DNA of 64,000 nt, taken from assembly GCA_000004985.1 (NCBI GenBank), contig GG738848.1; one strand, 5' to 3'. Shown here piece after piece: positions 1-64,000 of this stretch. The stretch comes from Naegleria gruberi (lineage: Eukaryota). The notes under the pieces are model-generated. The model saw only the letters and a program-made list of their open reading frames with translations. It had not been told where the DNA came from and did not search any database. The first letter of the stretch is position 1; each line of letters starts with the position of its first letter. A program made the translations under genes and the position numbers.

Positions 1-704
1 ATCAATATTCGGATATTTTAATCACTTACTGGAACCCATTCATTGTGGAATTTGGAGAATTGATGTATGCTAGAAGAGATGGAGGTATCTACATTTCACA
101 ACTCCAACAATCCAATTCTAACAATTCCAACAAGAGCAATAATAGAAATCCAACCTTTTCACAACAAGAAATTTGCTCTCTCCAATATGGAACTGAAAAT
201 TTCATTGGACAAATATTGAGCTTAGATGAGGATAGATTCTTGGTGAGATCAATATGTAAGAATGAACTCGGCTACAGCATCTATATTCACATGTTCGACA
301 AGAGGAAGTTGTCATTGAATTCTTCTCCATTCCATAGCTGTCTAGTTTCTTACGATTTCGAAGAGAAACATCAACAACTCTTCAATCTTTCCACCATTAC
401 AGAAGAAGTCAATGTTAAAATGTTCATCCACAACTCTCGCTTCCTAATTTGTGGCGATTCAAAAGGATGGCTGAGAGTGTGGGATATCTACAAGGGAGGA
501 AAACCAATCTCTACGAAAAAGTTACAAGATTGTACCTGTTCAGAATTGGTATTCTTTTCTCCGTCTTGTTCTTTGGAACCAGCATCACATTCTTCATCAT
601 TAGGTTCGGATGGATACCTTCTCATGCCAATGGTGCATCATGTAAGGAATGGTGGCTACTTCTCTTCTACTAGTAGTACGTGTGTTGCAATTCCTCTGCA
701 CTAA
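1..704 (+). CDS. 5'-partial hypothetical protein with one WD-repeat-like motif. The gene probably starts upstream of the window.
   Basis: The frame of ORF 45..704 stays open back to position 3 with no stop. It contains GWLRVWD, which resembles the end of a WD repeat. No other conserved motif was found. Confidence 0.3.
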   Translation, partial: QYSDILITYWNPFIVEFGELMYARRDGGIYISQLQQSNSNNSNKSNNRNPTFSQQEICSLQYGTENFIGQILSLDEDRFLVRSICKNELGYSIYIHMFDKRKLSLNSSPFHSCLVSYDFEEKHQQLFNLSTITEEVNVKMFIHNSRFLICGDSKGWLRVWDIYKGGKPISTKKLQDCTCSELVFFSPSCSLEPASHSSSLGSDGYLLMPMVHHVRNGGYFSSTSSTCVAIPLH

Positions 705-863
705 TGGCATTAGTGAAGAAATGTCGACCAAATAATAATTCAAAAGATCATCCTAGGAAATTAATGTATTTGTCATAATTACAGGATTGTACAAAGATCC
801 ATGATACATTTTATTCCCATCACGAAAAACATAAATTATAAATTATTATTATTATTTGATGAT

Positions 864-1220
864 TTACTTCTTGATAACAACTCTCAAATATTCTTCAATA
901 TCGGCACCCTTTCCTACCTTGTAGCTGTGATAGTATCTATCGAACAAAGATTTACAAGACTTTTGGAGGACTGGGAGTTGCTTGGAACAAACAACATTAA
1001 TAACTTCTTCTCTATTCTTAAAATCAAAGTTTTGTTCATTGAGTTTAGAAACTTGAGCTTGGATATCCTTGTCCACAGCAGTCAAGGTTTCTGTGAGTTT
1101 ATGAGATGAGAATTTTCCACTTCCATCAACAGAGTCGTGTCCTCCTTTGAAAGCAACAGCATTAGCTGCAACGAGCAACATTGAAATACCTCCAATCTTG
1201 ACAAGTCTTGAGATGGTCAT
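864..1220 (-). CDS. Small hypothetical protein (118 aa) with a hydrophobic N-terminus
   Basis: Clean ORF flanked by AT-rich intergenic DNA. The N-terminal hydrophobic stretch is LVKIGGISMLLVAANAVAF. No family recognised. Confidence 0.35.
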   Translation of the reverse strand: MTISRLVKIGGISMLLVAANAVAFKGGHDSVDGSGKFSSHKLTETLTAVDKDIQAQVSKLNEQNFDFKNREEVINVVCSKQLPVLQKSCKSLFDRYYHSYKVGKGADIEEYLRVVIKK

Positions 1221-1836
1221 TATGTAATATTTTTTTTTAAAATTTCTTAGTATTACAAAGCTAATTTTTGCTTGCGATTTTTATTCTTGAGAGAAATTTT
1301 TGATTTTGATAGAAGAAGCTAACACACAACATTGCAATACATCAAACTCTGAGCACTACTTGAACAGCAGAGGTATGAATGAATATTAAATTAATCAGCA
1401 CAGCACAAAAAGCCGGCTCTTGATATTACTGCTTTTTGTTGTACATCAATAAAAGGCATCAATAATGTGCCCGCTCTTCTATTGTTCCGAAATTAAAGGC
1501 AGCATTCTTACATCAACAACTCGAAATACATGCATCATCAACCGATGTATGCTTCCTTATAGTCTCATCCCCAGTATACTTCTATGAACATACTATTGTA
1601 AATTCAATTCCATATATCCCTACTGGTCCTGTAGGAATTTTTTTAATCTGGGCACTAATGGAGATTTTACATGTAGCTCTTTATTGAACAAGTGCTACAA
1701 AAGTAGAAAATTATGTGCATTGAGAGAAGAATAGTGTTATCCGAACTGTTGTTGCACAACTGTTGACCACCTTTTGATCTACTGTTATTGTAAACAACTG
1801 AGTGGTCTACAATGCAATATTACAGACAAAATAGGT

Positions 1837-3597
1837 TTATTCCTCATCTTCTCCATTCCATTCAATATCAAAAGTCATGGCAGAAATCAAATTGACTCTA
1901 AAACGCCACATTTTAATGATTGGATCCAGGGCAAAGTATGCCTGCATGAAAAATGGCAGTGGATCATTAGGTTTAAATAGGGCATCCTTTTCAATTCCAC
2001 ATTTCAATACATCTGCGAGCCATGATGAGATTAATTGCATTGAGGAACATCCTACAAAGAGAGTGAGAATCATGGCACCTAATAATTGAGATTTGGTACC
2101 AAATGGTGGTGAGAGAATTTCATGTTCTGCCTTGTTATCTTCATTGCTGGTGGAGGTTGCTTGTTGTGGGAAGAAACATTGAATGAATTTGGCACGATTG
2201 ACATGAGGGGTGTTAAATAAGTGAGCTCCACTGGTGGCTCTTGGATTGCATTCAATTGGATGAATGATTAATTCTTGCCCCTTCTTGGTGACAATAAAAT
2301 CAAATGAAATTTGACCTGTGAAATTTCTATGTGAAACCACTGAGGAAATCCAAGATTTGAGGGCTGTATCAATTTGATCATTACTAATCTGTTCAAAATA
2401 GACAGTACTTCCAACAGGTGTTCCATTCGGCGTGTGAATTCCTCCCAAGTAGGTACAGTGAGCTAGCAATTTTCCTCTCTGAGCAACTCCAAAACTGCAA
2501 ACAATTTGACCATCAACGAATTTTTGGGCTACCCACCAAGTCGATGAATCATTTGAAACCTTTGCACTCTTTACAATATCAATGTAGCTTTCATAGCTTG
2601 GTTTGACAATGGTCTGAGAGGCAAATCTCGAATAACATGGCTTTAAGACAACTTGACCATTACATTTCTTCCAAAAATTGATCATTTCAGTGTTATCTTT
2701 CAGATGGCTATGATTAATGAGAATGGTTTCTGGATTCTTGACTCTAATTTTAGTATTTTCATTCAATGTTTCCTCATTATTTCCAATATATTCCACAAAA
2801 TCATACTTGTTGTGAAGTTCACGTAAATTTTCCAATGGTTCGCAACATACGAAACAGTTGGCCTCCTTTTCAACCTGGACTTTAGCTCTAGCAACATGAA
2901 AAACTTCCTCACAAGTAGGAATGACAATATCAATCTTCAATTCTTTACAAATTTCAATCAATTCCTTTTGAAATGTCTTGAATTTCTTGTTAGGATATAC
3001 TGAAAAGTATCTAACTGACTTGGCATATTTCGAAAGATTTGCCACAAACATTGGTCTATACGATGGGGATTCCACCAAATGAACTGAATGTCCCATCTCT
3101 GAAAACATTCTCAAATAATCCAAACAAACAGGAGCTCTCCCTCCCAACAAGAGAATATTCCTTTTCTTTTTCAATTCTGAATCCTCTTCACTCGATTTCC
3201 TGACCAAATTATAAACCTTTGATGTATCATCAATTTCACAATTATTCACACTACCATCGCCACAATATTCATTTAAATATTCTCCAATAATTAATACAAT
3301 CTGATAAAAGGTAGCCAACACTACAATCACACTCACAATCATCATCTTGACCATCACGAGTGCCACCTTTTTCATGAATGCAACAACAGATGATACGATC
3401 ATTCCTTGATGCATTGTTTGCTCTTCCTTTTGACTTGTCATTTCAACCTCCGAAAAACCAAGAAGCCTTTCTCTGCTTTTGAATATCAAAAAAACGAACA
3501 GCAACAATTTGCCTAGTAGTCTTAAAGTCTTTTTTTTTGTGAGTGACAAATGTGGGGTGGATTTGCAAGTGTGTGAAGGTCCTTCGCCAAAAACCAA
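1837..3597 (-). CDS. ATP-grasp-like domain protein with an N-terminal TM segment. The true ATG is probably near 3440, so the first ~50 codons of the ORF are likely 5'UTR.
   Basis: The C-terminal half contains GQISFDFIVTKKGQELIIHPIECNPRATSGAHLF, a typical ATP-grasp E-x-N-P-R nucleotide-binding motif. The upstream half has a Rossmann-like pre-ATP-grasp stretch, LLLGGRAPVCLDYLRMFSEMGHSVHLVE. The N-terminus MTSQKEEQTMHQGMIVSSVVAF is followed by a TM helix. Confidence 0.5.
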   Translation of the reverse strand: MVFGEGPSHTCKSTPHLSLTKKKTLRLLGKLLLFVFLIFKSRERLLGFSEVEMTSQKEEQTMHQGMIVSSVVAFMKKVALVMVKMMIVSVIVVLATFYQIVLIIGEYLNEYCGDGSVNNCEIDDTSKVYNLVRKSSEEDSELKKKRNILLLGGRAPVCLDYLRMFSEMGHSVHLVESPSYRPMFVANLSKYAKSVRYFSVYPNKKFKTFQKELIEICKELKIDIVIPTCEEVFHVARAKVQVEKEANCFVCCEPLENLRELHNKYDFVEYIGNNEETLNENTKIRVKNPETILINHSHLKDNTEMINFWKKCNGQVVLKPCYSRFASQTIVKPSYESYIDIVKSAKVSNDSSTWWVAQKFVDGQIVCSFGVAQRGKLLAHCTYLGGIHTPNGTPVGSTVYFEQISNDQIDTALKSWISSVVSHRNFTGQISFDFIVTKKGQELIIHPIECNPRATSGAHLFNTPHVNRAKFIQCFFPQQATSTSNEDNKAEHEILSPPFGTKSQLLGAMILTLFVGCSSMQLISSWLADVLKCGIEKDALFKPNDPLPFFMQAYFALDPIIKMWRFRVNLISAMTFDIEWNGEDEE

Positions 3598-3874
3598 GCC
3601 AATCAGTTACGGAAGTTTTGTTTTGAACCTCAGACAGTGGACGTGGGGAGGATTTGTGGGAAAATCGAGGAAATTTGAAAGTCCTTAATGTACAGTAAAT
3701 TTTGAGAACTTTCAAAATTCCACATGATGATAACAAATTCCACACTACACTTGCTATTTTCCTCTCAGATCAATGAAAGATTCAATTTATGATTGAATTA
3801 AAATGTGTTGTTGTGTTTATAATGAAGAGAATAGATAAATTGAGAAAGTGATAGGTTGCGTGTGAATTCAATAT

Positions 3875-5075
3875 TTACATGACCAGACAGCAACCTTTCT
3901 TTTCACCATTTCTATTCTGTGATGCATTATTGGGTGATGTATTGGTCTTTGATGTGTTGTTTCCTCCACTTCCACCTTCGAGATCAGAACTGTTCAAAAC
4001 ACCTTGATATAATAGACCTGTCTCACTTGCTTTTTTGAAAACTTCTGTAATACCAACTTGTGTCTTACCACTACACATACAGAATGCGTAGGCACCAAGC
4101 TTTTTGGCAAGGGCCTCTCCTTCCTCTTTGGTCACTGGTTTTTCGCCATGTTCTTCAAGTTTTTTCAAAGTTTCTGGATCTGTAAATATTTTGTAAAATA
4201 GTTTTCCAATTCCAATAAAATTTCACACAATTATTGAAAGGCAGTTCAACAGTTTGAACATTGTCAAATTCACATCCATCAGATTATTATTTAAATAATA
4301 ATAATAATAATAATAACAATAGAAAATATTCAAAGTCATCATTCGAAAGAAAAACCTACCATTTGCACTATCCAATTTAGTTCCACACAAAACAAATGGA
4401 ACATCCTTTGAAAATGTTCTAATTTCTTTAATCCAATGCGCATCAACATTTTCAAAACTCGATCTACTAATCAATGAAAAACAAATTAGAAAAACATGAG
4501 TTCCAGGAAAAGCTAATGGACGCATTTGTTCATAGCTGTTTTTAAATATTAATAATAATTAGTATTATTATTATCAAGAATATAGAGAGCGTTTAGATAT
4601 ATCAGAAAAAAGGTGATGATGATGGTTTGTTGTTCCTTTCTATTAGAATTATTAGAATTGATGAATGACTTACTCACTGTAAAGAATTGTGTTATTGGAA
4701 TGTGATAAAAAGTACTTACTCTTGACCAGCTGTATCCCACAGCCCAAGGGATACGTGAATTTGTTTATTGTACACCATTGTACATGTCTAATTTAATGTC
4801 AAATGTCTATTTTCAAGTTTTGAAAGTGAATAACAACACTTACATAGTTATCGAAAACTGTTGGCACGTAGTCTTCTGGGAATTTATCTAAAGCGTATGA
4901 CATGAGTAAAGATGTTTTACCTAATCATCATCATTTAGTTTCCAATGAAAAAATTAAATTAATAAAAACATACCGACTGCACCGTCTCCTACGGTCTTGT
5001 TAAAAGGTTGATGATGTTATTATTGGGTGTTTTACTTACCATCAGTTTGACGCTTTCCATGCGAGGTTGAGACAT
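3875..5075 (-). CDS. Rho-family small GTPase (Rac-like), 6 exons
   Basis: Hand-spliced exons are about 5040..5075, 4974..4995, 4844..4920, 4720..4787, 4360..4535 and 3875..4179. All introns are GTAAGT/GTATGT...AG. The assembled protein carries the motifs below. G1: [34 protein letters not shown]3: [20 protein letters not shown], then [17 protein letters not shown]4: CGTKLD. G5: [13 protein letters not shown]. It ends in the CAAX box CLVM after a polybasic/Ser-rich tail. The spliced length is 684 nt, giving 227 aa. Confidence 0.85.
4289..4316. repeat. (AAT)n microsatellite inside the last intron of the Rho GTPase gene
   Basis: aataataataataataataataa read directly from the sequence. Confidence 0.8.
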
Positions 5076-5440
5076 TTTTTATTTTTCCTTGTCAAATGTC
5101 TGTTGATAGTTTTCGCAACAAAGACTTGCAGATAATGGAAACAATTTTTGATGAGAAATTAGTTATCAACAATAAGAGTCACTTGTTCAGTGTTCTAATT
5201 GTATCATGATGTTAAATATTGACCTAAGATGAAGAATTTAATAACATTTCAATATGTTTCAACTAATTAACTATTTCTGACTTGGTCTCAGATGATCTTT
5301 GAACGGATGTTTTTCAAGATAATAAGAAATTCAAAACAAATTTCACCTAACAACAAGATTAAAAAAGAAATGGAATTACTTTTCAAAATACAATTTTATG
5401 TTTATTCGAATCTAATATTCTGTCTGCTTAATAAATTAAT

Positions 5441-7338
5441 TTAGTGTAAATTACTAGTTCCATAATTTGAGTGGAATGAAGAAGTTGGACTTCCCATATC
5501 AACTCTAATATTGTTTACAAGTTGTTTTCGTTGCTTTTGTTCCAAAACGAATTGTTCTTGTTGAGAATCAATCATCTTCTTCATGTTGTAGAGTCTTCTC
5601 TTTTCCAAATCAGCTAACATGAGTTCGAGAGCAGCTCTGGAGACAGTTTCTTCATAGGCAGAAACTTCACTGAATTCCAAGGCATCCAAACCTTGTTCTT
5701 CCTCTTCACGAGTATTGACCAACAAGTGTGGATAGTATCTATTGATCATTCTAATTGAGATGGCAAGAATGAAGGTAATGAGTCCCGACCAGAAGAAGGC
5801 CAAACCAACACCAACCAATTGAGCCATTAATTGCCATCCATTACCATAGAAAACACCATCAGCTCCATCTGGATTGACTGAGGTTGTGGCACAGAAACCA
5901 ATGGCAATACTTCCAATAAGACCAGTAATACCGTGAACACTCTAATTTTAATTGTGAATGGTTCAAGTGAAATATAAATTACAGATTAAAACTCTATTTC
6001 AATAATACTTACGGAAACATCAAGAGCATCATCAATTCTGAGTTTATGCTTCAACAAGTAAATACCCAAATAACTGAAAGCACCAAGAATCAAACCAAGA
6101 ACCATAGCAGCATGAACAGTGATATAACCAGAAGCTGGTGTAATACCAGCAAGACCAGCAATACTACCATTTAACAAACTGACCAAGGATGGCTTCTTAT
6201 TCTTGATCCAGTGCATGATAAGCCAAACAACTGTTGATGTACAAGCAGCAGCTTGGGTATTGACAATGGCAGCAATGGCAACACTTGATGATGAGAGAGC
6301 ACTACCAGCATTGAATCCAAACCAACCCATCCACTATTTAATTCAAGTTAAAAAAATGAATTCACACTTTTTGTAAACTTACCAATCTATTAACGAGGTC
6401 AGTAAATATGAAATATTATAAAAATACTTACAAAGCAGCACCAATAGCAGCAAGTGGAAGATTAGATGGATGAGGTTCACCGTGGTGATCATCAAAATCT
6501 TTTCTTCTACCAAAAACAAGAGCACACACCAAAGCAGCAATACCTGATTGGACGTGAATGACAATACCACCAGCAAAATCTAAAGTATCCAATGGTTTAT
6601 GGGATAAGAAACCACCTCCCCAAATAATGTGAGCAACTGGGTAGTAAACCAAAAATTCCCAAATAAGAATGAAAGCAATATAAGCTAATTTGGTTTAGAG
6701 ATTGAAAAGTTTGAATGAAAAACATACCCCTCCATTTTAATCTTTCAGCAAAAGCACCTGTCATCAAAAGTGGTGTAATGCAAGCAAACCTATTTACATT
6801 GAAAACAAGTGTTTGTAAAAGATTGGTTCAATATATGTGAGAAATTATAATACACTTACATCATTTGGAAAATTGCAAAAGATGCATGTGGAATTGAGAG
6901 AGCATGTTGTGAACACTTATTCAAATCAACTCCAATGAATGCAATATAATCAAGACCACCAATAATACCACCTTGTGTTGGACCAAAAACAAGAGTGTAT
7001 CCAAATAAAATCCATGCCACAGCCAAAACTGCCAGACCAATCCAAATTTGACTGAAAATCGTCAAGGTTTCTTTCTTTCTACTCAGACCTGCTTCAAAGA
7101 AAGCCAAAGCACTCATCATGGCCAATACGAGAATTGATGAAACAGTAACCCAGGCGGTATCACCTATTATATAGCAATGGTCAACATCAAACAAGAAGTG
7201 AATTTTCATGATTATCCACACACAACAATCATCAAGATAACTTTAAATGACAATAAACATACCATCATCAATTAAACAATCCACATCAGGATTAAATCCT
7301 CCATTCACTATACGTTTAGCAGTTAATCCGGAAACCAT
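5441..7338 (-). CDS. Ammonium transporter (Amt/MEP family), about 7 exons
   Basis: Exons are about 7263..7338, 6860..7163, 6728..6789, 6432..6684, a 4-nt micro-exon near 6383..6386, 6013..6333 and 5441..5941. Conserved Amt motifs are GDTAWVTVSSILVLAMMSALAFFEAGL, FQMMFACITPLLMTGAFAERLKW, YYPVAHIIWGGGFLS, LDFAGGIVIHVQSGIAALVCALVFGRR and WMGWFGFNAGSA. Downstream come DALDVS/SVHGITGLIGSIAIG and a C-terminal acidic tail. Confidence 0.9.
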
Positions 7339-7742
7339 TTTCAATGATCAAATTATATATTATCTAATATGTATACTCTCAACTCTCGTGTTTATATTGA
7401 TTTTAAATGATGATATATTCTCTTCTTCTTCTTCCCTATATTGTTATTGTTGTGAACACAAAAAATCCTAGCAAGTATTCAAAAAAAAGAAAGTATGAGT
7501 GAGAGCGTCGTTTGATATTTTTTTTAAAGTTTTCCTCCGGTCTTCGGATAGCATTTTACGGAACGCCTAGTTTTTATTTGGTGGTGGCGGAGTTGGAAAG
7601 GAACGGAAGATGATTTGTTTGGTTGTGCAAGCTTTTGTTGATGGGTGGTTTTGTTTGTGAGAATCTGACGTGGCTAGCCTTTAATTTTGAAACATTATTT
7701 TGTAAAAACATAAATATTGAATGGAATTGAGATTTATTGAAC

Positions 7743-8459
7743 TCATTTCAAAAAAGTGAGCAATTTCTGATCGATTTTGGATCTGGAACTTTCAATGGAT
7801 GTGAGAAGCTTTCCCAATTCAACATGGCTGAGTTTTGCAATGTCCCTTTCCTGAATACTTGAAAATCTTCTGGTTACTCCAATATTCACTTTTAGCTTTG
7901 CATTGGTTGTTGCGAGAATTTTAATTTCGTTCCACAGGTGTTTCGTCTCTTCACTCAACATTTCACCCAGATGTTTTGAATTCTCCATGGATTCATGATC
8001 TTGTTGATTCTCTTCTTGCTGAATATCATCGGTTTCGTTTGTAAGTTGATTTACAGAACATCTAATATTGAGCTGATTGTAGTACATAAACTTGACGCCT
8101 GCAATTATTTTTAATAATTCAGTGAGCTGGTCGTAATTCAGTGGTATCAATTCTTGGTCTGTAATTTGCATTTTGTTAATTGGACTTGACAATTGTTGAT
8201 TTTCTTCGCATAGAACAGAAACCTTTTCTTCAAGTTTTGAGAGAATATTCTTGATGTTACCAAGACGTTTCTTTGGAGAATGGACATCATGAGGGGCATC
8301 AACTTGTTCTTCATCACTTCCCTCATATTCAGAGTCTTCTTCTTCTTCTTCTTCACTATTCTCTTCTTCACCGTTGATAGCAGGTCGACGCACAGTTACC
8401 TTGGCTAGATTGCATTCTCCGTCTTCTTCACATTTGATAGCAAGATGTTTTCTCTTCAT
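7743..8459 (-). CDS. Hypothetical acidic nuclear-like protein (238 aa) with a poly-Glu tract
   Basis: Single clean ORF. It contains EEENSEEEEEEDSEYEGSDEE, encoded by a (gaa)n run. LIPLNYDQLTELLKIIAG may be NET/ET-like. Confidence 0.4.
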   Translation of the reverse strand: MKRKHLAIKCEEDGECNLAKVTVRRPAINGEEENSEEEEEEDSEYEGSDEEQVDAPHDVHSPKKRLGNIKNILSKLEEKVSVLCEENQQLSSPINKMQITDQELIPLNYDQLTELLKIIAGVKFMYYNQLNIRCSVNQLTNETDDIQQEENQQDHESMENSKHLGEMLSEETKHLWNEIKILATTNAKLKVNIGVTRRFSSIQERDIAKLSHVELGKLLTSIESSRSKIDQKLLTFLK

Positions 8460-8642
8460 TTTTTTTTGGTGTGTTTTGTTTGGCAGGACAAGAGTTTTTG
8501 TTTCAAAACCAAAAGATTGGGTACAATCTAATAAACTGTATTATTGATTTTTCTTTCATAATGTATTCATCTGATTCATTTAGTAACAATCGTACCATCC
8601 AACACTTTGAGAACAATCCAATCTTTAATATTAATTTAAAAA

Positions 8643-9612
8643 ATGTTTAATATTCAGAGGAAGGCACACAAGTTGATATCAAATAAGAATTTTCAACCTC
8701 TTTGGAATACCAAATCAAACAATATTGGTACAATACAACAATTTCATTGTTTAAATTGTAGATTATTAGCTTCACTGAAGAGTTTTGATGAATATAATAA
8801 TCATGTTATGAAACTTGTATCGGACGATGATTTTCAGATTGGGAGGAGAAGTAGAACATTGAGATTGGGTGAAAAATTGGTGGATGAATTTATGGAATCG
8901 AGGAGGAACAAGTCTTTAGAGTACGATCTTGAATTAATATTTAAAGAAGGTATGATGATATAATAATTAATATAATTTTTATAATGATATATATTTATTA
9001 AAAGGCTATTTAATTCCTAGTGAGATTTGGGAATTTATTCAACAAGATTTGGAAAGAATATTTGCATGTTTGAGGGCTCCTAGAAATATTGATACTTCAT
9101 TCGAGTTGGCTGTTGAAGTGAGGAATGATATTGATGTGTTAAAGTCAATATGTGAATTTTATAATATATCTGCTTTGATTAACTCTAAAAATCCAGAAGA
9201 AGAGGAAGATGTTAATCAATTGAAAAATTTGATTGTAAAATTGGAGGAAGAATGTGAACTGTTTGAGATTTCAGAAAAAATTAGGGAGTTGGATATGAGA
9301 TTAATTAATTTGAGTAATACTGATGGTGGTAATAGAGAAGTGGATGATTCGGAAGAAAGAGGAGATGATATATTTATCAAATTGGAAAAACCAAGAATTA
9401 TTATCAAGATTGTTGACCTTCTTGAGAGAAGGTTTAATTTACTGAAAAGAATGAACAAGATTCAGGATGCTAACTCTGATTTAAACAAGGCAATTTCCTT
9501 GTTAACTTATCATATCCAACAAATCGAGCTAGGAAACCACTACGAGGGAGATACTAGCTTGTCGAGAGTTAAATTCTGGTTGAATCATCTCAGTGAACAA
9601 TTAATCAAATAA
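8643..9612 (+). CDS. Hypothetical coiled-coil protein, 2 exons (8643..8949 and 9005..9612)
   Basis: The 55-nt intron runs from GTATGA to AAAAG and is a phase-1 junction. It joins the two track ORFs in frame, giving ...LELIFKE-G-YLIPSEIWEFIQQDLERIF.... No family recognised. Confidence 0.4.
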
Positions 9613-10206
9613 TAGAGCTGTTTCATCATTTCCCTTTTCCATTAAATCTACATTCTTATATTTGAATGGTTCTTTCTAGATAATTTCAATCCTTTTGGAT
9701 AGGGATAAACTTTTCAACATTGGTTTCTTCTTGGAGAGGAATAAGATAATCGAGAACTTTAAATATTTTGATCAAATATATTACAACGAGAGATATCAAA
9801 TTGAATTGTCATTTATGATTCAATCCTAAAACAATCATAAGATACTCAGTTAACATATTTGGTGAAAAATTTTGAAATAGATATTTACTCAACAAAATAT
9901 TTAAGGCAATTTAAATAACAGCTGATCTTTGAGTTACAATAATTGTAATTAAAAATGGCGCTAGATTTTTTCAAAGTCCCAACATGTTCTTCTTCACCAT
10001 TTTCAACGTTGGAAGGTTGTGAATTAACTTCCATCACGCTTCATACTAAAATTATTGTTTTTTTCAATTATCAAAATAATTTACAATCGAAATTTCTAGT
10101 GTTCTGTTCAACAAAATTTTGGTAACCGAAAAAACGCGGGTTGACGTTGATGCTTAAAACAGACAGTGCAAATTTTACCTTCTCTTAATATGTAACGTCA
10201 AAAAAA

Positions 10207-11121
10207 ATGACTGAACGTGATGATCATCAGTACTCCAAAGCTGACTGCAAATGTTTGAACGTCCGATCAAGTTGTACGGAAGGTGGAGAAGCAACAAGCC
10301 TTCAACACGAAAAGTCAATGATGATGATCAAGCGTGATTGTAGTAGTATTTGTTCGAGCGTTGTTGTTTCTGAGGATCATAAGGAAGTGATTGGTAGTGT
10401 TTTGTATGACGGCAGGAAGTACTCTTCGTCCACATGCAATAGTAGGGAAGTTAAAAGCTCTTCACAAAAACCATTGCGAGAGAGAAGACATTTTGTATTA
10501 TCACCCCTTTCAACGTTTGACTCTAAAGAGGTCCACCAACACGTACTTTTAGAGTGTAAAGAGAAAGAATTGTATTTTAAAACCAAGCCGTCGAGGAGAG
10601 GAAACAAAATTGAAGAAATTTTGAATCTCTTTGAGAGAAACACCCAAATAATAGAACCTACTTCCCAACAACCAACCGAAACCAAAGACTTGAGCGATAG
10701 AGTCTCCTGTAAATATATTCCTACCAATCACAGAAATGTAAATCAGATTATTCTCTTTAGAAGAGATGAGCAACATCATGGTATGTCTTTGACTAAACAC
10801 CAACATTCAACAATCATTCAAAAATCATCACCACAAAAACCTTCGGTACAAAAATCTTTCAAACGAAAATTTATTGAATTAGAAGAAAGTTGTAGTACTT
10901 TTCCACACGTTAACAATTCCCCTTCAATGAAGAGGTTAATTGTTGCTGCACCTACACCAATAATAGCAAAGGAATTATCAAACAACTCTTCACTTCCAAA
11001 GACTGCATCAGTTTTTGCACATGCCAAATTGCGCAAACAGAAAGCAGCTGCTTTGAAACAGTCAGCTCTTAACACCACCATCATCACTCCTAACTGTACT
11101 TTTCATGACAGGATAGCGTAA
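10207..11121 (+). CDS. Hypothetical Ser-rich protein (304 aa)
   Basis: Single ORF with ATG in an A-rich context. Low complexity, no recognisable domain. Confidence 0.3.
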   Translation: MTERDDHQYSKADCKCLNVRSSCTEGGEATSLQHEKSMMMIKRDCSSICSSVVVSEDHKEVIGSVLYDGRKYSSSTCNSREVKSSSQKPLRERRHFVLSPLSTFDSKEVHQHVLLECKEKELYFKTKPSRRGNKIEEILNLFERNTQIIEPTSQQPTETKDLSDRVSCKYIPTNHRNVNQIILFRRDEQHHGMSLTKHQHSTIIQKSSPQKPSVQKSFKRKFIELEESCSTFPHVNNSPSMKRLIVAAPTPIIAKELSNNSSLPKTASVFAHAKLRKQKAAALKQSALNTTIITPNCTFHDRIA

Positions 11122-11326
11122 ATCATTTCTATTTGAAGAGAGATGAATAAATGCTTCATTCCAAGAAATTCTCGAATATTTATTTTCCTTAATAAAATTA
11201 TTTGAATTTTTCAAACGGAAAATCAATCAATTTTGTAATTTTGTCCAACCTTCTTTCAATACCGTCAGCAAAATCATTTTAATTATCGAGTCATCATTTT
11301 TCTCATTACTATTCAACAACAATATT

Positions 11327-11785
11327 TTAAACTCCTTTGAATAAAGATAATATCAATCTAATAATCCACTCCAAACCTAGCCAATTGCTAGTATTGTTAT
11401 TATTTAATTTTCTCAATCCTGATGTAGTATTATGTTCTATAATTTCCGAATTATGTTTTTCACTCCCTGCTAAAACAACTGATGTAGTATGTTTCCGATG
11501 AAGATCAACAATATTATAATTTCTAAATGCCTTCTCCATCAATTCCGATCTCTTTCTTTCCAATTGATTTTCCAAACCTTGTTTCTTTTGTTGCAATTTT
11601 TGAACATTTCTTGTCATGGTTTGTTCACTACCCAACAATTGTTCAATCATCATCTTGTCATTTATTGTTGTAGAAACATCTCCGAACATGAATCGTTCAA
11701 TCACCTCCCTCACCAACACTCTAATATTTGTAAAATTGAGTTTTTGTTGTCTGGTTGATGAATTTCTTGTTGCATTTTCGTTCAT
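11327..11785 (-). CDS. Hypothetical coiled-coil protein (152 aa)
   Basis: Single ORF. No domain recognised. Confidence 0.25.
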   Translation of the reverse strand: MNENATRNSSTRQQKLNFTNIRVLVREVIERFMFGDVSTTINDKMMIEQLLGSEQTMTRNVQKLQQKKQGLENQLERKRSELMEKAFRNYNIVDLHRKHTTSVVLAGSEKHNSEIIEHNTTSGLRKLNNNNTSNWLGLEWIIRLILSLFKGV

Positions 11786-12126
11786 TTTTATGAGTGTGGG
11801 AAATCATGAGGAAAATTTCAAATTTTCAATTTGCAATGAAGGTGAGGTAAGCATCTCTCCTACTGTTGTAAATTTGCTTTTGAATGAATAGAGGTTCCAT
11901 TTCAATAAAAATCTTTCTTTCCAAGCAAAAACCAATCCATGCCATATGTGGTCAATTTATCCAAAGCACCCTTATCTCATTTACCACCACTACAATAATG
12001 TTATGGCACTAAGGCTTCCCAATTAAAAACGAAACTTATTAATCAATTATTTAAGAGGAATAATTTGAGTGGATGGTCTCTTGAATGATAGGTAAAAGAA
12101 GCTATTTGGTGATGAAAGTTAGTGTT

Positions 12127-13410
12127 TTAAAAGTGAATTACAACATTTGTTGAATATTTCAATTTCTTGAGAGTCATCATTCCTTCCTCACTAATATTGT
12201 TTTGAGCAATCCGCAATGTTTTCAATTTTGTCAATCTAGTGAGTGATTTTGCTCCATCATCTCCAATGTCATTATTTCTAATATCGAGTTCAGTTAAATT
12301 TTCCATTGTACTAATTGATTTGGCACCTTTGTCACTTACAATATTGGAATCTATACATAGATTTTTCAACTGTGATATTTCACTAATTGATTTGGCACTC
12401 TTGTCACCAATATTATTTTCTTGAATAAAGAGACTAGTTAATTGTTTCATTGAGCTGAAAACCTCAGCTGATTGATCGCTAATAGAATTATATCCAACAT
12501 CCAAGTTGGTCAATTTCTTCAATTTTACAATAGATTCATCAAGTGATGATATCCTATTGAGAGACACTCTCAGAAACGTTAAATTTTCCAGCTTTGAAAT
12601 AGGCCCAATTGACCTAAGGCCATTGTTAGCACAATCAAGATATGTAAGATTGATCAATTCACTGATAGATTCCAACCCTTCATTATGTGGAATGCAAACA
12701 CCACAATAGCTAATATCTAGAATGGTTAAATTTTTCAATTTTCCAATTAATTTGGCACCATCTGAGTATAAACTATTTGAAGCAATGTGAAGTTCAGTTA
12801 ATTGATCAAGTTGACTAATCGATTGAAACACATCTTCATAGTCTATACAACAACCAACAGCGCAAAGTTTCTTTAGATTGGTTAGTTGTTTCAATTTTTT
12901 AAATCCTCCATTCCACCTATGACACTGTTTTCTATTAATATCCAGCTCAGTCAATTGTGTCATTTCAAAAACCCCATTGAGTGCATTGCTGTCTACATCT
13001 GCGTACAAATAAAGAGATTTTAATTGTTTCAATTGACTAATTGCCTTGATTCCATCTTCTCCAATTTTCAATCCGCTAATATCAAGTTTGGTCAACTGAG
13101 ACATCTTTGCAAATATTCCACAATACCTTGAACAATCCTTTGATCCGAATGTTTCCACATGAACACCCACAATACAATCTAAAAATTGACTTCTTTTCAA
13201 CAAGGATTCCATCTTGTTTGTTAATTTCTTCTTAAATTCAAGCAAAAATTTAGAATAATTTAGAATAATATTTAACCACTGTTTGGAAATAAAGGAACAA
13301 GTCTGCATGAGAAATTTAGAATCATCAATGTAGGAAATAATTTCGCAACAAATGTCATCAGAGAATATTTCATAACTCTGATCGGAACGTTGTGTTTTGA
13401 GTCGTTTCAT
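12127..13410 (-). CDS. F-box-like / leucine-rich-repeat protein
   Basis: The N-terminus IFSDDICCEIISYIDDSKFLMQTCSFISKQWLNIIL has F-box character. It is followed by more than 10 LxxLxLxxNxI-type LRRs, for example LTELDIRNNDIGDDGAKSL. Confidence 0.55.
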   Translation of the reverse strand: MKRLKTQRSDQSYEIFSDDICCEIISYIDDSKFLMQTCSFISKQWLNIILNYSKFLLEFKKKLTNKMESLLKRSQFLDCIVGVHVETFGSKDCSRYCGIFAKMSQLTKLDISGLKIGEDGIKAISQLKQLKSLYLYADVDSNALNGVFEMTQLTELDINRKQCHRWNGGFKKLKQLTNLKKLCAVGCCIDYEDVFQSISQLDQLTELHIASNSLYSDGAKLIGKLKNLTILDISYCGVCIPHNEGLESISELINLTYLDCANNGLRSIGPISKLENLTFLRVSLNRISSLDESIVKLKKLTNLDVGYNSISDQSAEVFSSMKQLTSLFIQENNIGDKSAKSISEISQLKNLCIDSNIVSDKGAKSISTMENLTELDIRNNDIGDDGAKSLTRLTKLKTLRIAQNNISEEGMMTLKKLKYSTNVVIHF

Positions 13411-13759
13411 TTTTTTAAATCAACCAACTTCTAGCCTTTGAAATTGATTATTGTAAAGATCAATTTGATCCCTCCCCACATCTTAGATGAAGTTTTATTC
13501 TTACTAGCTAGATTTTTGCACCAACATGAATCCAACAATTAAAACCATTTTTTCATTTTTTTCAATTTCAGAAAAAACTTTTCTTATTCTGCTCTATAAT
13601 TTCCATTCCTTTGTATTATACCCACCAACTCCTACTGACCTTTCACTCCATGTTATCTTGTTACCTCAATTCCCATACTGTCATCATCTCCTCAATTAAT
13701 TGATTGTTTGCCCACTGATGATTTATTCAAAATATATTTTAATTTCAACAAAGAAAAAA

Positions 13760-16700
13760 ATGGAGCTCCATACAATTAGCCATGCAAATAAGAGGCGAAA
13801 AATATCAGCAGCAGCTCTTGTAGTAGTGGTGATGATGGGTATCATGATGATGGCCCAATTATTGTCGGCTGAAAGGTTAAAGAGTGAGAAGAATTGGTTG
13901 GAAATTGCTAGAATGACAGCATCTTCATCATCCAACCTCCGAAGAAGTAATATGATGACAGCATCTTCAGTATCCATTTCGGGTTTGGATGGAGGAAGAA
14001 GAAAAATTACATTGGATGACGTCAAGACTCTCAAGAGAGATGGATTTTTAAATTTGGATGCTTTCAAGAGTAATCCTTTTGTTGCTGTTGATAATTCTTG
14101 GTTGCATGATTTGAATCATATGATTAATAGAAAGGATCAACAACAACATGTTATTGTTACATTGAAGAAGGATGGAAAGTTGAATAGCAATATTCTTTCT
14201 ACAATGATTGGCCAACAATCATTCACTGCCAATGTTGACATGACACAATTGGAAAGGTTAGTAGTAGAGGAAATTATATGATTGTCTAAATTTCTGTATA
14301 ATTTTGCTTGTCAAATTATTAATTAGCTTATTGATGGATGACAATGTGGAAAAGGTTGAATATTTTGACCCAATTTACAAGTTTGTCGTTTCTCAATTTT
14401 CTCAAGAAAATTCAGGCTCCCAACAATTAGATCTCGACATTAATGGAAATATAAAGGATACTATGCAACCAACACCATCTAAAAAGGAAAAGGATTGGAG
14501 ACTTACTTTCCAAGATAAAAATGGAGAAGAATTCGTTGTTTTGAGAGTTATTGCTGAAGAATTGACCAACGAAAGAGAATTGAATGGTTTGGAAAGAGTT
14601 TTCAATAATATCAAATCATCATCTAATGGTGCCATTTCTACTATCAAGAGAGCAGGATCAAAGAAATTCATGATGTCTGTCAAGAAGAGTCAAGCTCTTG
14701 CTCTTTCATATGAAATTTCCAAGATTTCTAACATCTTTTGGGTTGAACCAGCTCCAAGAAATGAAGTACACAATCATTGGGCTAAGGGTATCACTCAAAG
14801 TGGTTCTCCATTCGTTGAACCAGTTACTGCTAGAGGAATTACAGGAAAGGGTCAAATTGTTACTGTTGGTGACTCTGGTTTAGATCCAAACTCTTGTTTC
14901 TTCTATGATCCAGATCATGCTTGTCCATACACTAACGTAACCACCAATCTCAAAGTAAGCAACCACAGAAAGATTGCCTCTTACTGGTCTGCTATTGATG
15001 ATGTTTCTGAAGACGATGCTCACGGCACACACGTCAGTGGTACAGTTGTCTCTCAATCCATTGTAGGTTCACTCAGTGAACATGATGGTATTGCACCTGA
15101 TGCAAAGGTTGCCTTTACTGATGTTGGTTGTTCTGATCCAAAAGGTTGTACATGCAAGGGTACTCCTAAGGGATGTCCTTGCGATTTGATGGGTGGTGTC
15201 TGTAGTCCAAATGAAAATGCCATCTATCCACCTAATTCCATGTCTGAAGACTACTTCCCATATGCCTATAATTTAGGAAGTAGAGTTCACACAAACAGTT
15301 GGGGAGAATCATCTGGAGTTTTGGGATATAGTAGTGATTCAGCAGATATTGACAAATTTATTTGGGAACATAAGGACTTTTTAATCTTGTTCTCAGCTGG
15401 TAATAGTGGAAGTGCTTCAGGTTATTCTTCTGTTTCCACACAAGCTGACTCTAAGAACGTTATTGCTGTTGGTGCCTCAATGAATCCAGTCTCAAATTTC
15501 AAATATATTACAGATAATATTTTGGATATGGAATACTATACTACCAGATATGCTCAACAACTCATGAACATGTATGGTTGTCCACCTGTTAACGTCACCT
15601 CTTCAGATAGTTGTGATCAAATTTCATCATCAGTTCTCAAAGTGTGCAACTTTTTGAGAAATTTCAAGACTGAAGCCGATTGTTGCAGTACTGAAGGTGA
15701 ATATTGTTCTGGAACTGGATGTGGATGTAACTTTTTTGGACTTGGAAGTCAATGTTGTAGAAAGTGTAGATCTGCCAAATATGATTCAAACTTGTCTAAA
15801 ATGATTTACAATTCTGAAAATATTGCCTACTTTAGTAGTAGAGGACCAGCTTCTGATGGTAGAATTAAGCCAGATATTGTTGCTCCTGGCTATTTTATTC
15901 TTAGTGCTCGTTCACACAATACTCTCTCACCAATGACTTGTGCTGAATCTAGTACATCTGTTGCCAAGTCTGTTACTCAAATGGGAGGTACATCAATGTC
16001 ATGTCCGTTAACCGTACGTATTTATTTCTTAATATTAACAATATTCAAAAAATTTTAATTACTATTAATTCAATAGGCTGCTAATGCTTTACTTGTTAGA
16101 CAATACTATGTCGAAGGATGGCATTCAACAGGAAAGAATGACAGTTCAAAGGGATTTGCTCCATCAGCTGCTCTTATGAAGGCCACTTTAATCAACTCTG
16201 GTGTTCCATTGCTTGGTTATTTGGACTTCTCTGGAACTTACATTCCAATTCATGACACAAGTAAGGACCCATTCTTCAACCTTCAAAGCAAATACATCGA
16301 AGGTTTTGGTAGAGTTCAATTGGATCGTGTATTGATGTTTGATAATAGTACTAGAAAATTATTAGTCGGAAGAAAGGACAATATTAAGACTAGCTCCAAG
16401 ATTACTACAGAGTTTGGAGATCCAGTCATTTCCTCAACAGAAGATTCCCATACTTATTGTGTTGCTCCAAAGAGTTCTGGTAAGATGAATGATGTCAAGA
16501 TTACTCTTGTTTGGACAGATTATCCAAGTAATCCTGCCAGATCCAAGCACCTGATCAACAATTTGGATCTTGGTGTTAAGGTCAATCAAGATATTTACTT
16601 TGGTAATGCTGAAGAAAAGAATACTTTCGAAAGAGATAATACCAACAATGTTGAACAAGTTATCATTTCAAACACTGATTCCAGAATTGTTATCAATGTT

Positions 16701-17015
16701 GCTGCTTCCTACATTTTCAAGGCACAAAGTTATGCATTGGTTATTACTGGTGAAAATGTTAAATTTGACGAATGTACATCAAGCGATTACTTTGAATACT
16801 CTGCCACAGCCAAGAGCTTCTCGAGCAGTCTTGGAACTGGTATCAAAATCTTTGGATTTGATCTTGCCTTGGTTATGGTATTCATTGTTTTGGTTCTCCT
16901 CATTATTGCTGTTGCAGCCATCGCAACTTGTGTCTTTTCATTCTTTGTTTGGAAGAAACAAAGTCAACCTCAACAATTCGCACGATTGGAAGATGAAAAC
17001 ACTCGTGAATTGTAA
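13760..17015 (+). CDS. Subtilisin-like serine protease (S8 family), membrane-anchored, 3 exons
   Basis: Exons are about 13760..14256, 14327..16013 and 16077..17015. Catalytic triad motifs are VTVGDSGLD (Asp), HGTHVSGTV (His) and GTSMSCPL then AANALLVRQYY (Ser); the intron splits SCPLTV | AANAL. A signal-anchor-like N-terminus is present. A Cys-rich insertion, GCSDPKGCTCKGTPKGCPCDLMGGVCSPNEN, lies between His and Ser. The C-terminal TM helix LALVMVFIVLVLLIIAVAAIATCVFSFFVW is followed by a short cytoplasmic tail. Confidence 0.85.
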
Positions 17016-17166
17016 TCTTTAAACTATTTATTAAATTCAAAACAAACTTATTTATGATTTGATATGTATTTTACCATACCAATCACTACAAAATCTCTAG
17101 AAAACCTTATCAACAACCTTCACCTTGACAATTGCTAAGGATTTTTGAAGTTTGGTTTCCTTGATA

Positions 17167-19410
17167 TTACACATTTTTGAGAGGCGTATCCTGTATGTGT
17201 TCTTGTAAACTGTTGATAGCTTTCCACTCAATATATTGTTCTGTCCTTTGCAAACGTGAAAAAGTATCTCCAATATTGAACATGAGATCCAACATGATAA
17301 CTTTGTACAATTGTTGAATTGTCACACCACTTGCTCTTCGTGATGTGTTACCTCTTGGTGTTGCATCTTCCAGTGATACATTTTCCACTTGATTCGTCAG
17401 ATTTCTGCATGTTTCTACTAACTCTAAAAACTTTTCTTTGGTGCTATGTGAAATGTTAACTTCATACTTTGCGTAAGTTCTCACAAATTCCTCCTCAAAT
17501 TTCAACAAATCATTCAAGGAAACGGTCTTGTCCATTTGTGCAAAATTATTAGACCATTGCCTAATCTTTTCAAAGCACAGAACATTTTCTAAACTGTATT
17601 CATTTCTTGAGTATTCTGTCAATAATTCTCTGATGGAGGCATTGGTAGCCAAAAGATTCTCCAATTCACTTTGTTCTTTCTTTTCCACTCCTCTGAATCT
17701 AATCTTATTAACTATCTCCACAATCATTGAATTTCCTCCACAAATCATCAAGATACAAAAGCAGGCAACTGTATTGAGAAAACCACCAACTGGACCCAAA
17801 CTACCATCGATAGGTAATGCCAGTAAACCAATTACAATACCCAAAGCAATCAAAAAAATTAGGAAGAATGATATCAAATCAATTCTGATGTGGAATGGAT
17901 CGTCAAACAATAAGAATTTCATGATACCATCCTGCTTAATTTTCTTTCGATTCATAACCATATCAATGACAAGGGCTAACATGGCAATAAGGCAACCAAT
18001 AATGAAATAAGCAAAGAGATTGATGGTTCTGAAAATAACTGAAGTGCTACTGTCAGTAAAAAAGCAAAAAATACCATCAGATGATATTACAAGTGCCAGT
18101 CCAAATGAAAATAGTCCTGTGAAAACAAACCCAAATTTGGAAGAGGCCAGAAACCTGTGCATTTTCTTGTGGTTAGAAGTCGAAATGATTTGATACAAGT
18201 TTCTCAAGTACACAAATCGAATCACTGTAAATGTGTAAATGAGAACCCAATATATGGTAATAACCATGGCCACATAATGCACTGGAGCACTGCATACAAA
18301 CGACATGAACGATGTGAATAGAATAAACATGACCCAGCTCAGTAGTGGAATGTAAGGCACAAGCATACGTCTTTTGAGTGATGGCAATTTGAAACTTCCC
18401 GTAGAGAATAAACAAATAAAGTAAATGAGTGTGAGTGAAGTGTAAGCTATGATGAAATAGTCTCCATTAATGAAATTCTCTCCCAAACAGTTTGTAGTGG
18501 TACAAAAGTGACAAGTAGAAGGGAAGAGACGAGACATTACATAATCATTCGACCAATAAAGAGATGTCAAATTATTCAGTGCTAGAAATGATGCTTGGTT
18601 ACTTGTCAAGAGTGAAGTATCGTACTGAAGTGAAATATTCAATACATATTCCAATGTCTGAATATGCAACGGTGTGAACATGGAATACCCAGTTAAAAAC
18701 CTTAAAATTTCAGCATCTGCAATATTTGAATTTTCACAAGTCATTGGACTAATTTCAAAAACATTCTGAGATGCATTCACTCCCTCAATAGACATGCCAT
18801 TTCTATTCTTAATATAAACCATCGAGGGTATCAATGGAAATGGTTTGAAATCATACGAATTAATGAGACCATTTGCTGACTTGGTTTTCTGGTCTCCAAA
18901 ATAGTCCCTGTATCCTCTGACAAAGTACGTAAAATTGTACGTGTCCATCAACACTCCACCAAACGACTCAAATGGATTGATATTCCTTCCACAGGGCATC
19001 AATGTTGGATTGATGACAGTAGTGGAAATAATCCTGTCATGCGATGATGAAATATTGTTGAATGAGAGCCACTTGTTGAAATATCGGAGGTTATCTTGCT
19101 GGGATACTCCAATAGCCACTTGTTGATTGGTGCCAATAATCTGATTCTTCCCCAGGAATTGAACCAATTCATTGATGGTTGAATTTGACGAGGAGAAATT
19201 TGCGGCCAGAGGAGAATTGACCGAAACGAAGAGAGTCAAGAATGATTTCACGCCAACAATGATATCCTTCGCTATCAAATCTCTAACATCCACCAGAGAA
19301 ATCCCATCACCATTAGTGGCAGTGGCCAGCACAGTGCAAAGCAATGTTGGTGATGAACTCACAACCAACAAGACGAGTAGCAGAAAACCCACAAAAAACG
19401 GTGGGCGCAT
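17167..19410 (-). CDS. Seven-transmembrane protein with a C-terminal RGS domain (GPCR-like RGS protein)
   Basis: 747-aa single ORF. It has a signal peptide, an N-glycosylation-rich ectodomain of about 330 aa, and about 7 hydrophobic helices. The cytoplasmic RGS box is ELLTEYSRNEYSLENVLCFEKIRQWSNNF...FEEEFVRTYAKYEVNISHSTKEKF. Confidence 0.7.
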   Translation of the reverse strand: MRPPFFVGFLLLVLLVVSSSPTLLCTVLATATNGDGISLVDVRDLIAKDIIVGVKSFLTLFVSVNSPLAANFSSSNSTINELVQFLGKNQIIGTNQQVAIGVSQQDNLRYFNKWLSFNNISSSHDRIISTTVINPTLMPCGRNINPFESFGGVLMDTYNFTYFVRGYRDYFGDQKTKSANGLINSYDFKPFPLIPSMVYIKNRNGMSIEGVNASQNVFEISPMTCENSNIADAEILRFLTGYSMFTPLHIQTLEYVLNISLQYDTSLLTSNQASFLALNNLTSLYWSNDYVMSRLFPSTCHFCTTTNCLGENFINGDYFIIAYTSLTLIYFICLFSTGSFKLPSLKRRMLVPYIPLLSWVMFILFTSFMSFVCSAPVHYVAMVITIYWVLIYTFTVIRFVYLRNLYQIISTSNHKKMHRFLASSKFGFVFTGLFSFGLALVISSDGIFCFFTDSSTSVIFRTINLFAYFIIGCLIAMLALVIDMVMNRKKIKQDGIMKFLLFDDPFHIRIDLISFFLIFLIALGIVIGLLALPIDGSLGPVGGFLNTVACFCILMICGGNSMIVEIVNKIRFRGVEKKEQSELENLLATNASIRELLTEYSRNEYSLENVLCFEKIRQWSNNFAQMDKTVSLNDLLKFEEEFVRTYAKYEVNISHSTKEKFLELVETCRNLTNQVENVSLEDATPRGNTSRRASGVTIQQLYKVIMLDLMFNIGDTFSRLQRTEQYIEWKAINSLQEHIQDTPLKNV

Positions 19411-19857
19411 TTTTTTTTTAAAAATGAAAGCGGAACGAGAATAATGTTTTTGGAAAAGTTTGACACTTTATGAAGTAGCAAAGGAACAAGAAGGATTTCA
19501 ATGCATTATCGATACAATCAGTTAAAGAAGTATAATGTATACATGGGGTTTCTTGATAAATAGTTGAATGTAAAGTTTTTTCATGTTTATTCTCTATGAA
19601 AATCAATGTTGCTTTCCTGTATGTACACATTCGCATGATTGGAAGATGATAAATTATTCTCAAATGCATTTTTCCACCATTTCACAAATACATCAACTAA
19701 TTCATGCCATTTCTGTATTTCCAATTTTGGAAAGAGCAATCCTAATCTGGTTGTACTCAGACTCTCATTAAGATTTTAAAAAACTGTAGCCAATATTTCA
19801 TAATATCGTGTAAAAATTCAATAATTTTGTCCAAAATCTAATCTTGTTGCCAATAAT

Positions 19858-21048
19858 TCATAAACATTCGTCATTACTATTATATTTCAAGTATTGAGGA
19901 ACAATTCTTGACACCTCATTTAGTGTTAATTGTAAAACATCATTTCCAAAATCAATATCATTGTCAGTGTCCATTTCGTCTTCTTTTTCAACTGAAGAAT
20001 TTTCGTTGTCATCCAAAGATTTGATTTCATATGGTGATTCAGTTTTTACCATTTGAGTTTTGACTTTTTCAAAGTATGTCTTTCCAAACTTGTGACAATA
20101 TGATAAACTCACTTCCTTCTTTGTAATCTTTGTAATAGCTTCATAGATGGTCTTATCTGAGATTTGCTTGCAATTGACATCATCTCTTTGAGAATTAATT
20201 TCCAAAATGACAGAAGTAATTTCTTCAGCTGTTAATTTGGGAGATTTACAACCTCTTGAAAGTTTTTCTTTTCCAGTCAAACAGTTATCATCAAATTGTG
20301 CTAAAATTCTTCCTAATTGATGAATAGAAATCTTATTTTGTTTACAATATAATGATTTTGAACCGTATTCTCTTTGTGGATGGTTTGTGGTATATCGTTT
20401 CGCATGTATCAACATTTCTTCTCTGGACAGTTGAGTGTAAGAGTTCTTCACCTGTTTCCTCTTGAAAGACACTACCAAGGGCACTATAGTATTTGATTTA
20501 TCTGTTAAAGTACTGATGGAAAGCAGAGTATTTTCTGATGAATTGGAGGATTTATGAAAATTCTCTGCCTTCTCTGTCCAATCATTAATTAATTTTTCTT
20601 CTGCTTTTGAAATTTCATCTTCTTTCGGAGTTGTTGTTGTTGAAGATGATGATGATGAAGAATATAATTTAGTAATAATTTCTTGAATCAGTGTCTCTTT
20701 CAATGCTGATACCCCATGGTGTGTAACTTTAAATTCTTCCTTCAATAAATCTCTCAAGATTCTATTGGAGAATAGTCGTAACTTGTTTGCTGTTATTAAT
20801 TTCTTCTCGGCAACAGCTTCATCGTACACAATCTCTTCACTTTTCATTGTGTTGTGTTCGTGATGATCATCATTATTATTGGATTTTTCTTGTAATACTT
20901 GTTTTTTGCTATCATCTTGTGTTTGGCAAGTCCAATCGTTGAAATATAATGTATCAATGTTGTGGATATTTGCTAATGAAAGAACAACGTCGACGTTCTG
21001 TGGTGGAGTATTGTTGGATAGCTTAATAACCTTTCTAATTCTTCTCAT
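19858..21048 (-). CDS. Hypothetical protein (396 aa) with poly-Ser/Thr and acidic stretches
   Basis: Single ORF. No conserved domain recognised. Confidence 0.35.
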   Translation of the reverse strand: MRRIRKVIKLSNNTPPQNVDVVLSLANIHNIDTLYFNDWTCQTQDDSKKQVLQEKSNNNDDHHEHNTMKSEEIVYDEAVAEKKLITANKLRLFSNRILRDLLKEEFKVTHHGVSALKETLIQEIITKLYSSSSSSSTTTTPKEDEISKAEEKLINDWTEKAENFHKSSNSSENTLLSISTLTDKSNTIVPLVVSFKRKQVKNSYTQLSREEMLIHAKRYTTNHPQREYGSKSLYCKQNKISIHQLGRILAQFDDNCLTGKEKLSRGCKSPKLTAEEITSVILEINSQRDDVNCKQISDKTIYEAITKITKKEVSLSYCHKFGKTYFEKVKTQMVKTESPYEIKSLDDNENSSVEKEDEMDTDNDIDFGNDVLQLTLNEVSRIVPQYLKYNSNDECL

Positions 21049-21359
21049 TTAGTTTTTTTGATTGTTTTCGTCTTTTGAGAGGAAAATGTTCGAGTTTGTT
21101 TGCATCTTGGAAATCCACAAAAATCAAGAATTGTAAAGTGATACAATTTTTAAAATCAAATTGTTGTAAAAAAAATACTTTGATCCAATTTGAATAAAAA
21201 GAAAATCAAAGAACCTTGCCTAAATATATTGAAGACATAAATCAAAAAAGAATTTAAACTTTTATAATTTTTCTTCGAGTAATAAAGAAGGTATTTCCAA
21301 AATAGTGCAAATAATTAATTTGTAAATTACTATATCCATCCAATCTATAAAATGTACCA

Positions 21360-24169
21360 ATGACTGCAATAAATAAAATGGAAGAAAGTAAACGAAAGCC
21401 CTCCTCCCACGTATCATACTCAATGGGAACTCAAAACTCAACATCCAATAATGGAGATTCAACTTCCAATCACAAACGATCCCTTTCCACATCTAATTGT
21501 GTTTCTCCTCCAACCATCAGTCACTACTCAATGCTTCAAACCAAGAATGTCAAATCAAACATATCAAGAGAAATCCAACTCGATCAATTACAAGATCTTT
21601 CAAGTAGTGAATCATTTACAATGGGTGATTTAATCATTGTTTCCAATCGTTTACCAATGACCATCACTAGAAAGAAAAATTGTGATCATTGTGAACATCC
21701 ATTTAATTATCAGAAAAGTTCTGGAGGTTTAGTCACTGCTCTGACTGGAATGAATCAGGAATTCACATGGATTGGTTGGACAGGTTCTGAGGTTTCAGAT
21801 AAGAATGATCAGGATATTCTAAAGAGGGAATTATTGGAAGATTTCAATCAGTTTCCAGTCTTTTTAGAGAAGGAAGAGGCAACCATGTATTATGATGGTT
21901 TTTGTAATGGAGTATTGTGGCCTGTTTTTCATTACATGTATGAGAAGAATGTTACTTATAAACAGGAAGAATGGGATGCCTATAAGAAGGTGAATGAAAA
22001 GTTTGCTGATGCTGTGTTGAGTGTTTATAAGGAAAATGACTGTGTTTGGTAAGTTTGTTTACAACAACATTACAAAATATTTACAATGAAATTGTTAAAA
22101 TTGTTAGGATTCATGATTATCATTTAATGTTACTACCAGCAATTCTAAGAAAGAAGAAACCAGATATGAATATTGCCTTCTTTCTTCACATTCCCTTTCC
22201 ATCAAGTGAAATTTATAGAATTCTACCTGTCAGATCTCAACTTTTGGAAGGTTTGCTGTCAAGTAATTTGGTTGCATTTCACACATTTGATTTTGCAAGA
22301 CATTTCCTAAGCAGTTGCACAAGAACTTTGGGTTCAGATACAACTCCTAGAGGATTATTCAGCTCATCATCTGGACTCTTTGTTTCAGTTCATTCATTAC
22401 CAATTGGAATTGATCCACACACGTTCAGAAAGGAATTACACACTGAAGCATGCCAGAAAATCTTGTCAGATTTCAAGAATGTCAAGTATAAGGGCAAGAA
22501 GATTGTTTTGGGTATTGATCGTTTGGATTACACAAAAGGAGTTCAATTGAAATTTGCTGCCTTTGAAAGATTTTTAACAAACTTTCCACACAGAGCTCAG
22601 GATACAGTATTGATTCAAGTTGGTGTTCCAACACGTCCTAACGTTGTCGAATATCAAGAATTATTGAGTGATGTGAATGAAACTACTGGAAGAATCAACT
22701 CAACATTTGGCAGCTTGAATAATGGATTTCCTGTCCATTTCATTTACAAATCAGTTAATATGAGTGAATTATGTGCGCTGTATGCATTAGCTGATATCTG
22801 TTTAATTACATCCATTCGTGATGGTATGAATCTTGTCAGCTCTGAATATGTCGTTTGTCAAGATGAAGCAGTTCGCTTAGGATTAAAAGATCATGTAGGT
22901 GTTTTGATTTTGAGTGAATTTGCAGGTGCTGCCAGATCACTTGGTGGTTCTCTCATCATTAATCCATGGGATGTTGAACAAACTATGAAGAGTATTGCTG
23001 ATGGTTTGGATATGAAAATGTCAGAGAGAAGTGCACGTCACAAACATAACAATTCAATTGTCATGAGAAATACTGCAGCTCAATGGGGTAAAGATTTCAT
23101 GCAAGAATTTGAATCTGCATGTCGATATCAGAAAGATCCAACAGTGTTCAACAGATTGTCAGTTAAGGGGCTTCCAGTATTGAACTATGAAACCCTTGCT
23201 CAGGACTATATTCACTCAACTGCTTGTGGAAAGAGATTATTTCTATTTGATTATGATGGCACTTTGGTTAGATTGAACAAATTCCCATCTCTTGCTCTTC
23301 CTTCTGAAAGATTGTTGCAAATTTTGGAGAATTTGACAAGTGATCCAAATAATATGGTTTACATTATTACTGGAAGATCTGAAGAGCAAATGACTGAATT
23401 TGTTGGACATGTTAAAGGATTGGGAATTGCATGTGAACATGGGTTCTATTGCAGACATCCAAATCAAATAGAGTTTACAACATCTCTTTACAATATCGAT
23501 CCAGAATCTTTGGCATGGATTGAAATGGTCAAACCAATTCTCGAACATGTGACAAGTAGAACACCTGGATCATTCACAGAGGTAAAGAATTCATCCCTTG
23601 TCTTCCATTATAGAAATGCTGATCCAGATTATGGTGAATGGAGTGCCAATGAATTGAAACTCCACTTGGAAATGTCATTCAATTCACAACCATTGGAAAT
23701 TATTCGTGGAAGAAATAAGGTTATTGAGATTCGTCCACAATCTGTCAGTAAGGGTGCCTGTACAAGAAAGCTCATTGAGAAAGGCGATTACAGTTTCATA
23801 TTCTGTTGTGGTGATGATAATACAGATGAATCCATGTTTGAAGAAGTGGAAAGACATTCCAAGAAGAATATGTTAAGTAATCCTCAATCTCCATCCATTG
23901 GTTTGTCCTCATTTGGTGATCATGCAAGACCTGCCTCTACTTTCTCACCACTCAATCCTACTACTGGAACACCTCAATCACCAAAATATTCACCAGCCGT
24001 TGGAGGTTTCTCTGCAAGGAATATTGCAAATATTACTCCAAAGACTGTCTACTCTGTGGTCATTACGAAAGGCACTGAAAAGATTGCAAGTAAGGCAAGA
24101 TATCAGATTAGAGGAGTGGATGGATTGTTGGATGTGTTGGAAGACTTGAATAATGAGCAATGCGTGTAA
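21360..24169 (+). CDS. Trehalose-6-phosphate synthase / trehalose-6-phosphate phosphatase fusion (GT20 + HAD), 2 exons
   Basis: Exons are 21360..22048 and 22108..24169, joined at ...NDCVW|IHDYHLMLLP. TPS motifs are LIIVSNRLP, SSGGLVTALTGM, WIGWTGSEV and HDYHLMLLP. The HAD phosphatase motifs are LFLFDYDGTLV and CCGDDNTDESMF. Total length is about 916 aa. Confidence 0.9.
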
Positions 24170-24189
24170 TGAAATGGTAAATTGAAAAT

Positions 24190-26214
24190 TTATAAATTCT
24201 CTTGTACCATGGTGAATTTCCATTGTTGAGTTTTTGATTTGTCTTTGATGGTGAGAGTATGATCGTGTGAATTTTCACCAGCAAGTGTTGGTGTAGTTTC
24301 ATCAGCTTGTTGTGAGCTGGAACTGCCAACAGACATGTTAAGAGTTGATAGGTAAGGAGAACTTCCTCGGCCGTTTTCACAATCCAAAACAAGGTTCAAA
24401 TTACCAACGTTTGCAATACAGACACTTTCTGTAGAAAGTGGATTGACTGGTTGGAAAACAAGCCACTTTTGTGTTGCATTGTCAGAGTCTCGTTTCTCGC
24501 TAACAACAATATCTGAACCTTCTTCCAGTGTGATACATTCTAATACATAGTCGCAATTTTGAGATAATTCTATAAATCCAGATTCTCTAAATATAAATCT
24601 TTGAGATTGTGAAAGAAGGAATGACTTTTCACTGGTGATAACAACCGAGTTGTCATTCAAATTGGCCTCCAAAACAAACCCATTAGTACAATTCTTGATG
24701 AAAATTTGGGTATTGTAAGGTACTACCGTTGGTCCATTAGTTTTGTTCTTCTTGGCGATGGATGGTTGTGAAACAACATCTGATTCATTCTTCTTGGTCT
24801 TTGGTCTCTTGACCTTATAGAAGGCAAGATAGCATATGTACAAATTTTGATGCCAAGTTCTACTGTCAGCATGTCTTAAATTAACAGAAAATCCATACGG
24901 AGAAATTGTCTTGATAGTTACAGAGTGAATATCATTACTTGGAAGTTGAGGATCACATCTTGGTGTACAAATAACCATTCTTGGCATTACAAAATCATTA
25001 CCAGGAATATTTGGAATATCATTTTGTAAAAATCTAATTTCTCTATCAACATAATCATCATTTGTAATATTTTGTCCAACAGGTAAAATTCCAGCTTTGA
25101 TAATGCAATCCTTTCCGAATGGATTTGGAATTTGAGGTGAATTGTAAAAAACAGTCCAATTGAGTTTGATTGGTTGTGTCCAAGGTTTCGAAACACTGTC
25201 AAAACTAATTCTCCTCACAACAGCAACAAATCTATTTGGATAAACTTCTCTAACAGTAGCAATAAATGTATCATCAGAATTACCATCAGATGAATGAGGT
25301 GTTACAATGACAACTGGAGGATGGCTTGGTATGAGTGTTGGTGTATTGCTCGAGTACATTAAATTTGTAGAGACTGTTGGACTTTCAGGAACAGTAACTT
25401 GACTATTCATCAAGGATTTGCTATCAAATGATGAAGAATATAAATCTCCAGTTGATGTATAAACAGCGTGTTGTTTTGAAGGATGGGTAGCCGTTGATCC
25501 ATTATATCCATGATTCCAACTTGTTGGTATTGGTGGTAAATTAATAGTTACAGACATTAAATAGACCAAATTATTAGAATTGGCAGCTTGACTTGAAATT
25601 GAAGGATTCATAATCATTGAGTTGTTATTACCATTGGCAAGCATCATGATAGTATCGGAAGAAGAAGAGCCATGCATTCCTGAAGGAATGTTAACATTTG
25701 GTGTATGAATTGGATTAGGAACTCCAACAACTGTTCTACCACTGCAAAATGATGGCAATGTGGCAAACCATTGAAGTCTAATATTACTAATCCAAGGTTT
25801 TTCCTTCTTCTTTGATACTCTTCTCACAGCACAACAAAATCCTGTTGTTGTGGTTGAAAGTATTGTGACAGCATATGTATTTGAAACTTCCTTTACAACA
25901 CCTTGAGATGAAGAGGTCATTGTGTGTTGATCAATCAATACCTGCCCATGAACAATTGGTTGTTTGGAGAATGGTTTTGGGAAAATTACATTCACAAAGG
26001 CACATGATTTTCCATTCTTATTATCTCCTACAGAAGTTACACCTGTTTGAGTGACTACATTAGAAGAAGTATTAAAAGAGCTTGAAAGACTATTTTGAAG
26101 ATTGGTCAAGGATTGGGCATTGACTAGTGAAGGAGGTTGGGAAGATGAAAAACTCTTTCTTTGTGAAGGAGTTACAATACTGATACTTCCACGTGATGAT
26201 GTTGTATAAACCAT
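24190..26214 (-). CDS. Multi-lectin protein: three H-type lectin-like domains plus a C-terminal ricin-B (beta-trefoil) domain
   Basis: Three internal repeats each end in a GF...W...W..A pattern. They are TILSTTTTGFCCAVRRVS..W..IRLQWFAT, FVAVVRRISFDSVSKPW..IKLNWTVF and TIKTISPYGFSVNLRHADSRTW...YICYLAF. The C-terminus has QxW repeats (ATQKWLVF ... TQQWKF). Confidence 0.5.
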   Translation of the reverse strand: MVYTTSSRGSISIVTPSQRKSFSSSQPPSLVNAQSLTNLQNSLSSSFNTSSNVVTQTGVTSVGDNKNGKSCAFVNVIFPKPFSKQPIVHGQVLIDQHTMTSSSQGVVKEVSNTYAVTILSTTTTGFCCAVRRVSKKKEKPWISNIRLQWFATLPSFCSGRTVVGVPNPIHTPNVNIPSGMHGSSSSDTIMMLANGNNNSMIMNPSISSQAANSNNLVYLMSVTINLPPIPTSWNHGYNGSTATHPSKQHAVYTSTGDLYSSSFDSKSLMNSQVTVPESPTVSTNLMYSSNTPTLIPSHPPVVIVTPHSSDGNSDDTFIATVREVYPNRFVAVVRRISFDSVSKPWTQPIKLNWTVFYNSPQIPNPFGKDCIIKAGILPVGQNITNDDYVDREIRFLQNDIPNIPGNDFVMPRMVICTPRCDPQLPSNDIHSVTIKTISPYGFSVNLRHADSRTWHQNLYICYLAFYKVKRPKTKKNESDVVSQPSIAKKNKTNGPTVVPYNTQIFIKNCTNGFVLEANLNDNSVVITSEKSFLLSQSQRFIFRESGFIELSQNCDYVLECITLEEGSDIVVSEKRDSDNATQKWLVFQPVNPLSTESVCIANVGNLNLVLDCENGRGSSPYLSTLNMSVGSSSSQQADETTPTLAGENSHDHTLTIKDKSKTQQWKFTMVQENL

Positions 26215-26805
26215 TATTAAATTAAATTATTATATGTATATATAGTATATTATTCTGATGATGAGAATGAATTTAAATAATTATTAATATTGATGATGAC
26301 TATGAAAATCCAATTCCGCTAATAATAAGTAAAATAAACTCGTTAAATTCGGCCACAAGCGTTTTAAAAGGCCTCCACAATCAATAATAAACAGAGAAAT
26401 AGCAACAATCACCGACACGAAACAGAAAGAACGCAAGGGTGAATAAAATCTTCTTAAATTTTTTGATTTATTTTTATTGTAGAGAAGTGCGAATGGGAGC
26501 GAATTTGAAATTGTTTTCTTATTTAGATTTCAAATTTTTTATTTTTAAATTTTTTTGAAAGAATGCAACAAAATACATGTCCAAATAGAAATTGGTTAAA
26601 TTCAAGGGTAATTTAGATAGAAACATGTTCTTTTTACTTTATGGTATCAAAGTAAGGGTTCCAAAGCTTCTTTTACAAGCATGAAAGCAAACAATTCGCT
26701 TTCAAAATGGACCATAAAAGTACTAATGATTCCACTTTAAGTTTTCCAACAACATTCAATTCTAAACGTTTGATTTTCAACAACACTTAAAACTCATCAA
26801 AAAAA

Positions 26806-29800
26806 ATGTCAAAACATCAACAACAACATAATAAACAGCAAACAGGAAATAACTTTTCCGTTCTAACTGTAGATCCAAGTATTGAAGATGATTCATCATC
26901 AACAAGAAAAGCATCAATGAATCAAATGATTTCCTTTCCATCATCACTTTCTCCTCAACAGGAAGTCTTGAAATCTATTCGATTGATTCTCCGTCTTGAT
27001 AAATCAAAATTAATTGATCAACTCAATTCAATGATGGATAATTTTAAGAAAGTTCTTCATCAGTTATTGAATATAGGACAAGTTAGAAAGGAAAATATTG
27101 AATTTTATTGCGAGTGGATGAGAATGATCAAACATTTGTGTATTGGAGGAGGTGATAAGGTTTCGTTTCGTTTGGGAAATGAAACAGATATTATTCCATG
27201 GCTGTTGTATATTGCTTTTGATGCCAATGTTGTGAATGAACAGTTTATTGATGGAGAAATTGTTAGATTAGGTAATTTTCTTTTACTTTCTAATATTAAT
27301 ATTCGAATATTATTATAGCCTGTACAACCATCCATGCACTAATTGATAACGTTGATGAGAATAGAATAATTGTCAGAGAAAGTAGAGGATTAAAGAATTT
27401 TCTCGACCTGATCCGAGTGAACCAACAAAGTTTTGCTGTAAATAGTGAGTGCAAGAGATGTGCTCTGTTGGTGTTAGAAAAGTTTTGCATCAATTGTAAG
27501 TGTTTCTTGACTTTTCACATGTTTAAAATTGTTGTTAAATTTCACAAAATTACACACATTAATTTCAATCATTGAATATATAATCATGACAAATAGCATC
27601 TAACAAATCCCTCTTCCCAATTATTAATGGAACACAAATAGTAATTGATCAAATGAATCAAGCATATAATACCATAATGAATTCACCAAAGAAACAAATT
27701 GATGTTGTACTGTATGGAATAATTGAGGCATGTTCGAGAGTATTGAGATCACTCTGTTTAAATCATCAAAAGAATACAGATGACATTTCATCAAAGACTC
27801 CAATTGCTCCTCTCATTTTGTGTATTTTAAACTCTTTGAATGTTTCAATGAGTGGTGGAAAGAATGAAAAATCTACATCCTCCTCAGAAGGATACAAAAC
27901 GTTGAAAGTTCAGGATAATGATTTCTCCGAGTTACTTTCCCATATACTTTTCATATTATTGGCCATCTCACAAAAAGGTAAGCAGTTTGTGAATTATTCA
28001 ATATATTGAAATATAATATTATTCCAGAAAATCGAAAGACGGAACTGATTGAAATACATTCAACACTGAAAGAGGAAAATCAATTTTTAGAATTGTTACT
28101 TTCCCTTGTGTGCTACTTGTATTCTTCATCTTCTTCGAGTGGCAGTAATTATACCAGAAAGGCTTTCAATCAAACTCTTTCAATTCTTGCAAATTTGAGC
28201 TCAATAGAAAAGGTGAGAAAGGAACTCATATCACAAAAGGAAGGAAAATCAAACAGCTCTAAATATTTCAATTACTATCTGGACAAGAAGTATCTGAATG
28301 GAGCTCAAGTAATACATGTGCAATTCACACGATTTGGAACCTTGAAAACCTCTCAGAATATCGAAGAACAGGAAGAAAGAAGTTTTGCAGAGAGTGTCTT
28401 GTCTCTGTTCACTCACATTGGAGAGTATAATTTTAAGGATTTGTACTTGTTTATTGGGATGAAAGTAACAGAAGTTTTGAATCATGTCTATACAATTATT
28501 AATCATACCAATGACATCATCATTTTGCAACATTGTTTATACTTGATTAGAATGTATCTATCACAAGAGAACAGATCCATTGTGGAGGGTGTTACTAATG
28601 ACCATTTGACCAAAGCTGCGGAATGTATTCTATCAATTTTGAATAGAGAGTTCATTATTAATCAATCATTCACCTCTACATTACACTTAAAGTCGCAATA
28701 TCACTCAGATGTTGAATTGGCCAATCTGCAATATTCTTGCCTGACCACATTCAACTCGCTTAATTTGCAAGATGTTGGAATCTGGAGAGCCCTTATTGAG
28801 AAGGCCCAAAAGTCCATTCACTATCACAGATTATGCGATTGGATCATTCAAATGGAATTGGTAGAGAAGAACTCTCGTGTCTTGCTGGCCATTCTCGAGA
28901 TTCTTAACCAAATGGTTCAATATGAAAAGGTAGATATTAGAGATATTGCACTTCTTGGTATTGGCTCCAAGATTATCAAACTTTTAGATCATGAAATGTT
29001 TCAAGATATTGCCATCTATCTAATCTATAGTCTTTCATTAGATTCAATCTTTAAGCAAACATTTATATTTGGTGGGGGACTGAAAAAGCTTTTCAAACTT
29101 GCCAAAATCAACGAAGCGACCTTTCTCAATAATGTTTTAAAGATATTTACCAACTTTTCTAGGAAGGACAGAAATGCAAAAGTGGCAATAGCTGAAACTG
29201 GTTGTCTCGATTACATTTTAAACAGATTTTCCACTGACAAGACCTATACAAACAAAAATATCAAGAATACAGTTGCCTTGTTGCAGAGTCTTTCAGAGGT
29301 ACCTACATTGGCAACGTTTATTGCATCTTTCGATATAGTTCCTAACCTGGTAAAACTATTGACATCATCAGAATCCTGTGCCATTTTGGAACAAGCAACT
29401 AATTTGATTTTTTCTGTAATTACGATTGCCAAATATGAGCAAGGAAGAAAAAGGGTTATTGAACATTTCAAAGACTTGATTCCTTTCCTCCATTGTGAGA
29501 TTCCTGAGGCACAAGAGAATGTGATTAACATCTTCTCTAATATTGCTGCCATACCTCAACATCAAAAAGCATTGAAGGAAGGAGGATTAGTCACTGAACT
29601 GGAAAATTTAGTGGAAGGTGATGATCAATACATTAGTTTGTTGGCTCAATTGGCTTTGAACAATTTTTCAGGAAAGAAGGGAGAGGAGAGTCTCAAAAAC
29701 AAGCTCCTTACTGCTGCAAACAAATCTGAGGACTTTAAAGCAAAGAAAGAATCCATCGAGAAGCAATATGTCAAAAAGTACGAAAATGAAATCAAGAGAG

Positions 29801-31320
29801 AATCTGTCATGTGGAATAGCTTGTCAAGCAGCTTGAATACCAACGCCTATGAAAAGTTGAATATTGAAATCAATTGGAGTTTCTTTGATGAGTTGAGTTC
29901 AGAAGCAGAAAAGAGAAGAGCTTTCCACTTACTCAAGGAAACCTCTTGGAGAAATCTCAGAGAATCAATTTCTCTGTTTTGCAATCAATCCCCAGTCCAT
30001 AATAGAACCTTCCTTACTTGTGTAAATATTCTGGTTGTCGAATTTGAAATGACATCCTATTTGGCTTACAAACCAATTCTTGGAAACATGAATGCCGACT
30101 TTGCTGAGCTTCCAATGTCAGCAAGAAGCAACAGAAAGACATGTGCCACTCTGAAGAATATTTCAACCTCTGAATCTGTTGCAGAAACATACAAGAGAAA
30201 GTACAACAAGTTGGGTGTCCTATTCTACAATATTGGTTACGATGATATGAATACAATGAGTAAGGAGGACTTTGTTGCTGGTCTCAATCGTCTCCTCCAA
30301 GAAGATATTTCCAAGATTAGAGAAATTACTCCCAAGTCAGTCCTTGAAACTGATAGTCTCAAATTCAGACCTTTCAAGAAGGAAATTCAAAAAGAGGATC
30401 AAAAAGTACATTCGAGAAACAACTCTCTCAATGATTTGGGTCTTGCTCCAATGAATTTGACAGATGACCAAATGTTACTTGCCAAGAATCCAATGCTATT
30501 CCTGAAAGAACAAGCCAGACAAACCTACAAGGGATCTCTATATTTGCAAAGTTTTGCCACCCTCATCAAAACCAAGTACTTTACCCAATATACAGAGGAT
30601 GATGAAAAGGCCTTTGCATTCTGTTTTGAAAAAATCAAAGCTATCGAGGAGACATTTATTAAGGGATGGAAAGTTGTCAAATATAATAAGAGTGGTTTGA
30701 AGCAAGAGAGATTTATTCTACTCACTGACAAGAATTACTACACAATCAAATTTGACTATTCCAAGAAACATGTCGATACTAAACATACCAAGCCACATGA
30801 TTTATCCAATATTCATGTCATTGATATTGGATGTTTTGAAAAGACAAGTTCTCCATGCCTCGTTGTCTACTGCAAAGAAAAGACTAGTAAGAGTAAGAAA
30901 TCATTCGCCAAAACTGCCAAGAAGAGCTTCAAACTCTCCAGCACTGCTGATTTATCCCTAGCCACTTTGGATCATGAGATTGTAATTGATAAGAATAGGC
31001 CTTCTACTTTGGATTGTTATTGTAATATATTTTGTGGTTTGAATGAAAGTAATTCCTCAACATCAGTCTCCTCAAATACTCCCACCTCTGCTCCTAGTGC
31101 AGCAGATCTTCTTTCCTTCAATACCTTAGGAAATCAGGTACAAGTTGATGAATCTAACAAGATTATTTTGGAAGAAATTGCATGGAGCATATATGCTTCT
31201 GCTTGTTGTTTAAGAGGTCAACAATTGTTTGAACCTTACTTGGAACAAATTATTGACAAACCAAAGCAAGGTATTACCAGTTTCATCTATAACAAGCTGG
31301 GATTTGGAAACTTAAAGTAA
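26806..31320 (+). CDS. Large hypothetical protein (about 1420 aa) with armadillo/HEAT-like repeats, 4 exons
   Basis: Exons are about 26806..27271, 27319..27495, 27642..27977 and 28028..31320. The introns are GTAATT...ATAG, GTAAGT...ATAG and GTAAGC...CCAG, and they join the three track ORFs in frame. The central region has ARM-like repeats (IAETGCLDYILNRF, LVKLLTSSESCAILEQATNLIF). The C-terminal region has a PH-like pattern, FILLTDKNYYTIKFDYSKKH. Confidence 0.5.
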
Positions 31321-31495
31321 CCTTAAAATTTCAATCTTTTTCATTGACGCACACAATATTATTAATTGTATTATTAATCATCATTAACATGTTAATAAAA
31401 ACAATTATCATCAGATATGTGTGGATTAAAGTAACATTCCAGTTGTCACTTAAAACACCTAGAATCTCTAGAGTAACCTAGTAAATATCGACCAT

Positions 31496-31987
31496 CTAAC
31501 ATGTTTGATTAGAAACCAGTGATTTCTCTGATGGGAATTTAAAATTATCCAAAGACATTCTCAATGTTGTTGTCCTTGGATCTCGTTGTCTTCTCTCAAT
31601 TTCTCTCTCTGCATAAACAACAGGATCAAACAAATCTGGCTGCACTATAATACATGAGGAGGCCGTTGACTTTTTCTTTGTCTTTTTCGAACTTACGGAA
31701 GCAAGTGTTGAAGTGCTTAATGATGAAGCAATAGTAGGTTGGTGATTGGATGAGGCTCCTTTCACACTACCACTACTGGTATTATTGCTGCTCGAGTATT
31801 GAAGACCTGTCTGTGAATGAGAAGGTCGCATTGTAACCTTAGTGGATGCATTCGATGTAGTATCATTAGGGAAGGGAGATGATGACTTTTCACTCGTCTT
31901 GTACAAATCTTCACTCGAGCTCTTTCTTGCCTGCTTTTTGGAGCTAACATTTTTGCCTACGAATGAACTGCTGCAGGATGATCCCAT
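31496..31987 (-). CDS. Small Ser-rich hypothetical protein with an N-terminal MGxxCSS acylation-like motif
   Basis: The ORF starts MGSSCSSSF, a possible N-myristoylation Gly2 plus a palmitoylatable Cys. The rest is low complexity. Confidence 0.3.
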   Translation of the reverse strand: MGSSCSSSFVGKNVSSKKQARKSSSEDLYKTSEKSSSPFPNDTTSNASTKVTMRPSHSQTGLQYSSSNNTSSGSVKGASSNHQPTIASSLSTSTLASVSSKKTKKKSTASSCIIVQPDLFDPVVYAEREIERRQRDPRTTTLRMSLDNFKFPSEKSLVSNQTC

Positions 31988-33030
31988 TATAATGTTGTAC
32001 TATTAACTGTTGTTAGACTATTCAAGTAGTAGAAGTAGTAATATATATATGATGTTTGATATGGTGTGAGTTAAAAACACAAAGTCCTTCAAAGCAAGAG
32101 GCTGAATTCGCCCTCAATGCAATTATTGATGTTTTTTTTAAGTGGCTAATTAAGAATGCACGGATTCTTGTTTAATTTTCGGTGGTAACTGTTTGTGCCC
32201 GGTTAACCGAATAATGTCCCAAAATATTCCCAATATTTACTTTTTCAAAACAACTACCAACAGACAATGATGTAATCTGGCAAGATGAAAATTGTCCCTC
32301 TTATGATGTCTTACTCACGCTTAATATTTTGCTATTGTGTAATGTTATTTGAGATAGCTTTGAGATTGCAACATCAGAGTGTACAAAAAAAGAAGTGTGA
32401 TTCTCTGAAAAAGCAATTCTGTTGGTCATTCAGGGTAATCGTATAATATTGATCCAAATAATAGAAGAGGAGGCATGTTGTAATTGGTAAGCTTAATTTC
32501 CATTGAGTATTGTTTGCCAACCAATTTATCCCTACAGACAATTTGGTGAAATTTATGTATTGACAAACATTAAAATTACTTCAACAGGAATTGAGATTAC
32601 CTTAAACAAGTCTTGGGCCGCATTGAACAGTATTTACATTTGCATAATGTCCAAAAATCTTATTTGGTCATCATCAAGGAGATTGGTATTAATTTCAAAG
32701 AGGAGACAAATTAGAAAGCAATTGCGTATGATAACATTAATTTGTCTCTTGAATTCATTCCGTTTGTACCGAGCGACGAAGATGTAGACAAGGACCTAAA
32801 AAGATAATTGTATTCAGAATTGAGGATATATCTATTTTCAAATTATGCCAGATCTTGAGATAAAAATTTTAAGGAAAATTTGGAAATTGTTTGACAAAAC
32901 CTCGATACTGCATGTTTGATGGGAAAATCTCAAGACGTGGCATGCATGTATTCTTCAATAGACAATCATTTTTTATTAGAAAAAGACTAAGTAATTTCTC
33001 CATTTTCAAAGATCAACATTGTTTGTAAAT

Positions 33031-34700
33031 TTACAAATTTAAAGTGCCAATCCATAACAAGATAGCACACAACAAGACCATTAGCCCAATTGATTGTCCA
33101 TGACTGTTAGCATCTGATTGTTTTCCTGTACTATTAGATGTGGCAGGACCTGTACAATTACTAGTAGTAGCTCCATTCGTACATTGACAAGCATCTAAGG
33201 AGCTACATTTTCCATTTCCAGAACAAACTGATGCAGAGTTCTTTAACAATCCGAAACAAGTAAATTCTTCACAGTTTCTTCCAAAATATCCAGGAGCACA
33301 AATACATGATTGAGTAACACAAGTTCCATGTCCTGAGCAAACACCAGCATTTGTATATGAAACACCATTACAATACATGGTATCGGAAGTTGCAAGGTAA
33401 TTCCCATTAAGGTTAATTGTTGCATCTGAAATAATATTGCCTGATGGAATTGTGATACTATCGATTTTGTAAGAACCAGAGATGTCAGAAGTGTTTCCAT
33501 TACCGATATTACCATTTTGATTATTACCAAGTGTGTAAATTTCATTGTTATTTGAAATGACCATAATTACTTCATTGGAAGCAAAAACCTTGGAAGGTTT
33601 ACTTCCCAAATATACCAAGGAGGTCAATACAGAACTACCACATGTAGTAGTGGAAGTAATATATTGTCCCAAGTTCATAATCTTGTTTCCGTACAACTGG
33701 GTGAATGTTAGAGAAATTAATTCCAAATTCTTCAACTTACAATAATCTTGGAGGTATTTGTCAACAATAAAATGTGATAGTAAGTTACTGAAATATCAAC
33801 AATTGCTTCCTGAGTTGTGTCAATTGGCAATCCAGTAATCTTTGTTAAGGTTGTAGTACTAAAACAATTGAGCAAAGTTCCCATTACATAAACACTCGAA
33901 TCAGAAGTTAAAACAACTGAAAACTTGGAAGAGGCAGCAACTTTTGTGATAATCTTTCCAGATAAAGGTGTCATGCTCAATAATGTTGGAGTATATACTG
34001 AGCTGGCAAGTGAACTTCCTAGCTCACCATTCTCATTCAATCCAAACCCATAAATATATTGACCAAGAGAATCTTGACAGAACAATAATACATGATCGAA
34101 AATGGAAACCTGTTTCAAATTATCACCTTTACACTTATCTGGAATAACAACCGAAACTGGACTATTCACAACTCCACGACTCGAATTGGTATTTCCATCA
34201 CCCAAACAACCATGCTTGCTATCTCCCCATGAGTATAACATTAAATTACTCTGAGCATCTTTAGTTCCAAGAATTGAACATGCTTTACCATTCTGAACAA
34301 AAGAAACTGTACCAGAAAAATCCATCATTTGTGCAGGGCTGAGTTGTACACTGTAGAAACCATTGCCAGTTGAGAAATTTGGAAGATAGCTCTGATATCC
34401 ATTTCCCATAATTTTGATAATGTTCATATTAGAATCTCTTACAAGCATAAGTGAGGAGTAATACGAAAGACCCTCAACAAATTTTACAGAGGCATAGGTT
34501 TGAGGAAATTGAGAGGTCACAATGCTGCTTGGTGTGGATTGGATAAAATTATTGGCACCACCAATTCCAGATCTAACACCAAGTTGACCCCACATGTCTT
34601 GGCCGAAGGAATAGAGTTGTGTTGCTGCTTTGACATTTGGAAGGGCAAAACAAATCAAAACAACAAGAGGAAGAATGGTAAGTATAAGACTATTAGCCAT
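33031..34700 (-). CDS. Secreted RCC1-like beta-propeller repeat protein with EGF-like Cys-rich modules and a C-terminal hydrophobic anchor
   Basis: The two track ORFs are joined by a short GTAAGT...CCCAG intron near 33735. A signal peptide is present. The repeats YSWGDSKHGCLGDG, YGFGLNENGELGSS and YTLGNNQNGNIGNG are RCC1/ATS1-type. The EGF-like region is CSGHGTCVTQSCICAPGYFGRNCE plus CSGNGKCSSLDACQC. The C-terminal hydrophobic tail may be a GPI or TM anchor. Confidence 0.55.
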
Positions 34701-35819
34701 TATTTTTTGAATTGTTTTCGTGTAAATAAAGCAGCTGTCAAAATGGTTAAATAAAAGTTCATCGAGTTCATCCTTTTTGAATGAAAAGAAAATGTTCTTT
34801 TACAATTTCTTATACAGTGTATGAAATAAATGATATTATCAGTTCAATTTCAAATAGTTTTCATTATCGATCAGAAATTCATCATCCTGTAACACAACCT
34901 GGGCATTCCATAAAATGCATGATAGAATTTGACTCCACCTTGATTAACTAGATCAAAATATCAAATTCCAAATCTACTTTCTAATCGAGTCCAATATGTG
35001 AATATCACAATCCACACATTCCACAATTTACCAAGCACACTATCCACATTATATTCACCAAAAAAAGCCATTTCACTCAGAGGATTCAATCTCCTTCAAT
35101 AATGCCACAAATTCGTCATGTTCTCTAATAAAATCCTCAACTGTAAAATCTAGATTAGTTTCTATTCACCTATTACACTATATTACATAATTCAAAGAAG
35201 AGCACAAGTGCATCAAACTAATATTCAACAATTTAATTATTAGAAATTAATTGTTATTGTTGTAGTATCTGATTAAATTGTGGATTATCCATTCGGAATG
35301 TTGTTTCAGTGCAAGAATACACCTTCTCCTTCCCAGCAGAATTTTCTTCCTCTTTTGTTCTTACATAAACAATTCAATTACAATTTTCAGGGGTAACAGC
35401 AACAAATCAGATTCTTTCATTGAATAATGACGCTTCAATGGTCTTGTTGATGAAGATATGTTGTTACCAACAACAACTCAGTTCTTGAAGGCTTGTGTGA
35501 CGACACTCCAATACAGCTTAAATTGCTCCTCTCTGAGAATATTTTTAATCATCCGATGCATCATCTCCTTCTGGCCACACAACAAGAGGCTTGTTGATGA
35601 TCATTATAAATTTCTTGTTGTTGGATGTTGTTGTTGGCGAGAAGGTGTGTGTTGTGGAGGAATTGATGTGTTGAGAACCTCTTCATCACCAAAAAATAGC
35701 AGGCTTGTTCTACAACATTGTCGGTAGCACTGTGATTGTCGTGTGTGCTCTGAAAACAACTTTGCACAATACAATAATAATAGGAAGTTTATACTTTATA
35801 TTGGATTTTCTTCATCATC

Positions 35820-38800
35820 ATGATGGACTCCACCACAACAATGAATGGAAGTGATGAAGGTAGTACAATAACAATGAATGGAACAATCCATCATCATCAA
35901 AATACCAATGGTATTACTTCTTCATCAACACTAGCAGCAACTAGTAGTGATAATAACAATCATGATACATTAACAAGCACTCTGAATGATGATGCTATTA
36001 TTGAATCCACTCCAATCAAACAAGAAAGCTTTGATGAAAACTTGATGAAACAAAATTCAACAACGAGGCAACTATTGACAAAACCATTGTCTCTGGTTGA
36101 TTATGAATACTTACTCAAATTGGAGACTGACCTTTCCAATCAAGAAGATAACCATCTAGATGAAGGATATTTAAAGGATGCTGCAGAAGATTACGACAAA
36201 TTGGGAGATTACTGTACAAGTTATTTTGAATCGAATAGTTTAGATTTGGAGGTACAAAAACAGTTAATAGCAGAGAATTCAATCGAAACTCTGACAGTAG
36301 AAGAATCTAAAACTTTGGAATCCAAGACAATTTCAAAAACCCTTGAGGAAACATTCAATAGTATTTGTGATGAATATCTTGATATTAATGTGTATGAAGA
36401 GATTTTATCTCAACAATACGAGGAGCAAAATGAAAAGAAGAGAAAGCCATGTGATGGTGTTGCCATTCATACTTGGAAGAATACATTAATAAGAGCAAAT
36501 CAACCAACCTTGTTGGTTTCTTCATCCATGAGAAAAAAGAAGAGAACAAAAAGGGATGAACAAGATAGAGGCAACTTTGAAGTTGCATTCACTGTTCCAA
36601 TGAATGGTTTCAATATTAATAAGGTGGTTGAAAATTTCCAGAATTGCATCAGTTCACACCATCATTTTATAGACAAGGCCACCAATTTGAGAAGTAAGAA
36701 GAGTTGGATTGAAAATATGAATCAAGAACAAACAGAAATCAAAACACAAGTTGAACAATTTTCTAAAGCTCTCATTCATGAAAAGTTGAACGAAACGTTG
36801 AACTCTCAAAAGAGTCACGATACTAGAGCAACAAATGGAACTTCAAAGCCATCTGTAAATATCAAACACTCCAAATTACATCAAATATCCAAAGATGTGG
36901 CTCAAAAGGTAAAGGAAAAACAAACCAAATCAGTAACAGAGCTGGATAATACTGTGGGAGGTATTTCATCTGTACTTTCTGATAGAATGAACTCTTTTTG
37001 GAAGAAACACGAAAAGGAAATATCAGAAAAGAGAAAGAGAAAAAAGAAGGAAGAGGAAGAGAAGGAGGAAGCTGTAAGACAACAAAGAAAGTTAAACTTT
37101 CTCCTCTCTCAAACAGAACTCTACTCTCACTTTATGTCCAAAAAATCAATCACAAGTGCTGTCACTTCTGATGATTCAACAGAAGAGAATGCAGCTCAAT
37201 CAGCTCTTCAGGCATCACAAAGACAAAAGCAATTCACTGAAGATTTTGATAAGGAAATTGAAAAGTACAGAACACAATCATCAATGGAGGATGAAAATAT
37301 AATTGAAGCAGGTGACGAGACCATGCAAGAGCCAAATATTTTCAATGGCTCACTTAAAAAGTACCAGTTGAAGGGTATGAAATGGTTGGTATCTTTGTAC
37401 GAGCAAGGTATCAATGGTATTTTAGCAGAGTAAGTATATTTAACATTGCACTCCTTACTAAGACTAATATTACAATTCTTTATTTTAATGAAAATTTTAA
37501 TAGTGAAATGGGTTTAGGTAAAACAATTCAAACCATTGCATTTATGGCCTATCTGGCTGAAAAGAAGAGTATTTGGGGACCAACCCTTATCATTACTCCT
37601 TCATCTACACTTCACAATTGGCAACAAGAATTTGAAAAATTCTGTCCAACACTTCGAGTATTACCATACTGGGGAGCATTGAAGGAGAGAAAATTGCTCA
37701 GAAAGTACTGGACCAATCCAGATAAGCTCTATCAAAAAGACTCACCATTCCATGTTGTTGTTTCCAGTTATGGTTTAATATTGGAAGATGAAAAGTATTT
37801 CAAAAAAGTCAAGTGGCAATATTTAATTCTAGACGAAGCCCATGCCATTAAATCGAGTAAGAGTTTGAGATGGAAAACACTGTTGAGCATGAAATGTAGA
37901 AATAGAATGCTTTTAACAGGTACTCCTATTCAAAATAACATGAAAGAGTTGTGGGCCTTGCTTCACTTTATCATGCCTTCAATATTCGATTCTCATGACG
38001 AGTTTAATGATTGGTTTTCGAAAGATATTGAATCTCATGCAACAAAGGAACAAGACACCAAACTTAACGAGCAACAATTGGCCAGATTACACATGATTCT
38101 CAAACCTTTCATGTTGAGAAGAGTCAAGAAGGATGTTGAAAGTGAAATGGCACCAAAAACTGAGGTTGTCCTCTCGTGTGGGTTGAGTTCTCTGCAGGGA
38201 GAAACTTACTACCGTATTAAGGACGATTTCAAAAAATCCTCCAAAGATAAGAAGAAGAAGATTGCTGTTGATTCAACAAGCAAGTCAGCACTGATGAATA
38301 TTGTAATGCAACTGAGAAAGGCATGTAACCATACTCATTTATTCAAAGAGTTTAGACAAGACACACTCTCTCCATTCCCATTCACCACGCCAATATCATT
38401 CTTGAAGCACATTCCAGGAAAAATTTATGATGAGTGTGAAAGATTGACCAATCCTATTCAATTCCACCTTCCTAAATTAATTTTTAGGGAGCTGACACCA
38501 CAAGGATCTCTAGAAATGGAATCTAACAGTTTGATGATTTCAAAGAGATTTGACTTTGTTCATGACATTTCATACATGATAGATACGTTTGGAACACTTC
38601 GTTACTTTTTCAAAGATAATTTTTGGAGATTGTACAAACTTAGAAATTTAAAGAATAGAATAGTCGAGTTCAGAGATAGAAAGGGTGGTTTTCAATTTTT
38701 AATGGATGAGTTACTAAGTGAACAATTGAACAACCACCTCGAGAGATGTAATTATCTTATTCAAAATATTGAAATTTTCTACAAATCCAATAGAGATCTC

Positions 38801-39610
38801 CTCAAGAAACTTGGCGAGTGTTGCATTGAAAAAGTTATTGCACCACCAATAGAAGTCAAATGTTCTGATAGAGGTTGTGATTATCAAATGACACCCATTA
38901 AGACTAGGTTCTTTAATAAGAAGTTCTTGTACAATAATCAATTTATTTATGATACCTTTAACACTTCCAGAATATCATTACCGAGTGTTAGCAAACTTAT
39001 TGCCGATTCTGGAAAACTCAAAGTTTTGGATCAATTACTTTCGAAATTGAAACAAGAAGGACATAGAGTTTTAATTTTCTGTCAAATGACAAAAATGATG
39101 GACCTTTTAGAAGAGTACATGTACAAGAGAAGATATACATTCTTTAGATTGGATGGTTCAACAGGAATTTCAGAAAGAAGAGACATGGTAGATGCCTTCC
39201 AAAATCAACGAGTGGATCCAGTTTTTGCATTCCTTCTCTCCACAAAAGCTGGAGGTCTAGGTATTACCTTAACAGCAGCAGATACAGTCATTTTCTATGA
39301 CAGTGATTGGAATCCAACATTGGATGCTCAAGCCATGGATCGTGTCCACAGAATTGGTCAAACTAAGCCAGTTACAATCTATCGTTTAATTACTAAAAAC
39401 TCTGTGGAAGAGAGAATCCTTGCCATTGCCAAGCAAAAGAGTACCATTCAAGAGACAGTCTACAAGGGTCAATTCAAAATGCAAGACAGCAATGAAGAAG
39501 AAGCAGCTGATGAACTTCTCGAAGATGAGGATGCAGTTGAGGCAGCAGTCGTAGTCGATGATGCAGGAGATTTGGATGAGAAGGAAATCATGTCCCTCAT
39601 TCTAGATTAA
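35820..39610 (+). CDS. ino80: INO80-type SNF2-family chromatin-remodelling ATPase, 2 exons
   Basis: Exons are 35820..37429 and 37504..39610, joined at ...INGILA-D-EMGLGKTIQ. The DBINO/HSA signature is RKLNFLLSQTELYSHFM. SNF2 N-lobe motifs are LKGMKWL, DEMGLGKT, LILDEAHAIKS and LLLTGTPIQNNMKELW. A long insertion of about 270 aa between the lobes is typical of INO80/SWR1. Helicase C-lobe motifs are RVLIFCQMTKMMD, FLLSTKAGGLGITL and DSDWNPTLDAQAMDRVHRIGQ. Confidence 0.9.
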
Positions 39611-39846
39611 CCAATCAGCCAACTTGATTGCAACAACCCTCATCATACATGTGTGCATAATTCTTTTCAATAATAATAATTATATTATTACTACTCTATT
39701 CCAATTATCTCCATGATCTCTCTTTGTAAAATAAAAAGAATTATCATTAAAAAAAATAGAGTGAAAGCAAGGGAATTTTTGTTGCCTGTTCTTTTTTGCT
39801 GATCATTATCTTTGTACATATATATATATTTATTGTTGGACATAAC

Positions 39847-40995
39847 ATGTTTTTGGGAAAGGTTGTAATTGCCTTGTTTTTATCATTGTATATAGCTATT
39901 AGAGGGTATCGGAAAAAGAGTTTGGATTTTTCGGGAGCCTTTGCTGCATTGTTTGTTGGATTTGTTTCTGTAGTTGGAGGGTTTTCATGGACTGTGATAT
40001 TACTCTTCTTCTTCTTTTCAAGTTCTGCACTCACCAAATACAAGGCAGATATTAAAAGGAAGAGAGAAGATGGATATAAAGAAGGAGGACAGGTAGGTGT
40101 TTAAATGATGACAATTATTATAATAATTGGTGAAATTACAAATAATAGAGAAATTTTGAGCAAGTAATTGCTAATGGATTCTTTCCAACATTTATTTGTT
40201 TACTATTCCAAGTGGTTAGAATATTCCAATTTGAAAATTTTGAAACAATATTCTGGCAATCACATCAATCAAATCAGCAGGTTGAGTTTTCTAGATTGGA
40301 AGTTCATAGATATTTGTATGGAAATTTCTATTATTTCAATGCTAAGGATTATCCATTGAAGACATTCTTATTGGTCTGCTATTTGTGTTGCTATATTGCA
40401 AATACAAGCGATACTTGGTCATCTGAATATGGAATTTTATCAAAGAAGGAACCAATTTTCATTTTAACATTGAAAAAGACTTTCCATGGTGTAAATGGAG
40501 GTGTCTCATTGAGTGGCTATTTGGCCTCATTGATGTGTGGTATTTCTTATGCTATAATTTGTTTATTAATGATTTGTTTGGATTTCTTTTATGCTAGATT
40601 TTCAGGATTTAATCAAGTTGGAAGTATGTTGGTCGGAAATTCTAATGAGATTCTTCCTTTATTTACTCAATTGGCTGTTGTTCTCAGTTACCAGTATCCA
40701 ATTGTAGTATTATGTATCTTCTCTGCATTATTTGGAACAACTTTGGATTCTGTCTTGGGAGCAATATTTGAATATTCAGGTTTTGATGAGGAAAAAAAGA
40801 TTGTGGTGAAACAACCTGGACCAAATGTTAAAACTATATCTGGCCTTTCATGGCTCAATGGAAATCAAGTGAATTTCCTTTCAGGGTGCATAACAGGACT
40901 TGGTAAGTATTTGATTTTTCATTTCTATGGAGGATAACAATATTGTTAAAGTATCTGGTGTTATATCATTGTGGTTGTTCTACCAATAAATTCAT
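39847..40995 (+). CDS. DUF92 / TMEM19-family integral membrane protein, at least 3 exons; the 3' end is uncertain
   Basis: Exon 1 runs about 39847..40092 (ATG MFLGKVV..., motif SGAFAALFVGFVSVVGG). Exon 2 runs about 40148..40902 and begins RNFEQVIANGFF, matching the RNWxQVLANG consensus. Other family motifs are DTWSSEYG and GVNGGVS. A GTAAGT donor lies at 40903. The last short exon is tentative. Confidence 0.6.
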
Positions 40996-41019
40996 TTCTA
41001 ACTTGATAATTTTATTTAC

Positions 41020-42924
41020 CTATTCTCTTGTGTAACCATTAAGGAATTGAATGAGTTCTTGTTTCTCTTGAGAATATTTGATATCATCCCACTTCAAGTC
41101 ATCCTTCATAATGTCCAAAAGCTTTTCTGGTTCCAATGCAATTCTTAATGGATCATATTTGTACATTTGACATCTAATAGCTACATCCAATGCCTTGATA
41201 CAATTCTCGTGCTTCACCAAATATTTAATTTCACTCTCAATGAATGGCAAGTCTTCCCAAACTTGTTGGTGTCTAAATATTTGCTTATCAGCAACTTGTT
41301 TCACATCTTGTGATAGAACATCCAAGCATCTGTCACCATAGCTGAATTTCAAGTATCTGATAATATCATTAGGAAGGTAAGGATATTTAGACTTCATGGT
41401 TTGAGTCAAGAAGTGAACAAAGTTTTCAGAGCCATAAATTGGTTCAGTATTTTTCATTTCTTTCAAGTCTTTTCCGTAAATATATTTCAATACAGCATGT
41501 GATGAGTAATAATCCTTGGTTTTGTCGATGATTCTCAAAGCATTTTCATATTTCAAACTGATCAATTTGAGCTCATTATCAAATACAAATCTAGAAGAAC
41601 TATAAATATCATTTTTGGTAAAGTCACCTAATCTCAATATTCCCTTCAAGTTTTCCAATTGTTGAGCTGGCAGTGATAATAAGCTGTATCTGTAATGTGA
41701 AATAAATTTTCCATACTGAGTAATGATATTATAGTTGGAAAGCTGTGGAAGAGTGAACAGGTATTCTTCCTTGCATTTGTGTGGATTGAGCCTCTTGAGA
41801 AGTTGTTCATCCTCAGAAGTATTCTCGCAAAATATTACCTTCTTGTACTTGATGGAATATTCCTTTTCGTTTATAATCTTATCTGAAAATGTCAGCAATG
41901 ATTTATCCATATCCACAGATTTGACATTCACATGGTTCAGAGCAATATTTCCAGATGCTGCCGATGTAAGAGCCAAAGAGGAGATAAATCTAGATAAATT
42001 CAGAATACCACTATCATAGTATGTGATACATCTGAAAACATTTCTGGCATCCTTCAAATCTCTAAACAAGTCACTCTCATCCTTTGTTCTTTCTTGGAAC
42101 CTATTCCTCAAAACTCCCAATCTAGCTTCACAATAATTTCTATCATCCAAAATTGTATCCTCCATCCACAAATCCTTTCCATACACAAAATATTCATATC
42201 CCAATAATTTCCACATTTGCTTGTAATACTTGAACTTTTGTGAGTTTCTAAATATTTCTGAATTTCTGTATTCTCTCATTAGGTGAGGAGCTATAGAAAA
42301 CAAGTGATTTCTCTTCTCCAACTTGTCCTTCATTGAATTGTACAAATTTTCATAATGTTTACACTCGATAACATCATTTTCAAAACCTCCAGAGCACTTC
42401 ATCACTTGAGTTTGAAAAAAGTTTGGTAAAAGTCCCTTCAATTCATCACCCTCCAACACATTATGAAAAATCAAATTGGAATTCAATGCCAAATCGTCCC
42501 TCTGTGAAACAAAATCATTAGATGAGAGCAAACAAACTGAATATCCTCTCATCGATGCTTCATAAGCCAACGATGCACCAATCAAACCATCCCCAACAAT
42601 ACACAAATCAAAATCCTCATCCAAATTCTCTACAATTTTAAATTGTTCCTCTCGTGATGGTATTTTCCATATGGCTGTTCGGAATGGAAAGGTTGTATAG
42701 TCAGCACTTGGTAAATCATCAACAGAAAAAGCCTGAATCATCCAAGGCTTTGCTACTACTGCTTGATGTAAATCATCGATGACTTTTTGAATGGATTCAT
42801 GGCCGTATGAGTGAGAAAAGGCTTTTCCTATGAGAAATGTTCCTCCTCCGATCAAAAGACATTTTCCAAGTGTTTTTGATGAGAATGAAGGCTTGCTGAA
42901 AATCTTCCTTCCAAATCTGAACAT
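41020..42924 (-). CDS. Divergent FAD-dependent glycerol-3-phosphate dehydrogenase (GPD2)-like protein, probably catalytically degenerate
   Basis: Collinear matches to mitochondrial GPD2. The dinucleotide fold is DLCIVGDGLIGASLAYEASMRGYSVCLLSSNDF. Other matches are NHLFSIAPHL (vs LLEIAPHL), KYYKQMWKLLGYEY (vs YKWWQLPYYWVG) and ITYYDSGILNLSRFISSLALTSAASG (vs IVYYDGQHNDARMNLAIALTAA). The conserved HGG and HND residues are replaced. Confidence 0.5.
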   Translation of the reverse strand: MFRFGRKIFSKPSFSSKTLGKCLLIGGGTFLIGKAFSHSYGHESIQKVIDDLHQAVVAKPWMIQAFSVDDLPSADYTTFPFRTAIWKIPSREEQFKIVENLDEDFDLCIVGDGLIGASLAYEASMRGYSVCLLSSNDFVSQRDDLALNSNLIFHNVLEGDELKGLLPNFFQTQVMKCSGGFENDVIECKHYENLYNSMKDKLEKRNHLFSIAPHLMREYRNSEIFRNSQKFKYYKQMWKLLGYEYFVYGKDLWMEDTILDDRNYCEARLGVLRNRFQERTKDESDLFRDLKDARNVFRCITYYDSGILNLSRFISSLALTSAASGNIALNHVNVKSVDMDKSLLTFSDKIINEKEYSIKYKKVIFCENTSEDEQLLKRLNPHKCKEEYLFTLPQLSNYNIITQYGKFISHYRYSLLSLPAQQLENLKGILRLGDFTKNDIYSSSRFVFDNELKLISLKYENALRIIDKTKDYYSSHAVLKYIYGKDLKEMKNTEPIYGSENFVHFLTQTMKSKYPYLPNDIIRYLKFSYGDRCLDVLSQDVKQVADKQIFRHQQVWEDLPFIESEIKYLVKHENCIKALDVAIRCQMYKYDPLRIALEPEKLLDIMKDDLKWDDIKYSQEKQELIQFLNGYTRE

Positions 42925-43075
42925 TTTTTTTAATATAATAATTATTTAATATGATTAATAAAATTAAATACTATTCTACTTATTGTCATGTTGTTCTTTT
43001 TTAAATATTACATTTATTGTAATTATGTATTTAATATTAAATTATTAGAGTATATTATATTAATCTTAAAAAAAA

Positions 43076-43426
43076 ATGTCGCAAACAATTACTAAAACTC
43101 AAGTTCAATCCTTGCTCGGAAATTTACCAACCGATCTTGTTTTGCTTGATGTTCGTGAACATTCCGAATATACATCCACAGATTTACCTGCAATTCATAA
43201 TAGTGCTATTAATGTTCCTGTTGCTACTGTAAAGAATGTTTTCGAGTTGAGTGATGAAGAATTTGAGAAACAAGTTGGAAAGAAGAAACCATCAAAGAAT
43301 GATCAAATTGTTACCTATTGTAAATTAGGAGGAAGAGCTCAAAAGGCTGCTGATCAATTGGTTGAATTGGGTTATACAAATGTACATTGTTTTAAGGGAT
43401 CTGCCTCTGAATGGTATTCTAATTAA
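43076..43426 (+). CDS. Single-domain rhodanese-like sulfurtransferase (116 aa)
   Basis: VLLDVREHSEYTSTDLPAIHNSAINVP ... IVTYCKLGGRAQKAADQL ... GSASEW shows a typical rhodanese fold with an active-site Cys in the CKLGGR loop. Confidence 0.8.
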   Translation: MSQTITKTQVQSLLGNLPTDLVLLDVREHSEYTSTDLPAIHNSAINVPVATVKNVFELSDEEFEKQVGKKKPSKNDQIVTYCKLGGRAQKAADQLVELGYTNVHCFKGSASEWYSN

Positions 43427-43445
43427 ATTAACACGCACTTTTTAT

Positions 43446-46142
43446 TTAGGTCTTTTTCTTCTTCTTTACACCACCAGCATCAAATTGAATGAATTGTAAT
43501 TCATACCTAGGAATTCTGAAATGCATAAATGGCATTCCAGCATTAGCAGCTTTGTTATTTGTTGAATTGTTATTTTGGTTTCGTTTTCTCTTCTTTTCCA
43601 CTGGTTGAGTAGTAGTGGTAAGAGGAGGTGTTACAGATTTGGTTTCTGATTTGACATTCGTATCAGTAATGTTATCAACTTGTCCTGAGGCAACTATACT
43701 ACTGCTACTACCAAAATTGGACATTGGTTGTGCATTCATACTCACAAAAGATGAGGTCAAATTGGAATTAACATCATTATTTTGAACATAGTTCCAGAGT
43801 GGATCAATATTTGGTCCTACAAGGGAGTTGGCAATGTCATTATTAACTGAGAGTAAGGAGTGTGGTTGTTCATCAGGATTGACAAGATCGAAATTGAAAT
43901 CTCCATCATCAAAAAGAAGAGCAAATGAATCATCAACAGAAATTGACATTCTATGTGACGCCTTTCTAGCCATAGTGACTGGAGCAACGGATTTTCTTCT
44001 GTATGAGGAAGGTTGTAAGAGAATTGAGGTTTTGTGAATATTCTCAATTTCATCCAATTTTTGTTCTTGGACGAAAATAGAGAGCAAGTCACAAACAAAG
44101 CTCAAAATTTGTTCATCTCGCTCACTAAAGTTACCTGTATGCTTGTTCAAAACTTCTAAAACTCCTACAAATTGGTTTCCACTTCCAACTATTGGAGAAC
44201 AAATAACACTCTTTGTTGAAAATCCTGTTGTTTTGTCCACTTCTGGTGCAAATTTAGAATTACTCCTCACATCAGGTATATTCACACTCTTTCCACTTTG
44301 GAAGCATGATCCTGCAATCCCTCTGTCAGAAGGAATTCTAATTTCATCTTCGCCAATTGCAACTTGTGAAATGAGCTCGTCTGTTTGTCTATCGTACATG
44401 AATAATGTTGTTCTTTCTGCATGTAACATTCTGGTAATACATGAGATTATGTGTTGGAAGAAAACTCCAACCGAGTGCAAGTCCTGTCTTAGAACAGATA
44501 AACGTCTATAGACACAACCCTTCTCTGTTGTTGACTCTCCAATTTTAACATGGTTTTCTTTCTTTTGGGTATTGTTGTTATCTCCTCCATTTTCAGCACT
44601 ATTTTCAACAACTGGAGTTGTTGATGAGGATGCAACCTTTTCTTGAGGCTCAATTCTAAAGAATGAAGGATACATATCCATAGCATACCTGGTTGGGAAG
44701 GCAGCTGGTGGAGTATTCTCTTCACCCCACAATTCAAAGGTTTGGGTCAATTCGTGTCTGTCCTTTTCTTCTGTATTGGAGGTTGTTTCTGGGTCACTGC
44801 TGGATACTTCTTTTTGAGGTGGGAATTTGTAGGTGTTAAGAGTTTCTTCGTCCTTTTTAGGTGGTGGGAATGTAAAGGCAGTAAGGGATTGATAAATATC
44901 ACCCTTTGGAGTGCCATTAGCAGAACCATTTGTACTATTTGGTGTTGAAGGTTGAGAAGTGGAAGTAGCGGATGGTGGCAGCATTGAGCCCATCATTTGT
45001 TGTTGACTTTGAATTGCTCTTGAAATAATATCAGGATTGCTGGAAATGTTGATATTATTGTAGAGATCTAGCATTTTTAGAACTTGTTCATATTTAGACT
45101 TGGCAAAAAGTAAGCAATGTTCTGCAACAACTGCTGTTCCGTATTGTTGAGCTTTGGCCCATTGTTGAAAAACGTTATCCACAGAAAGAGTTCCAATAAT
45201 AAATTCTTGGCATTGACTGAGAAGTGCACTCAGCTGATAGAATTTAGCTGCTTGATAAAGATCCCAAATCTTGTCAGATCTTAGAATGGTACAGTCAGTA
45301 TAAACAAATTCCAAAATATTATAGAAAATATCAGCAGATGCATCTTGAATCTCAATTTCCAAAATGGATGTATTGGAACATTTGACGAGAATTAGTTGAT
45401 TGAAATAATTACTCCTAGCACATAAAATTAATTTGTGAGCATAAAACTTCTTTCCTTGAATAATAAACGTCACATCACTTAAAATTGGATTATTAAAGAA
45501 TTGTTTGATGCTTGATCCCATGGTGTTACTCTTACTAATAAATGTTTGAGCTGTGGACTCTGTTATGGAACTTTGCCCCAATCCAGCCTGTCCTGCATTG
45601 TTAGTGGAACTAGAGGATGTAGAAACTGGTGATTGTGTAGGTTGTTGTATCTGCAAGATGCTTGAAGAGTTGGGAGAAATTTGTTGCAAGTTATTGTTAT
45701 TTGAAAGTTGATTTACGACCATATTCGAAAATTGATTATTCATGGGTGGTGAGGATACTTGGATTACTTGTTGATTTGAATTTTGTTGATTTAACAATTG
45801 TTGTAGCATGTTTTGTTGTTGATTTGTATTGTTTTGTTGTTGGTTTTGTTGAATAAGATTCATCAGGTTGTTGAAAATACCCATTGCTTGCTGATTATTA
45901 TTGTTAGAGGGTGATGGTTGGTTGTTTTGCATTTGTTGTTGTTGTTGGAAGAGATTGATTATACTATTCATGTTGTTATTACTATTACTATTGTTCTTCA
46001 TCATGTTGAGAAGCGAATTGATCTCATTCATTGAATTATTACCATTATTATTATTGTTGTTATTGTTGCCATTGTTATTATTCATCATCATAACTAGAGC
46101 ATTCAATAACTGTCCCGAATTTGCCTGATTATTCGGTAACAT
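43446..46142 (-). CDS. BTB/POZ + GAF domain protein with a long poly-N/Q N-terminus (898 aa)
   Basis: The N-terminal ~200 aa are N/Q-rich ([25 protein letters not shown]). The BTB domain is LSDVTFIIQGKKFYAHKLILCARSNYFNQLIL...DIFYNILEFVYTDC. The GAF domain is FMYDRQTDELISQVAIGEDEIRIPSDRGIAGSCFQSGKSVNIPDV...VICSPIVGSGNQFVGVLEVLNK. Confidence 0.7.
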   Translation of the reverse strand: MLPNNQANSGQLLNALVMMMNNNNGNNNNNNNNGNNSMNEINSLLNMMKNNSNSNNNMNSIINLFQQQQQMQNNQPSPSNNNNQQAMGIFNNLMNLIQQNQQQNNTNQQQNMLQQLLNQQNSNQQVIQVSSPPMNNQFSNMVVNQLSNNNNLQQISPNSSSILQIQQPTQSPVSTSSSSTNNAGQAGLGQSSITESTAQTFISKSNTMGSSIKQFFNNPILSDVTFIIQGKKFYAHKLILCARSNYFNQLILVKCSNTSILEIEIQDASADIFYNILEFVYTDCTILRSDKIWDLYQAAKFYQLSALLSQCQEFIIGTLSVDNVFQQWAKAQQYGTAVVAEHCLLFAKSKYEQVLKMLDLYNNINISSNPDIISRAIQSQQQMMGSMLPPSATSTSQPSTPNSTNGSANGTPKGDIYQSLTAFTFPPPKKDEETLNTYKFPPQKEVSSSDPETTSNTEEKDRHELTQTFELWGEENTPPAAFPTRYAMDMYPSFFRIEPQEKVASSSTTPVVENSAENGGDNNNTQKKENHVKIGESTTEKGCVYRRLSVLRQDLHSVGVFFQHIISCITRMLHAERTTLFMYDRQTDELISQVAIGEDEIRIPSDRGIAGSCFQSGKSVNIPDVRSNSKFAPEVDKTTGFSTKSVICSPIVGSGNQFVGVLEVLNKHTGNFSERDEQILSFVCDLLSIFVQEQKLDEIENIHKTSILLQPSSYRRKSVAPVTMARKASHRMSISVDDSFALLFDDGDFNFDLVNPDEQPHSLLSVNNDIANSLVGPNIDPLWNYVQNNDVNSNLTSSFVSMNAQPMSNFGSSSSIVASGQVDNITDTNVKSETKSVTPPLTTTTQPVEKKRKRNQNNNSTNNKAANAGMPFMHFRIPRYELQFIQFDAGGVKKKKKT

Positions 46143-47111
46143 TTTCGACTGTTTTTATGTTCTCTCTATTCAGTGGCACACAGATAACGAAAATTATGAT
46201 CACCCAAATTACTTTCGGAGATGATAGACTCTATGAAAATCTCTGCGCAAACTATACAAATCCAATCTATTGACTTGTACACGAAGAACTCTATAATCAG
46301 TTGTGATATTCTATGTATCCTCGCCTCGTTTTCGGTATTTTTCTTTGCACTGTAGTTATTTGATGTTTGCTGAGAGTTTTGTGATGCTAGGTTGATGACA
46401 CGATTTTATTGTGATGATGATGAAGTGAGAGAGCGGAATAATTATTTGAAGTAATAAGACAACGACGTTGAATCTAGAACTGTTTCTCTTTTTCCAGGAG
46501 CAGCAGCACAATGGTGAAATTATACTTCTTGACAATAAACAGAAGGATCAAGAAGAACGAATGGATCTCTTGAGATTTTTGTTTTGAGAATATGGTGTGA
46601 GGTCGAACATGATACCATTGCAATAATTTTCATGTGTTTTAGCAAAGAATTTTTATCTGGAAATGGGAGTGGTTAAACTTTTAAGTAGTGTGCGCTGCAA
46701 TACTTTACAACATTGCACAATACTGAGAGAGTAGTTTGTTGTTTGTGTCTTTGTAACAACCGTAGTTGAGGGAACAAATTTAATTAAGGCAATTTTCAGA
46801 ATAAGGTGAAGTCAACTTGAAAATCTCCTTTTTAGAGGATTACAAAATAATCACATGCTATTTGAACTTTTTCGAGGTCAATAAGATACATTCTCTATTA
46901 CTAAATACAAGTTTTTTAAGCTTATTAATATGCATTGATTGGAAATCAGTTTTGGAATTGTTCAAATTGTATTCTTAATAATACTATTTGAAATACTTAC
47001 AATATTCATGTTCAAAAATTTTACAAAATTTAAATTTTAAACTTTAAAAAAAATGCAACAACTGCCTACTCTTTTAATTCATCACTCGAAAAGAAATTAA
47101 TAATTTGCAAA

Positions 47112-48182
47112 ATGAAAAATATTGATAGTGATTGTATGGTATTTGTTTTGGAATTTATGAGTGTGGCGGATCATGTTTATCAATTATCGAGGGTGTGTTC
47201 CGATTGGAGAATAAATTCAATCAAGTTTATTGTGAGGTATTTGGACAAGAGGTATGCAATGTTGGGAGATTTAGTGAAACAATTCGAAACTTGTTTTGGG
47301 TGTTCAGTATCGGGAAGGAAAATGAGAAAGTTTCTGATGAGATGCCATGTCAGAGACTTGGCAGAATATTTACTTGATTCATATGAAGGAGTCCACGAAA
47401 ATCAACAGTTCACCATTCTTTGGGTTAAGAGTGAAATGGAAATTCTGTGTAATTACTTGAAAATTTCTAATAGGATGAAATCAGATGGCAACCAAACTAA
47501 ATCTACTGGGTTTTTCACAAAGATTGGAAAATTATTCTCTAAAAAAACACATGACAAGGCATCTATTCAATCACCCAACAAAGAGGTAGAATCTAATATG
47601 AAACAATTTGATTATATCAATGTGGAGTCTTCTATTCAGGGAAATTTGAATGATTTAGAACGATACTATCTTGTCAATGCTATTATGGGAATTGAGTTTA
47701 TACCAGAGTATGATGAGGAGGGAAACTTGGATGAGAGTGTATTTTCGAGAGCGTGTCTTTATGGAAGCACTGATATTGTGTTGGAATTGAAAGATTGGTT
47801 CAAGATTCATTTGAATATTAGATATCCTAAACTCACAAGTGACAATTTGGAACCTAAAAGTTTGCTATCTCACTCACACCTTCTAATGATATCAGGAATA
47901 TCAATGCAGACAAACAGAAATAACTTGGAATTAATTAAGGAGCTCGACTTGAATAAGAAACTATTTAAAGATGATTCATGTAAGGTTTCCAATTACGAGC
48001 AAGTGGTTGTTGGTGTCAAGGTTAGTGATCCTCTCTTAAACTCACAACAAATGATTCAAACAGCATTTAGTTTTGATGGATTGCAATATTTCGAGTTTAA
48101 CGTCAGCAATCCACATCAAATGAGAGTATTATATTGGTATTCAATATTAATGTCATTCATTCTAAGTTTTTTAAATAGTTAA
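47112..48182 (+). CDS. Hypothetical protein with an F-box-like N-terminus
   Basis: VFVLEFMSVADHVYQLSRVCSDWRINSIKFIVRYL is F-box-like. The remainder is unassigned. Confidence 0.35.
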   Translation: MKNIDSDCMVFVLEFMSVADHVYQLSRVCSDWRINSIKFIVRYLDKRYAMLGDLVKQFETCFGCSVSGRKMRKFLMRCHVRDLAEYLLDSYEGVHENQQFTILWVKSEMEILCNYLKISNRMKSDGNQTKSTGFFTKIGKLFSKKTHDKASIQSPNKEVESNMKQFDYINVESSIQGNLNDLERYYLVNAIMGIEFIPEYDEEGNLDESVFSRACLYGSTDIVLELKDWFKIHLNIRYPKLTSDNLEPKSLLSHSHLLMISGISMQTNRNNLELIKELDLNKKLFKDDSCKVSNYEQVVVGVKVSDPLLNSQQMIQTAFSFDGLQYFEFNVSNPHQMRVLYWYSILMSFILSFLNS

Positions 48183-48348
48183 TATTATTATTAATTATTA
48201 TTAAAGGGTCATTCTACAAGATTATCTGCACAGATAATTTCATCTTGGGGAAAAGTTTGGAAACTTCATCCACACATGCCAATTCGTTTTCTGTTAAATC
48301 CAATTGTGTTAAATTTGGTAATTTGCCAATAAATTCCAAATGTGCATC

Positions 48349-49185
48349 CTAAAAACCTTTAAAATAAAGTATTCCTATATTTTTACATACCTTAACCCTA
48401 CATTTTTTCAATTTTAAAAATTCCAGATTTGTCAATTTGCTTAAACATGTAGCTCCTGTAATGTGTAGGAATCCATTTTCTATTTCTAATCGTTTTAAAT
48501 TAATTAATTCAGAAATTGACATTAGTGCATGATCTCCAATACAATGATTTTCAATTATCAATGAAGTCAATTGTGTTATTTTTTTAAATTCTAAAAAAAT
48601 TGATTTTTTAGGATAAAATATTTCTCTGCCTGATGAATTGATAAAGCAAAGCTCCCTCAAATGGATTAATTTGCTTATTTGATCCAAATGATGGATCTCA
48701 ATATCGTGTACAATTAATTTTCTTAATTTGGGTAAAATTGCCAAATCATGTAAATCTTCCATAATGTAACTCAATTCCAATTCTTCCAAATTTATCAATT
48801 TTTGTAAAGGACTCAACGAAGAGGTAATTTTAGTAAATTTTAAATATTTCAAATTGACAAATTGTGAAATAATTTCCAAAATAAAACTACCATCACAAAT
48901 GAGATATTGTAAATTGATGAAAATTTCTACATGTTCTTGTTTTAGAAAATTGTAAATATTTCGGATGTGTAAATTGTGAGCATTCCGAAACTTTTTAAAA
49001 GCACTAGTAAAATAATTCCAAATATTTTCATCACGAATTAAACTTGTGCGAATGAGGGAAAGTTTAGTTGTGAATAAACATCGCAACCACTTTTCACAAA
49101 CCAAAGAACACACTTGAATTAGAAACTTTGGTTCATGAAATACAAAAATTTGATGAGAAATAATTTCATCCGGTAATTGTTCCAT
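48349..49185 (-). CDS. F-box-like / LRR protein
   Basis: The N-terminus LPDEIISHQIFVFHEPKFLIQVCSLVCEKWL is followed by LRR units (LEELELSYI, LRELCFINSSG, LKRLEIENGFL). Confidence 0.5.
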   Translation of the reverse strand: MEQLPDEIISHQIFVFHEPKFLIQVCSLVCEKWLRCLFTTKLSLIRTSLIRDENIWNYFTSAFKKFRNAHNLHIRNIYNFLKQEHVEIFINLQYLICDGSFILEIISQFVNLKYLKFTKITSSLSPLQKLINLEELELSYIMEDLHDLAILPKLRKLIVHDIEIHHLDQISKLIHLRELCFINSSGREIFYPKKSIFLEFKKITQLTSLIIENHCIGDHALMSISELINLKRLEIENGFLHITGATCLSKLTNLEFLKLKKCRVKVCKNIGILYFKGF

Positions 49186-49228
49186 TTTTTTTAATAAAAT
49201 TTAAAACAATTTTTTTTTCAATTTTTTA

Positions 49229-49273
49229 CATTTATAGTAAAAACAATGAGACAACAAGCTCGAAAACATTGAG
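49229..49273. repeat. Retroelement repeat B (terminal 3' copy)
   Basis: Identical 45 bp. AT-rich host-like DNA follows to the left of 49229. Confidence 0.8.
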
Positions 49274-49438
49274 TTTATTCTTCTACGCGTACACAAATTG
49301 CATACACTTTTATCCTCTTTTCATTCATTCAGCCATCCAGCCAGCTCAGTATTCATGGATATACTACTATATCATACTAAACTAACCTTAGACTGAATAA
49401 ACTCACATATTTGCAACTACTAGCAAAACAAACCAAAT

Positions 49439-49494
49439 AGATATTCCTATGAATATCTATTCGAACTTCAGTAGATATTCCATTGAATATCTAC
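49439..49494. repeat. Two adjacent perfect hairpin palindromes in the retroelement spacer
   Basis: The first is agatattc-ctat-gaatatct, with 8-bp arms. The second is gtagatattc-catt-gaatatctac, with 10-bp arms. The two share the same arm core and are separated by 12 nt. Confidence 0.7.
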
Positions 49495-49652
49495 TTAAAA
49501 AACCCTCATTGGGTATTGATCGTGACAAGGGCTATCCCGGTGTCAACATGTTAAATTATCGCCACCTTCCTGGCCGATCAAATGACACCGTCGTCTATTA
49601 AGCCAATATAATACTTACAGATATTTTCGATCTAGGGTGGGGTGGTGGGTCA

Positions 49653-49854
49653 TCTTAAGTATGTCAGTGATGGTTTCTTGAATTGTTGATTGACTCATAA
49701 TGTGTTGCAATTTTTTCAACTTGAGTTTTACTTTCCTTCAGTAAAACTCTCTATTTAACCTAAATTTTCATTGTAAAATTTAGGTTGACTACGTTACCTG
49801 GTTGTCTATTGTTTTTACAATATAAACTTACGTAAGGTGTGGACCTTACTACCA
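49653..49854. repeat. Retroelement repeat A (internal/3' copy)
   Basis: Identical to 53688..53889 by direct comparison. Confidence 0.85.
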
Positions 49855-49897
49855 TTTATAGTAAAAACAATGAGACAACAAGCTCGAAAACATTGAG
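49853..49897. repeat. Retroelement repeat B (internal copy), abutting repeat A
   Basis: catttatagtaaaaacaatgagacaacaagctcgaaaacattgag is identical to 49229..49273. It is followed by accttacta, which repeats the end of A. Confidence 0.8.
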
Positions 49898-49914
49898 ACC
49901 TTACTAGCATAAGT

Positions 49915-52900
49915 TTAGAAGCCCATCAAGTGTGAACCGTTTCTATCACCTCTAAAGTTAGCTCGAAAATATCTGTCTATAGCATCTGAATTCCAACCAC
50001 CCATGGCCTTGATGGTAGCATCAGGGATACCCATAATGGCAGCCTCCGTGGCTCCACCAATTCTCAACGAATGAGAAGAGTACTTTCCTGGATCAGCTTC
50101 GATCCATGTTGCAACCTGAGTTAAGATGTAAGAAATCTCAACTGTATTTAAAGAAAAACCACCGGTAAACAAAAACTTTCCTTTGTCTCTTGAATCAAGT
50201 AATTTTTGAAGCCATTTCATCGGACACAATTCAGAACCTGTCGCTTCGATACATGATTTTCTTCCTTTCTTATCATTCTTCACTTTTCTCACTGTTATAC
50301 TAAACCCCACCACCGGGAACTTCACAATCTTTAGATCCTCTATTAATAAACCACCCAATTCTGAACCCCTAAACATTGACCTTATACCAAAAATCATTAG
50401 GCACGTGTATAGAACATATGATTTTTCTTTAACAAACTGTCTACCAACAATTACCCATTTACAAATAAATTCTATTCTCCATGGATCTCTTTCTCTCTTT
50501 GTCGCCACTGTAGCCAGATTGCACATACCCTTTATCACCATCTGTACTCTAATGTTTACTGTAATATCCTCCCAACCAATCCTTTTACAAAAATGCTTAA
50601 TAGCATACATTGCACTTCGACAGTTATTACCAGATGGTGTTTTGATGAACATAAAGGTGAGAAATCTGACTACCATTTCACTAGTTGCTGGTGGAACCTC
50701 TTTTTGCTTAATAAGAAAGTTGATAAATCTATTCCAATAACTTTCATAGTTGTCTGTTGTGGATATTTCAATTGAACATGACATTAATGTATCTGCAATC
50801 TTACTCAAATCGTGACTCTGCAGTCTACTAATGTTGCTCTTATGGTCCAAAATCCTTTGCATGGTTCTAGGTTCCCTCCTTGGGAGGCTCTGAAATGATT
50901 TCCATCTAGATTCATAAAACGAATTTGATAACTTTCTATTATCTTCCACCACCACCTCTTTTTCCATACTGGATGAACCAATACCATAACTGCTTTGGAC
51001 TCTAGACAATGTTGTAATACTCTCCCTATTAGATTGAAAGGTACGCAGCACCAATTTACCACTGGCTCTGTCCAAAGGTGAGAGAATGAATCTGCTTTCT
51101 CTCTTCTGCTGGTCTTCTTTCTCACTGTATATGGTTTTGTCTTGAAGTTGTAATGAGAGGCGAATCTGTCCCATCCTATTGATACATCCAGCTGCTTCTC
51201 TACTAATTGAAAAGCTTCTTTGGTAATCTCCCAATCTGTTGGGTCTTTCTCTTGAATATTTCTGCTCAGATTGTCCGCTACTTGATTCTCCTCCGAAGGT
51301 AACCATTCTAACGAAAGCAAACGGATGTCGTGTTCGAAAATAATGCGCCATATTAGTTGAATCAATTGATTCATAATGGGAGACTTTGCTCTTCCCTTCA
51401 TTATACAATATAGAGCCACCTTTGAATCCGTGTAAACAATTAAATTCTTTCCTTTCAAAAGATGTGACCATTCTTTTAGGGCAAGATAGATCGCTCTCAC
51501 TTCTAATACATTGATATGTTCTTGGCATTGTTCTCCCTTCCAAAAACCTTGTAGTTTCAAATTTCTTTCTTTGTGGAAAACTCCCCATCCCAATCTCGAT
51601 GCATCTGTCCAAAAGTATTCCACTAAGCTTGGATATTGGAACACCTTTCCATTCCAATGGTCCAAGTTGTATAAAATCCATTGGAGATTGAAAATTACAT
51701 CTCGGTCTCTGATGCGAAATTCGGAATCCCAGCCTCCAATATTCACCTAGTCCACCACTAAAGAATAAATCGGATTCAACATCACCCTTGCAGGTTGGAA
51801 ACAGTCTACATAAGCAATTATAATACCAGTCATCCGAAACAGTTCTCTGGATGTTACTTTCTGATCTTGGTGATACTTGGCAAGGGCTATGGAAATACGA
51901 GTTCGAATTTTCTCTAATGTAGCTTCTGTCATAATTAATTTCCTGCTGACCAGATCTATCTTGATCCCAAGTAGTTGAAAGACTTTTAATGGAGTTAACT
52001 GACTCTTCTTCTTTTCGATAACTACACCTAATTCTGCACATACCATTGTAACGAATGTATTGTTCCTTAATGCAGATAAATAGGAACCAAAATGTAATAA
52101 ACCAACATCGTCTAAGTAATTGGATGGTGTTAAAGAATCTGATCTCAAAAAATTGATAAATACATTCATCATTTGTGTAAAAAAGTATGGAGATCCATTC
52201 CATCCAAATGGAAGGACTGTGAATTGCAAAACCTCTTCCTCTACTTGAATGGCAAAGTATGGTCTGTCCTTCCTTTTTACCTTCATCTGGTGATATCCGG
52301 ATTTCATATCGAACATAGAACCCCAAATTTGATCTGTCTTGTTCATTGGTACGTGTTCTAAAAACTTCTTCAACGTGTTGTACTTGAATTTGGGGATAGA
52401 ACAAAACCGATTGAGCGGTCTTAAATCGATAATCAGTCGGTATGATTCTTTCTTTGGGACCAGCCGATACTTGGCTATCACTTTTGGATTGTGACAAGGT
52501 TCCAAAGCTCCAATCTCTTTCAAAATACTCACTTCTCTTTTTAACCATTCTCTCTCTTCCAAAGACCATTCTTCTAAATTTACCTTTCCATAGTATGGAA
52601 CAAATTCTTCGTTTGTTTGAACTGATACACCCTCTTTCAACATATCCACTATTTCCATTGAAGCTCCTTTCTTCCTCCAGGTATCCCATTTGTTCGAAAT
52701 GGAATGAATAGCCTCTCTTCTTTCTTCTACCTCTCGGAAAAAACAAATCATCTACATACTCTGAACCCTCTCTTTTATTTCTCTTAGGGCAATCTTTGAT
52801 CAGATGGTTTGGGTCATTACAAATAAAGCATTTCTTCACTTTCTTCATACCATTAGCACTACCAAACATATTCACCTTTTCCTCTGCCTTATCTTTCTTA

Positions 52901-53754
52901 TCATAAATCTTGGCATTTGCATAGGATTTAACAAAACTTGTCTTACCCTTCTCCTTATGGTCGAACTTGAGTAGTTTTTCTGCCATCTTAAGCTTATCCA
53001 TGTTCTCACGCCATAATGGATTGCTTTCTATAAACGCCAATTTAGATGCTAATTCTGGATTGACGGCTTGAACTTGTAATTGGAAAGCTCTTGTCTCTAA
53101 GTTCGCAACCATTTTCTTCGTATCATCTATTTCTGGGAAAAGATTAGCTATCTTCATTGTAAAAGCAGAATCCTTTCTCAAATTCTCATATTCTGTAAGA
53201 AGACTAGAATTAGTTGTTGGCAATGGTGTGTAGATTGTATCTGTGTATTTTCTAACTTCAGATTCAGCTGCCAATTGTTGTAAAACACGTTCTGTTTCAG
53301 CTTTTTCCAGCTTCATCTGTGCAATCTTAGCATCGATTATTTGTTCATAAGCCTTAAATCTCTTCACATCTTCTTCTGATACCTCTTCTCTCTTTCTCTT
53401 GTTAGAGCCATCTTCAACTTCTACAACTGACTCACCATCGTCCTCTTCGTCATCATCATCGTCATCATCATCTCTTGCTTCCTTGAATGCATGTTTAATC
53501 TCATCCTTTAACTTCTCTACATCTTTACTCTTGCCACTTGTGCAAACCGTAAACTTGTCTGCACCAATAAAGTCAACAATTGCCTTTGCCAATACCTTCT
53601 TTTGGCCAGAAACTTCAATTTCCAAGGTACCTATAATCTTTTGTATCAAGGCCTTTGTTAACTTTCCAACAGCACTTTTATCATGCTTCTTAAGTATGTC
53701 AGTGATGGTTTCTTGAATTGTTGATTGACTCATAATGTGTTGCAATTTTTTCAA
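49915..53754 (-). CDS. Retroelement long ORF (1279 aa): gag (N-terminal ~335 aa) ... overprinted linker ... tyrosine recombinase (C-terminal ~300-400 aa)
   Basis: One continuous frame. The N-terminus MSQSTIQETITDILKKH has a poly-Asp tract and a CCHC knuckle. The C-terminus has the tyrosine-recombinase R..HxxR..Y motifs. The central ~600 codons overlap the RT/RNase H frame and show no domain of their own. Confidence 0.75.
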   Translation of the reverse strand: MKKLQHIMSQSTIQETITDILKKHDKSAVGKLTKALIQKIIGTLEIEVSGQKKVLAKAIVDFIGADKFTVCTSGKSKDVEKLKDEIKHAFKEARDDDDDDDDEEDDGESVVEVEDGSNKRKREEVSEEDVKRFKAYEQIIDAKIAQMKLEKAETERVLQQLAAESEVRKYTDTIYTPLPTTNSSLLTEYENLRKDSAFTMKIANLFPEIDDTKKMVANLETRAFQLQVQAVNPELASKLAFIESNPLWRENMDKLKMAEKLLKFDHKEKGKTSFVKSYANAKIYDKKDKAEEKVNMFGSANGMKKVKKCFICNDPNHLIKDCPKRNKREGSEYVDDLFFPRGRRKKRGYSFHFEQMGYLEEERSFNGNSGYVERGCISSNKRRICSILWKGKFRRMVFGRERMVKKRSEYFERDWSFGTLSQSKSDSQVSAGPKERIIPTDYRFKTAQSVLFYPQIQVQHVEEVFRTRTNEQDRSNLGFYVRYEIRISPDEGKKEGQTILCHSSRGRGFAIHSPSIWMEWISILFYTNDECIYQFFEIRFFNTIQLLRRCWFITFWFLFICIKEQYIRYNGMCRIRCSYRKEEESVNSIKSLSTTWDQDRSGQQEINYDRSYIRENSNSYFHSPCQVSPRSESNIQRTVSDDWYYNCLCRLFPTCKGDVESDLFFSGGLGEYWRLGFRISHQRPRCNFQSPMDFIQLGPLEWKGVPISKLSGILLDRCIEIGMGSFPQRKKFETTRFLEGRTMPRTYQCIRSESDLSCPKRMVTSFERKEFNCLHGFKGGSILYNEGKSKVSHYESIDSTNMAHYFRTRHPFAFVRMVTFGGESSSGQSEQKYSRERPNRLGDYQRSFSISREAAGCINRMGQIRLSLQLQDKTIYSEKEDQQKRESRFILSPLDRASGKLVLRTFQSNRESITTLSRVQSSYGIGSSSMEKEVVVEDNRKLSNSFYESRWKSFQSLPRREPRTMQRILDHKSNISRLQSHDLSKIADTLMSCSIEISTTDNYESYWNRFINFLIKQKEVPPATSEMVVRFLTFMFIKTPSGNNCRSAMYAIKHFCKRIGWEDITVNIRVQMVIKGMCNLATVATKRERDPWRIEFICKWVIVGRQFVKEKSYVLYTCLMIFGIRSMFRGSELGGLLIEDLKIVKFPVVGFSITVRKVKNDKKGRKSCIEATGSELCPMKWLQKLLDSRDKGKFLFTGGFSLNTVEISYILTQVATWIEADPGKYSSHSLRIGGATEAAIMGIPDATIKAMGGWNSDAIDRYFRANFRGDRNGSHLMGF
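50805..51746 (-). CDS. Retroelement RNase H (+ downstream domain) ORF, same frame as RT, separated from it by one TAG
   Basis: FWTDASRLGWGVF...LEVRAIYLALKEW...LIVYTDSKVALYCI are RNase H motifs. There is no ATG; it is listed with a GTG start. Confidence 0.75.
   Translation of the reverse strand: MNIGGWDSEFRIRDRDVIFNLQWILYNLDHWNGKVFQYPSLVEYFWTDASRLGWGVFHKERNLKLQGFWKGEQCQEHINVLEVRAIYLALKEWSHLLKGKNLIVYTDSKVALYCIMKGRAKSPIMNQLIQLIWRIIFEHDIRLLSLEWLPSEENQVADNLSRNIQEKDPTDWEITKEAFQLVEKQLDVSIGWDRFASHYNFKTKPYTVRKKTSRREKADSFSHLWTEPVVNWCCVPFNLIGRVLQHCLESKAVMVLVHPVWKKRWWWKIIESYQIRFMNLDGNHFRASQGGNLEPCKGFWTIRATLVDCRVTI
51747..52751 (-). CDS. Retroelement reverse transcriptase ORF, in the +1 frame relative to gag
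   Basis: LIIDLRPLNRF, KSGYHQMKV, LPFGWNGSPYFF and YLDDVGLL are RT motifs 1-5. The ORF ends with TAG at 51747..51749. Confidence 0.8.
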   Translation of the reverse strand: MICFFREVEERREAIHSISNKWDTWRKKGASMEIVDMLKEGVSVQTNEEFVPYYGKVNLEEWSLEEREWLKREVSILKEIGALEPCHNPKVIAKYRLVPKKESYRLIIDLRPLNRFCSIPKFKYNTLKKFLEHVPMNKTDQIWGSMFDMKSGYHQMKVKRKDRPYFAIQVEEEVLQFTVLPFGWNGSPYFFTQMMNVFINFLRSDSLTPSNYLDDVGLLHFGSYLSALRNNTFVTMVCAELGVVIEKKKSQLTPLKVFQLLGIKIDLVSRKLIMTEATLEKIRTRISIALAKYHQDQKVTSRELFRMTGIIIAYVDCFQPARVMLNPIYSLVVD

Positions 53755-53889
53755 CTTGAGTTTTACTTTCCTTCAGTAAAACTCTCTATTTAACCTAAAT
53801 TTTCATTGTAAAATTTAGGTTGACTACGTTACCTGGTTGTCTATTGTTTTTACAATATAAACTTACGTAAGGTGTGGACCTTACTACCA
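53688..53889. repeat. Retroelement terminal repeat A (5' copy). It contains the gag ATG.
   Basis: The 202 bp are identical to 49653..49854. The copy begins tcttaagtatgtcagtgatgg and ends ggaccttactacca. Confidence 0.85.
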
Positions 53890-53940
53890 ATTATTTAGAA
53901 TTTACAAATATAGATAATAATATACAAATAATCGGCAAGA

Positions 53941-55639
53941 TTACTTTTGAGAAACCATATTCTTTGCAATGAGGAGGGATACATTCTTTGCTGAGATTAG
54001 GTTAGTTTCCATAGTACTGACAACACTTTCAACACTATTCGTATAGTAAATATTATTGTGGAGTTTGACAGGAGGTTGAATATTATTTGGTTTGAGAATT
54101 GGATAACTTCCATGTTTCCAAACTTGTTGAACTACTGATGTGGCTCCAACAAACATTTCCTGTAATGTTTTGGTTGAAAGTGGCTCATGACTATACGATT
54201 CGAATATTCTTTCTGATTCATCAGGTGTCTTTCCAATAGGTGCAATATTATTGAGTGGTAGATATTTGGTCAAAAGTGGTTTCATTGTTGTAATATACAC
54301 ATCTGATTCAGAGCAATCAGTTCCAAAATAATTCTTGTTCAAGTCCTTTGCACGAATAATGCTAGTAATCAGAATATTCATATCACGTTTTTGTAAGGCA
54401 GATGGAGGAAGTTTGATATTTTCAAATTTGATATTTGTAAACTCGAGTGGAGTTGCAACAATTACATAATCAAATTGACCGAGTTCAGAATTGTTTCCAC
54501 TCTTGAGAGAATACTTGTTTGATGCTGGATCGAATGAAATTTCAGAAACTTCACTATTCAACTTTAAGGTCAATCGATCTTTTGGAATTGATTCAATGCA
54601 ACCAAGTGGAACTTTTGAGGTTCCTTCAAGAACATGTCTAAAATCAGAAACTGCTCCAGCTAATCCAATAATTCCTCCATAGGCACTGATTTGATCAGAG
54701 TTTTGCATATAATTGATTCTCAAAATTGGATCACAATATTCCTTGATAAAACGTTCTTGAATCCAATTATTTCTTGCATATTCATAGAAAGTCAATTTGG
54801 TCAAATCACTCATTCCAGTATCTTGACAAAAATCTTCAGTACTTTCCCATGTATAGACCTTACTCAATGTTTCTGCATTTAATGGACCAGTCGATGGCAA
54901 TTCTTGGAGTTTGTAAATATTTAAAAATCTCTCCTTTGACAAGTAGTAATTAACACTTCTCTTCAATAAGAAGAGAGGAATACCAAAATCATATCTCCAT
55001 GCTCCTCTAATTGCAGTCTTCCACCAACTGTCAGATTCACAAAATACCATTCTCTTTTCGTCACCATTAAATATACCAATTCTGACATTAAAATGAGGTT
55101 CTTCCAATGTCAAATTAAACTTTTCAATCAAGCCCAAAATGTACTTGTTTTCCAAAATGACAGATGATCCACCCACTTCATATGAATACTTTGAATTTTG
55201 TCAATTAATTTTGATTCTGAAACATTAATTATAATAAACAAACCTTGTATGGATCCTTCTCATCCTGATACAAGACCATTTCCTTCAAACGACCTCCAAC
55301 TCGATCATCCCTCTCATAAACCACCAATTCAATTTCTCTCTTCATTTCTTGAGAATTGGAATTTGGCTCTGGTGAAGAAGAAGAGGAATCATTTTCTCTT
55401 CTATTCATCTCATCAACCAATTCGGAGAGAAAGTAGGCAGAGCCAGAACCAGAAATTCCACTGCCAATAATTGCAACTCTCTTATTGATCATTGAATTAT
55501 TAGCAACCTTTGGTGTTTCAGCTTGAATGGTTGTTGTAGGAAGGATCATGGAGTTTTTAGTGTGAGAAAAGTAGTTAGATCCGATCAAGCCAACTGAACC
55601 AACAGACAAAGTGGCAGCAACTAGACGTTTTAAAGACAT
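53941..55639 (-). CDS. Prenylcysteine oxidase (PCYOX1-like FAD flavoprotein), 2 exons, with a signal peptide
   Basis: Exons are about 55229..55639 and 53941..55187, with a phase-0 junction ...DEKDPYK|YSYEVGGSSVIL. Collinear with PCYOX1. The FAD motif is VAIIGSGISGSGSAYFL, followed by ELVVYERDDRVGGRL. Further matches are YEVGGS, DPILRINYMQNSDQISAYGGIIGLAGA and YVIVATPLEF. Confidence 0.8.
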
Positions 55640-55689
55640 TTTTTTTGATTGTAAAATGTCAAACCAATATGAGAATCTATTTGCAGCTT

Positions 55690-56816
55690 TGAGTTTCCAT
55701 AACTTTCAATCTGCTTGCTGTATCTTTAATTTATTTTCATGATTTTCTTCATATTCAAATATTCTTTGTAAATAGTAGAATATGTAAATATCTGAATGAA
55801 TACTTCCTGGAGGTAGTTCAACACCAGTGTATGTTCTTCCAATAGTGACATAGCCTTGCATTCCTTCATCGTAAATGTGGAATGAATCGTTTCTTCATGC
55901 CTGGAATTTTAAAATCCAAAACACAGCTGGAGAATATGCAAGATCAGTTTGAACAGCAGCTTCATCATGTTGATTAAGCTTAGATGGATTATTTTTAAAT
56001 AATCTAATTGAGTAATGTCATAAATATTTCTAACAGGATCATTAACAGATATTGCATGTCTGAGACATTTCCAGGATTCTTCTAGTGGATGTTGAAATGT
56101 AGTTACAACTTTGTACAAGTGCATGCCCTCGTGCTTTTGATCTTCATCAAACACATATTGAGTTTTGAAAGATTTCCAACTTTTTCGATAATGGAGAGGA
56201 AGAGGTTCTAAATTTCTACAGGATGAGGTTTGTTGATCATTATTTTGATGCAACAATTATAACCTTTAAAGCCGAATATTAAAACAAGATACTGAGTCTT
56301 CCATAACACTGATTGCAAAGTAAATCTCTCGATCCTCAATTGTTTTTCTGGTCAACTCTTTTGGTTTGAATCTAAAATCCACATAAAACCTTTGGAAATG
56401 TCAATCGCAATTGAACGAGTAAATAATTCGCCTTGTTTTTCGAGAAATTCTACAATCATAGAACTTCTAGCAAATCTCAAAAACTGATCGCTCATCAAAT
56501 CCAAAGAGACTGAGAAAATTACATCTTTGAACAATTCATCAAGATCCAATTTGTACTTGTTGCCATAGTGTTAGAACTTTTGACTTTGTGACAATTCCTA
56601 AATTTAGTTCATTCACACTGCCTGTTTTGATGAAGGTGTTAATCAGTTTGCTGCACTGATGGTTCATGTTTGACTGGTTGATACAATTTTCTGAACTCAT
56701 CAATTTCGTTAAGGAAAAGAATGGTTTCTTCACTATGTGCAACTTGTTTCTCAAACATCATCAATTTGCACACCTGCCGTGCATCTCTATTCTTCATCAA
56801 GTTTAAATTTCTCCTC
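55690..56816 (-). pseudogene. RGS-domain gene disrupted by multiple frameshifts
   Basis: The RGS box is readable only by changing frame twice. Frame 1 reads MMFEKQVAHSEETILFLNEIDEFRKL then a stop. Frame 2 reads CSKLINTFIKTGSVNELNLGIVTKS then a stop. Frame 3 reads LDELFKDVIFSVSLDLMSDQFLRFARSS. The frame changes fall within about 30 nt, which is too short for introns. Further downstream, fragments are scattered over 3 more broken frames. Confidence 0.5.
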
Positions 56817-57167
56817 ATTTTTCAAATTAGCAAACAGGCCATTCAATGTTAAAACGATGCCTATTTTAACGAACCTATCAACTATTAGATATGGTTTTAT
56901 TAAGCAAAACTACATTGTAACAAACTTTGAAATGACGCTGGGTAGCTTTCTCTTTTTATACAACAACAACTCATTGGATAGAGCAAATCCCACTTCTAGG
57001 CACAGCCAGCAATAAATGGCATCTAAGGAAAGCAAATTCTGAATCACTAGTGTTCTTTATAAATCCATATTGAAAGCCTGAAGCAAAGCAAAGCCTCAAC
57101 ATAGTGCTTTAGGGAGATGGTTTTCGTCGGGTTGACCCAAAATTGGCTTATTTCAAATAAAAATTGT

Positions 57168-59612
57168 TTATAGATCTGCAAAGTTCATTCTCTTTTCACA
57201 ATTTTTCTTCAAATGGATAGCAACTTTGTCACTTGCATTATTTTGTAAATATTTTGAAAGTAAGGTGGCAGCATTGTTGAAATTCTCATTGAAATATTCT
57301 TGAGTTGCTTCATTGTAAATATTCCATTGTTCATTCTTCTCCTTTGCATTCAATTCATACATCCATTCATCAGCTTCATTATTAATACTTTCACCCAATT
57401 CGTAAACTTTTCTTGGTGCGTGAATTTGACTTTTATCTGCAATGTTTGGATATGAATAATAATCATCCAACACAAAATTCTTAAAATCAACAAATCTAAC
57501 TTGAAACTTGTTGTCAATTTTCTGGAATAATTCATGAGAAATAACTATTGGAATATCCAACTCTTTTGCAGTTTCAATCATGCCTTGAATATTGTATTGA
57601 ACACTTCCAAAAACACCAAAGTTCATAATCTCCTTTGTTCCCACATTACCACACATACATTCTTGAGTTGTTGCAACAATATGGAAATCCAAATTCAATG
57701 TCGGATTATTCTCATAAACAATATGCTGTGATAGCTTATTTTCCTGTAAAGTTATCAATTTTTTCAATAAGGAATGACAACATTGAAGACCCTTCATTTC
57801 ATGTTTATGTTGATCACCTGAAGCATTGAAGAGAATTGTAACTGTTTCATTTTCAAATTTACCAACTTGTCCATTACTAATCTTTGCTACATAGTTAATA
57901 ACATCAAAAACATCTGTCAAAATGGAAAGACACTCTTTTGGATTGGCATTGTTGAACAAAATATTGACACCGTCCAAAAAGGCACTAACAGCAGTAACTC
58001 TCTTCTTTTCCAAATATAGAGAGAACATGTTGACGACAGAACTTTGTTGTTTGAGTAATTTTCTTGAAAGAATGCCTGAATGAGAGTTAGTATTAGAATT
58101 TGAAAACGAGGATGAGTCTTTGTGCTTTTCTTGCAAAGGTGTTTCTTCAACTTTCTCAACTTCTCCATCTTCTGAATTGTTGTTGTCCAACTTACTCAAC
58201 AAGTGACCTGGAATAAATTTTCTGTACAATCTAATTCTTTCTACCATACCTATAAAGTGAACTTGCAAGGATTTCACTTCAGAGAGTAAAGACCTAGACA
58301 AACGAAAATTATCCAGTTCCATATTCGAAACCAATTCAAATGAGTCTATTAAATTTTGGAATGGCTTAACAACCATAATAGAAAACACAGTTGTCATAGT
58401 TAATCCAAATATAACTACCACAACAGACCCAACAATTGCACAAACAATAGCAAAAATCATATTACCAATATAATTCCATTTTGGGACGCTGTACACTAAT
58501 ATCCAATCAATACCTTCATCAATACACATTCTTCGAACTGATACATAAGTGTCATCAATTATAACTGTAACATTGGTGTTACAAGCAAGATTTTGAAAAT
58601 CATTATTGAATTGTAAAGCTATTTGATCTCCAAATTTGGTGACACCACCCCCATGGGTTGAGAATGTCTTTCGAGTGGAATCTCTTTCTGTGAACACGTC
58701 TTCTAGAAAACCTGAAGCAATCATGTTTTTTGATTGTGTTTCAAATACAAACCCAACAGTTCCTGTAATATTGACTGTTTGTTTGTAAAGGAACTCTGAT
58801 AAAACATCAAGATTCATAACTATTGTTACAAAATCATTGATTTTACCATAGGATGATATGCTACTGGTACAAGCAATATTCAACTGATTAGAGTTTGTTG
58901 AAGCAACAAATGATGGAGAGAAAATAGTCTTCCCTGGATTCCTTGTAGCTGTCTGAGAAAGGAATGTGTAATCAGTTGAGTTGACCACCCTATCAGGTTT
59001 TGTTTGATGGATACAAACATCGTTATGCTCTGGGTCTATACAATTCCAATAGCTTTGATTCTGTCCCTGATTCACTGCTGTGTACATTACTGATGTTTCG
59101 TCAACCGTAATTCCATACATGTTACCACTAGCATCACCAATCGAGAGCATGTTCAGAAAATCAATGTGAGATTTAATAACTTTCTGCAATCTAAATGTTC
59201 GATCCATTATGAGAGTTTGATTAGTGAAATCAAAATTAGGGTCGAGTTGTGATTTTGTGGATTCTGTTGCCAATACCACATTCTTAATAGAAGTCTCTGT
59301 GTAGGAAATAATGACATCAAATTCTGATTTTCTCACCTTCTCACTCAATGTACCAACCTCTGAACTGAATGCTGTTATCCATATCGAGTCAAACACGACT
59401 GTACATGACAATATCAAGAGAAATATAATAAAGACAAGAATAAATTTGATGGAAGAAAAAAAGCTTAAAACCCTCGAACGACTCTGAATCGTTTTCCTTG
59501 GTGCCTCAGCTGGTGAAGCGTTTTGGTCTGAATTTTTGCCTGGAACCTTTTCCTGTAGTTTTTGCTCACTATTAGGCTTTGAAGAGGTAACAAGTGGTTG
59601 AATACGAGTCAT
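57168..59612 (-). CDS. Receptor-type class III nucleotidyl cyclase homolog (ACG-like topology)
   Basis: 814-aa single ORF with two TM helices flanking an extracellular sensor region of about 310 aa. The C-terminal region is collinear with class III cyclase catalytic domains. VTAVSAFLDGVN corresponds to VTvlFaDIvGFT, GKFENETVTILFN to KtIGDaym, and CGNVGTKEIMNFGVFGSVQYNIQGMIETAK to the G..G....dytvfGd.VN.AaR motif. Several catalytic residues are substituted. Confidence 0.5.
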   Translation of the reverse strand: MTRIQPLVTSSKPNSEQKLQEKVPGKNSDQNASPAEAPRKTIQSRSRVLSFFSSIKFILVFIIFLLILSCTVVFDSIWITAFSSEVGTLSEKVRKSEFDVIISYTETSIKNVVLATESTKSQLDPNFDFTNQTLIMDRTFRLQKVIKSHIDFLNMLSIGDASGNMYGITVDETSVMYTAVNQGQNQSYWNCIDPEHNDVCIHQTKPDRVVNSTDYTFLSQTATRNPGKTIFSPSFVASTNSNQLNIACTSSISSYGKINDFVTIVMNLDVLSEFLYKQTVNITGTVGFVFETQSKNMIASGFLEDVFTERDSTRKTFSTHGGGVTKFGDQIALQFNNDFQNLACNTNVTVIIDDTYVSVRRMCIDEGIDWILVYSVPKWNYIGNMIFAIVCAIVGSVVVVIFGLTMTTVFSIMVVKPFQNLIDSFELVSNMELDNFRLSRSLLSEVKSLQVHFIGMVERIRLYRKFIPGHLLSKLDNNNSEDGEVEKVEETPLQEKHKDSSSFSNSNTNSHSGILSRKLLKQQSSVVNMFSLYLEKKRVTAVSAFLDGVNILFNNANPKECLSILTDVFDVINYVAKISNGQVGKFENETVTILFNASGDQHKHEMKGLQCCHSLLKKLITLQENKLSQHIVYENNPTLNLDFHIVATTQECMCGNVGTKEIMNFGVFGSVQYNIQGMIETAKELDIPIVISHELFQKIDNKFQVRFVDFKNFVLDDYYSYPNIADKSQIHAPRKVYELGESINNEADEWMYELNAKEKNEQWNIYNEATQEYFNENFNNAATLLSKYLQNNASDKVAIHLKKNCEKRMNFADL

Positions 59613-60222
59613 TTTCTTTTGATTGTGTTAGAGTTTGTGCGTATCGTATTCGGTTTGTTGAACTGTACTTATCAACACAGACGTTATCGCATCAATGGAA
59701 CAATGATCCAGCACTGTGTGGAAAGAGACAACATCCAAAAGTGTCTGGCTTAGTCTTAATATGAAATTATGGGCGAATATAAAAAATATCACCATGGCTG
59801 TAGTAAGGCTCGAGCATTCTGTTGGAAAATATTGTTTCGGGGAGATATTGGTGATCTGAGATACGATAACAAGAGGAGAATTTATTTGTATTTCCTTCTG
59901 CTGCTTGTAAAGCTTGATGCAAGCTATACAACTTGTGAAACAAGGACAATAATTATAGACGTTTCCTATTGATTGCCAATCGAATATTTACGATAGGAAT
60001 ATCGTGCGTGTGGGCATTGATCAATTCCATCTCTTCATTATTGGCCCTATCACCTATTTCGTTTGTTTCATCCAAATGTTCCAATTCTGATTCGTTTATT
60101 TCATCTTGGTTAGAAGCACTTTGCTTTGGTGCTTCAGTTTCCTTTCTCTTCTCTCTTTTTTTCATTTTGAAATTATTCAATAAAACTAATCAATGTATTT
60201 TCTCAATTTAGTCAAAATCCAA

Positions 60223-60858
60223 TTACATTTCAATTTCCTTTTTGAAATGGACACAGCCATCTCTTTCACAAACTTGAATAAAGCCCAACTTTTTGTAGAG
60301 TTCCACTGCTTCAATCCAGGGTGTGTCTGTTTCCACAACAAGCCAGCTCTTCATTACCTTATTTTCATCATCTTTCAATTTCACATATAATTGACCTGCC
60401 TTTGAAATTAAATATTTCATGATTTGGAAAGCCAATCCTTTTCTTCTATATTCTTTAATCACAGAAACCCTCCCTACTCTCAGACAATACTCATTTTCAC
60501 TCTCCCTTTGCTTGGAATTATCCGAATCTTGATCATGATTATTTTCCACAAGTTTTGATGTGAAATGTTCCAAACTCAATGCACCAGTCCCTATCATTTC
60601 ATTATTACTAGTCGAAAACATGGCACAAAAAACCAAATAATTTGCATCCAAATCATTCAAATCTTGATTAAAACTTTCATCGTATTCATCTCCGAATCTT
60701 TCTGCAAGTCCTTGATGAACAATTTGTGCTGCAACTTTCTTTTGCTCAACTGGTGCTGAGCAAGAATAACTTCCTGCAATCTCTTCAATACGAAATTGTT
60801 GATCATTCATTTTTTTCTTATTGATTTTCATAACAACCTTATCAAACGGAGTTAGCAT
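60223..60858 (-). CDS. GNAT-family N-acetyltransferase
   Basis: The C-terminal region LRVGRVSVIKEYRRKGLAFQIMKYLISKA...GF matches GNAT motif A (R/Q-x-x-G-x-G/A) followed by motif B. The 5' ATG may instead be the internal Met at about 60829 or 60808. Confidence 0.55.
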   Translation of the reverse strand: MLTPFDKVVMKINKKKMNDQQFRIEEIAGSYSCSAPVEQKKVAAQIVHQGLAERFGDEYDESFNQDLNDLDANYLVFCAMFSTSNNEMIGTGALSLEHFTSKLVENNHDQDSDNSKQRESENEYCLRVGRVSVIKEYRRKGLAFQIMKYLISKAGQLYVKLKDDENKVMKSWLVVETDTPWIEAVELYKKLGFIQVCERDGCVHFKKEIEM

Positions 60859-60897
60859 TTGCCTTTCTCCGGCGTTACTTTTTCATCTGTAAAAAAA

Positions 60898-62241
60898 ATG
60901 AATAGAATTTGCGCTGTTGCTTTCCTCATCGCAGCCTTGTGTTTGGTTTCTGTGGCTTTTGCCTCTACTGAACAAAAGAGTTTCCATCAGAGAAATCCAT
61001 GTTATAGAAAGGATAAACGTTATGATGGTTCCGATCCACGTTATGTCAAGTCTGTTATCAAAACTCCTAGACCACACGATATTTATGCTCCACAAGATCT
61101 TCCATCTTCTTGGGTATGTTTTTATAGCAAATGTAGTAATTTGTATTTATCAAATGATTCAAAAATCGACGATTGATTGGATGATTTTTGTGTGGATGAT
61201 GAAAATTGTGTGGATAGGATTGGAGAAATGTTAGTGGTGTTAACTATTTGTCTGTTACTAGAAATCAACACATTCCAACATATTGTGGAAGTTGTTGGGG
61301 TATGTTTAATAGTATTTAAATTGTTTTTTCTAATTTTCAAAAGCTCACGGAAGTACTTCTGCTTTGGCTGATAGAATTAACATTGCCAGAAAGGGACAAG
61401 CTCCACGTGCTCTCCTCTCTGTTCAACACGTTATTGCTTGTGGTGATGCTGGAAGTTGTGAAGGTGGTGATGATGTTCGTAAGTGTCAAATGTAATGATT
61501 AATTAATATTAATACGTCAACTATATAGCTGTCTATCAATATGCTCATGATTATGGTATTCCTGATGAATCTTGTAACAATTATAAGGCTCAAGATCAAG
61601 ACTGTACTGCTTTTGCTAAATGTGGTACTTGTAATTCCACTGGATGTTCTCCAATCACAAACTTCAAGAGATGGAAGGTTGGAGAATATGGTAGCATTGA
61701 TGGTGAACATCAAATGATGTCTGAAATTTTTGCTCGTGGTCCAATTTCGTAAGTATATTTAATTGAATTTCCAAAACTGAAATAATTAGTTGTGGTATTG
61801 GTATGTTAATTTTGAATTTAATGAAAATTAATTGTAATTAGATGCTACTAACAAGTTGGAAGCCTACACTGGAGGTATCTTTGAAGAATTTGAAATCTTC
61901 CCAATGATTAATCACATCATTTCAGTTGTTGGTTGGGGAGAAGAAAATGGAAAGAAGTATTGGATTGTTAGAAACAGTTGGGGCGAACCATATGGAGAAC
62001 AAGGTATGTAATAATAATATAATAATAATTAATGATTATCATCTTGAAATAATGATTTATAATTATTATTTTGAAATAATTGCTCAACTACTACAGGATT
62101 CTTCAGGTATGTTATCATTATTTTGAAATAACTAAATTTTTACTCAATTATTTAAATTTTAACAGAATTATTAGAGGTACCACAAGATTCTACAATTTGG
62201 CAATTGAAACACAATGTGCTTTTGCTGTACCAATTGTTTAA
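60898..62241 (+). CDS. ctsZ: Cathepsin Z/X-type papain-family cysteine protease, 8 exons including 11-nt and 10-nt micro-exons
   Basis: Exons are 60898..61113, 61218..61299, 61344..61478, 61529..61748, 61790..61800, 61842..62003, 62097..62106 and 62166..62241, totalling 912 nt for 303 aa. The protein reads signal peptide, [46 protein letters not shown] (active Cys), then [73 protein letters not shown] and [16 protein letters not shown]. This is collinear with cathepsin Z. Confidence 0.9.
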
Positions 62242-62590
62242 ACCTATTAAAAATAATTTATTTACTAAAATGATATTTAATATCATCTCAAAACAATCTT
62301 TTTTGAATTTATTAAAACAAAGAACCACTTAGTAATAATGGAACTCAAGGTTTGACTTGTGATGAAAATATTGTTAAGACATTCATTTCTACAAACAATC
62401 TAATTATCTGAAGAATATTGAATTTAAAGTGGTTGTCACTTGACCAAATTACGCATTAAGTGTTGTCTGAATTTGTCATTTGTCATAACCATGTTACTAA
62501 TATCTCTTCAGTACGCAACAATAGTATTTATCAATTAGTGCTTTCATTCGAAAACAATTAACAATAAAAAACAACAACAATAAACACAAC

Positions 62591-63019
62591 ATGGGTGAAT
62601 TCGTTTGCATAGAAAAGGAAGACAACTCATTCTCTGACATTAAAATCCCAACATTTAATGAAATTATTGCACACAACATTAACACAGAATGGGCCAAACA
62701 ATGTTGCCAAATTTTCACTGAATTTGGAAAGAAAGCAAGACGTGAAAGATCAGATGTTAAAGAATTTGTTCTATTTAATGTGAGAACAATTGGCAAATAT
62801 TTAACTGAACTCGCGTTGAAACAAGAGACAGTTGAAACAATTAGTCAACCAGAAGAAATTAGAAGACATCATCAAGAAATTCAATCACTTCTCCAAGAAT
62901 ATATTGATGAGTTGACTTCAAAGATTGTTGCTGTCATTGCAGAGAAATCAGAAAGCGAGATTAAGACCATCATTAATGAAGGCACTGGTGCGGATTATGG
63001 AATTGGTGGTGAAGAATAA
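62591..63019 (+). CDS. Hypothetical small acidic protein (142 aa)
   Basis: Clean single ORF between the cathepsin and esterase genes. No family recognised. Confidence 0.3.
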   Translation: MGEFVCIEKEDNSFSDIKIPTFNEIIAHNINTEWAKQCCQIFTEFGKKARRERSDVKEFVLFNVRTIGKYLTELALKQETVETISQPEEIRRHHQEIQSLLQEYIDELTSKIVAVIAEKSESEIKTIINEGTGADYGIGGEE

Positions 63020-63065
63020 TCATTAAAAATTAAAGTTTCCATTTATAGTAAATGTTACAAAGTGT

Positions 63066-64000
63066 CTAGTTCAGTTTTGTTTTAGTATTTTTATCCCTTT
63101 GTTGATTAAACCATCCATGATCATATCCAATAAAATCCAATTCATCACAATACTTCTTATGGAAATCAGTGACAATTTGATTGGCAGGAGTTTGGAAAAA
63201 CAATGTCTGACGATTATCAGCAGAGAATTTAGGCCACTGAATGAGATTGGTTGTATTCTTTCCTTGATTTGGATTACCAAATTTCACAAAGTTAGTGATA
63301 TACTCAACCATGGATGCTGACAAACGTTCTTCCTCTGGATTGAAATGCATATCTGGCATGAATGTTGTTCCAATTGAGTGGAATACGAATGGTAATTCAG
63401 CTCCATGACAAACATGACCAACACAATAGTTATATCTTGGTCCCCAAGCATCAAATGACAAGACATGGTCAAAGATATAGTTATAGATTGGAAGTTGTGG
63501 ATTTTGTTGTGAAATTTGAGAGAGAATCTTTCTCAATGGACACAAGAAAATGTAATCTGTACCAAGAACTGATGTAATAGGTCTCTTATCACCATCCAAT
63601 AGTGGTCTATACCAATCTAGAATTCTAACTCCATCCTCAACTCCGAAAATGTCCATAATTAATGCTAAATATTCAACAGTATTGAGCTTGTTGTGAATTC
63701 CCATATAAATGAACAAGAGAGCTTCCTCTCTGACGTTTCCAATCATGATTGGCACCTTGTGATACAATCCCTTCTCAATAGCTTTTCATATTTACATTAA
63801 AATCACTTTCGAATACAATTCCAACACAAATTAAACCTACCTTCAAAAGTTTGATAAGGAATCAATCCACCCTTTGATACAGTTGGAGCCCACGGTAAGA
63901 ATGTCTCCAAAGGAATTGATAAATTCTTATAAGTATCCATGAAATATTGTCCCTCAAGAATTTTTTCAATTGACAAATTTTGGAAACATTCAAAATCATT
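63066..64000 (-). CDS. Type-B carboxylesterase/cholinesterase-family protein, 3' part. The gene continues beyond the window end.
   Basis: The last exon runs 63066..63781. An upstream exon starts at 63841 and runs off the window. The junction reads ...IPYQTFE-A-IEKGLYHKVPIMIGNV. The C-terminal esterase-B region contains GTDYIFLCP, VCHGAELPFVF and FNPEEERLSASMVEY. Confidence 0.7.

What the first reader, a model, noticed from the sequence alone, without database searches (positions are those of the whole stretch)
43446..46142. BTB/POZ and GAF domains combined in one poly-N/Q protein
The ORF joins a BTB domain (usually a CUL3 adaptor or dimerisation module) with a cGMP/small-ligand-binding GAF domain, behind a prion-like N/Q-rich N-terminus of about 200 aa. 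BTB+GAF is an uncommon architecture. It would fit a ligand-regulated substrate adaptor or transcriptional regulator. The ORF-free, less AT-rich DNA immediately upstream (46143..46820) may hold its 5'UTR or an upstream exon.
Basis: partly seen in the sequence, partly recalled or inferred. Interest (0 to 1): 0.55.

Follow-up and report, generated by a model that had tools for sequence, protein, structure and literature searches.

The report
Conserved BTB–GAF protein of Naegleria
A real single-exon Naegleria gruberi gene joins a cullin-adaptor-type BTB domain to a cyclic-nucleotide-type GAF sensor domain; the combination recurs in several distant protist lineages, is unstudied and mis-named in databases, and may be a new kind of cAMP/cGMP effector.

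Summary
The ORF at 43446..46142 (-) encodes 898 aa with three parts:
- an N/Q-rich N-terminus (aa 1-198, 47% N+Q);
- a BTB domain (Pfam E=1.7e-25) followed by a 3-box/BACK-like helical extension;
- a GAF domain (AF2 pLDDT >90).

The window is Naegleria gruberi. The protein is identical to XP_002682074.1, which is wrongly named "adenylate/guanylate cyclase"; it has no cyclase domain.

The GAF is of the cyclic-nucleotide-binding type. It has a complete NKFDE motif and 10 of 13 PDE2A GAF-B pocket positions. The BTB part matches SPOP and KBTBD2/4, which are CUL3 adaptors.

Collinear single-gene orthologs exist in N. lovaniensis, N. fowleri, Willaertia and Acrasis. BTB–GAF relatives occur in a ciliate, in Diphylleia and in metagenomes.

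Family-specific motifs are strongly conserved:
- two RRxS kinase sites flanking the GAF;
- a W..PPAAFPT..FPxFF motif;
- a KKRKR nuclear localisation signal;
- an unexplained C-terminal PFMHFR motif shared across supergroups.

My best reading is a nuclear, cyclic-nucleotide- and kinase-regulated BTB scaffold, probably a CUL3 adaptor. This is inferred, not shown. I found no literature on it. The evidence gives no support for an upstream exon. Novelty: new variant of a known kind. Interest is about 0.5.

The parts
43446..46142 (-). Complete single-exon gene for the 898-aa BTB–GAF protein (stop codon included). It equals XP_002682074.1 / D2V1L3.
   Evidence: Collinear orthologs.
45549..46142 (-). 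N/Q-rich low-complexity N-terminus, aa 1-198 (N 28.8%, Q 18.2%). It is specific to the Naegleria/Willaertia lineage and predicted disordered or weakly helical.
45192..45506 (-). BTB/POZ domain, aa 213-317.
   Evidence: Pfam E=1.7e-25. AF2 pLDDT 85-94. Foldseek matches SPOP BTB with TM 0.71-0.80 normalised to the target.
44979..45191 (-). 3-box/BACK-like helical extension after the BTB, aa 318-388 (four helices).
   Evidence: phmmer alignments run through SPOP residues 193-355 and KBTBD4 residues 36-176. AF2 helices are confident. Foldseek matches SPOP BTB/3-box (3htm) and KBTBD2-CUL3 complexes. A Pfam BACK hit occurs in the Muranothrix relative.
44655..44747 (-). Conserved linear motif TQTFELW-x5-PPAAFPT-x6-(F/Y)PxFF, aa 466-496, inside a disordered linker. 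Function unknown.
   Evidence: Invariant columns. Family table. No Pfam hit.
44496..44507 (-). RRLS (aa 546-549), a basophilic-kinase (PKA/PKG-type) consensus site just N-terminal of the GAF. It is [RK][RK]xS[VIL] in every clade-A member that covers this position.
   Evidence: The kinase assignment is inference from the R-R-x-S consensus.
44049..44477 (-). GAF domain, aa 556-698, of the cyclic-nucleotide-binding subtype: NKFDE motif at N666/K667/F672/D676/E677, and pocket residues T579, I609, A610, F631, V635, D636, T639, F641, T643, E663.
43989..44000 (-). RRKS (aa 715-718) within the invariant stretch LLxPSxYRRxS. This is a second basophilic-kinase consensus site, C-terminal of the GAF. A third site, RKAS (aa 726-729), is found only in Naegleria.
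43878..43934 (-). Acidic/hydrophobic motif DDSFALLFDDGDFNFDLVN, aa 737-755. It looks like an acidic activation domain; that reading is inference only.
   Evidence: Conserved. No Pfam hit.
43581..43595 (-). KKRKR (aa 850-854), a classical monopartite NLS-like basic cluster. It is invariant across the seven full-length orthologs.
   Evidence: The NLS function is inferred.
43479..43535 (-). C-terminal signature motif MPFMHFRIPRYELQFIQFD, aa 870-888. Its core P-Φ-Φ-H-F-R is shared with the ciliate, Diphylleia and metagenome BTB–GAF proteins. Function unknown.
   Evidence: No Pfam or PDB match.
43452..43466 (-). Poly-lysine tail KKKKK, aa 893-897.
46143..47111 (.). Intergenic region of 969 nt between this gene and the divergent gene at 47112..48182. 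It is the presumed promoter and 5'UTR. I found no ORF over 59 aa, no repeat, no Rfam match above threshold and no conservation with the other Naegleria species.

Best explanation
The gene encodes a modular signalling scaffold.

Shown:
- A BTB domain with a 3-box/BACK-like extension of the kind found in CUL3 substrate adaptors such as SPOP and KBTBD2/4.
- A long disordered linker, then a single GAF domain of the cyclic-nucleotide-binding subtype.
- Invariant short motifs, including two RRxS sites that bracket the GAF, a KKRKR basic cluster and a family-defining C-terminal PFMHFR motif.

Inferred:
- The BTB part makes the protein a dimer and recruits CUL3.
- The GAF binds cAMP or cGMP. cAMP is slightly favoured, because the PDE2A cGMP-selectivity aspartate D439 is Ile here, which resembles the cAMP-binding CyaB2.
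- PKA/PKG-type kinases phosphorylate the flanking RRxS sites.
- Together these inputs change how the conserved linear motifs and the C-terminus engage a partner or substrate, most likely in the nucleus.

In short, it is a cyclic-nucleotide-gated BTB adaptor. That would make it an effector arm of the very large cyclase-based signalling system of Naegleria.
For: BTB part:
- BTB domain: Pfam E=1.7e-25.
- The best single-stretch alignment is to KBTBD4, 63.6 bits, and covers BTB plus the start of BACK. SPOP aligns over residues 193-355.
- AF2 pLDDT is 85-94 for aa 210-388.
- Foldseek matches SPOP BTB/3-box (3htm, TM 0.80 normalised to the target) and KBTBD2-CUL3-Rbx1 complexes.

GAF part:
- AF2 pLDDT is >90.
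- Apart from the HD-GYP protein 4mcw (ligand not known to me), the top sequence and structure hits, down to Foldseek rank 39, are cNMP-type GAFs: PDE2A GAF-B, PDE5, PDE6, PDE10A, CyaB2 and Lcd1-cAMP.
- NKx4Fx3DE is complete, and 10 of 13 PDE2A GAF-B contact positions are identical or conservative.

Single conserved gene: Naegleria x3, Willaertia and Acrasis.

Same architecture elsewhere: Muranothrix (ciliate), Diphylleia (CRuMs) and metagenomic eukaryotes, all ending in a basic cluster followed by PΦΦHFR.

Conserved sites: RRLS and RRKS are conserved in clade A, and KKRKR is invariant in the seven orthologs.

Against: - No experiment exists, and I found no literature.
- The CUL3-contact φ-x-E motif reads C255-S256-N257 here and C-K-D in some relatives, so it is not canonical.
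- The presence of CUL3 in Naegleria was not tested here.
- The cNMP-pocket segment (aa 624-643) is deleted or degenerate in Acrasis, P0013, P0209, P0210, P0072 and P0085, although the rest of the protein stays conserved. The family's core function may therefore not need the ligand.
- Three PDE2A contact positions differ: F438 to A, D439 to I, Y481 to A.
- AF2 shows no docking of any motif onto either domain (pTM 0.41), so no gating mechanism can be seen.
- There is one GAF, not the tandem GAF pair of PDEs and CyaB.
Confidence: 0.4

Rival explanations
1. It is a nuclear transcription or chromatin regulator. The BTB serves only for dimerisation and co-regulator recruitment, as in BTB-ZF proteins, not for CUL3. 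The Q/N-rich N-terminus and the acidic FALLFDDGDFNFDL motif would act as activation regions. The C-terminal basic-plus-PFMHFR motif would bind chromatin or a DNA-binding partner, and the GAF would tune activity.
For: - The highest whole-sequence PDB scores for the BTB are the ZBTB17/BCL6 chimeras, and the α3-β4 loop (KCSN) resembles BCL6 'KCNLS'.
- KKRKR is invariant, and there is an acidic/hydrophobic motif.
- The N-terminus is Q/N-rich.
- The φ-x-E motif is non-canonical.
Against: - No DNA-binding domain of any kind was detected.
- BTB-ZF proteins lack the 3-box/BACK extension that this protein has.
- The chimera scores are sums over two BTB copies. The best single-domain match is KBTBD4.
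- The Q/N tract is not conserved in the family.
Confidence: 0.25
2. The GAF does not sense cyclic nucleotides. It is a structural or dimerisation module, or it binds another small molecule, and regulation comes only from phosphorylation of the flanking RRxS sites.
For: - The pocket segment is lost in six clade-A relatives while the NKFDE motif, the RRxS sites and the C-terminal motif persist.
- The top structural hit, 4mcw, is an HD-GYP protein whose GAF ligand is not known to me.
- Many GAF domains bind no nucleotide (general knowledge).
Against: In Naegleria/Willaertia and in all four clade-B proteins the pocket segment FxxxVDxxTG(F/Y)xT, the IAG motif and the NKFDE motif are intact. Apart from 4mcw, the nearest solved relatives are cNMP-type GAFs, several solved with bound cNMP.
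Confidence: 0.2
3. It is an adenylate/guanylate cyclase, as the NCBI and UniProt name says.
For: Only the database name. The nearest non-family homologs are bacterial PAS-GAF-cyclases, which share only the GAF.
Against: No Guanylate_cyc (PF00211) match even at E<=1. No cyclase hit in PDB outside the GAF region. Everything outside the BTB and GAF is predicted disordered.
Confidence: 0.01
4. The ORF is a gene-model artefact that fuses two neighbouring genes, one BTB gene and one GAF gene.
For: A linker of about 170 aa that is disordered and poorly conserved separates the two domains.
Against: - The reading frame is continuous with no stop.
- Five named species and several metagenome contigs show the same collinear order.
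- The linker itself carries invariant motifs.
- Compact relatives of 457-487 aa have both domains with short linkers.
Confidence: 0.02

Closest known systems
Cyclic-nucleotide-binding GAF domains of PDE2A (GAF-B), PDE5/6/10/11 and the cyanobacterial cyclases CyaB1/CyaB2
   Same: - Same fold: Foldseek E about 1e-12 to 1e-10.
- 30-34% identity.
- Complete NKFDE motif.
- 10 of 13 PDE2A GAF-B ligand-contact positions are kept.
- The position of the cGMP-selectivity Asp (D439) is hydrophobic (Ile here), resembling the AA of the cAMP-binding CyaB2.
   Different: - There is a single GAF rather than a tandem GAF-A/GAF-B pair.
- The output is not an enzyme (PDE or cyclase) but a BTB scaffold.
- The GAF is bracketed by RRxS sites.
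- Ligand binding is untested.
CUL3 substrate adaptors of the BTB/3-box/BACK type (SPOP, KBTBD2, KBTBD4, KLHL proteins)
   Same: BTB core plus a following helical 3-box/BACK-like extension. Sequence alignment to KBTBD4 covers residues 36-176 and to SPOP residues 193-355. Structural matches include KBTBD2 in complex with CUL3-Rbx1.
   Different: - There is no Kelch or MATH substrate-binding domain. Instead there is a disordered region with short linear motifs, a GAF and a C-terminal motif.
- The φ-x-E CUL3-contact motif is C-S-N.
- CUL3 binding is untested.
KEAP1 and other small-molecule-responsive cullin adaptors (KEAP1 with electrophiles, TIR1 with auxin, KBTBD4 with UM171)
   Same: The concept is shared: a cullin adaptor whose activity depends on a small molecule. 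This is own knowledge for KEAP1 and TIR1. The KBTBD4-UM171 structure appears among the hits.
   Different: In those cases the ligand acts on the substrate-binding domain or as a molecular glue. Here a dedicated second-messenger sensor domain (GAF) is fused to the adaptor. I do not know of any such cNMP-gated adaptor and found none in the searched literature.
Drosophila GAGA factor ('GAF', Trl), a BTB/POZ protein
   Same: Only the words: 'BTB' and 'GAF' occur together in that literature.
   Different: GAGA factor has no GAF domain, and this protein has no zinc finger. The resemblance is a naming coincidence that contaminates literature searches.

Membership tests
BTB/POZ domain (PF00651) | Profile match above the curated threshold | tested here: met
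   89.8 bits against a cutoff of 20.5, E=1.7e-25, aa 213-317.
BTB/POZ domain (PF00651) | BTB fold (three-stranded sheet plus helices A1-A5) | tested here: met
   AF2 pLDDT 85-94. Foldseek matches SPOP BTB (4j8z, 3htm) with TM 0.71-0.80 normalised to the target.
CUL3 substrate adaptor (BTB/3-box/BACK type) | 3-box/BACK-like helical pair directly after the BTB | tested here: met
   Helices at aa 324-386. Alignments run through the SPOP 3-box/BACK region and the KBTBD4 BACK start. Pfam BACK itself was not hit in this protein, but it was hit in the Muranothrix relative.
CUL3 substrate adaptor (BTB/3-box/BACK type) | φ-x-E motif in the α3-β4 loop that contacts CUL3 | tested here: inconclusive
   The position that aligns to KBTBD4 L-K-E reads C255-S256-N257. 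It is C-x-N in Heterolobosea and C-K-D in P0210, P0085 and P0198.
CUL3 substrate adaptor (BTB/3-box/BACK type) | Physical binding to CUL3 and delivery of a substrate | not testable with these tools
   This needs a pull-down or complex prediction with N. gruberi CUL3. The presence of CUL3 in the genome was not checked here.
GAF domain (PF13185/PF01590) | Profile match above threshold and GAF fold | tested here: met
   GAF_2 scores 36.3 bits against a cutoff of 28.6. AF2 pLDDT is >90. Foldseek E is 1e-13 to 1e-10 against GAF structures.
Cyclic-nucleotide-binding GAF subfamily (PDE2/5/6/10/11, CyaB1/2) | NKFDE signature (N-K-x(n)-F-x3-D-E) | tested here: met
   N666 K667 F672 D676 E677. The motif is conserved in nearly all family members.
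Cyclic-nucleotide-binding GAF subfamily (PDE2/5/6/10/11, CyaB1/2) | Ligand-contact residues of the pocket | tested here: met
   10 of 13 PDE2A GAF-B positions are identical or conservative: T579, I609, A610, F631, V635, D636, T639, F641, T643, E663. The differences are at F438, D439 and Y481. The list of contact residues comes from my own knowledge of the 1MC0 structure and was checked against the printed alignment.
Cyclic-nucleotide-binding GAF subfamily (PDE2/5/6/10/11, CyaB1/2) | Tandem GAF-A/GAF-B arrangement upstream of a catalytic domain | tested here: not met
   There is one GAF and no catalytic domain. Clade-B relatives have two GAFs, each preceded by BTB domains.
Cyclic-nucleotide-binding GAF subfamily (PDE2/5/6/10/11, CyaB1/2) | Measured cAMP/cGMP binding | not testable with these tools
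   This needs a biochemical assay.
Class III adenylate/guanylate cyclase (the database name of this protein) | Catalytic domain PF00211 | tested here: not met
   No hit at E<=1. PDB hits to cyclases cover only their GAF domains.
Prion-like Q/N-rich domain | Strong Q/N enrichment over at least 60 aa | tested here: met
   aa 1-198 is N 28.8% plus Q 18.2%.
Prion-like Q/N-rich domain | Conservation or self-templating aggregation | tested here: not met
   The tract is absent from Acrasis, P0209, P0210, P0072 and clade B, and is not alignable between Naegleria species. Aggregation cannot be tested here.
BTB-zinc-finger transcription factors | C-terminal C2H2 zinc fingers or another DNA-binding domain | tested here: not met
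   No such Pfam hit in the full protein or in its C-terminal segments.

The most novel reading that the evidence does not exclude
BTB–GAF proteins are a previously unrecognised and ancient class of eukaryotic cyclic-nucleotide effector, alongside PKA/PKG, Epac, CNG/HCN channels, POPDC and GAF-PDEs. In this reading, cAMP or cGMP binding to the GAF gates a CUL3-type BTB adaptor or nuclear scaffold, and so couples second-messenger levels directly to protein turnover or gene regulation. The family is marked by a unique C-terminal PΦΦHFR motif shared by Discoba, ciliates and CRuMs.
Probability: 0.3. Interest if true: 0.75.

Novelty: new variant of a known kind. Interest (0 to 1): 0.5.

Why it matters
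Naegleria encodes more than a hundred adenylate/guanylate cyclases (own knowledge: Fritz-Laylin et al. 2010), but few known downstream effectors.

A GAF sensor wired to a BTB/3-box scaffold would link cyclic nucleotides directly to ubiquitin-dependent turnover or nuclear regulation. I found no description of such a link in the searched literature.

The family spans at least three eukaryotic supergroups. It carries very strongly conserved short motifs of unknown function. These give concrete handles for experiments: peptide pull-downs, point mutants and phospho-site mutants. An ortholog exists in the pathogen N. fowleri.

On the practical side, the public annotation 'adenylate/guanylate cyclase' is wrong and should be corrected.

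Tried and rejected
1. Exact-sequence look-up of the encoding contig for the window protein found nothing on record. The source organism was identified instead from the identical NCBI protein.
2. A profile search with the C-terminal motif alone (A5; a first attempt was too short) returned one irrelevant 45-aa hit. It did not even recover the family, so it says nothing about whether the motif occurs in other architectures.
3. A third word-indexed search, with the 16-sequence family alignment, scored only 8000 candidates and added no new named taxa.
4. AFDB Foldseek was unavailable.
5. Pfam and PDB searches of the linker, the post-GAF region and the C-terminus at E<=10 gave no credible hit.
6. 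The first AF2 run, with a GAF-heavy alignment, left the BTB at pLDDT 50-68. The family-only alignment fixed this. Neither model docks any motif onto a domain.
7. Upstream region: no ORF over 59 aa, no repeats, only sub-threshold Rfam matches, and no alignment signal with the other Naegleria species. I therefore dropped the upstream-exon idea.
8. Literature searches for the accessions, for BTB plus GAF domain, and for cullin plus cyclic nucleotide found nothing relevant. The 'BTB-GAF' hits concern Drosophila GAGA factor.
9. I considered horizontal transfer of the GAF from bacteria. The identity to bacterial PAS-GAF-cyclases is 47%, against 39% to the Muranothrix GAF. I left this open, because a single-domain identity comparison is too weak to decide it.
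Full report
**Observation.**
The window holds an uninterrupted minus-strand ORF at 43446..46142 that encodes 898 aa.
- Pfam finds BTB/POZ at aa 213-317 (E=1.7e-25) and GAF_2 at aa 560-691 (E=7.5e-9). Both are above the curated cutoffs, and nothing else is found, notably no cyclase domain.
- The first 198 residues are 28.8% Asn and 18.2% Gln.
- The DNA at 46143..46820 has no ORF above 59 aa. Its GC is 0.35, against 0.227 for the next 291 nt.

**Identity of the locus.**
- An identical 898-aa protein is XP_002682074.1 / EFC49330.1 / UniProt D2V1L3 of Naegleria gruberi NEG-M, so the window is N. gruberi nuclear DNA.
- The public name is 'adenylate/guanylate cyclase'. This is a misnomer, probably inherited from the nearest non-family hits. 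Those are bacterial PAS-GAF-cyclases that share only the GAF, at 40-47% identity.

**One gene, conserved.**
- Collinear orthologs exist in N. lovaniensis (914 aa, 70% identity over the BTB-to-GAF query), N. fowleri (940 aa, 69%) and an ENA contig (844 aa), all.
- They also exist in Willaertia magna (785 aa) and Acrasis kona (770 aa, 40%).
- In N. lovaniensis and N. fowleri the genes are single uninterrupted coding sequences.
- The fused-gene-model objection is therefore answered.

**Start codon and upstream region.**
- The MLP start is shared with N. fowleri and P0004.
- In N. gruberi an in-frame TAA lies five codons upstream of the ATG.
- The other Naegleria species have only about 385 nt of upstream DNA, and it does not align with N. 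gruberi.
- No repeat and no Rfam family above threshold lies there.
- An upstream exon is not supported. A long 5'UTR within the 969-nt divergent intergenic region remains possible but cannot be tested here.

**The GAF domain.**
- AlphaFold2 models aa 556-698 at pLDDT >90.
- Apart from the HD-GYP protein 4mcw, the best Foldseek and phmmer matches (down to Foldseek rank 39) are cyclic-nucleotide-type GAFs: PDE2A GAF-B, PDE5, PDE6, PDE10A, CyaB2 and Lcd1 with cAMP. GAFs with other ligands (fRMsr, PtsP, NifA-like, phytochrome-type) score much lower.
- I mapped the PDE2A GAF-B contact residues onto the printed alignment. The residue list is my own knowledge of 1MC0, and its numbering is consistent with the alignment.
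  - Kept or conservative: S424 to T579, I458/A459 to I609/A610, F480 to F631, V484 to V635, D485 to D636, T488 to T639, F490 to F641, T492 to T643, E512 to E663.
  - Changed: F438 to A595, D439 to I596, Y481 to A632.
- The NKFDE signature is complete: N666, K667, F672, D676, E677.
- The loss of the cGMP-selectivity Asp, together with the CyaB2-like 'VA(I/A)GE' context, leans towards cAMP. This is inference.
- A caveat: the pocket segment (aa 624-643) is deleted or degenerate in Acrasis, P0013, P0209, P0210, P0072 and P0085. It is intact in Naegleria, Willaertia and all clade-B proteins.

**The BTB domain.**
- With a family-only alignment, AF2 models aa 210-388 at pLDDT 85-94. The model is a BTB core followed by four helices.
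- The best single-stretch sequence alignment is to KBTBD4 residues 36-176, which covers the BTB and the start of BACK. SPOP aligns across residues 193-355, which covers its BTB, 3-box and C-terminal helices.
- Foldseek places it with SPOP BTB/3-box (3htm, TM 0.80 normalised to the target), KBTBD4 and KBTBD2 in CUL3-Rbx1 complexes.
- BTB-ZF proteins lack this extension (established knowledge), so the domain is of the CUL3-adaptor kind.
- The φ-x-E loop that contacts CUL3 is C-S-N here and C-K-D in some relatives, so this criterion is inconclusive.

**Family-specific motifs.**
Outside the two domains the protein is predicted disordered. It nevertheless carries stretches that are invariant or nearly so:
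- TQTFELW-x5-PPAAFPT-x6-(F/Y)PxFF at aa 466-496.
- RRLS at aa 546-549, seven residues before the first GAF helix.
- LLxPSxYRRxS with RRKS at aa 715-718.
- An acidic/hydrophobic DDSFALLFDDGDFNFDL at aa 737-755.
- KKRKR at aa 850-854.
- MPFMHFRIPRYELQFIQFD at aa 870-888, followed by a lysine tail.

None of them matches Pfam or PDB. The two RRxS sites fit the PKA/PKG consensus, and KKRKR fits a classical NLS; both assignments are inference. cAMP-pathway components, including PkaR and the phosphodiesterase RegA, are reported as conserved in N. gruberi (PMC4399386). N. gruberi also has light-activated adenylyl cyclases (PMC5608697).

**Distribution.**
I searched 1.84 billion representative proteins exhaustively with a family profile. 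I then inspected the hits. Two groups emerge.
- Clade A carries all the motifs above. It comprises the Heterolobosea plus unnamed metagenome and Logan proteins (P0013, P0209, P0210, P0072, P0085, P0198). Some of these are compact, at 457-487 aa.
- Clade B has BTB(-BTB)-GAF-BTB-BACK-GAF or BTB…GAF architectures. It comprises Muranothrix gubernata (Ciliophora), Diphylleia rotans (CRuMs), P0066 and P0115.
- All four clade-B proteins end with a basic cluster followed by (F/Y)PVFHFR, which is the same P-Φ-Φ-H-F-R core as clade A.
- By a rough hand estimate, such a match within the last 30 residues has a chance of about 5e-6, so the motif is homologous. This is inference.
- The taxon assignments were checked. 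The two transcriptome-derived assignments could in principle be contaminants.
The architecture is rare but phylogenetically wide.

**Mechanism.**
- Shown: the domain types, their subtypes, the motif conservation and the single-gene structure.
- Inferred: BTB-mediated dimerisation and CUL3 recruitment.
- Inferred: cAMP/cGMP binding by the GAF, and phosphorylation of the bracketing RRxS sites.
- Inferred: nuclear import through KKRKR, and partner or substrate engagement by the W/PPAAFPT and C-terminal motifs.
- I commit to a cyclic-nucleotide- and kinase-regulated BTB adaptor, probably working with CUL3 in the nucleus, at about 0.4 confidence.
- The main rivals are a CUL3-independent nuclear transcription or chromatin regulator (0.25) and a GAF that does not sense cNMP (0.2).
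- The database reading as a cyclase and the fused-gene artefact are effectively excluded.

**Comparison with the known, and novelty.**
- The parts are well known. The cNMP-type GAF resembles those of PDE2/5/6/10 and CyaB1/2. The BTB/3-box resembles those of SPOP and KBTBD proteins.
- The combination is not known. A second-messenger sensor domain is fused to a cullin-adaptor-type scaffold rather than to an enzyme.
- I found no paper on it. The 'BTB-GAF' literature concerns Drosophila GAGA factor, which is a naming coincidence.
- I rate it a new variant of a known kind, with interest about 0.5. It would rise to about 0.75 if ligand-gated adaptor function were shown.

Noticed in passing
window 43446-46142 (-): The public name of this protein (XP_002682074.1 / D2V1L3, 'adenylate/guanylate cyclase') is wrong. 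There is no cyclase domain at E<=1. The name was probably transferred from bacterial PAS-GAF-cyclases, which share only the GAF.
   Followed up: yes
window 43076-43426 (+) and 43427-43445: A convergent 116-aa rhodanese-domain gene (PF00581, E=4e-14) ends 19 nt from the stop codon of the BTB–GAF gene. The two 3' ends must therefore abut or overlap.
   Followed up: partly
window 49915-53754 (-): A 1279-aa ORF has a zinc-knuckle (zf-CCHC) match and a tyrosine-recombinase (Phage_integrase) match, both just below Pfam cutoffs. Two further long ORFs are nested in other frames at 50805-51746 and 51747-52751. This may be a DIRS/Crypton-like mobile element.
   Followed up: no
window 47112-48182 (+) and 48349-49185 (-): The divergent upstream neighbour (356 aa) has no Pfam match. 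The next gene is a weak F-box-like plus LRR protein.
   Followed up: partly
window 35820-37433 (+) and 37382-39610 (+): A DBINO-domain ORF and an SNF2/Helicase_C ORF overlap by about 50 nt in different frames. They look like one INO80-type gene interrupted by an intron or frameshift.
   Followed up: no
L001 1-3805 and L002 1-3413: In N. lovaniensis and N. fowleri a (PAS-)guanylate-cyclase gene lies two genes upstream of the BTB–GAF ortholog. Synteny with N. gruberi is otherwise lost, apart from a DAO gene nearby in N. fowleri. With more than 100 cyclase genes per genome, this proximity may be chance.
   Followed up: no
P0218 (Logan assembly, N. fowleri-like), aa 1-79: A variant gene call adds a 79-aa N-terminal extension from an upstream in-frame ATG. 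In N. gruberi an in-frame TAA five codons upstream of the ATG rules out the equivalent extension.
   Followed up: partly
P0007 (N. fowleri FDP41_009443, partial, 307 aa): A second, partial N. fowleri protein on another contig is about 75% identical to the BTB part of the family. It may be a paralog fragment or an assembly duplicate.
   Followed up: no
window 43956-43967 (-), aa 726-729: A third basophilic site, RKAS, follows the conserved RRKS. It is present only in Naegleria, with RKLS in Willaertia.
   Followed up: partly

What the first reader, a model, noticed from the sequence alone, without database searches (positions are those of the whole stretch)
49229..53889. Intact tyrosine-recombinase retrotransposon with split direct repeats and identical 202-bp terminal repeats
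In element orientation the repeats read A - coding - B A - spacer - B. The internal B-A junction duplicates what a circular B(3' end)-A(5' end) junction would look like. This is the template logic proposed for DIRS/PAT-type tyrosine-recombinase retroelements, not an LTR element. The 9-mer accttacta at the end of A is repeated immediately after internal B, which supports that reading. The 202-bp A copies are 100% identical and the gag ATG sits inside A. The gag, RT, RNase H and recombinase motifs are all intact, suggesting a very recent insertion. It lies between an F-box/LRR gene and a prenylcysteine oxidase gene in a gene-dense region, not a centromere-like repeat cluster.
Basis: partly seen in the sequence, partly recalled or inferred. 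Interest (0 to 1): 0.7.

Follow-up and report, generated by a model that had tools for sequence, protein, structure and literature searches.

The report
Naegleria tyrosine-recombinase retrotransposon, split repeats
This is a real, nearly complete mobile element of a known kind (a PAT/DIRS-type tyrosine-recombinase retrotransposon) in the amoeba Naegleria gruberi; it shows the family's odd repeat and overlapping-gene layout clearly, but it is not a new type and this copy has one disabling stop codon.

Summary
On the minus strand, 53889..49229 reads A1 (202 bp) – coding – B1 (45 bp) A2 (202 bp) – 379-nt spacer – B2 (45 bp). Both repeat pairs are 100% identical, and there is no target-site duplication. 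The window is Naegleria gruberi.

The element encodes a gag with a CCHC knuckle, RT, RNase H, a DIRS-type methyltransferase-like domain and a tyrosine recombinase (YR). It has no inverted terminal repeats. By structure it is PAT-like within the DIRS order.

Three 99.8–99.9% identical copies of a related family in N. lovaniensis, at independent loci, have the same A–coding–BA–spacer–B layout. So the arrangement belongs to the element lineage.

There are two corrections and one addition:
- "All intact" is wrong. The pol frame carries one in-frame TAG (51747–51749) where five relatives have Met or Leu.
- Only A1 is terminal; A2 is internal.
- gag, a 650-codon stop-free stretch and the YR form one 1279-codon ORF, with pol nested entirely in its +1 frame. 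About 39 stops are expected by chance and none is observed. The N. lovaniensis copies share this; a 28%-identical relative has a single stop after gag.

DIRS-like sequences were already reported in N. gruberi in 2011. Verdict: new member of a known kind, modest interest.

The parts
49229..53889 (-). Whole element, 4661 bp. The boundaries are ambiguous by the 2-nt 'TG' shared by the element ends and the target.
   Evidence: No target-site duplication. The reconstructed empty site is ...TTCTAAATAAT-TG-TAAAAAATTG...
53688..53889 (-). A1, the 5' terminal repeat (202 bp). It holds three stem-loops and the gag ATG with its first 15 codons.
   Evidence: It is 100% identical to A2. The RNA fold has z = -4.3, with stems at 53867-53884, 53792-53821 and 53758-53784. 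The start GGTAGTAA is shared with the N. lovaniensis A repeat.
49915..53733 (-). Single long ORF of 1272 codons from the ATG (1279 from the first TTG at 53754). It comprises gag, a stop-free 'X' stretch overlapping pol, and the tyrosine recombinase.
   Evidence: Searches show frame 1 open from element nt 118 to 3972, with its stop codon at 3973-3975. In a synonymous-codon permutation test of the pol region, 39 +/- 4 stops are expected in this frame (minimum 26 in 5000 permutations) and 0 are observed. The same layout is found in N. lovaniensis and in L086.
52789..52830 (-). gag CCHC zinc knuckle (CFICNDPNHLIKDC).
   Evidence: Pfam zf-CCHC, E = 2e-4; coordinates.
52732..52743 (-). TTTTTTCCGAGA, at the start of the gag/pol overlap. 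It is a candidate +1 frameshift site (UUU UUU CCG in the gag frame).
   Evidence: TTTTTTCC(G/A)AGA sits at the equivalent position in N. lovaniensis. CCG is the rarest Pro codon in the host ORFs of the window, at 1.2 per 1000. This is an inference, not a demonstration.
50805..52751 (-). pol frame (RT, RNase H, MT-like), in the +1 frame relative to gag-X-YR. It is interrupted by one TAG.
   Evidence: Pfam RVT_1, E = 5e-18, plus RNase H families. YLDD lies at 52107-52118. The RNase H acidic residues fall in invariant alignment columns (D383, E417, D442, D493).
51747..51749 (-). In-frame TAG between the RT and RNase H domains (premature stop).
   Evidence: Relatives have Met (L001, N. lovaniensis) or Leu (L002) at this position. 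TAG ends 2 of 15 host ORFs in the window. The sequence downstream has no unusual structure, z = -1.1.
50946..51245 (-). DIRS-type methyltransferase-like domain (DRFAS...VPF...HPVW).
   Evidence: BLASTP E = 7e-10 to P0004 residues 455-553, the stretch of P0004 that matches Pfam PCIF1_WW and Dam. Alignment.
49918..50751 (-). Tyrosine recombinase: an N-terminal domain plus a catalytic domain. Arg lies at 50356-50376 (MFRGSEL), HxxR at 50047-50073, and Tyr at 49963-49983.
   Evidence: Pfam Phage_integrase, E = 2e-5, just below the gathering score. A profile of 5 relatives hits the XerC-like and XerA structures 4a8e and 5hxy at E = 7e-4 and 2e-3; in the 4a8e alignment the R, HxxR and Y positions line up.
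49897..49906 (-). 10-mer TAGTAAGGTC directly 5' of B1, identical to nt 4-13 of A.
   Evidence: N. lovaniensis has only a 5-nt echo (CGGTA) and L001 has none.
49853..49897 (-). B1, the internal copy of the 45-bp repeat. With A2 it forms the B/A junction ...TTACTATAAATG|GTAGTAAGG.
   Evidence: A B-like sequence follows the YR stop in L001. The B end TTTAC.A.AAAT..G is shared with N. lovaniensis.
49653..49854 (-). A2, the internal copy of A.
   Evidence: 202/202 identical.
49274..49652 (-). Unique 379-nt 3' spacer between A2 and B2. It starts with a C-rich tract and carries two near-identical 22-nt palindromes (49438-49459, 49472-49493). It ends with ACGCGTAGAAGAATAAA.
   Evidence: Spacer plus B2 folds with z = -5.3. 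N. lovaniensis copies have a ~500-nt spacer in the same place, with a C-rich start and GAAGAATAAA just before B2.
49274..49279 (-). AATAAA immediately 5' of B2 and absent before B1. It is a candidate poly(A) signal that would end the transcript inside B2.
   Evidence: It is conserved in N. lovaniensis. Its function is inferred.
49229..49273 (-). B2, the 3' terminal repeat (45 bp).
   Evidence: 45/45 identical to B1.

Best explanation
This is a single insertion of a PAT-like (split-direct-repeat, MT-domain-bearing) tyrosine-recombinase retrotransposon of the DIRS order, in Naegleria gruberi.

Shown here:
- The repeat anatomy is A1-coding-B1A2-spacer-B2.
- The domain set is gag(CCHC)/RT/RNase H/MT-like/YR.
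- There are no ITRs, no target-site duplication, and no protease or integrase.
- One ORF, gag-X-YR, has pol nested in its +1 frame.
- The copy carries a premature TAG in pol.
- The repeat and ORF layouts recur in three N. lovaniensis copies.

Inferred from this anatomy and from the published DIRS/PAT/Ngaro models:
1. Transcription starts inside A1. A TATA-like AT-rich box lies just upstream.
2. The transcript ends inside B2, after the AATAAA that precedes B2 but not B1. The RNA therefore lacks the outermost bases of both ends.
3. gag-X-YR is translated from the main frame. pol is reached by a +1 shift at the conserved UUUUUUC run, or by internal initiation.
4. During reverse transcription the complete internal B1-A2 junction serves as template or splint. 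It restores the missing ends and gives a circular (or end-joined) DNA with one B/A junction.
5. The YR recombines that junction with a genomic site that shares a few bases with it. The shared bases are TG here and 3-8 nt in N. lovaniensis. This gives an insertion with A at the 5' end, B at the 3' end and no duplication.

Because of the TAG, this copy probably cannot make RNase H/MT-containing pol by itself. It would need pol supplied in trans.
For: Repeats and boundaries.
Domains.
Organism: (100% identity to an N. gruberi protein). One search shows that the gene model XP_002682075.1 is built on this element.
Overlapping frame under selection.
Same repeat and ORF layout in three 99.8-99.9% identical N. 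lovaniensis copies at different loci.
Microhomology without duplication at four independent insertions.
Conserved GAAGAATAAA before B2 only, conserved GGTAGTAA at the A start, and conserved B end.
B-like sequence after the YR stop in an environmental relative.
Literature: definitions of the SDR A1-B1A2-B2 layout, the MT domain and overlapping YR/pol ORFs, the short junction homology and the absence of TSD are in PMC3266345, PMC4157794, PMC6681497 and PMC9210276. The internal junction region (ICR) is essential in DIRS-1, and its proteins act in trans (PMC7192593).
Against: - No RNA, cDNA or circle data exist for this element. Transcript ends, the frameshift, the template use of B1A2 and the circular intermediate are all inferred.
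- Only one copy is visible in N. gruberi, so activity in this species is unproven.
- pol is interrupted by a TAG.
- Phylogenetic placement among DIRS1-like versus PAT-like references could not be tested. An earlier survey filed N. gruberi sequences as DIRS1-like by similarity (PMC3266345).
- For DIRS-1 the extrachromosomal cDNA was found to be mostly linear and single-stranded (PMC7192593), so the circle step is not settled even for the type element.
Confidence: 0.85

Rival explanations
1. This is a head-to-tail pair. A full element 'A-coding-B' is followed by a 626-bp internally deleted or miniature element 'A-spacer-B'. On this reading it is not one element with split direct repeats.
For: The layout A...B A...B is formally that of two tandem units. 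Integration of a circle next to a resident copy could produce tandems.
Against: The spacer has no similarity to any part of the coding unit, so unit 2 is not a deletion derivative of unit 1. Three N. lovaniensis copies at unrelated loci carry the same full arrangement with the same spacing, so the whole A1..B2 block moves as one unit. The poly(A)-like signal precedes only B2. This layout is the published definition of split direct repeats (PMC4157794, PMC9210276).
Confidence: 0.04
2. This is an ordinary LTR retrotransposon whose LTRs are the two 202-bp A copies, and the downstream B2 copy is incidental.
For: There are two identical direct repeats about 4 kb apart that begin with TG, and a gag-pol-like coding region with a Ty3-like RT/RNase H.
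Against: No DDE integrase or protease is present, and a tyrosine recombinase is encoded instead. No target-site duplication flanks A1/A2. The gag start codon lies inside the 'LTR'. The exact 45-bp B2 copy and its conservation of position in N. lovaniensis are left unexplained.
Confidence: 0.02
3. The copy is fully functional. On this reading the TAG between RT and RNase H is read through, either programmed or leaky, so pol is made as RT alone plus a minor RT-RNase H-MT product.
For: The repeats are perfectly identical and every other frame is open, which fits a very young or still active copy. The TAG sits in a poorly conserved linker. Read-through is a known retroelement strategy (general knowledge).
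Against: Five relatives, including three intact N. lovaniensis copies, have a sense codon there. The 100 nt downstream show no special structure, z = -1.1. TAG terminates host ORFs in this window. A single T-to-A change from TTG gives TAG and is silent in the overlapping frame, so the change is an easy mutation.
Confidence: 0.1
4. The locus is a host gene, annotated as NAEGRDRAFT_45916, that derives from an old retroelement and is now domesticated. On this reading it is not a mobile element.
For: It is annotated as a predicted protein in the reference genome. It is apparently a single copy in the window, lies in a gene-dense region, and has the same orientation as its neighbours.
Against: The gene model is a chimera that splices gag+X to the last 75 residues of the YR. 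Perfect terminal and internal repeats, a complete set of retroelement domains, and near-identical multi-copy relatives in the sister species all point to recent mobility, not domestication.
Confidence: 0.02

Closest known systems
PAT-like elements (Pat1 of Panagrellus/Caenorhabditis, and SpPat1 of the sea urchin, the 'echinoderm form')
   Same: Split direct repeats A1...B1A2...B2, RT-RNase H-MT pol, a tyrosine recombinase, and a zinc knuckle in gag. The internal repeats lie downstream of the YR, as I read the echinoderm form from the text of PMC4157794.
   Different: The host is a heterolobosean protist. pol is completely nested in the +1 frame of a single gag-X-YR ORF, and extensive YR/pol overlap is described as a DIRS1-like trait (PMC3266345). 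A 379-nt structured spacer separates A2 from B2. Sequence similarity to any named PAT reference was not tested.
DIRS-1 of Dictyostelium discoideum and DIRS1-like elements
   Same: The domain set, including the inactive-looking PCIF1/Dam-like MT domain. The YR ORF overlaps pol, with the catalytic part in the non-overlapping 3' end. Integration occurs at a short sequence shared by junction and target, without duplication. An internal junction region stands in for the joined termini.
   Different: DIRS1-like elements have inverted terminal repeats and an internal complementary region. This element has direct split repeats and no inverted repeats. Here gag and the YR ORF are also fused in frame.
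Ngaro elements (zebrafish, fungi, Cafeteria)
   Same: The split-direct-repeat layout A1-[ORFs]-B1A2B2 with the internal repeats after the YR, and 100% identical repeat pairs in young copies (PMC8547959, PMC9210276).
   Different: Ngaro elements lack the MT domain and usually lack ORF overlap. This element has both.
VIPER/TATE of kinetoplastids (the other Discoba YR retroelements)
   Same: A YR retroelement with split direct repeats, in a related eukaryotic supergroup (PMC6681497).
   Different: VIPER lacks the MT domain (PMC3266345, PMC4157794). No specific sequence similarity to VIPER was seen or tested here.
Related family in Naegleria lovaniensis (loci L087-L089; gene models C9374_002847, C9374_004722, C9374_010711)
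   Same: Identical architecture: A (~180 bp) containing the gag ATG, a gag-X-YR ORF with nested +1 pol, B (44 bp), a spacer, GGTAGTAA at the A start, GAAGAATAAA before B2, and TTTTTTCC at the start of the overlap.
   Different: Only 44% pol identity. pol is uninterrupted. The spacer is ~500 nt and carries 11 GGATGC motifs instead of two palindromes. There are at least three nearly identical copies.

Membership tests
DIRS order (tyrosine-recombinase retrotransposons) | Reverse transcriptase and RNase H of the Ty3-like type | tested here: met
   Pfam RVT_1, E = 5e-18, plus RNase H families. YLDD is present, and the RNase H acidic residues (D383, E417, D442, D493) are invariant in the alignment.
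DIRS order (tyrosine-recombinase retrotransposons) | Tyrosine recombinase with the R...HxxR...Y catalytic signature, in place of a DDE integrase; no protease | tested here: met
   Phage_integrase, E = 2e-5. A profile hits the XerC-like and XerA structures; in the 4a8e alignment RGSEL, HSLRIGGAT and DRY line up with the catalytic positions. Pfam finds no rve integrase or protease.
DIRS order (tyrosine-recombinase retrotransposons) | Insertion without target-site duplication, at a short sequence shared with the element's end junction | tested here: met
   In N. gruberi the shared sequence is TG and there is no duplication. In the three N. lovaniensis insertions 8, 4 and 3-4 nt are shared, again with no duplication.
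PAT-like superfamily | Split direct repeats A1 ... B1A2 ... B2, with A1=A2 and B1=B2 | tested here: met
   202/202 and 45/45 identical. The same layout is found in three N. lovaniensis copies.
PAT-like superfamily | Methyltransferase-like domain after RNase H | tested here: met
   The segment 50946-51245 aligns with the PCIF1_WW/Dam-matching stretch of P0004, E = 7e-10. Pfam does not hit the window segment directly.
PAT-like superfamily | Zinc finger in gag (Pat1-like subgroup) | tested here: met
   CCHC knuckle at 52789-52830.
PAT-like superfamily | Clusters with PAT reference elements in RT/YR phylogeny | not testable with these tools
   No named reference sequences (PAT, SpPat1, kangaroo, Toc3, DIRS-1) were available. 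All non-Naegleria-like hits were about 25-28% identical and unnamed. PMC3266345 filed N. gruberi sequences as DIRS1-like by TBLASTX score.
DIRS1-like superfamily | Inverted terminal repeats plus an internal complementary region | tested here: not met
   There are no inverted repeats between the termini or between the termini and the interior. The only inverted repeats are local hairpins. The same holds in N. lovaniensis, with 0 inverted pairs.
DIRS1-like superfamily | YR ORF overlapping pol, with the catalytic domain in the non-overlapping 3' end | tested here: met
   Frame 1 is stop-free across all 648 pol codons, against 39 stops expected. The YR N-terminal domain begins just after the pol stop.
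Ngaro superfamily | Split direct repeats but no MT domain, and ORFs usually not overlapping | tested here: not met
   An MT-like domain is present and pol is fully overlapped.
VIPER-like superfamily | No MT domain; kinetoplastid hosts | tested here: not met
   An MT-like domain is present and the host is a heterolobosean.
LTR retrotransposons | Identical LTRs at both termini, a 4-6-bp target duplication, and a DDE integrase and protease | tested here: not met
   The 3' terminus is B2, not A. There is no duplication and no integrase or protease.

The most novel reading that the evidence does not exclude
The Naegleria elements may form a distinct, deep lineage of YR retrotransposons that combines PAT-type split direct repeats with a more extreme version of the DIRS1-type overlap. 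gag, a sequence-unconstrained but strictly stop-free 650-codon linker, and the recombinase form one ORF, and pol is expressed from inside it by a conserved +1 shift at UUUUUUC. If so, the recombinase would be made only as a gag fusion, and the pol:gag-YR ratio would be set by frameshift efficiency. That expression strategy has not been described for this order.
Probability: 0.2. Interest if true: 0.5.

Novelty: new member of a known kind. Interest (0 to 1): 0.3.

Why it matters
YR retrotransposons are rare and poorly understood. Only DIRS-1 has been tested experimentally, and how the split-repeat types replicate is still a paper model.

A near-complete copy in N. gruberi, together with three almost identical and fully open copies in N. 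lovaniensis, gives clean material from culturable amoebae in a supergroup (Discoba) where only the kinetoplastid VIPER/TATE elements had been characterised. The material includes:
- exact termini;
- four integration sites showing 2-8 bp of junction/target homology;
- conserved non-coding blocks;
- a strongly selected overlapping reading frame.

The analysis also corrects the annotation. The N. gruberi 'predicted protein' NAEGRDRAFT_45916 and three N. lovaniensis 'hypothetical proteins' are chimeric gene models drawn across the element's two frames.

None of this changes what is known about the class. It adds a well-defined member and some testable details.

Tried and rejected
- Exact-sequence look-ups of the F-box protein and of the 1272-aa ORF found nothing. 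The element turned out to be annotated as a different, spliced model.
- Rfam at a permissive threshold and tRNA scans of the element found no known RNA, ribozyme or tRNA-like primer site.
- The metagenome scan with a pol alignment returned only distant RTs (22-36% identity). None of the 32 longer loci has an open second frame or a YR hit, so they were not informative.
- A single-sequence PDB search with the YR gave only noise. A 5-sequence profile was needed.
- Pfam finds nothing in the 642-residue X stretch. X is only about 31-33% identical between relatives whose pol is 44-60% identical. I therefore regard X as kept open but not conserved in sequence.
- No RNA structure that could stimulate read-through lies downstream of the TAG.
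- The 6-bp inverted repeat around the B/A junction (TTACTA-TAAATGG-TAGTAA), a possible recombinase core site, is not found in L001 or N. lovaniensis. I dropped it as evidence.
- The 10-mer before B1 is not clearly conserved. N. lovaniensis has only a 5-nt echo, and no function is assigned.
- Other N. gruberi copies could not be searched, because no tool holds that genome as DNA.
- The bacterial-type promoter and terminator scan is not meaningful for a eukaryote.
Full report
**1. What is in the sequence**

A occupies 53688-53889 and 49653-49854 (202/202 identical). B occupies 49853-49897 and 49229-49273 (45/45 identical). Nothing else in the 64-kb window resembles A, B or the coding part.

All coding is on the minus strand. 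In element orientation the order is A1 – coding – B1 A2 – 379-nt spacer – B2. B and A overlap by the dinucleotide TG at the internal junction (...TATAAATG|GTAGTAAGG...). The same TG is present once at each outer boundary:
- 5' boundary: ...CTAAATAAT-TG-GTAGTAAGG
- 3' boundary: ...TATAAA-TG-TAAAAAATTG

So there is no target-site duplication, only 2 nt shared by element junction and target.

TAGTAAGGT occurs exactly three times in the window: at the start of A1, at the start of A2, and directly 5' of B1. The match runs to 10 nt. The gag ATG (53731-53733) and its first 15 codons lie inside A.

**2. Host and neighbours**

A 634-residue ORF of the window is 100% identical to an N. gruberi glycerol-3-phosphate dehydrogenase on a 712,659-bp contig. 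The same contig carries the gene model XP_002682075.1 / NAEGRDRAFT_45916, which is drawn on this element.

The flanking genes are an F-box/LRR gene and a prenylcysteine lyase gene, both on the same strand as the element. Before the insertion, only about 96 nt separated the lyase stop codon from the F-box ATG. B2 now ends 43 nt upstream of that ATG.

**3. Coding capacity**

- Frame 1 of the element is open from nt 118 to 3972, with its stop codon at 3973-3975 (1279 codons). It begins with a gag that has a CCHC knuckle and ends with a tyrosine recombinase.
- The recombinase call rests on three results. Pfam Phage_integrase gives E = 2e-5. Four relatives are 31-58% identical. A profile of these sequences hits the XerC-like and XerA structures; in the 4a8e alignment the Arg (RGSEL), HxxR (HSLRIGGAT) and Tyr (DRY) positions are aligned.
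- Frame 2 (+1 relative to frame 1) holds pol, from nt 1139 to 3085. It contains RT (RVT_1, E = 5e-18, with YLDD), RNase H with its four acidic residues in invariant columns, and a C-terminal segment. That segment aligns (E = 7e-10) with the stretch of a DIRS-like protein that matches Pfam PCIF1_WW and Dam. This is the DIRS-type methyltransferase-like domain.
- No protease or DDE integrase is present.

**4. The copy is not fully intact**

The pol frame contains one in-frame TAG (51747-51749), in the linker between RT and RNase H. At this position relatives have Met (L001 and three N. lovaniensis copies) or Leu (L002). TAG ends two of fifteen host ORFs in the window, so it is a genuine stop in this genome. 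The downstream RNA is unremarkable, z = -1.1. A TTG-to-TAG change would be silent in the overlapping frame.

I read this as a disabling point mutation. Read-through cannot be excluded (my estimate is about 0.1).

**5. The overlapping frame**

Frame 1 has no stop across all 648 pol codons. I permuted synonymous codons of pol, keeping the protein and the codon usage. This gives 39 ± 4 stops in that frame (minimum 26 in 5000 trials), against 0 observed. The third frame has 75 stops.

The same holds in other relatives:
- two environmental relatives (L001 and L002; 0 observed against 31 and 24 expected);
- a 28%-identical relative, L086 (1 observed against 41 expected; the frame is continuous with the YR);
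- the N. lovaniensis copies.

The overlapped stretch (X) has no Pfam match. It is only about 31-33% identical between relatives whose pol is 44-60% identical. So its openness is conserved, but its sequence is not.

Extensive YR/pol overlap, with the catalytic domain in the non-overlapping 3' end, is a published trait of DIRS1-like elements (PMC3266345, PMC6681497). Here it is complete, and gag is fused in frame. L086 has a single TAA between gag and X, in the same frame.

At the start of the overlap, both Naegleria species have TTTTTTCC(G/A)AGA. In the gag frame this reads UUU UUU CCR. A tRNA-Phe could re-pair +1 on UUC. CCG is the rarest proline codon in the host ORFs (1.2 per 1000), although N. 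lovaniensis has CCA. L001 has no ATG at the start of its pol frame. I propose a +1 shift there. This is an inference only.

**6. Test in other copies**

The representative-protein search and the cluster look-up led to three N. lovaniensis gene models and their loci L087-L089. Each locus contains a 4.78-kb element, and the three are 99.8-99.9% identical to one another. Each has:
- A1 (~180 bp) – coding – B1 (44 bp) A2 – a ~500-nt spacer – B2;
- one 1332-codon gag-X-YR ORF in frame 1 (uninterrupted in L087 and L088; L089 has one stop at element nt 3715-3717);
- an uninterrupted 676-codon pol in frame 2, 44% identical to the window's pol.

The three insertions lie in different gene-dense contexts. 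Their boundaries show 8, 4 and 3-4 nt shared between the B/A junction (...ACAACAAATTCG|GTAGTAAAAGGG) and the target, and no duplication.

Non-coding features shared by the two species:
- GGTAGTAA at the A start;
- the gag ATG inside A;
- the B end TTTAC.A.AAAT..G;
- a C-rich tract at the start of the spacer;
- ACGCG..GAAGAATAAA immediately before B2 but not before B1.

In the environmental relative L001, a B-like sequence (CTCATTGTTATCGAGCTTG...GGATAAATGG) follows the YR stop, and the contig breaks 27 nt later.

Neither is met. The layout is a property of the lineage.

**7. Classification**

Published structural criteria (PMC4157794, PMC3266345, PMC6681497) give the following:
- an MT domain places an element in the DIRS group, not Ngaro or VIPER;
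- split direct repeats without ITR/ICR mean PAT-like, not DIRS1-like;
- a gag zinc finger means Pat1-like;
- internal repeats downstream of the YR correspond to the 'echinoderm form', as far as the text allows.

A phylogenetic test against named references was not possible. Piednoël et al. (PMC3266345) found seven DIRS-like sequences in six families in N. gruberi. They called them DIRS1-like by TBLASTX and considered them too frameshifted for phylogeny. RepeatMasker lists 89 DIRS fragments in N. lovaniensis (PMC6125883). So the presence of such elements in Naegleria is known. Their split-repeat termini and nested-ORF layout are not described in the papers I could search.

**8. Mechanism**

Shown here:
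- the anatomy and the domain set;
- junction/target microhomology without duplication;
- selection on the overlapping frame;
- identical repeat pairs.

Inferred:
- The transcript starts inside A1. An AT-rich TATA-like box lies just upstream. At the internal junction the box is the TATAAAT at the end of B.
- The transcript ends inside B2, after the conserved AATAAA.
- The complete internal B1A2 junction supplies the terminal bases the transcript lacks. This allows a joined B/A end to form, which the YR recombines with a target that partly matches it.

This is the model proposed for PAT/Ngaro elements (cited in PMC6681497). It parallels the experimentally supported need for the internal junction region in DIRS-1 (PMC7192593).

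The non-coding parts are strongly structured: A has z = -4.3 and spacer+B2 has z = -5.3. The spacers carry short repeated motifs. N. gruberi has two 22-nt palindromes, and N. lovaniensis has eleven GGATGC motifs within 230 nt. These might be priming, packaging or protein-binding sites. That is speculation.

**9. Age**

Zero differences in 247 bp of paired repeat only bounds the divergence. It is below roughly 0.6% per copy at 95% confidence, from exp(-2·247·d) = 0.05. This is compatible with 'recent' but does not measure it. The one visible defect is the TAG.

**10. Verdict**

The element is a new, well-defined member of a known kind, and interest is modest (0.3).

Noticed in passing
window 49915-53733 (-): The reference annotation's 'predicted protein' NAEGRDRAFT_45916 (XP_002682075.1, 559 aa) is a chimeric gene model on this element. 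It joins gag plus the first part of the overlapping frame to the last 75 residues of the recombinase through an invented intron.
   Followed up: yes
L087 4001-7903, L088 4001-8648, L089 4001-7612: Three N. lovaniensis 'hypothetical proteins' (C9374_002847, C9374_010711, C9374_004722) are likewise chimeras. Each switches between the pol frame and the gag-X-YR frame of a 4.78-kb retrotransposon that is present in at least three 99.8-99.9% identical copies.
   Followed up: yes
window 49186-49228 and 53890-53940: The element sits in what was an intergenic gap of only about 96 nt. The target (CTAAATAATTG) and the end of B (CTATAAATG) are both TATA-like. After insertion, a TATAAAT from B2 lies about 50 nt upstream of the F-box gene's ATG, and the original AT-rich box lies upstream of A1. 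The insertion may have swapped core-promoter-like sequences between host gene and element.
   Followed up: no
window 49438-49459 and 49472-49493; L087 8205-8440: The spacer between A2 and B2 carries species-specific arrays of short motifs. N. gruberi has two near-identical 22-nt palindromes (TAGATATTC-N4-GAATATCTA). N. lovaniensis has eleven GGATGC motifs within 230 nt, which is 11 of the 12 in the 11.9-kb locus. Their function is unknown.
   Followed up: partly
window 49625-49652; L087 8129-8160: In both species the spacer begins with a C-rich tract: ACCCACCACCCCACCC in N. gruberi and CCCACCCTCCTCCCAATCCACC in N. lovaniensis. This tract would be G-rich in the minus-strand cDNA.
   Followed up: no
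window 49653-49699 plus the spacer start: A2 repeats the gag ATG and its first 15 codons. These then run into the spacer and give a 27-codon ORF (MSQSTIQETITDILKMTHHPTLDRKYL*). N. lovaniensis has an analogous short ORF.
   Followed up: no
L001, L002/L003, L084, L085: Environmental relatives (58-60% pol identity) each carry one or two 1-nt frame changes relative to the Naegleria layout. Because both frames are open, gene callers report long chimeric proteins. L002/L003 lack the 5' part (gag and the pol N-terminus) and abut a protein-kinase gene. Most relatives' contigs end within about 100 nt of the YR stop, as expected if assembly breaks in the repeats.
   Followed up: partly
window 12127-13410 (-), 48349-49185 (-), 43446-46142 (-): The window holds several leucine-rich-repeat, F-box and BTB genes. 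The genes are intron-poor, with very short intergenic gaps. No tRNA genes lie in the 64 kb.
   Followed up: no

What the first reader, a model, noticed from the sequence alone, without database searches (positions are those of the whole stretch)
49274..49652. Retroelement spacer carries two tandem perfect hairpins and ends in a G-run
The spacer between internal repeat A and terminal repeat B is relatively GC-rich. It contains the two perfect palindromes listed above, 12 nt apart. It ends with gggtggggtggtggg (49635..49649) directly abutting repeat A. Inverted-repeat arms flanking a short spacer are the classic architecture of tyrosine-recombinase core sites. The paired hairpins plus a potential G-quadruplex at the A boundary are candidate recombination or priming signals.
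Basis: seen in the sequence. Interest (0 to 1): 0.5.

Follow-up and report, generated by a model that had tools for sequence, protein, structure and literature searches.

The report
Structured tail of a Naegleria retrotransposon
The two hairpins and the G-run are real and sit in the non-coding tail of a tyrosine-recombinase retrotransposon of the amoeba Naegleria gruberi; related Naegleria elements keep the same layout, so they are probably replication signals rather than the recombination site, which matters modestly because nobody knows how this class of elements primes and completes its DNA copy.

Summary
The window is Naegleria gruberi. On the minus strand (53894..49229) lies a 4.7 kb tyrosine-recombinase (DIRS-order) retrotransposon with split direct repeats: A1, ORFs, B1A2, a 379 nt spacer, B2.

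On the element's sense strand the spacer starts with CCCACCACCCCACCC, 3 nt after A2. It carries two tandem 11 bp stem-loops and ends with AATAAA directly before B2. The G-run is the only G-quadruplex-like motif in 64 kb. Six of the eight perfect hairpins with stems of at least 10 bp in the window belong to this element.

Two independent relatives keep the layout with different sequences: N. lovaniensis copies and an environmental contig. Each has one antisense G4-like motif at the homologous place (at the A2 boundary where that could be mapped), then tandem stem-loops.

The recombinase crossover site is better placed at the B|A junction (ATAAATGG), not at the hairpins.

Best reading: conserved cis-acting signals of the 3' untranslated module, acting on single-stranded RNA or cDNA. 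The function is inferred, not shown. This is a new variant of a known kind and of moderate interest.

The parts
53688..53894 (-). Repeat A1, the 5' end of the element. It holds a TATA-like TTAAATAG, two perfect hairpins (53758-53784 and 53792-53821) and the gag ATG with its first 15 codons.
   Evidence: The gag start agrees with the N. gruberi gene model P0061. The promoter and transcription-start assignment is inferred.
49915..53754 (-). Long ORF of 1279 aa. It has a gag-like N-terminus with a CCHC knuckle and a tyrosine recombinase at the C-terminus (HSLRIGG...GGWNSDAIDRYF).
   Evidence: zf-CCHC E=7e-4; Phage_integrase E=2e-5, below the Pfam cut-off; homologues.
50805..52751 (-). pol frame embedded in the long ORF: RT (52751-51750), an in-frame TAG (51749-51747), then RNase H plus a possible methyltransferase-like domain (51746-50805).
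   Evidence: (RVT_1 E=4.8e-18; RNase H families weak).
49853..49897 (-). Repeat B1, the internal copy. It lies directly upstream of A2, and together they form the internal copy of the circle junction.
49852..49859 (-). B|A junction motif ATAAATGG, flanked by TTACTA / TAGTAA. This is the proposed recombinase crossover region.
   Evidence: The same octamer stands at the same place in L001 and L011. The inverted arms are weak evidence.
49653..49859 (-). Repeat A2, the internal copy, with hairpins at 49723-49749 and 49757-49786.
49635..49649 (.). G-run GGGTGGGGTGGTGGG on the + strand, which is CCCACCACCCCACCC on the element's sense strand. It lies 3 nt after the end of A2.
   Evidence: Conserved in L002 (3904-3919). 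A G4-like counterpart stands in N. lovaniensis L008 (10129-10142), starting 1 nt after A2.
49621..49634 (-). Conserved block TAGATCGAAAATAT following the C-run.
   Evidence: identical in L002 and L003.
49470..49495 (.). Stem-loop 1 in sense order: AGTAGATATTC-aatg-GAATATCTACT, an 11 bp stem.
49436..49461 (.). Stem-loop 2 in sense order: AATAGATATTC-atag-GAATATCTATT, an 11 bp stem. It extends to 14 pairs with G.U on the sense strand only. It differs from stem-loop 1 by a compensatory G:C to A:T pair.
49395..49426 (-). Conserved blocks TTGCTAGTAGTTGCA (49412-49426) and GAGTTTATTC (49395-49404), just downstream of the stem-loops.
   Evidence: identical in L002 and L003.
49271..49283 (-). GAAGAATAAACTC. 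It contains the AATAAA hexamer (49274-49279) directly before B2. GAATAAACTC is complementary to GAGTTTATTC (49395-49404).
   Evidence: GAAGAATAAA also precedes B2 in N. lovaniensis. The poly(A)-signal role is inferred.
49229..49273 (-). Repeat B2, the 3' end of the element.

Best explanation
What it is. The region is the 3' non-coding module of a split-direct-repeat tyrosine-recombinase retrotransposon (DIRS order, PAT-like layout) of Naegleria gruberi. The element is on the minus strand and reads: A1, gag/pol/YR, B1A2, spacer, B2.

Proposed role. The spacer is transcribed as the 3' untranslated part of the genomic RNA. It carries conserved cis-acting replication signals that work in single-stranded nucleic acid, not as the recombinase crossover site.

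Shown:
- the anatomy of the element;
- the statistical oddity of the hairpins and the G-run;
- their positional conservation in two further lineages.

Inferred:
1. Transcription starts late in A1, downstream of a TATA-like box, and ends in B2, just after the AATAAA that abuts it. The RNA therefore lacks both extremities, and these are restored from the internal B1A2 junction. This is the standard model for such elements.
2. The tandem stem-loops form on the sense strand. They serve as the recognition platform for the element's RT or Gag, for template selection, packaging or the start of minus-strand synthesis.
3. The run is G-rich on the minus-strand cDNA and sits exactly where repeat A2 ends. 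I propose that it folds into a quadruplex-type block. The block would stop plus-strand synthesis at the end of A2 and so promote transfer of that strand onto the A1 complement. That would explain why the repeat boundary and the run coincide.

Integration itself would use the B|A junction (ATAAATGG).
For: Identity of the element.
- Host: eight flanking ORFs match N. gruberi proteins exactly.
- RT, RNase H, a CCHC gag and a C-terminal recombinase lie on the minus strand.
- Repeats A and B are arranged A1...B1A2...B2.

Non-randomness.
- Hairpin pair z = -8.
- Whole spacer plus B2 as sense RNA z = -4.96.
- It holds the only G4-like motif in 64 kb.
- Six of the eight long perfect hairpins of the window are in this element.

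Conservation across lineages whose RT or YR proteins are 40-60% identical.
- L002 has the identical C-run and the blocks TAGATCGAAAATAT, TTGCTAGTAGTTGCA and GAGTTTATTC, in the same order. It has three consecutive hairpins just upstream of TTGCTAGTAGTTGCA (z = -2.2 and -3.5).
- N. lovaniensis L008 and L004 have B1A2, a spacer of about 500 nt, then B2. CCCACCCTCCTCCC starts 1 nt after A2 and is the only G4-like motif in 15.9 kb.
- Their spacers hold 6-7 perfect short palindromes, against 1.1-1.25 expected (0 of 500 shuffles reached the observed count).
- All 11 units between GGATG motifs fold as hairpins.

Pairing rather than sequence is kept.
- The two N. gruberi stems differ by a compensatory A:T/G:C pair.
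- The N. lovaniensis palindromes all differ in sequence.

Sense-strand bias.
- G.U extensions exist only on the sense strand.
- The sense strand is more stable for both N. gruberi hairpins and for 8 of the 11 N. lovaniensis units.

RNA 3' end.
- AATAAA occurs only twice in the 4666 nt sense strand, one of them directly before B2.
- GAAGAATAAA precedes B2 in N. lovaniensis too.

Junction.
- ATAAATGG is conserved at the B1/A2 junction in L001 and L011.

Literature.
- The primer of DIRS reverse transcription is unknown. A 3' hairpin has been proposed as a primer. The main intermediate is linear single-stranded antisense cDNA (PMC7192593).
- G-quadruplexes promote RT strand transfer in HIV-1 (PMC4227801).
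Against: - No function was tested. Everything beyond anatomy and conservation is inference.
- Only three independent lineages have a readable 3' module. No other N. gruberi copy could be reached.
- Hairpin number, size and sequence differ widely between lineages.
- The N. lovaniensis array is not thermodynamically exceptional (z = +0.9 to -1.6). The L002 spacer as a whole is not either (z = +0.66).
- The G-run has three GGG tracts and one GG tract, so it is not a canonical four-tract quadruplex motif.
- A C-rich protein-binding site on the RNA would explain the conservation of composition equally well.
- The stem that would sequester AATAAA competes with another pairing in the N. gruberi minimum-energy fold. 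It is not reproduced at the B2 boundary in L002.
- The N. gruberi copy has an in-frame TAG in pol, so it may be inactive.
- TATA and AATAAA usage in Naegleria is assumed, not checked.
Confidence: 0.5

Rival explanations
1. The palindromes are double-stranded DNA sites for the element's tyrosine recombinase. They would be either the crossover core, or accessory 'arm-type' sites that give the B2|A1 junction of the circular intermediate its directionality.
For: - The element encodes a tyrosine recombinase.
- The sites are perfect palindromes.
- In the circular form the spacer lies just upstream of the B2|A1 junction.
- N. lovaniensis has about 12 direct copies of GGGATGCC in the same region, which look like iterated protein-binding sites.
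Against: - The element's ends join at the B|A junction, 180-420 nt from the hairpins.
- The arms enclose 4 nt rather than the 6-8 bp crossover region of known sites (established knowledge).
- Palindrome sequences are not conserved between lineages, although the recombinases are 41-55% identical.
- Within N. lovaniensis each palindrome has a different sequence.
- G.U-only extensions favour pairing within one strand.
- An accessory role is not excluded.
Confidence: 0.15
2. The features have no function. The spacer would be a fast-evolving non-coding stretch in which palindromic units arise and duplicate by slippage or snap-back synthesis during reverse transcription. The G-run would be a lineage relic.
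For: - Hairpin sequence, number and length differ in each lineage.
- The two N. gruberi hairpins are an obvious tandem duplication.
- N. lovaniensis has a 136 nt duplication inside its array.
- The array's folding energy is ordinary.
Against: - The same order is kept in three lineages at 40-60% protein identity: A2, G/C-run, stem-loops, AATAAA-proximal block, B2. In each sequence examined the G4-like motif is unique.
- Several 14-15 nt blocks are identical between N. gruberi and L002.
- The two N. gruberi stems differ by a compensatory pair.
- Palindromes are enriched in N. lovaniensis (0 of 500 shuffles reached the observed count).
Confidence: 0.15
3. The hairpins self-prime minus-strand cDNA synthesis at the 3' end of the RNA. 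This is the role Poulter and Goodwin suggested for a hairpin in Dictyostelium DIRS-1.
For: - The primer of DIRS reverse transcription is unknown, and a 3' hairpin has been proposed (PMC7192593).
- The stems are stable (-13 to -15 kcal/mol each).
Against: - The hairpins lie about 165-230 nt upstream of B2 and of the AATAAA, so they are not at the RNA 3' terminus.
- cDNA primed from them would omit the rest of the spacer and B2. Yet both independent N. lovaniensis insertions carry these.
Confidence: 0.1
4. The run works on the sense RNA as a C-rich, unpaired binding platform, for a poly(C)-binding-type host protein or for Gag. It would not act as a G-quadruplex on the cDNA.
For: - The C-run is predicted to be unpaired in the sense RNA of N. 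gruberi and N. lovaniensis.
- Composition rather than exact sequence is conserved in N. lovaniensis.
- No complementary partner is conserved in the element RNA.
Against: - It does not explain why the run starts 0-3 nt from the end of repeat A2 in both lineages where the boundary could be mapped.
- Both versions keep three GGG tracts plus one GG with 1-nt loops on the antisense strand.
Confidence: 0.1

Closest known systems
PAT-like and other split-direct-repeat elements of the DIRS order (Pat1, kangaroo, TOC, Ngaro)
   Same: - Gag, RT/RNase H and a tyrosine recombinase.
- Termini arranged A1...B1A2...B2, with an internal B1A2 copy of the circle junction.
- Literature description as A1-[ORFs]-B1A2B2 (PMC8547959; PMC4157794).
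   Different: - Published schemes show B1, A2 and B2 adjacent. Here A2 and B2 are separated by 379 nt (about 500 nt in N. lovaniensis) of conserved, structured sequence.
- Unlike what is reported as usual for Ngaro, the ORFs overlap for about 2 kb, and a methyltransferase-like region may be present.
- No phylogeny was made.
Dictyostelium DIRS-1 and DIRS1-like elements
   Same: - Long overlap of the recombinase frame with the RT/RNase H frame.
- An internal sequence that reproduces the joined ends.
- An earlier survey listed N. gruberi as carrying DIRS1-like sequences (PMC3266345).
- An open question about the primer, and a suggested 3' hairpin (PMC7192593).
   Different: [quoted passage not shown] This element has direct repeats and no terminal inverted repeat.
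VIPER and its short derivative SIRE in Trypanosoma cruzi
   Same: Split direct repeats in which A2 and B2 are separated by a unique segment. The A2-unique-B2 module exists as a separate short repeat, SIRE (PMC6681497).
   Different: - The unique segment is about 30 bp there, against 379-500 nt here.
- No stem-loops or G-run are described for it.
- Whether the Naegleria A2-spacer-B2 module exists on its own could not be tested.
Cis-acting signals of LTR retroelements and retroviruses (PBS, polypurine tract, poly(A) hairpin, packaging stem-loops, G-quadruplexes near the HIV-1 central polypurine tract)
   Same: - Short signals abut the repeat boundaries.
- Stem-loops lie in untranslated RNA.
- G-rich structures make RT pause and switch template (PMC4227801).
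- A purine-rich GAAGAATAAA directly precedes B2.
   Different: - The run next to A2 is pyrimidine-rich on the sense strand and has no TGG start, so it is neither a polypurine tract nor a tRNA primer-binding site.
- Repeats are split rather than long terminal repeats.
- The resemblance is functional only.

Membership tests
DIRS order (tyrosine-recombinase retrotransposons) | Reverse transcriptase and RNase H | tested here: met
   RVT_1 E=4.8e-18. RNase H families (RVT_3, RT_RNaseH, RNase_H) E=3e-5 to 7e-4, near or below their cut-offs. YLDD motif read.
DIRS order (tyrosine-recombinase retrotransposons) | Tyrosine recombinase instead of a DDE integrase | tested here: met
   Phage_integrase E=2e-5 (24.9 bits, cut-off 27.1). 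HSLRIGG and the tyrosine in GGWNSDAIDRYF read. Homologues include a N. lovaniensis 'Tyr recombinase domain-containing protein'. No integrase or protease family was found.
DIRS order (tyrosine-recombinase retrotransposons) | Internal copy of the joined termini (circle junction) | tested here: met
   B1 lies directly upstream of A2, and B2 and A1 are the termini. The same holds in N. lovaniensis.
PAT-like / split-direct-repeat superfamilies | Termini A1-[ORFs]-B1A2B2 with B1, A2 and B2 adjacent | tested here: inconclusive
   The order A1...B1A2...B2 is met. The adjacency of A2 and B2 is not: 379 nt intervene, and 498 nt in L008. Whether published PAT or Ngaro members also have such spacers was not checked in their sequences.
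PAT-like / DIRS1-like (as opposed to Ngaro and VIPER) | Methyltransferase-like domain after RNase H | tested here: inconclusive
   No Pfam hit. A weak BLASTP match (E=0.001) joins the post-RNase H region to the Dam-like part of a related RT protein, P0030.
DIRS1-like superfamily | Inverted terminal repeats plus an internal complementary region | tested here: not met
   The terminal repeats are direct. No inverted repeat joins the two ends.
   The arms of 10-11 bp enclose 4 nt.
   The junction is at 49852-49859 and the hairpins at 49436-49495.
   Needs purified protein.
G-quadruplex | Four G-tracts of at least three G with short loops | tested here: inconclusive
   N. gruberi and L002 have GGG-T-GGGG-T-GG-T-GGG. 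N. lovaniensis has GGG-A-GG-A-GGG-T-GGG. That is three GGG tracts and one GG, so folding would need a bulge or only two tetrads.
G-quadruplex | Cation-dependent folding | not testable with these tools
   Needs circular dichroism, melting, or polymerase-stop assays.
tRNA primer-binding site | Sense-strand sequence beginning TGG, complementary to a tRNA 3' end, directly after the repeat | tested here: not met
   After A2 comes TGACCCACCACC in N. gruberi and CCCACCC in N. lovaniensis. The window holds no tRNA gene to compare.
Polypurine tract | Purine run on the sense strand directly upstream of a repeat | tested here: not met
   The run at A2 is C/A on the sense strand and lies downstream of the repeat. 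GAAGAATAAA before B2 is a separate candidate.
Rfam RNA families | Match to a curated covariance model | tested here: not met
   Only one sub-threshold match, E=0.79, within 49100-50000.

The most novel reading that the evidence does not exclude
The antisense G-run would be a programmed quadruplex-type roadblock on the single-stranded minus cDNA. It stops plus-strand synthesis exactly at the end of A2 and hands the nascent strand over to the A1 complement. The position of the run would then define the repeat boundary, giving split-repeat recombinase retrotransposons a counterpart of the retroviral strong-stop transfer. The tandem sense-strand stem-loops would be the site where RT or Gag selects the template. 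Together these would supply the missing cis-elements of DIRS-order replication.
Probability: 0.15. Interest if true: 0.7.

Novelty: new variant of a known kind. Interest (0 to 1): 0.42.

Why it matters
Tyrosine-recombinase retrotransposons are widespread, but their replication is the least understood among retroelements. The primer of first-strand synthesis is unknown. The way the ends are rebuilt is known mainly from a model, with one experimental study in Dictyostelium (PMC7192593).

This case offers a compact element with apparently intact, nearly identical copies in N. lovaniensis. Its 3' module keeps three things in a fixed order across lineages: a unique G4-like run at a repeat boundary, tandem stem-loops, and a poly(A) signal abutting the terminal repeat.

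That gives concrete, mutable candidates for experiments. It also shows that the textbook B1A2B2 layout can carry a sizeable functional-looking spacer.

For genome annotation, the N. gruberi gene model that splices gag to the recombinase is a retrotransposon artefact.

Tried and rejected
Searches that found nothing useful.
- The protein search with the whole 1279 aa ORF found nothing.
- The exact look-up of the RT ORF found nothing.
- A metagenome scan with a recombinase alignment found no relative.
- The conserved 20 nt core of repeat B (TCTCAWTGTTWTCGAGCTTG) was scanned in three collections. It gave 7 metagenome hits, 7 bacterial-MAG hits and no viral hit. None encodes RT or recombinase, and none matches beyond about 20-30 nt, so they are chance matches.
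- Contigs L001, L005, L006, L010 and L011 end 40-200 nt after the recombinase gene, so they do not reach the spacer. L012 has unrelated sequence after the gene.
- L007 is a distant Ngaro-like element with a GDSL hydrolase and was not used.

Analyses that gave no signal.
- A global MAFFT alignment of the three 3' regions was uninformative. Anchors were found by pattern search and pairwise alignment instead.
- Rfam gave no family.
- The window holds no tRNA genes for a primer test.
- No conserved complementary partner of the C-run exists in the element RNA. The best duplexes fall at different places in N. gruberi and N. lovaniensis.
- Tandem Repeats Finder does not report the two N. gruberi hairpins as an array.

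Ideas rejected.
- tRNA primer-binding site and polypurine-tract readings of the run: wrong strand composition and no TGG.
- 3'-terminal self-priming by the hairpins: they are not at the RNA end.
- A protein-coding role of the 50 aa ORF at 49449-49601: it is not conserved and lies antisense to the element.

Full report
**Observation.**
- Repeat B (45 nt) is at 49229-49273 and 49853-49897. Repeat A (207 nt) is at 49653-49859 and 53688-53894. The spacer is therefore 49274-49652.
- The two palindromes are at 49438-49459 and 49472-49493, 12 nt apart, with no matches expected by chance. Each extends to an 11 bp perfect stem with a 4 nt loop.
- GGGTGGGGTGGTGGG is at 49635-49649, with 0.01 matches expected. 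Three bases separate it from repeat A.
- The hairpin pair folds far better than shuffled sequence, with z about -8 on either strand.
- A stem of 11 bp appeared in 0.2% of shuffles of the spacer.
- In the whole window only eight perfect hairpins have a stem >=10 and a loop <=8. Two are AT low-complexity and six are in this element: two in the spacer and two in each copy of A.
- The G-run is the only G4-like motif on either strand of the 64 kb.
- The spacer (GC 0.37-0.42) is richer than the intergenic flanks (0.24-0.29) but not richer than the element's coding part.

**Host and element.**
- Eight neighbouring ORFs are exact matches to Naegleria gruberi NEG-M proteins.
- The element lies on the minus strand. 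A 1279 aa ORF (53754-49915) begins with a gag-like part carrying a CCHC knuckle. It ends with a tyrosine recombinase (HSLRIGG...GGWNSDAIDRYF).
- A second frame inside that ORF encodes RT (RVT_1 E=4.8e-18) and RNase H. It is interrupted here by one TAG.
- Read on the sense strand the order is: A1 (holding the gag ATG), ORFs, B1 directly followed by A2, the spacer, then B2.
- This is the split-direct-repeat layout of the DIRS order (PMC8547959; PMC4157794). The difference is that A2 and B2 are not adjacent.
- On this strand the run reads CCCACCACCCCACCC and opens the spacer. The hairpins lie in the middle. The spacer closes with GAAGAATAAA directly before B2. AATAAA occurs only twice in the 4666 nt sense strand.

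**Relatives.** Protein searches found few relatives, at 40-60% identity. Three kinds of contig reach the 3' module.

*Environmental contigs L002 and L003.*
- Their RT is 58% identical to the window's, and the recombinase catalytic part is deleted.
- They carry the identical C-run, then TAGATCGAAAATAT, then three consecutive hairpins, then TTGCTAGTAGTTGCA and GAGTTTATTC. The order is the same as in the window, and the contig ends in a B-like ...CAAATG.

*N. lovaniensis.*
- L008 appears to be an intact copy, with long ORFs of 1317 and 675 aa. L004 is a 5'-truncated copy about 99% identical to it.
- Both read B1, A2, a spacer of about 500 nt, B2.
- Their spacer starts 1 nt after A2 with CCCACCCTCCTCCCAATCCACC. 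On the antisense strand this is the only G4-like motif in 15.9 kb.
- A perfect 8 bp hairpin follows, then an array of GGGATGCC-delimited units. All 11 units between GGATG motifs fold as stem-loops.
- Perfect short palindromes number 6-7 against 1.1-1.25 expected; none of 500 shuffles reached that.
- GAAGAATAAA again precedes B2.

*L001, L010 and L011.*
- These reach only B1 and the start of A2.
- They show a conserved B core, and the same ATAAATGG where the junction lies in the window.

**What the comparison says.**
- The order is kept: A2 boundary, G/C-run, tandem stem-loops, AATAAA-proximal block, B2.
- The stem-loop sequences are not kept.
- The two N. gruberi stems differ by a compensatory A:T/G:C pair.
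- The N. lovaniensis palindromes all differ from each other yet stay self-complementary.
- Extensions of the stems use G.U pairs, which exist only on the sense strand. The sense strand is more stable for both N. gruberi hairpins and for 8 of the 11 N. lovaniensis units.
- All this points to pairing within a single strand, most likely the sense RNA or plus strand. It does not point to one sequence-specific double-strand binding protein.

Cautions:
- The N. lovaniensis array is not thermodynamically exceptional (z = +0.9 to -1.6).
- The L002 spacer as a whole is not either.
- Only three lineages are available.

**The recombination site.**
- The ends of the element are B2 and A1, so their joined form is the internal B1A2 junction.
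- There the sequence is TTACTA-TAAATGG-TAGTAA.
- B2 matches the junction up to ...CTATAAATG. A1 matches it from TGGTAG onward, with the host flank reading ATAAT before it.
- This pattern is what a short crossover region shared with the target would give. DIRS1-like elements show a shared trinucleotide (PMC3266345; PMC7192593).
- In N. lovaniensis the corresponding overlap is AAA.
- The hairpins are 360-420 nt from this point and enclose only 4 nt. They therefore fail two defining features of a core site. An accessory role cannot be excluded.

**Mechanism (inferred).**
- A TATA-like TTAAATAG lies at positions 102-109 of A. L011 has TATAAATAG at the matching place. This suggests transcription starts in the last 70 nt or so of A1.
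- The AATAAA abutting B2 suggests the RNA ends inside B2.
- The RNA then lacks both extremities, and these must be restored from B1A2, as in the accepted model.
- The whole of A2, the C-run and the stem-loops would be in the 3' part of this RNA.
- I take the stem-loops to be the recognition platform for RT or Gag. They are too far from the RNA end for simple self-priming. cDNA primed from them would also lose the rest of the spacer and B2, yet both independent N. lovaniensis insertions carry these.
- The run coincides with the end of the A repeat in both lineages where that end can be mapped: 3 nt away in N. gruberi and 0 nt in N. lovaniensis.
- In LTR elements, repeat boundaries are set by where synthesis starts or stops.
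- DIRS-1 produces mainly linear single-stranded antisense cDNA. G-quadruplexes make RT pause and switch template in HIV-1.
- A block on the G-rich minus strand that stops plus-strand synthesis at the end of A2, and favours its transfer to the A1 complement, would explain three things: the strand bias, the position, and the conservation of G-tract pattern rather than exact sequence.
- This step is speculative. The motif has only three GGG tracts, and a C-rich RNA protein site is a fair rival.

**Comparison with known systems.**
- The element belongs to the DIRS order: RT, RNase H, recombinase and an internal circle junction are all met.
- It is not DIRS1-like by termini, because it has no inverted repeats. 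An earlier survey did list N. gruberi under DIRS1-like on protein similarity.
- It fits the PAT-like layout except for the spacer. The methyltransferase-like domain is only weakly supported.
- The nearest precedent for a unique segment between A2 and B2 is VIPER/SIRE of T. cruzi, with about 30 bp.
- No Rfam family matches.

**Verdict.** The retroelement context is right. The recombination-core reading of the hairpins is not supported. The idea of conserved cis-signals is supported by position and architecture, but not by any functional test. It is a new variant of a known kind, of moderate interest.

Noticed in passing
window 49915-53754 (-) and 50805-52751 (-); L008 5950-9903 and 6977-9004: One ORF runs through the whole element, from gag to the recombinase (1279 aa; 1317 aa in N. 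lovaniensis). The entire RT/RNase H frame (about 2 kb) is embedded in it in another frame. Both frames are open in N. lovaniensis.
   Followed up: partly
window 51747-51749 (-): A single in-frame TAG splits the pol frame between RT and RNase H in the N. gruberi copy. The N. lovaniensis copy is uninterrupted. A1/A2 and B1/B2 are nevertheless identical, so this is either a recent insertion with a fresh nonsense mutation or a case of readthrough.
   Followed up: partly
window 49915-53733 (-); protein P0061: The public N. gruberi gene model (559 aa 'predicted protein') joins the gag start to the recombinase C-terminus through a predicted intron that removes the middle of the element. This is an annotation artefact of the retrotransposon.
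   Followed up: yes
window 49723-49749, 49757-49786 (A2) and 53758-53784, 53792-53821 (A1); L008 10014-10043: Repeat A carries its own pair of perfect hairpins (10 and 12 bp stems), 7 nt apart. N. lovaniensis has an 11 bp hairpin of different sequence at a similar place in A. Both species also have a small hairpin right at the start of A.
   Followed up: partly
L004 about 10005 (corresponds to L008 8553); L005 about 2240: 5'-truncated copies have a precise 3' end: the break lies in the post-RNase H part of pol and no A1 is present. This is unexpected for integration of a complete circle by a recombinase.
   Followed up: partly
L008 10203-10460; L004 11659-11916: About 12 direct copies of GGGATGCC lie 18-30 nt apart, each followed by a different short palindrome. 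A 136 nt internal duplication lies within the array. The copies look like iterated binding sites as well as stem-loops.
   Followed up: partly
window 49613-49618 and 49419-49426 (-): The spacer contains a consensus-like 5' splice site (TCT|GTAAGT) shortly after the C-run, and a pyrimidine tract plus TAG inside the conserved block TTTTGCTAGTAG. An intron of about 200 nt spanning both hairpins is conceivable. L002 keeps the TAG block but has GTTAAT at the donor.
   Followed up: no
window 49898-49907 and 49842-49851 (-): The 10-mer TAGTAAGGTC occurs just before B1 and again at the start of A2 (and of A1), so B1 is bracketed by a short direct repeat. N. lovaniensis shows a weaker CGGTA echo.
   Followed up: no
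window 49650-49733 (-); L002 3829-3924; L008 10060-10163: The gag start codon copied in A2 opens a short ORF that reads through the C-run as a Pro/His-rich tail and then stops. The tails are MSQ...ILKMTHHPTLDRKYL*, ...NSPPPHP* and ...KSTHPPPNPPLK*. In L004 this ATG is mutated, within a cluster of four changes.
   Followed up: no
window 48349-49185 (-) and 53941-55176 (-): The element is inserted in the intergenic gap between an F-box/LRR gene and a prenylcysteine-lyase-like gene. It lies 46 nt after the stop of the latter and 43 nt before the start of the former.
   Followed up: no
L009 589-1305 and 3025-5166: An environmental contig carries an RT fragment of the L002 family next to a gene with Transposase_21 and DUF1258 domains.
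   Followed up: no

What the first reader, a model, noticed from the sequence alone, without database searches (positions are those of the whole stretch)
49915..53754. A single 3.84-kb open reading frame runs from gag into the tyrosine recombinase, overprinting RT/RNase H in another frame
The gag frame stays open for 1279 codons and ends in a bona fide recombinase catalytic domain. Its central ~600 codons overlap the RT and RNase H ORFs, which are in the +1 frame, and have no domain of their own. A stop-free alternate frame of about 1.9 kb across a coding region is extremely unlikely by chance, so the overlap looks selected. The element may express a gag-recombinase fusion as its zero-frame product and reach RT/RNase H by +1 frameshifting near the CCHC knuckle (52750-52800). 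That differs from the separate overlapping ORFs described for DIRS-1.
Basis: seen in the sequence. Interest (0 to 1): 0.75.

Follow-up and report, generated by a model that had tools for sequence, protein, structure and literature searches.

The report
Naegleria retrotransposon with gag-to-recombinase reading frame
A tyrosine-recombinase (DIRS-type) retrotransposon of the amoeba Naegleria gruberi keeps one reading frame open from its gag gene, across the whole polymerase gene, into its recombinase; this is a conserved, selected variant of an overlap already known in this class, and it points to a testable +1 ribosomal frameshift site.

Summary
On the minus strand, one frame is stop-free from 53772 to 49918 (ATG 53733, stop 49917-49915). 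It carries gag with a CCHC knuckle, about 645 codons overprinting pol, and a Cre-like tyrosine recombinase (YR). Pol lies in the +1 frame.

The open bridge is not chance. It has 0 stops against 39 ± 4 expected under synonymous-codon shuffling.

The architecture is conserved. Three 99.9%-identical N. lovaniensis copies have it, with pol only 44% identical to the window. So do two further split-direct-repeat families.

The bridge's amino-acid sequence is unconstrained. Its identity equals what pol conservation alone predicts, so it looks like a translated spacer, not a domain.

Each long ORF has an in-phase UUU_UUU_C exactly where pol opens. In two families that site lies inside RT, and dual coding starts only there. 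This argues for programmed +1 frameshifting, with gag–spacer–YR as the default product.

A long pol/YR overlap is already described for DIRS1-like elements. I did not find three things in the accessible literature:
- the missing stop after gag;
- selection for openness alone;
- the shared slip motif.

This copy also has a TAG nonsense codon in pol. Verdict: a new variant of a known kind, of moderate interest.

The parts
49229..53894 (-). Whole retrotransposon, about 4.66 kb, inserted between two minus-strand host genes of Naegleria gruberi
   Evidence: The repeat structure bounds it. The organism is identified by exact matches to XP_002682075.1 and XP_002681926.1. The flanking genes are a prenylcysteine lyase and an F-box/LRR protein.
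53688..53889 (-). Split direct repeat A1: 5' terminus, containing the gag ATG and its first 15 codons
   Evidence: It is 100% identical over 202 nt to A2 at 49653-49854.
49653..49854 (-). Split direct repeat A2
49853..49897 (-). Split direct repeat B1, abutting A2 (an internal copy of the circle junction)
   Evidence: It is 100% identical over 45 nt to B2 at 49229-49273.
49229..49273 (-). Split direct repeat B2, the 3' terminus
49274..49652 (-). Unique non-coding region between A2 and B2, with two tandem 22-nt palindromes at 49438-49459 and 49472-49493
49915..53733 (-). Zero-frame ORF from ATG to TAA, 1272 codons: gag, then the bridge, then the tyrosine recombinase
52783..52836 (-). CCHC zinc knuckle at the end of gag
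   Evidence: Pfam zf-CCHC.
52737..52743 (-). Candidate +1 frameshift heptamer TTT_TTT_C, followed by the rare Pro codon CCG. It is the only in-phase occurrence in the ORF and lies 8 nt after the pol frame opens.
   Evidence: The same motif is at the frame switch in N. lovaniensis L056:5036 and in L060:3554.
50805..52751 (-). Pol frame, +1 relative to gag/YR: RT (RVT_1, about 52460-51957), RNase H (about 51608-51261) and a conserved C-terminal region
51747..51749 (-). In-frame TAG interrupting pol between RT and RNase H. It is a copy-specific nonsense codon.
   Evidence: The aligned residue is Met in L001 and N. lovaniensis and Leu in L002.
50808..52736 (-). Bridge: about 643 zero-frame codons overprinting pol, stop-free but with no amino-acid constraint
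49918..50868 (-). Tyrosine recombinase with a core-binding and a catalytic domain. All but its first ~20 codons (which overlap the pol C-terminus, stop 50805-50807) lie 3' of pol.

Best explanation
This is a young copy of a DIRS-order (tyrosine-recombinase) retrotransposon of Naegleria gruberi. Its termini are split direct repeats (A1-ORFs-B1A2-X-B2).

Proposed expression. Translation starts at the gag AUG (53733). Ribosomes that stay in frame read gag, then about 640 codons that overprint pol, then the recombinase. The overprinting codons are kept free of stops but are otherwise unconstrained. The default product is therefore Gag-spacer-YR. A fraction of ribosomes slip +1 at UUU_UUU_C (52743-52737). 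There the P-site tRNA-Phe moves from UUU to UUC, next to the rare CCG codon. Those ribosomes make Gag-Pol (RT-RNase H-C-terminal domain).

What the design achieves. The overlap exists because the recombinase has no initiation site of its own. It can be reached only by ribosomes coming from upstream, so every stop in that frame across pol is removed by selection.

Shown:
- the frame structure;
- its conservation;
- frame-specific stop avoidance;
- the lack of amino-acid constraint on the bridge;
- the conserved heptamer at the switch;
- an intact YR.

Inferred:
- that the fusion protein is actually made;
- that the heptamer is the shift site;
- the ratio of the two products;
- any later cleavage.

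This particular copy carries a TAG in pol, so it probably depends on RT supplied in trans.
For: Architecture in the window.

Stop avoidance. The window has 0 stops against 39.2 ± 4.2 expected, and 0 of 192 T-ending codons before AA/AG/GA. The same holds in relatives:
- L001: 0 against 30.6
- L002: 0 against 24.7
- L005: 0 against 13.9
- N. lovaniensis: 0 against 40.7
- L059: 0 against 25.5
- L060: 0 against 27.4
It is absent from the window's own gag (42 against 43) and its YR (27 against 31). It is also absent from DIRS-like loci without the overlap, L007 and L008.

Conservation. N. lovaniensis L056, L057 and L058 are three copies in different genomic sites, 99.85-99.92% identical to each other. 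Each has split direct repeats and an uninterrupted 676-codon pol in +1; L056 and L057 keep a 1332-codon open gag-to-YR frame, which in L058 is cut to 1235 codons by one nonsense change in YR. Pol is only 44% identical to the window, and four-fold sites are near saturation. Openness must therefore be maintained by selection in each lineage.

Frameshift.
- In L059 and L060/L061 the N-terminal part of pol is in the gag frame and the rest is in +1.
- Stop avoidance in the pol-1 frame begins only at the switch. Upstream the counts are 10 against 12.2 and 13 against 16.9; downstream they are 0 against 25.5 and 0 against 27.4.
- The split is therefore old, and a complete RT needs recoding.
- The switch sequences are GAT TTG TTT TTT CCG AGA (N. 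gruberi), CTT CAG TTT TTT CCA AGA TAC TC (N. lovaniensis) and CTT CAG TTT TTT CGA GGA TAC TC (L060).
- This is the only in-phase TTT_TTT_C in the two Naegleria ORFs.
- CCG makes up 3% of Pro codons in host ORFs of the window.
- L001 has no Met at the start of its pol frame.
- The ATG just upstream of the YR domain is not conserved.
- Conservation passes from the gag frame to the pol frame at the T-run.

Spacer. Bridge amino-acid identity equals the null derived from pol conservation: 0.326 against 0.313, 0.302 against 0.286 and 0.258 against 0.230. Third positions of pol codons evolve as in the non-overlapping YR.
Against: - There are no expression data of any kind: no peptides, ribosome footprints or transcripts.
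- A 145-kDa protein with about 640 residues of unselected sequence as the main product is odd. It would leave no free Gag unless host proteases cut it.
- The zero-frame codon after the run is rare only in N. gruberi (CCG). It is CCA in N. lovaniensis, and CCA is the commonest Pro codon in the window's host ORFs.
- No significant RNA structure follows the site (z = -0.2, -1.6 and +0.2), and Rfam finds nothing.
- L059 lacks the T6 run, and L001 has it degraded.
- Both Naegleria elements have an ATG within three codons of the start of the pol frame. Internal initiation on another RNA is therefore not excluded for them.
- Synonymous sites are nearly saturated in all available comparisons, so weak constraint on the bridge protein could be missed.
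Confidence: 0.6

Rival explanations
1. YR and/or pol are expressed from separate RNAs (spliced, subgenomic or internally initiated). The bridge is kept open for an RNA-level reason. For example, non-shifting ribosomes must not terminate 3 kb upstream of the 3' end, which would expose the genomic RNA to nonsense-mediated decay. On this view the fusion protein is a by-product, not the functional form of YR.
For: The bridge has no amino-acid constraint, as expected if only ribosome transit matters. ATG codons lie at the start of the pol frame in both Naegleria elements. An ATG with A at -3 precedes the YR domain in the window.
Against: Those ATGs are not conserved in L001, L005 or P0045. In L059 and L060 the N-terminal part of RT lies in the gag frame, so separate initiation cannot give a complete pol. 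There is no evidence of introns. The only 'introns' are in frame-hopping gene models.
Confidence: 0.2
2. The shift into pol happens during RNA synthesis, not translation. Polymerase slippage on the T6/U6 run deletes one U in a fraction of transcripts, putting pol in frame with gag. This would be analogous to slippage on homopolymer runs in potyviruses and paramyxoviruses.
For: A homopolymeric T6 run sits at the switch in N. gruberi, N. lovaniensis and L060. No stimulatory RNA structure is detectable.
Against: L059 has no T6 run at its switch. It has only GGG_CGG and GGT_TTT_CAG. The run is always in phase as UUU_UUU_C, which matters for tRNA re-pairing but not for polymerase slippage. By my own recollection, six residues is short for efficient transcriptional slippage.
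Confidence: 0.1
3. The continuous gag-to-YR frame is an accident of a decayed copy. An indel near the gag/pol boundary fused two formerly separate ORFs, and it goes unnoticed because the bridge frame is open anyway.
For: This copy is already damaged by the TAG in pol. Relatives L001 and L002/3 do carry frame-changing indels that leave long ORFs. Piednoel et al. noted many frameshifts in N. gruberi copies (PMC3266345).
Against: The same continuity is found in three near-identical N. lovaniensis copies with intact pol, and in L059, L060 and L061. In L001 the gag frame also runs on without a stop. Its two deletions (7 nt and 1 nt) break pol continuity and truncate the pol C-terminus, so L001 is the derived state. 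The terminal repeats of the window copy are 100% identical.
Confidence: 0.03
4. The bridge encodes a functional overprinted protein domain that the search tools cannot recognise.
For: It is long, conserved as an open frame, and aligns at 26-33% identity between relatives.
Against: That identity equals the expectation from pol conservation alone (z = 0.9, 0.9 and 2.2). Its first codon positions evolve like synonymous sites. Pfam finds no domain. In L059 and L060 the bridge is 80-130 codons shorter at its N-terminus, because the switch site has moved.
Confidence: 0.05

Closest known systems
DIRS-1 of Dictyostelium discoideum and DIRS1-like elements with a 'long ORF overlap'
   Same: They share gag, an RT/RNase H pol and a tyrosine recombinase, with no protease or DDE integrase. 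The YR ORF extends far upstream and overprints pol, and the catalytic domain lies in the non-overlapping 3' end (PMC3266345, PMC5006619, PMC6681497). In the long-overlap loci I examined, the overprinting frame is always pol-1 and shows the same stop avoidance.
   Different: [quoted passage not shown] This element has split direct repeats. DIRS-1 is described as three overlapping ORFs. Here no stop separates gag from the YR ORF. In the distant DIRS1-like loci L011, L014 and L015, gag and the bridge/YR ORF share a frame but are separated by one TAG. I could not read Cappello 1985 or Poulter & Goodwin 2001/2005 to see whether the gag/YR frame relation is discussed there.
PAT-like and Ngaro-like YR retrotransposons (split-direct-repeat termini)
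   Same: They share the A1-internal-B1-A2-B2 repeat organisation (PMC3266345, PMC3783388). This is seen here, in N. lovaniensis and in L059.
   Different: A unique stretch of 380-500 nt lies between A2 and B2. Ngaro elements are described as usually lacking ORF overlaps and the MT domain. Piednoel et al. assigned the N. gruberi elements to DIRS1-like by similarity, not to PAT (PMC3266345).
Programmed +1 frameshifting at UUU_C with a slow A-site codon (influenza A PA-X, UCC_UUU_CGU) and Ty1 (CUU_AGG_C). Both are recalled from my own knowledge and were not checked in the library.
   Same: The P-site tRNA can re-pair one base 3' (UUU to UUC). The next zero-frame codon is rare in N. gruberi (CCG, 3% of Pro codons), and is CGA in L060. 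No downstream structure is needed.
   Different: This has not been tested experimentally here. The A-site codon is the common CCA in N. lovaniensis.
Gammaretrovirus-type gag stop readthrough (MLV, UAG GGA GG...). Recalled from my own knowledge.
   Same: In the distant relatives L011, L014 and L015 the gag TAG is followed in frame by GGA GAC G and by the bridge/YR ORF. This suggests Gag-YR by readthrough, which would be the regulated counterpart of the Naegleria fusion.
   Different: The Naegleria elements have no stop at all, so the fusion would be constitutive.

Membership tests
DIRS order (tyrosine-recombinase retrotransposons) | Reverse transcriptase and RNase H related to the Ty3/gypsy type | tested here: met
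   RVT_1 E 4.8e-18; RNase H families E 3e-5 to 7e-4. The pol homologues found are DIRS-like.
DIRS order (tyrosine-recombinase retrotransposons) | A tyrosine recombinase in place of a DDE integrase, and no aspartic protease | tested here: met
   Phage_integrase scores 28.1 bits against a cut-off of 27.1. The profile matches Cre at E 6e-15. R, K, HxxR, W and Y are conserved. Pfam finds no integrase or protease in any frame product.
DIRS order (tyrosine-recombinase retrotransposons) | A gag-like first ORF | tested here: met
   The N-terminal 340 aa end in a CCHC knuckle. They are homologous to the gag of L001 and N. lovaniensis.
DIRS1-like superfamily | Inverted terminal repeats plus an internal complementary region | tested here: not met
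   The termini are direct split repeats: A at 202 nt and B at 45 nt. No terminal inverted repeats were found.
DIRS1-like superfamily | A long overlap of the YR ORF with pol, present in about half of members | tested here: met
   A 1947-nt overlap.
DIRS1-like / PAT superfamilies | A methyltransferase-like domain at the C-terminus of pol | tested here: inconclusive
   Pfam gives no hit even at E ≤ 10 for the last 146 aa of pol. The region is nevertheless strongly conserved, at 67% identity to L002. A more distant pol homologue, P0030, carries PF05869.
PAT-like / Ngaro-like (split-direct-repeat elements) | The A1-ORFs-B1-A2-B2 terminal organisation | tested here: met
   The same organisation is in N. 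lovaniensis and L059. A unique X segment lies between A2 and B2.
PAT-like / Ngaro-like (split-direct-repeat elements) | Phylogenetic placement of RT/RNase H with PAT or Ngaro reference elements | not tested
Piednoel et al. placed the N. gruberi copies nearer DIRS1-like by TBLASTX (PMC3266345).
Programmed +1 ribosomal frameshift sites | A P-site codon that allows +1 re-pairing, next to a slowly decoded zero-frame codon, at the start of the ORF overlap and conserved among relatives | tested here: inconclusive
   UUU_UUU_C is in phase, unique in the ORF and at the switch in three families. CCG is rare in the host, but the codon is CCA in N. lovaniensis.

The most novel reading that the evidence does not exclude
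Split-direct-repeat YR retrotransposons of Naegleria and related protists use one mRNA and one start codon to make two alternative Gag fusions. Gag-Pol is made by a portable +1 frameshift cassette (CUUCAG_UUU_UUU_C). That cassette has moved along pol during evolution, from the gag/pol border to inside RT. Gag-spacer-recombinase is made by default. The spacer would be a 500-650-codon overprinted frame that selection keeps open but does not otherwise constrain. As far as I know, that would make it one of the longest overlapping frames maintained purely for ribosome passage. The gag-UAG-bridge/YR arrangement of other DIRS1-like elements would be the readthrough-regulated version of the same strategy. 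This could explain the long-unexplained pol/YR overlap of DIRS-1 itself.
Probability: 0.45. Interest if true: 0.7.

Novelty: new variant of a known kind. Interest (0 to 1): 0.55.

Why it matters
Papers on DIRS elements describe the long pol/YR overlap, but none that I could read gives it an established function. One paper only speculates about a +1 frameshift (PMC5006619).

The Naegleria elements offer a clean natural case:
- The frame relation is unambiguous.
- The overlap is demonstrably selected for openness alone.
- A short conserved motif marks the switch.
- N. lovaniensis carries several near-identical, apparently intact copies.

This turns 'how is the DIRS recombinase translated' into direct experiments, using reporters, proteomics and ribosome profiling. 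It also adds a probable eukaryotic +1 frameshift signal.

There is a practical point as well. Such dual-open frames mislead gene prediction. NAEGRDRAFT_45916 and three N. lovaniensis models are frame-hopping chimeras. The same property hides frameshift mutations in dead copies.

Tried and rejected
- A homologue search with the whole 1279-aa ORF found nothing. Its candidate list was probably swamped by low-complexity words. Searches with pol and with YR alone worked.
- An exact look-up of the N. gruberi gene model gave no DNA, so other N. gruberi copies could not be examined.
- The metagenome scan returned only distant DIRS-like loci at 24-30% identity. They served as controls, not as close relatives.
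- I first read L001 (gag in frame with RT) and L002/3 as evidence against gag-YR continuity. I rejected that reading. L001 differs by a 7-nt and a 1-nt deletion that break pol continuity. L002/3 and L004 are 5'-truncated copies beside kinase-like host genes.
- I looked for synonymous-site constraint from the bridge frame and found none.
- I looked for RNA structure 3' of the T-run. Folding z-scores are not significant and Rfam gives no hit.
- Pfam did not detect the MT domain.
- A single-sequence PDB search with YR found nothing. The profile search matched Cre.
- Poulter & Goodwin 2005 and Goodwin & Poulter 2001 are not in the library. I could not check whether the gag/YR frame relation has been discussed before.
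- There are no tRNA genes in the window.

Full report
**1. What is there**

The window comes from Naegleria gruberi. The first 480 residues of the long ORF, counted from its ATG, are the N-terminus of gene model XP_002682075.1 (NAEGRDRAFT_45916). The neighbouring ORF 47112-48182 is XP_002681926.1. Both lie on a 712,659-bp scaffold.

On the minus strand one frame has no stop from 53772 to 49918. The ORF listing reports it as 53754..49915, 1279 aa. The first ATG is at 53733. The frame holds three parts:
- A gag-like region ending in a CCHC knuckle (aa 307-324, 52836-52783).
- About 640 codons with no recognisable domain.
- A tyrosine recombinase.

The recombinase is sound. It passes Pfam's gathering cut-off when scanned alone. 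Its family profile matches Cre over both domains (E 6e-15). The R, K, HxxR, W and Y catalytic residues are conserved.

Pol is in the +1 frame at 52751-50805. It contains RT and RNase H and a conserved C-terminal region that Pfam does not name. The 'two ORFs' of the finding are one pol gene, cut by an in-frame TAG at 51749-51747. Relatives have Met or Leu at that position.

The element spans 53889-49229. Its ends are split direct repeats, not inverted repeats. A1 (53889-53688) equals A2 (49854-49653). B1 (49897-49853) equals B2 (49273-49229). Both pairs are 100% identical, and a unique 379-nt stretch lies between A2 and B2. The element sits in a short gap between a prenylcysteine lyase gene and an F-box/LRR gene.

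**2. Is the open bridge more than chance?**

Yes. With the pol protein and its codon usage held fixed, shuffling synonymous codons gives 39.2 ± 4.2 stops in the bridge frame. The minimum in 20,000 shuffles is 22, and the observed number is 0. The third frame has 75 stops against about 65 expected.

The mechanism is visible in the sequence. A bridge-frame stop needs a pol codon ending in T followed by a codon starting AA, AG or GA. None of the 192 such preceding codons ends in T, although 26% of all third positions are T. The window's own gag and YR regions show no avoidance (42 against 43 and 27 against 31).

**3. Comparative evidence**

*Close metagenomic relatives.* Pol is 58-60% identical in L001, L002/L003 and L005, and all show the same zero-stop frame.

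*N. lovaniensis.* This was the decisive material, reached through a representative-library hit. L056, L057 and L058 are three full-length copies in different genomic contexts, 99.85-99.92% identical to each other. Each has:
- Split direct repeats (A 182 nt, B 44 nt).
- A 676-codon pol in +1 with no internal stop.

L056 and L057 also keep a 1332-codon open frame running gag(CCHC)-bridge-YR. In L058 one G>A nonsense change in YR shortens it to 1235 codons.

Their pol is only 44% identical to the window's, and four-fold sites are close to saturation. Yet the bridge has 0 stops against 40.7 ± 4.3 expected. The continuous gag-to-YR frame is therefore the native, selected state of an active family.

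*L001.* It seemed at first to contradict this. It differs by a 7-nt deletion that disconnects the pol N-terminus from RT. It also has a 1-nt deletion that truncates the pol C-terminus, which the window shares with L002. It is a damaged copy.

*L002/3 and L004.* These are 5'-truncated copies.

**4. What the bridge is**

If the bridge encoded a functional protein, pol's synonymous sites should be constrained. They are not.

| Comparison | Nucleotide identity at codon positions 1 / 2 / 3 | Four-fold site identity |
|---|---|---|
| Window vs L001, pol (overlapping) | 0.69 / 0.77 / 0.42 | 0.35 |
| Window vs L001, YR (non-overlapping) | 0.62 / 0.78 / 0.39 | 0.31 |
| Window vs N. lovaniensis, pol | – | 0.33 |
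| Window vs N. lovaniensis, YR | – | 0.33 |

I also redrew synonymous codons with both pol proteins fixed and stops forbidden. The observed bridge identity matches that null:

| Comparison | Observed bridge identity | Null |
|---|---|---|
| Window vs L001 | 0.326 | 0.313 |
| Window vs L002 | 0.302 | 0.286 |
| Window vs N. lovaniensis | 0.258 | 0.230 |

The only detectable selection on the bridge is the absence of stops. It behaves as a spacer that ribosomes must cross. The caveat is that all comparisons are near saturation, so weak constraint could be missed.

**5. How pol is reached**

In both Naegleria species the pol frame opens just after the knuckle. Each ORF has exactly one in-phase TTT_TTT_C, and it lies at that point:
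- N. gruberi: GAT TTG TTT TTT CCG AGA at 52743.
- N. lovaniensis: CTT CAG TTT TTT CCA AGA TAC TC at L056:5036.

Upstream of the run the gag frame is the conserved one. Downstream the pol frame is (...AIHSISNKW...).

Two further split-direct-repeat families add an independent argument. These are L059 and L060/L061, from assemblies GCA_006365135.1 and GCA_006365035.1. Each again has one ORF from gag to YR (1353 and 1343 codons). Here, though, the N-terminal 170-220 residues of pol lie in the gag frame and only the rest is in +1.

| Locus | pol-1 frame stops upstream of the switch (observed / null) | Downstream (observed / null) |
|---|---|---|
| L059 | 10 / 12.2 | 0 / 25.5 |
| L060 | 13 / 16.9 | 0 / 27.4 |

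The split is therefore ancient, and a complete RT requires recoding.

At the L060 switch the sequence is CTT CAG TTT TTT CGA GGA TAC TC. It matches N. lovaniensis at 21 of 23 positions, although the site lies elsewhere in pol. L059 has GGG_CGG and GGT_TTT_CAG instead.

A P-site tRNA-Phe slipping from UUU to UUC next to a slowly decoded codon would give the +1 shift. CCG is 3% of Pro codons in host ORFs of this window. L060 has CGA, and L059 has CGG. From my own knowledge this resembles influenza PA-X (UCC_UUU_CGU) and Ty1.

Weak points:
- N. lovaniensis has the common CCA codon.
- There is no downstream structure and no Rfam match.
- Transcriptional slippage on the U6 run remains an alternative.

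**6. Relation to what is known**

Extensive overlap of the YR and pol ORFs is a described feature of DIRS-1 and of about half of characterised DIRS1-like elements. In those elements the catalytic domain lies in the non-overlapping 3' end (PMC3266345, PMC6681497). A +1 frameshift has been suggested for DIRS-1 but not tested (PMC5006619, Fig. 1 legend). N. gruberi was listed with 7 copies in 6 families. Those copies were left uncharacterised because of 'too many frameshifts' (PMC3266345).

The representative search shows many predicted proteins of 870-1350 aa that end in a YR, which is consistent with this.

Relative to the accessible literature, three things appear new:
- There is no stop between gag and the YR ORF, and this is conserved across families.
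- The bridge is selected only for openness.
- A motif is shared at the frame switch.

In the distant DIRS1-like loci L011, L014 and L015, gag and the bridge/YR ORF share a frame and are separated by a single TAG, in the context AGA TAG GGA GAC G. Pol is in +1. This suggests that a Gag-YR product, made there by readthrough, may be general.

I could not read Cappello 1985 or Poulter & Goodwin 2001/2005, so the novelty claim is limited to what the library holds.

**7. Verdict**

The claimed contrast with DIRS-1 is overstated, and the predicted dual-frame constraint is absent. This copy is pol-defective.

I classify it as a new variant of a known kind, with interest 0.55.

Noticed in passing
window 51747-51749 (minus strand): An in-frame TAG splits pol between RT and RNase H. 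Relatives have Met or Leu at this position. This N. gruberi copy is therefore probably non-autonomous, even though its terminal repeats are 100% identical.
   Followed up: yes
window 49438-49459 and 49472-49493: Two tandem 22-nt palindromes (TAGATATTC..GAATATCTA) lie in the unique region between repeats A2 and B2. Each has 8-9-bp inverted arms around a 4-6-bp centre. They could be recombinase core sites or hairpins used in replication.
   Followed up: no
window 53787-53826 and 49752-49791: Each A repeat contains a palindrome of about 30 nt, AACCTAAATTTTACAATGAAAATTTAGGTT, upstream of the gag ATG.
   Followed up: no
window 49915-53733; L056 4001-7903; L057; L058: Public gene models over these elements are frame-hopping chimeras built with predicted introns. 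They are NAEGRDRAFT_45916 in N. gruberi and C9374_002847, _004722 and _010711 in N. lovaniensis. The N. gruberi model joins gag plus part of the bridge to the last 80 aa of YR.
   Followed up: yes
L011 827, L014 4722, L015 1821: In distant DIRS1-like metagenomic loci, gag ends in a TAG that is followed in the same frame by the bridge/YR ORF. The conserved context is AGA TAG GGA GAC G, which resembles the MLV readthrough site. L015 also has an in-phase GTC TTT CGC C in the gag/pol overlap at 1707.
   Followed up: partly
L006/L010 813, L007 3063, L009 943: In DIRS-like loci without the overlap, gag and pol share a frame and are separated by one TGA. In L009 the context is TGA CTA G, a known readthrough-favouring context.
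   Followed up: no
L002 2-1705, L003 3-1571, L004 688-1908: The 5'-truncated relatives of the element sit directly downstream of protein-kinase-like ORFs in the same orientation. There are two independent cases. The kinases share only generic kinase similarity, so this may be coincidence or a target preference.
   Followed up: partly
window 52774-52779; L056 about 4990; L001 about 780: An AATAAA hexamer just 3' of the CCHC knuckle is conserved in all three elements. It may simply encode Asn-Lys, or it could be a premature polyadenylation signal giving a gag-only RNA.
   Followed up: no
window 49185-49229 and 53889-53941: The element lies in a gap of about 140 nt between two minus-strand host genes. 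Its 3' end is 44 nt from the start codon of the F-box/LRR gene. There is no obvious target-site duplication, as expected for recombinase-mediated insertion.
   Followed up: partly
L056 8203-8305 and 8337-8441: The N. lovaniensis element has a 105-nt tandem duplication (92% identity) in its region between A2 and B2. The N. gruberi copy lacks it.
   Followed up: no
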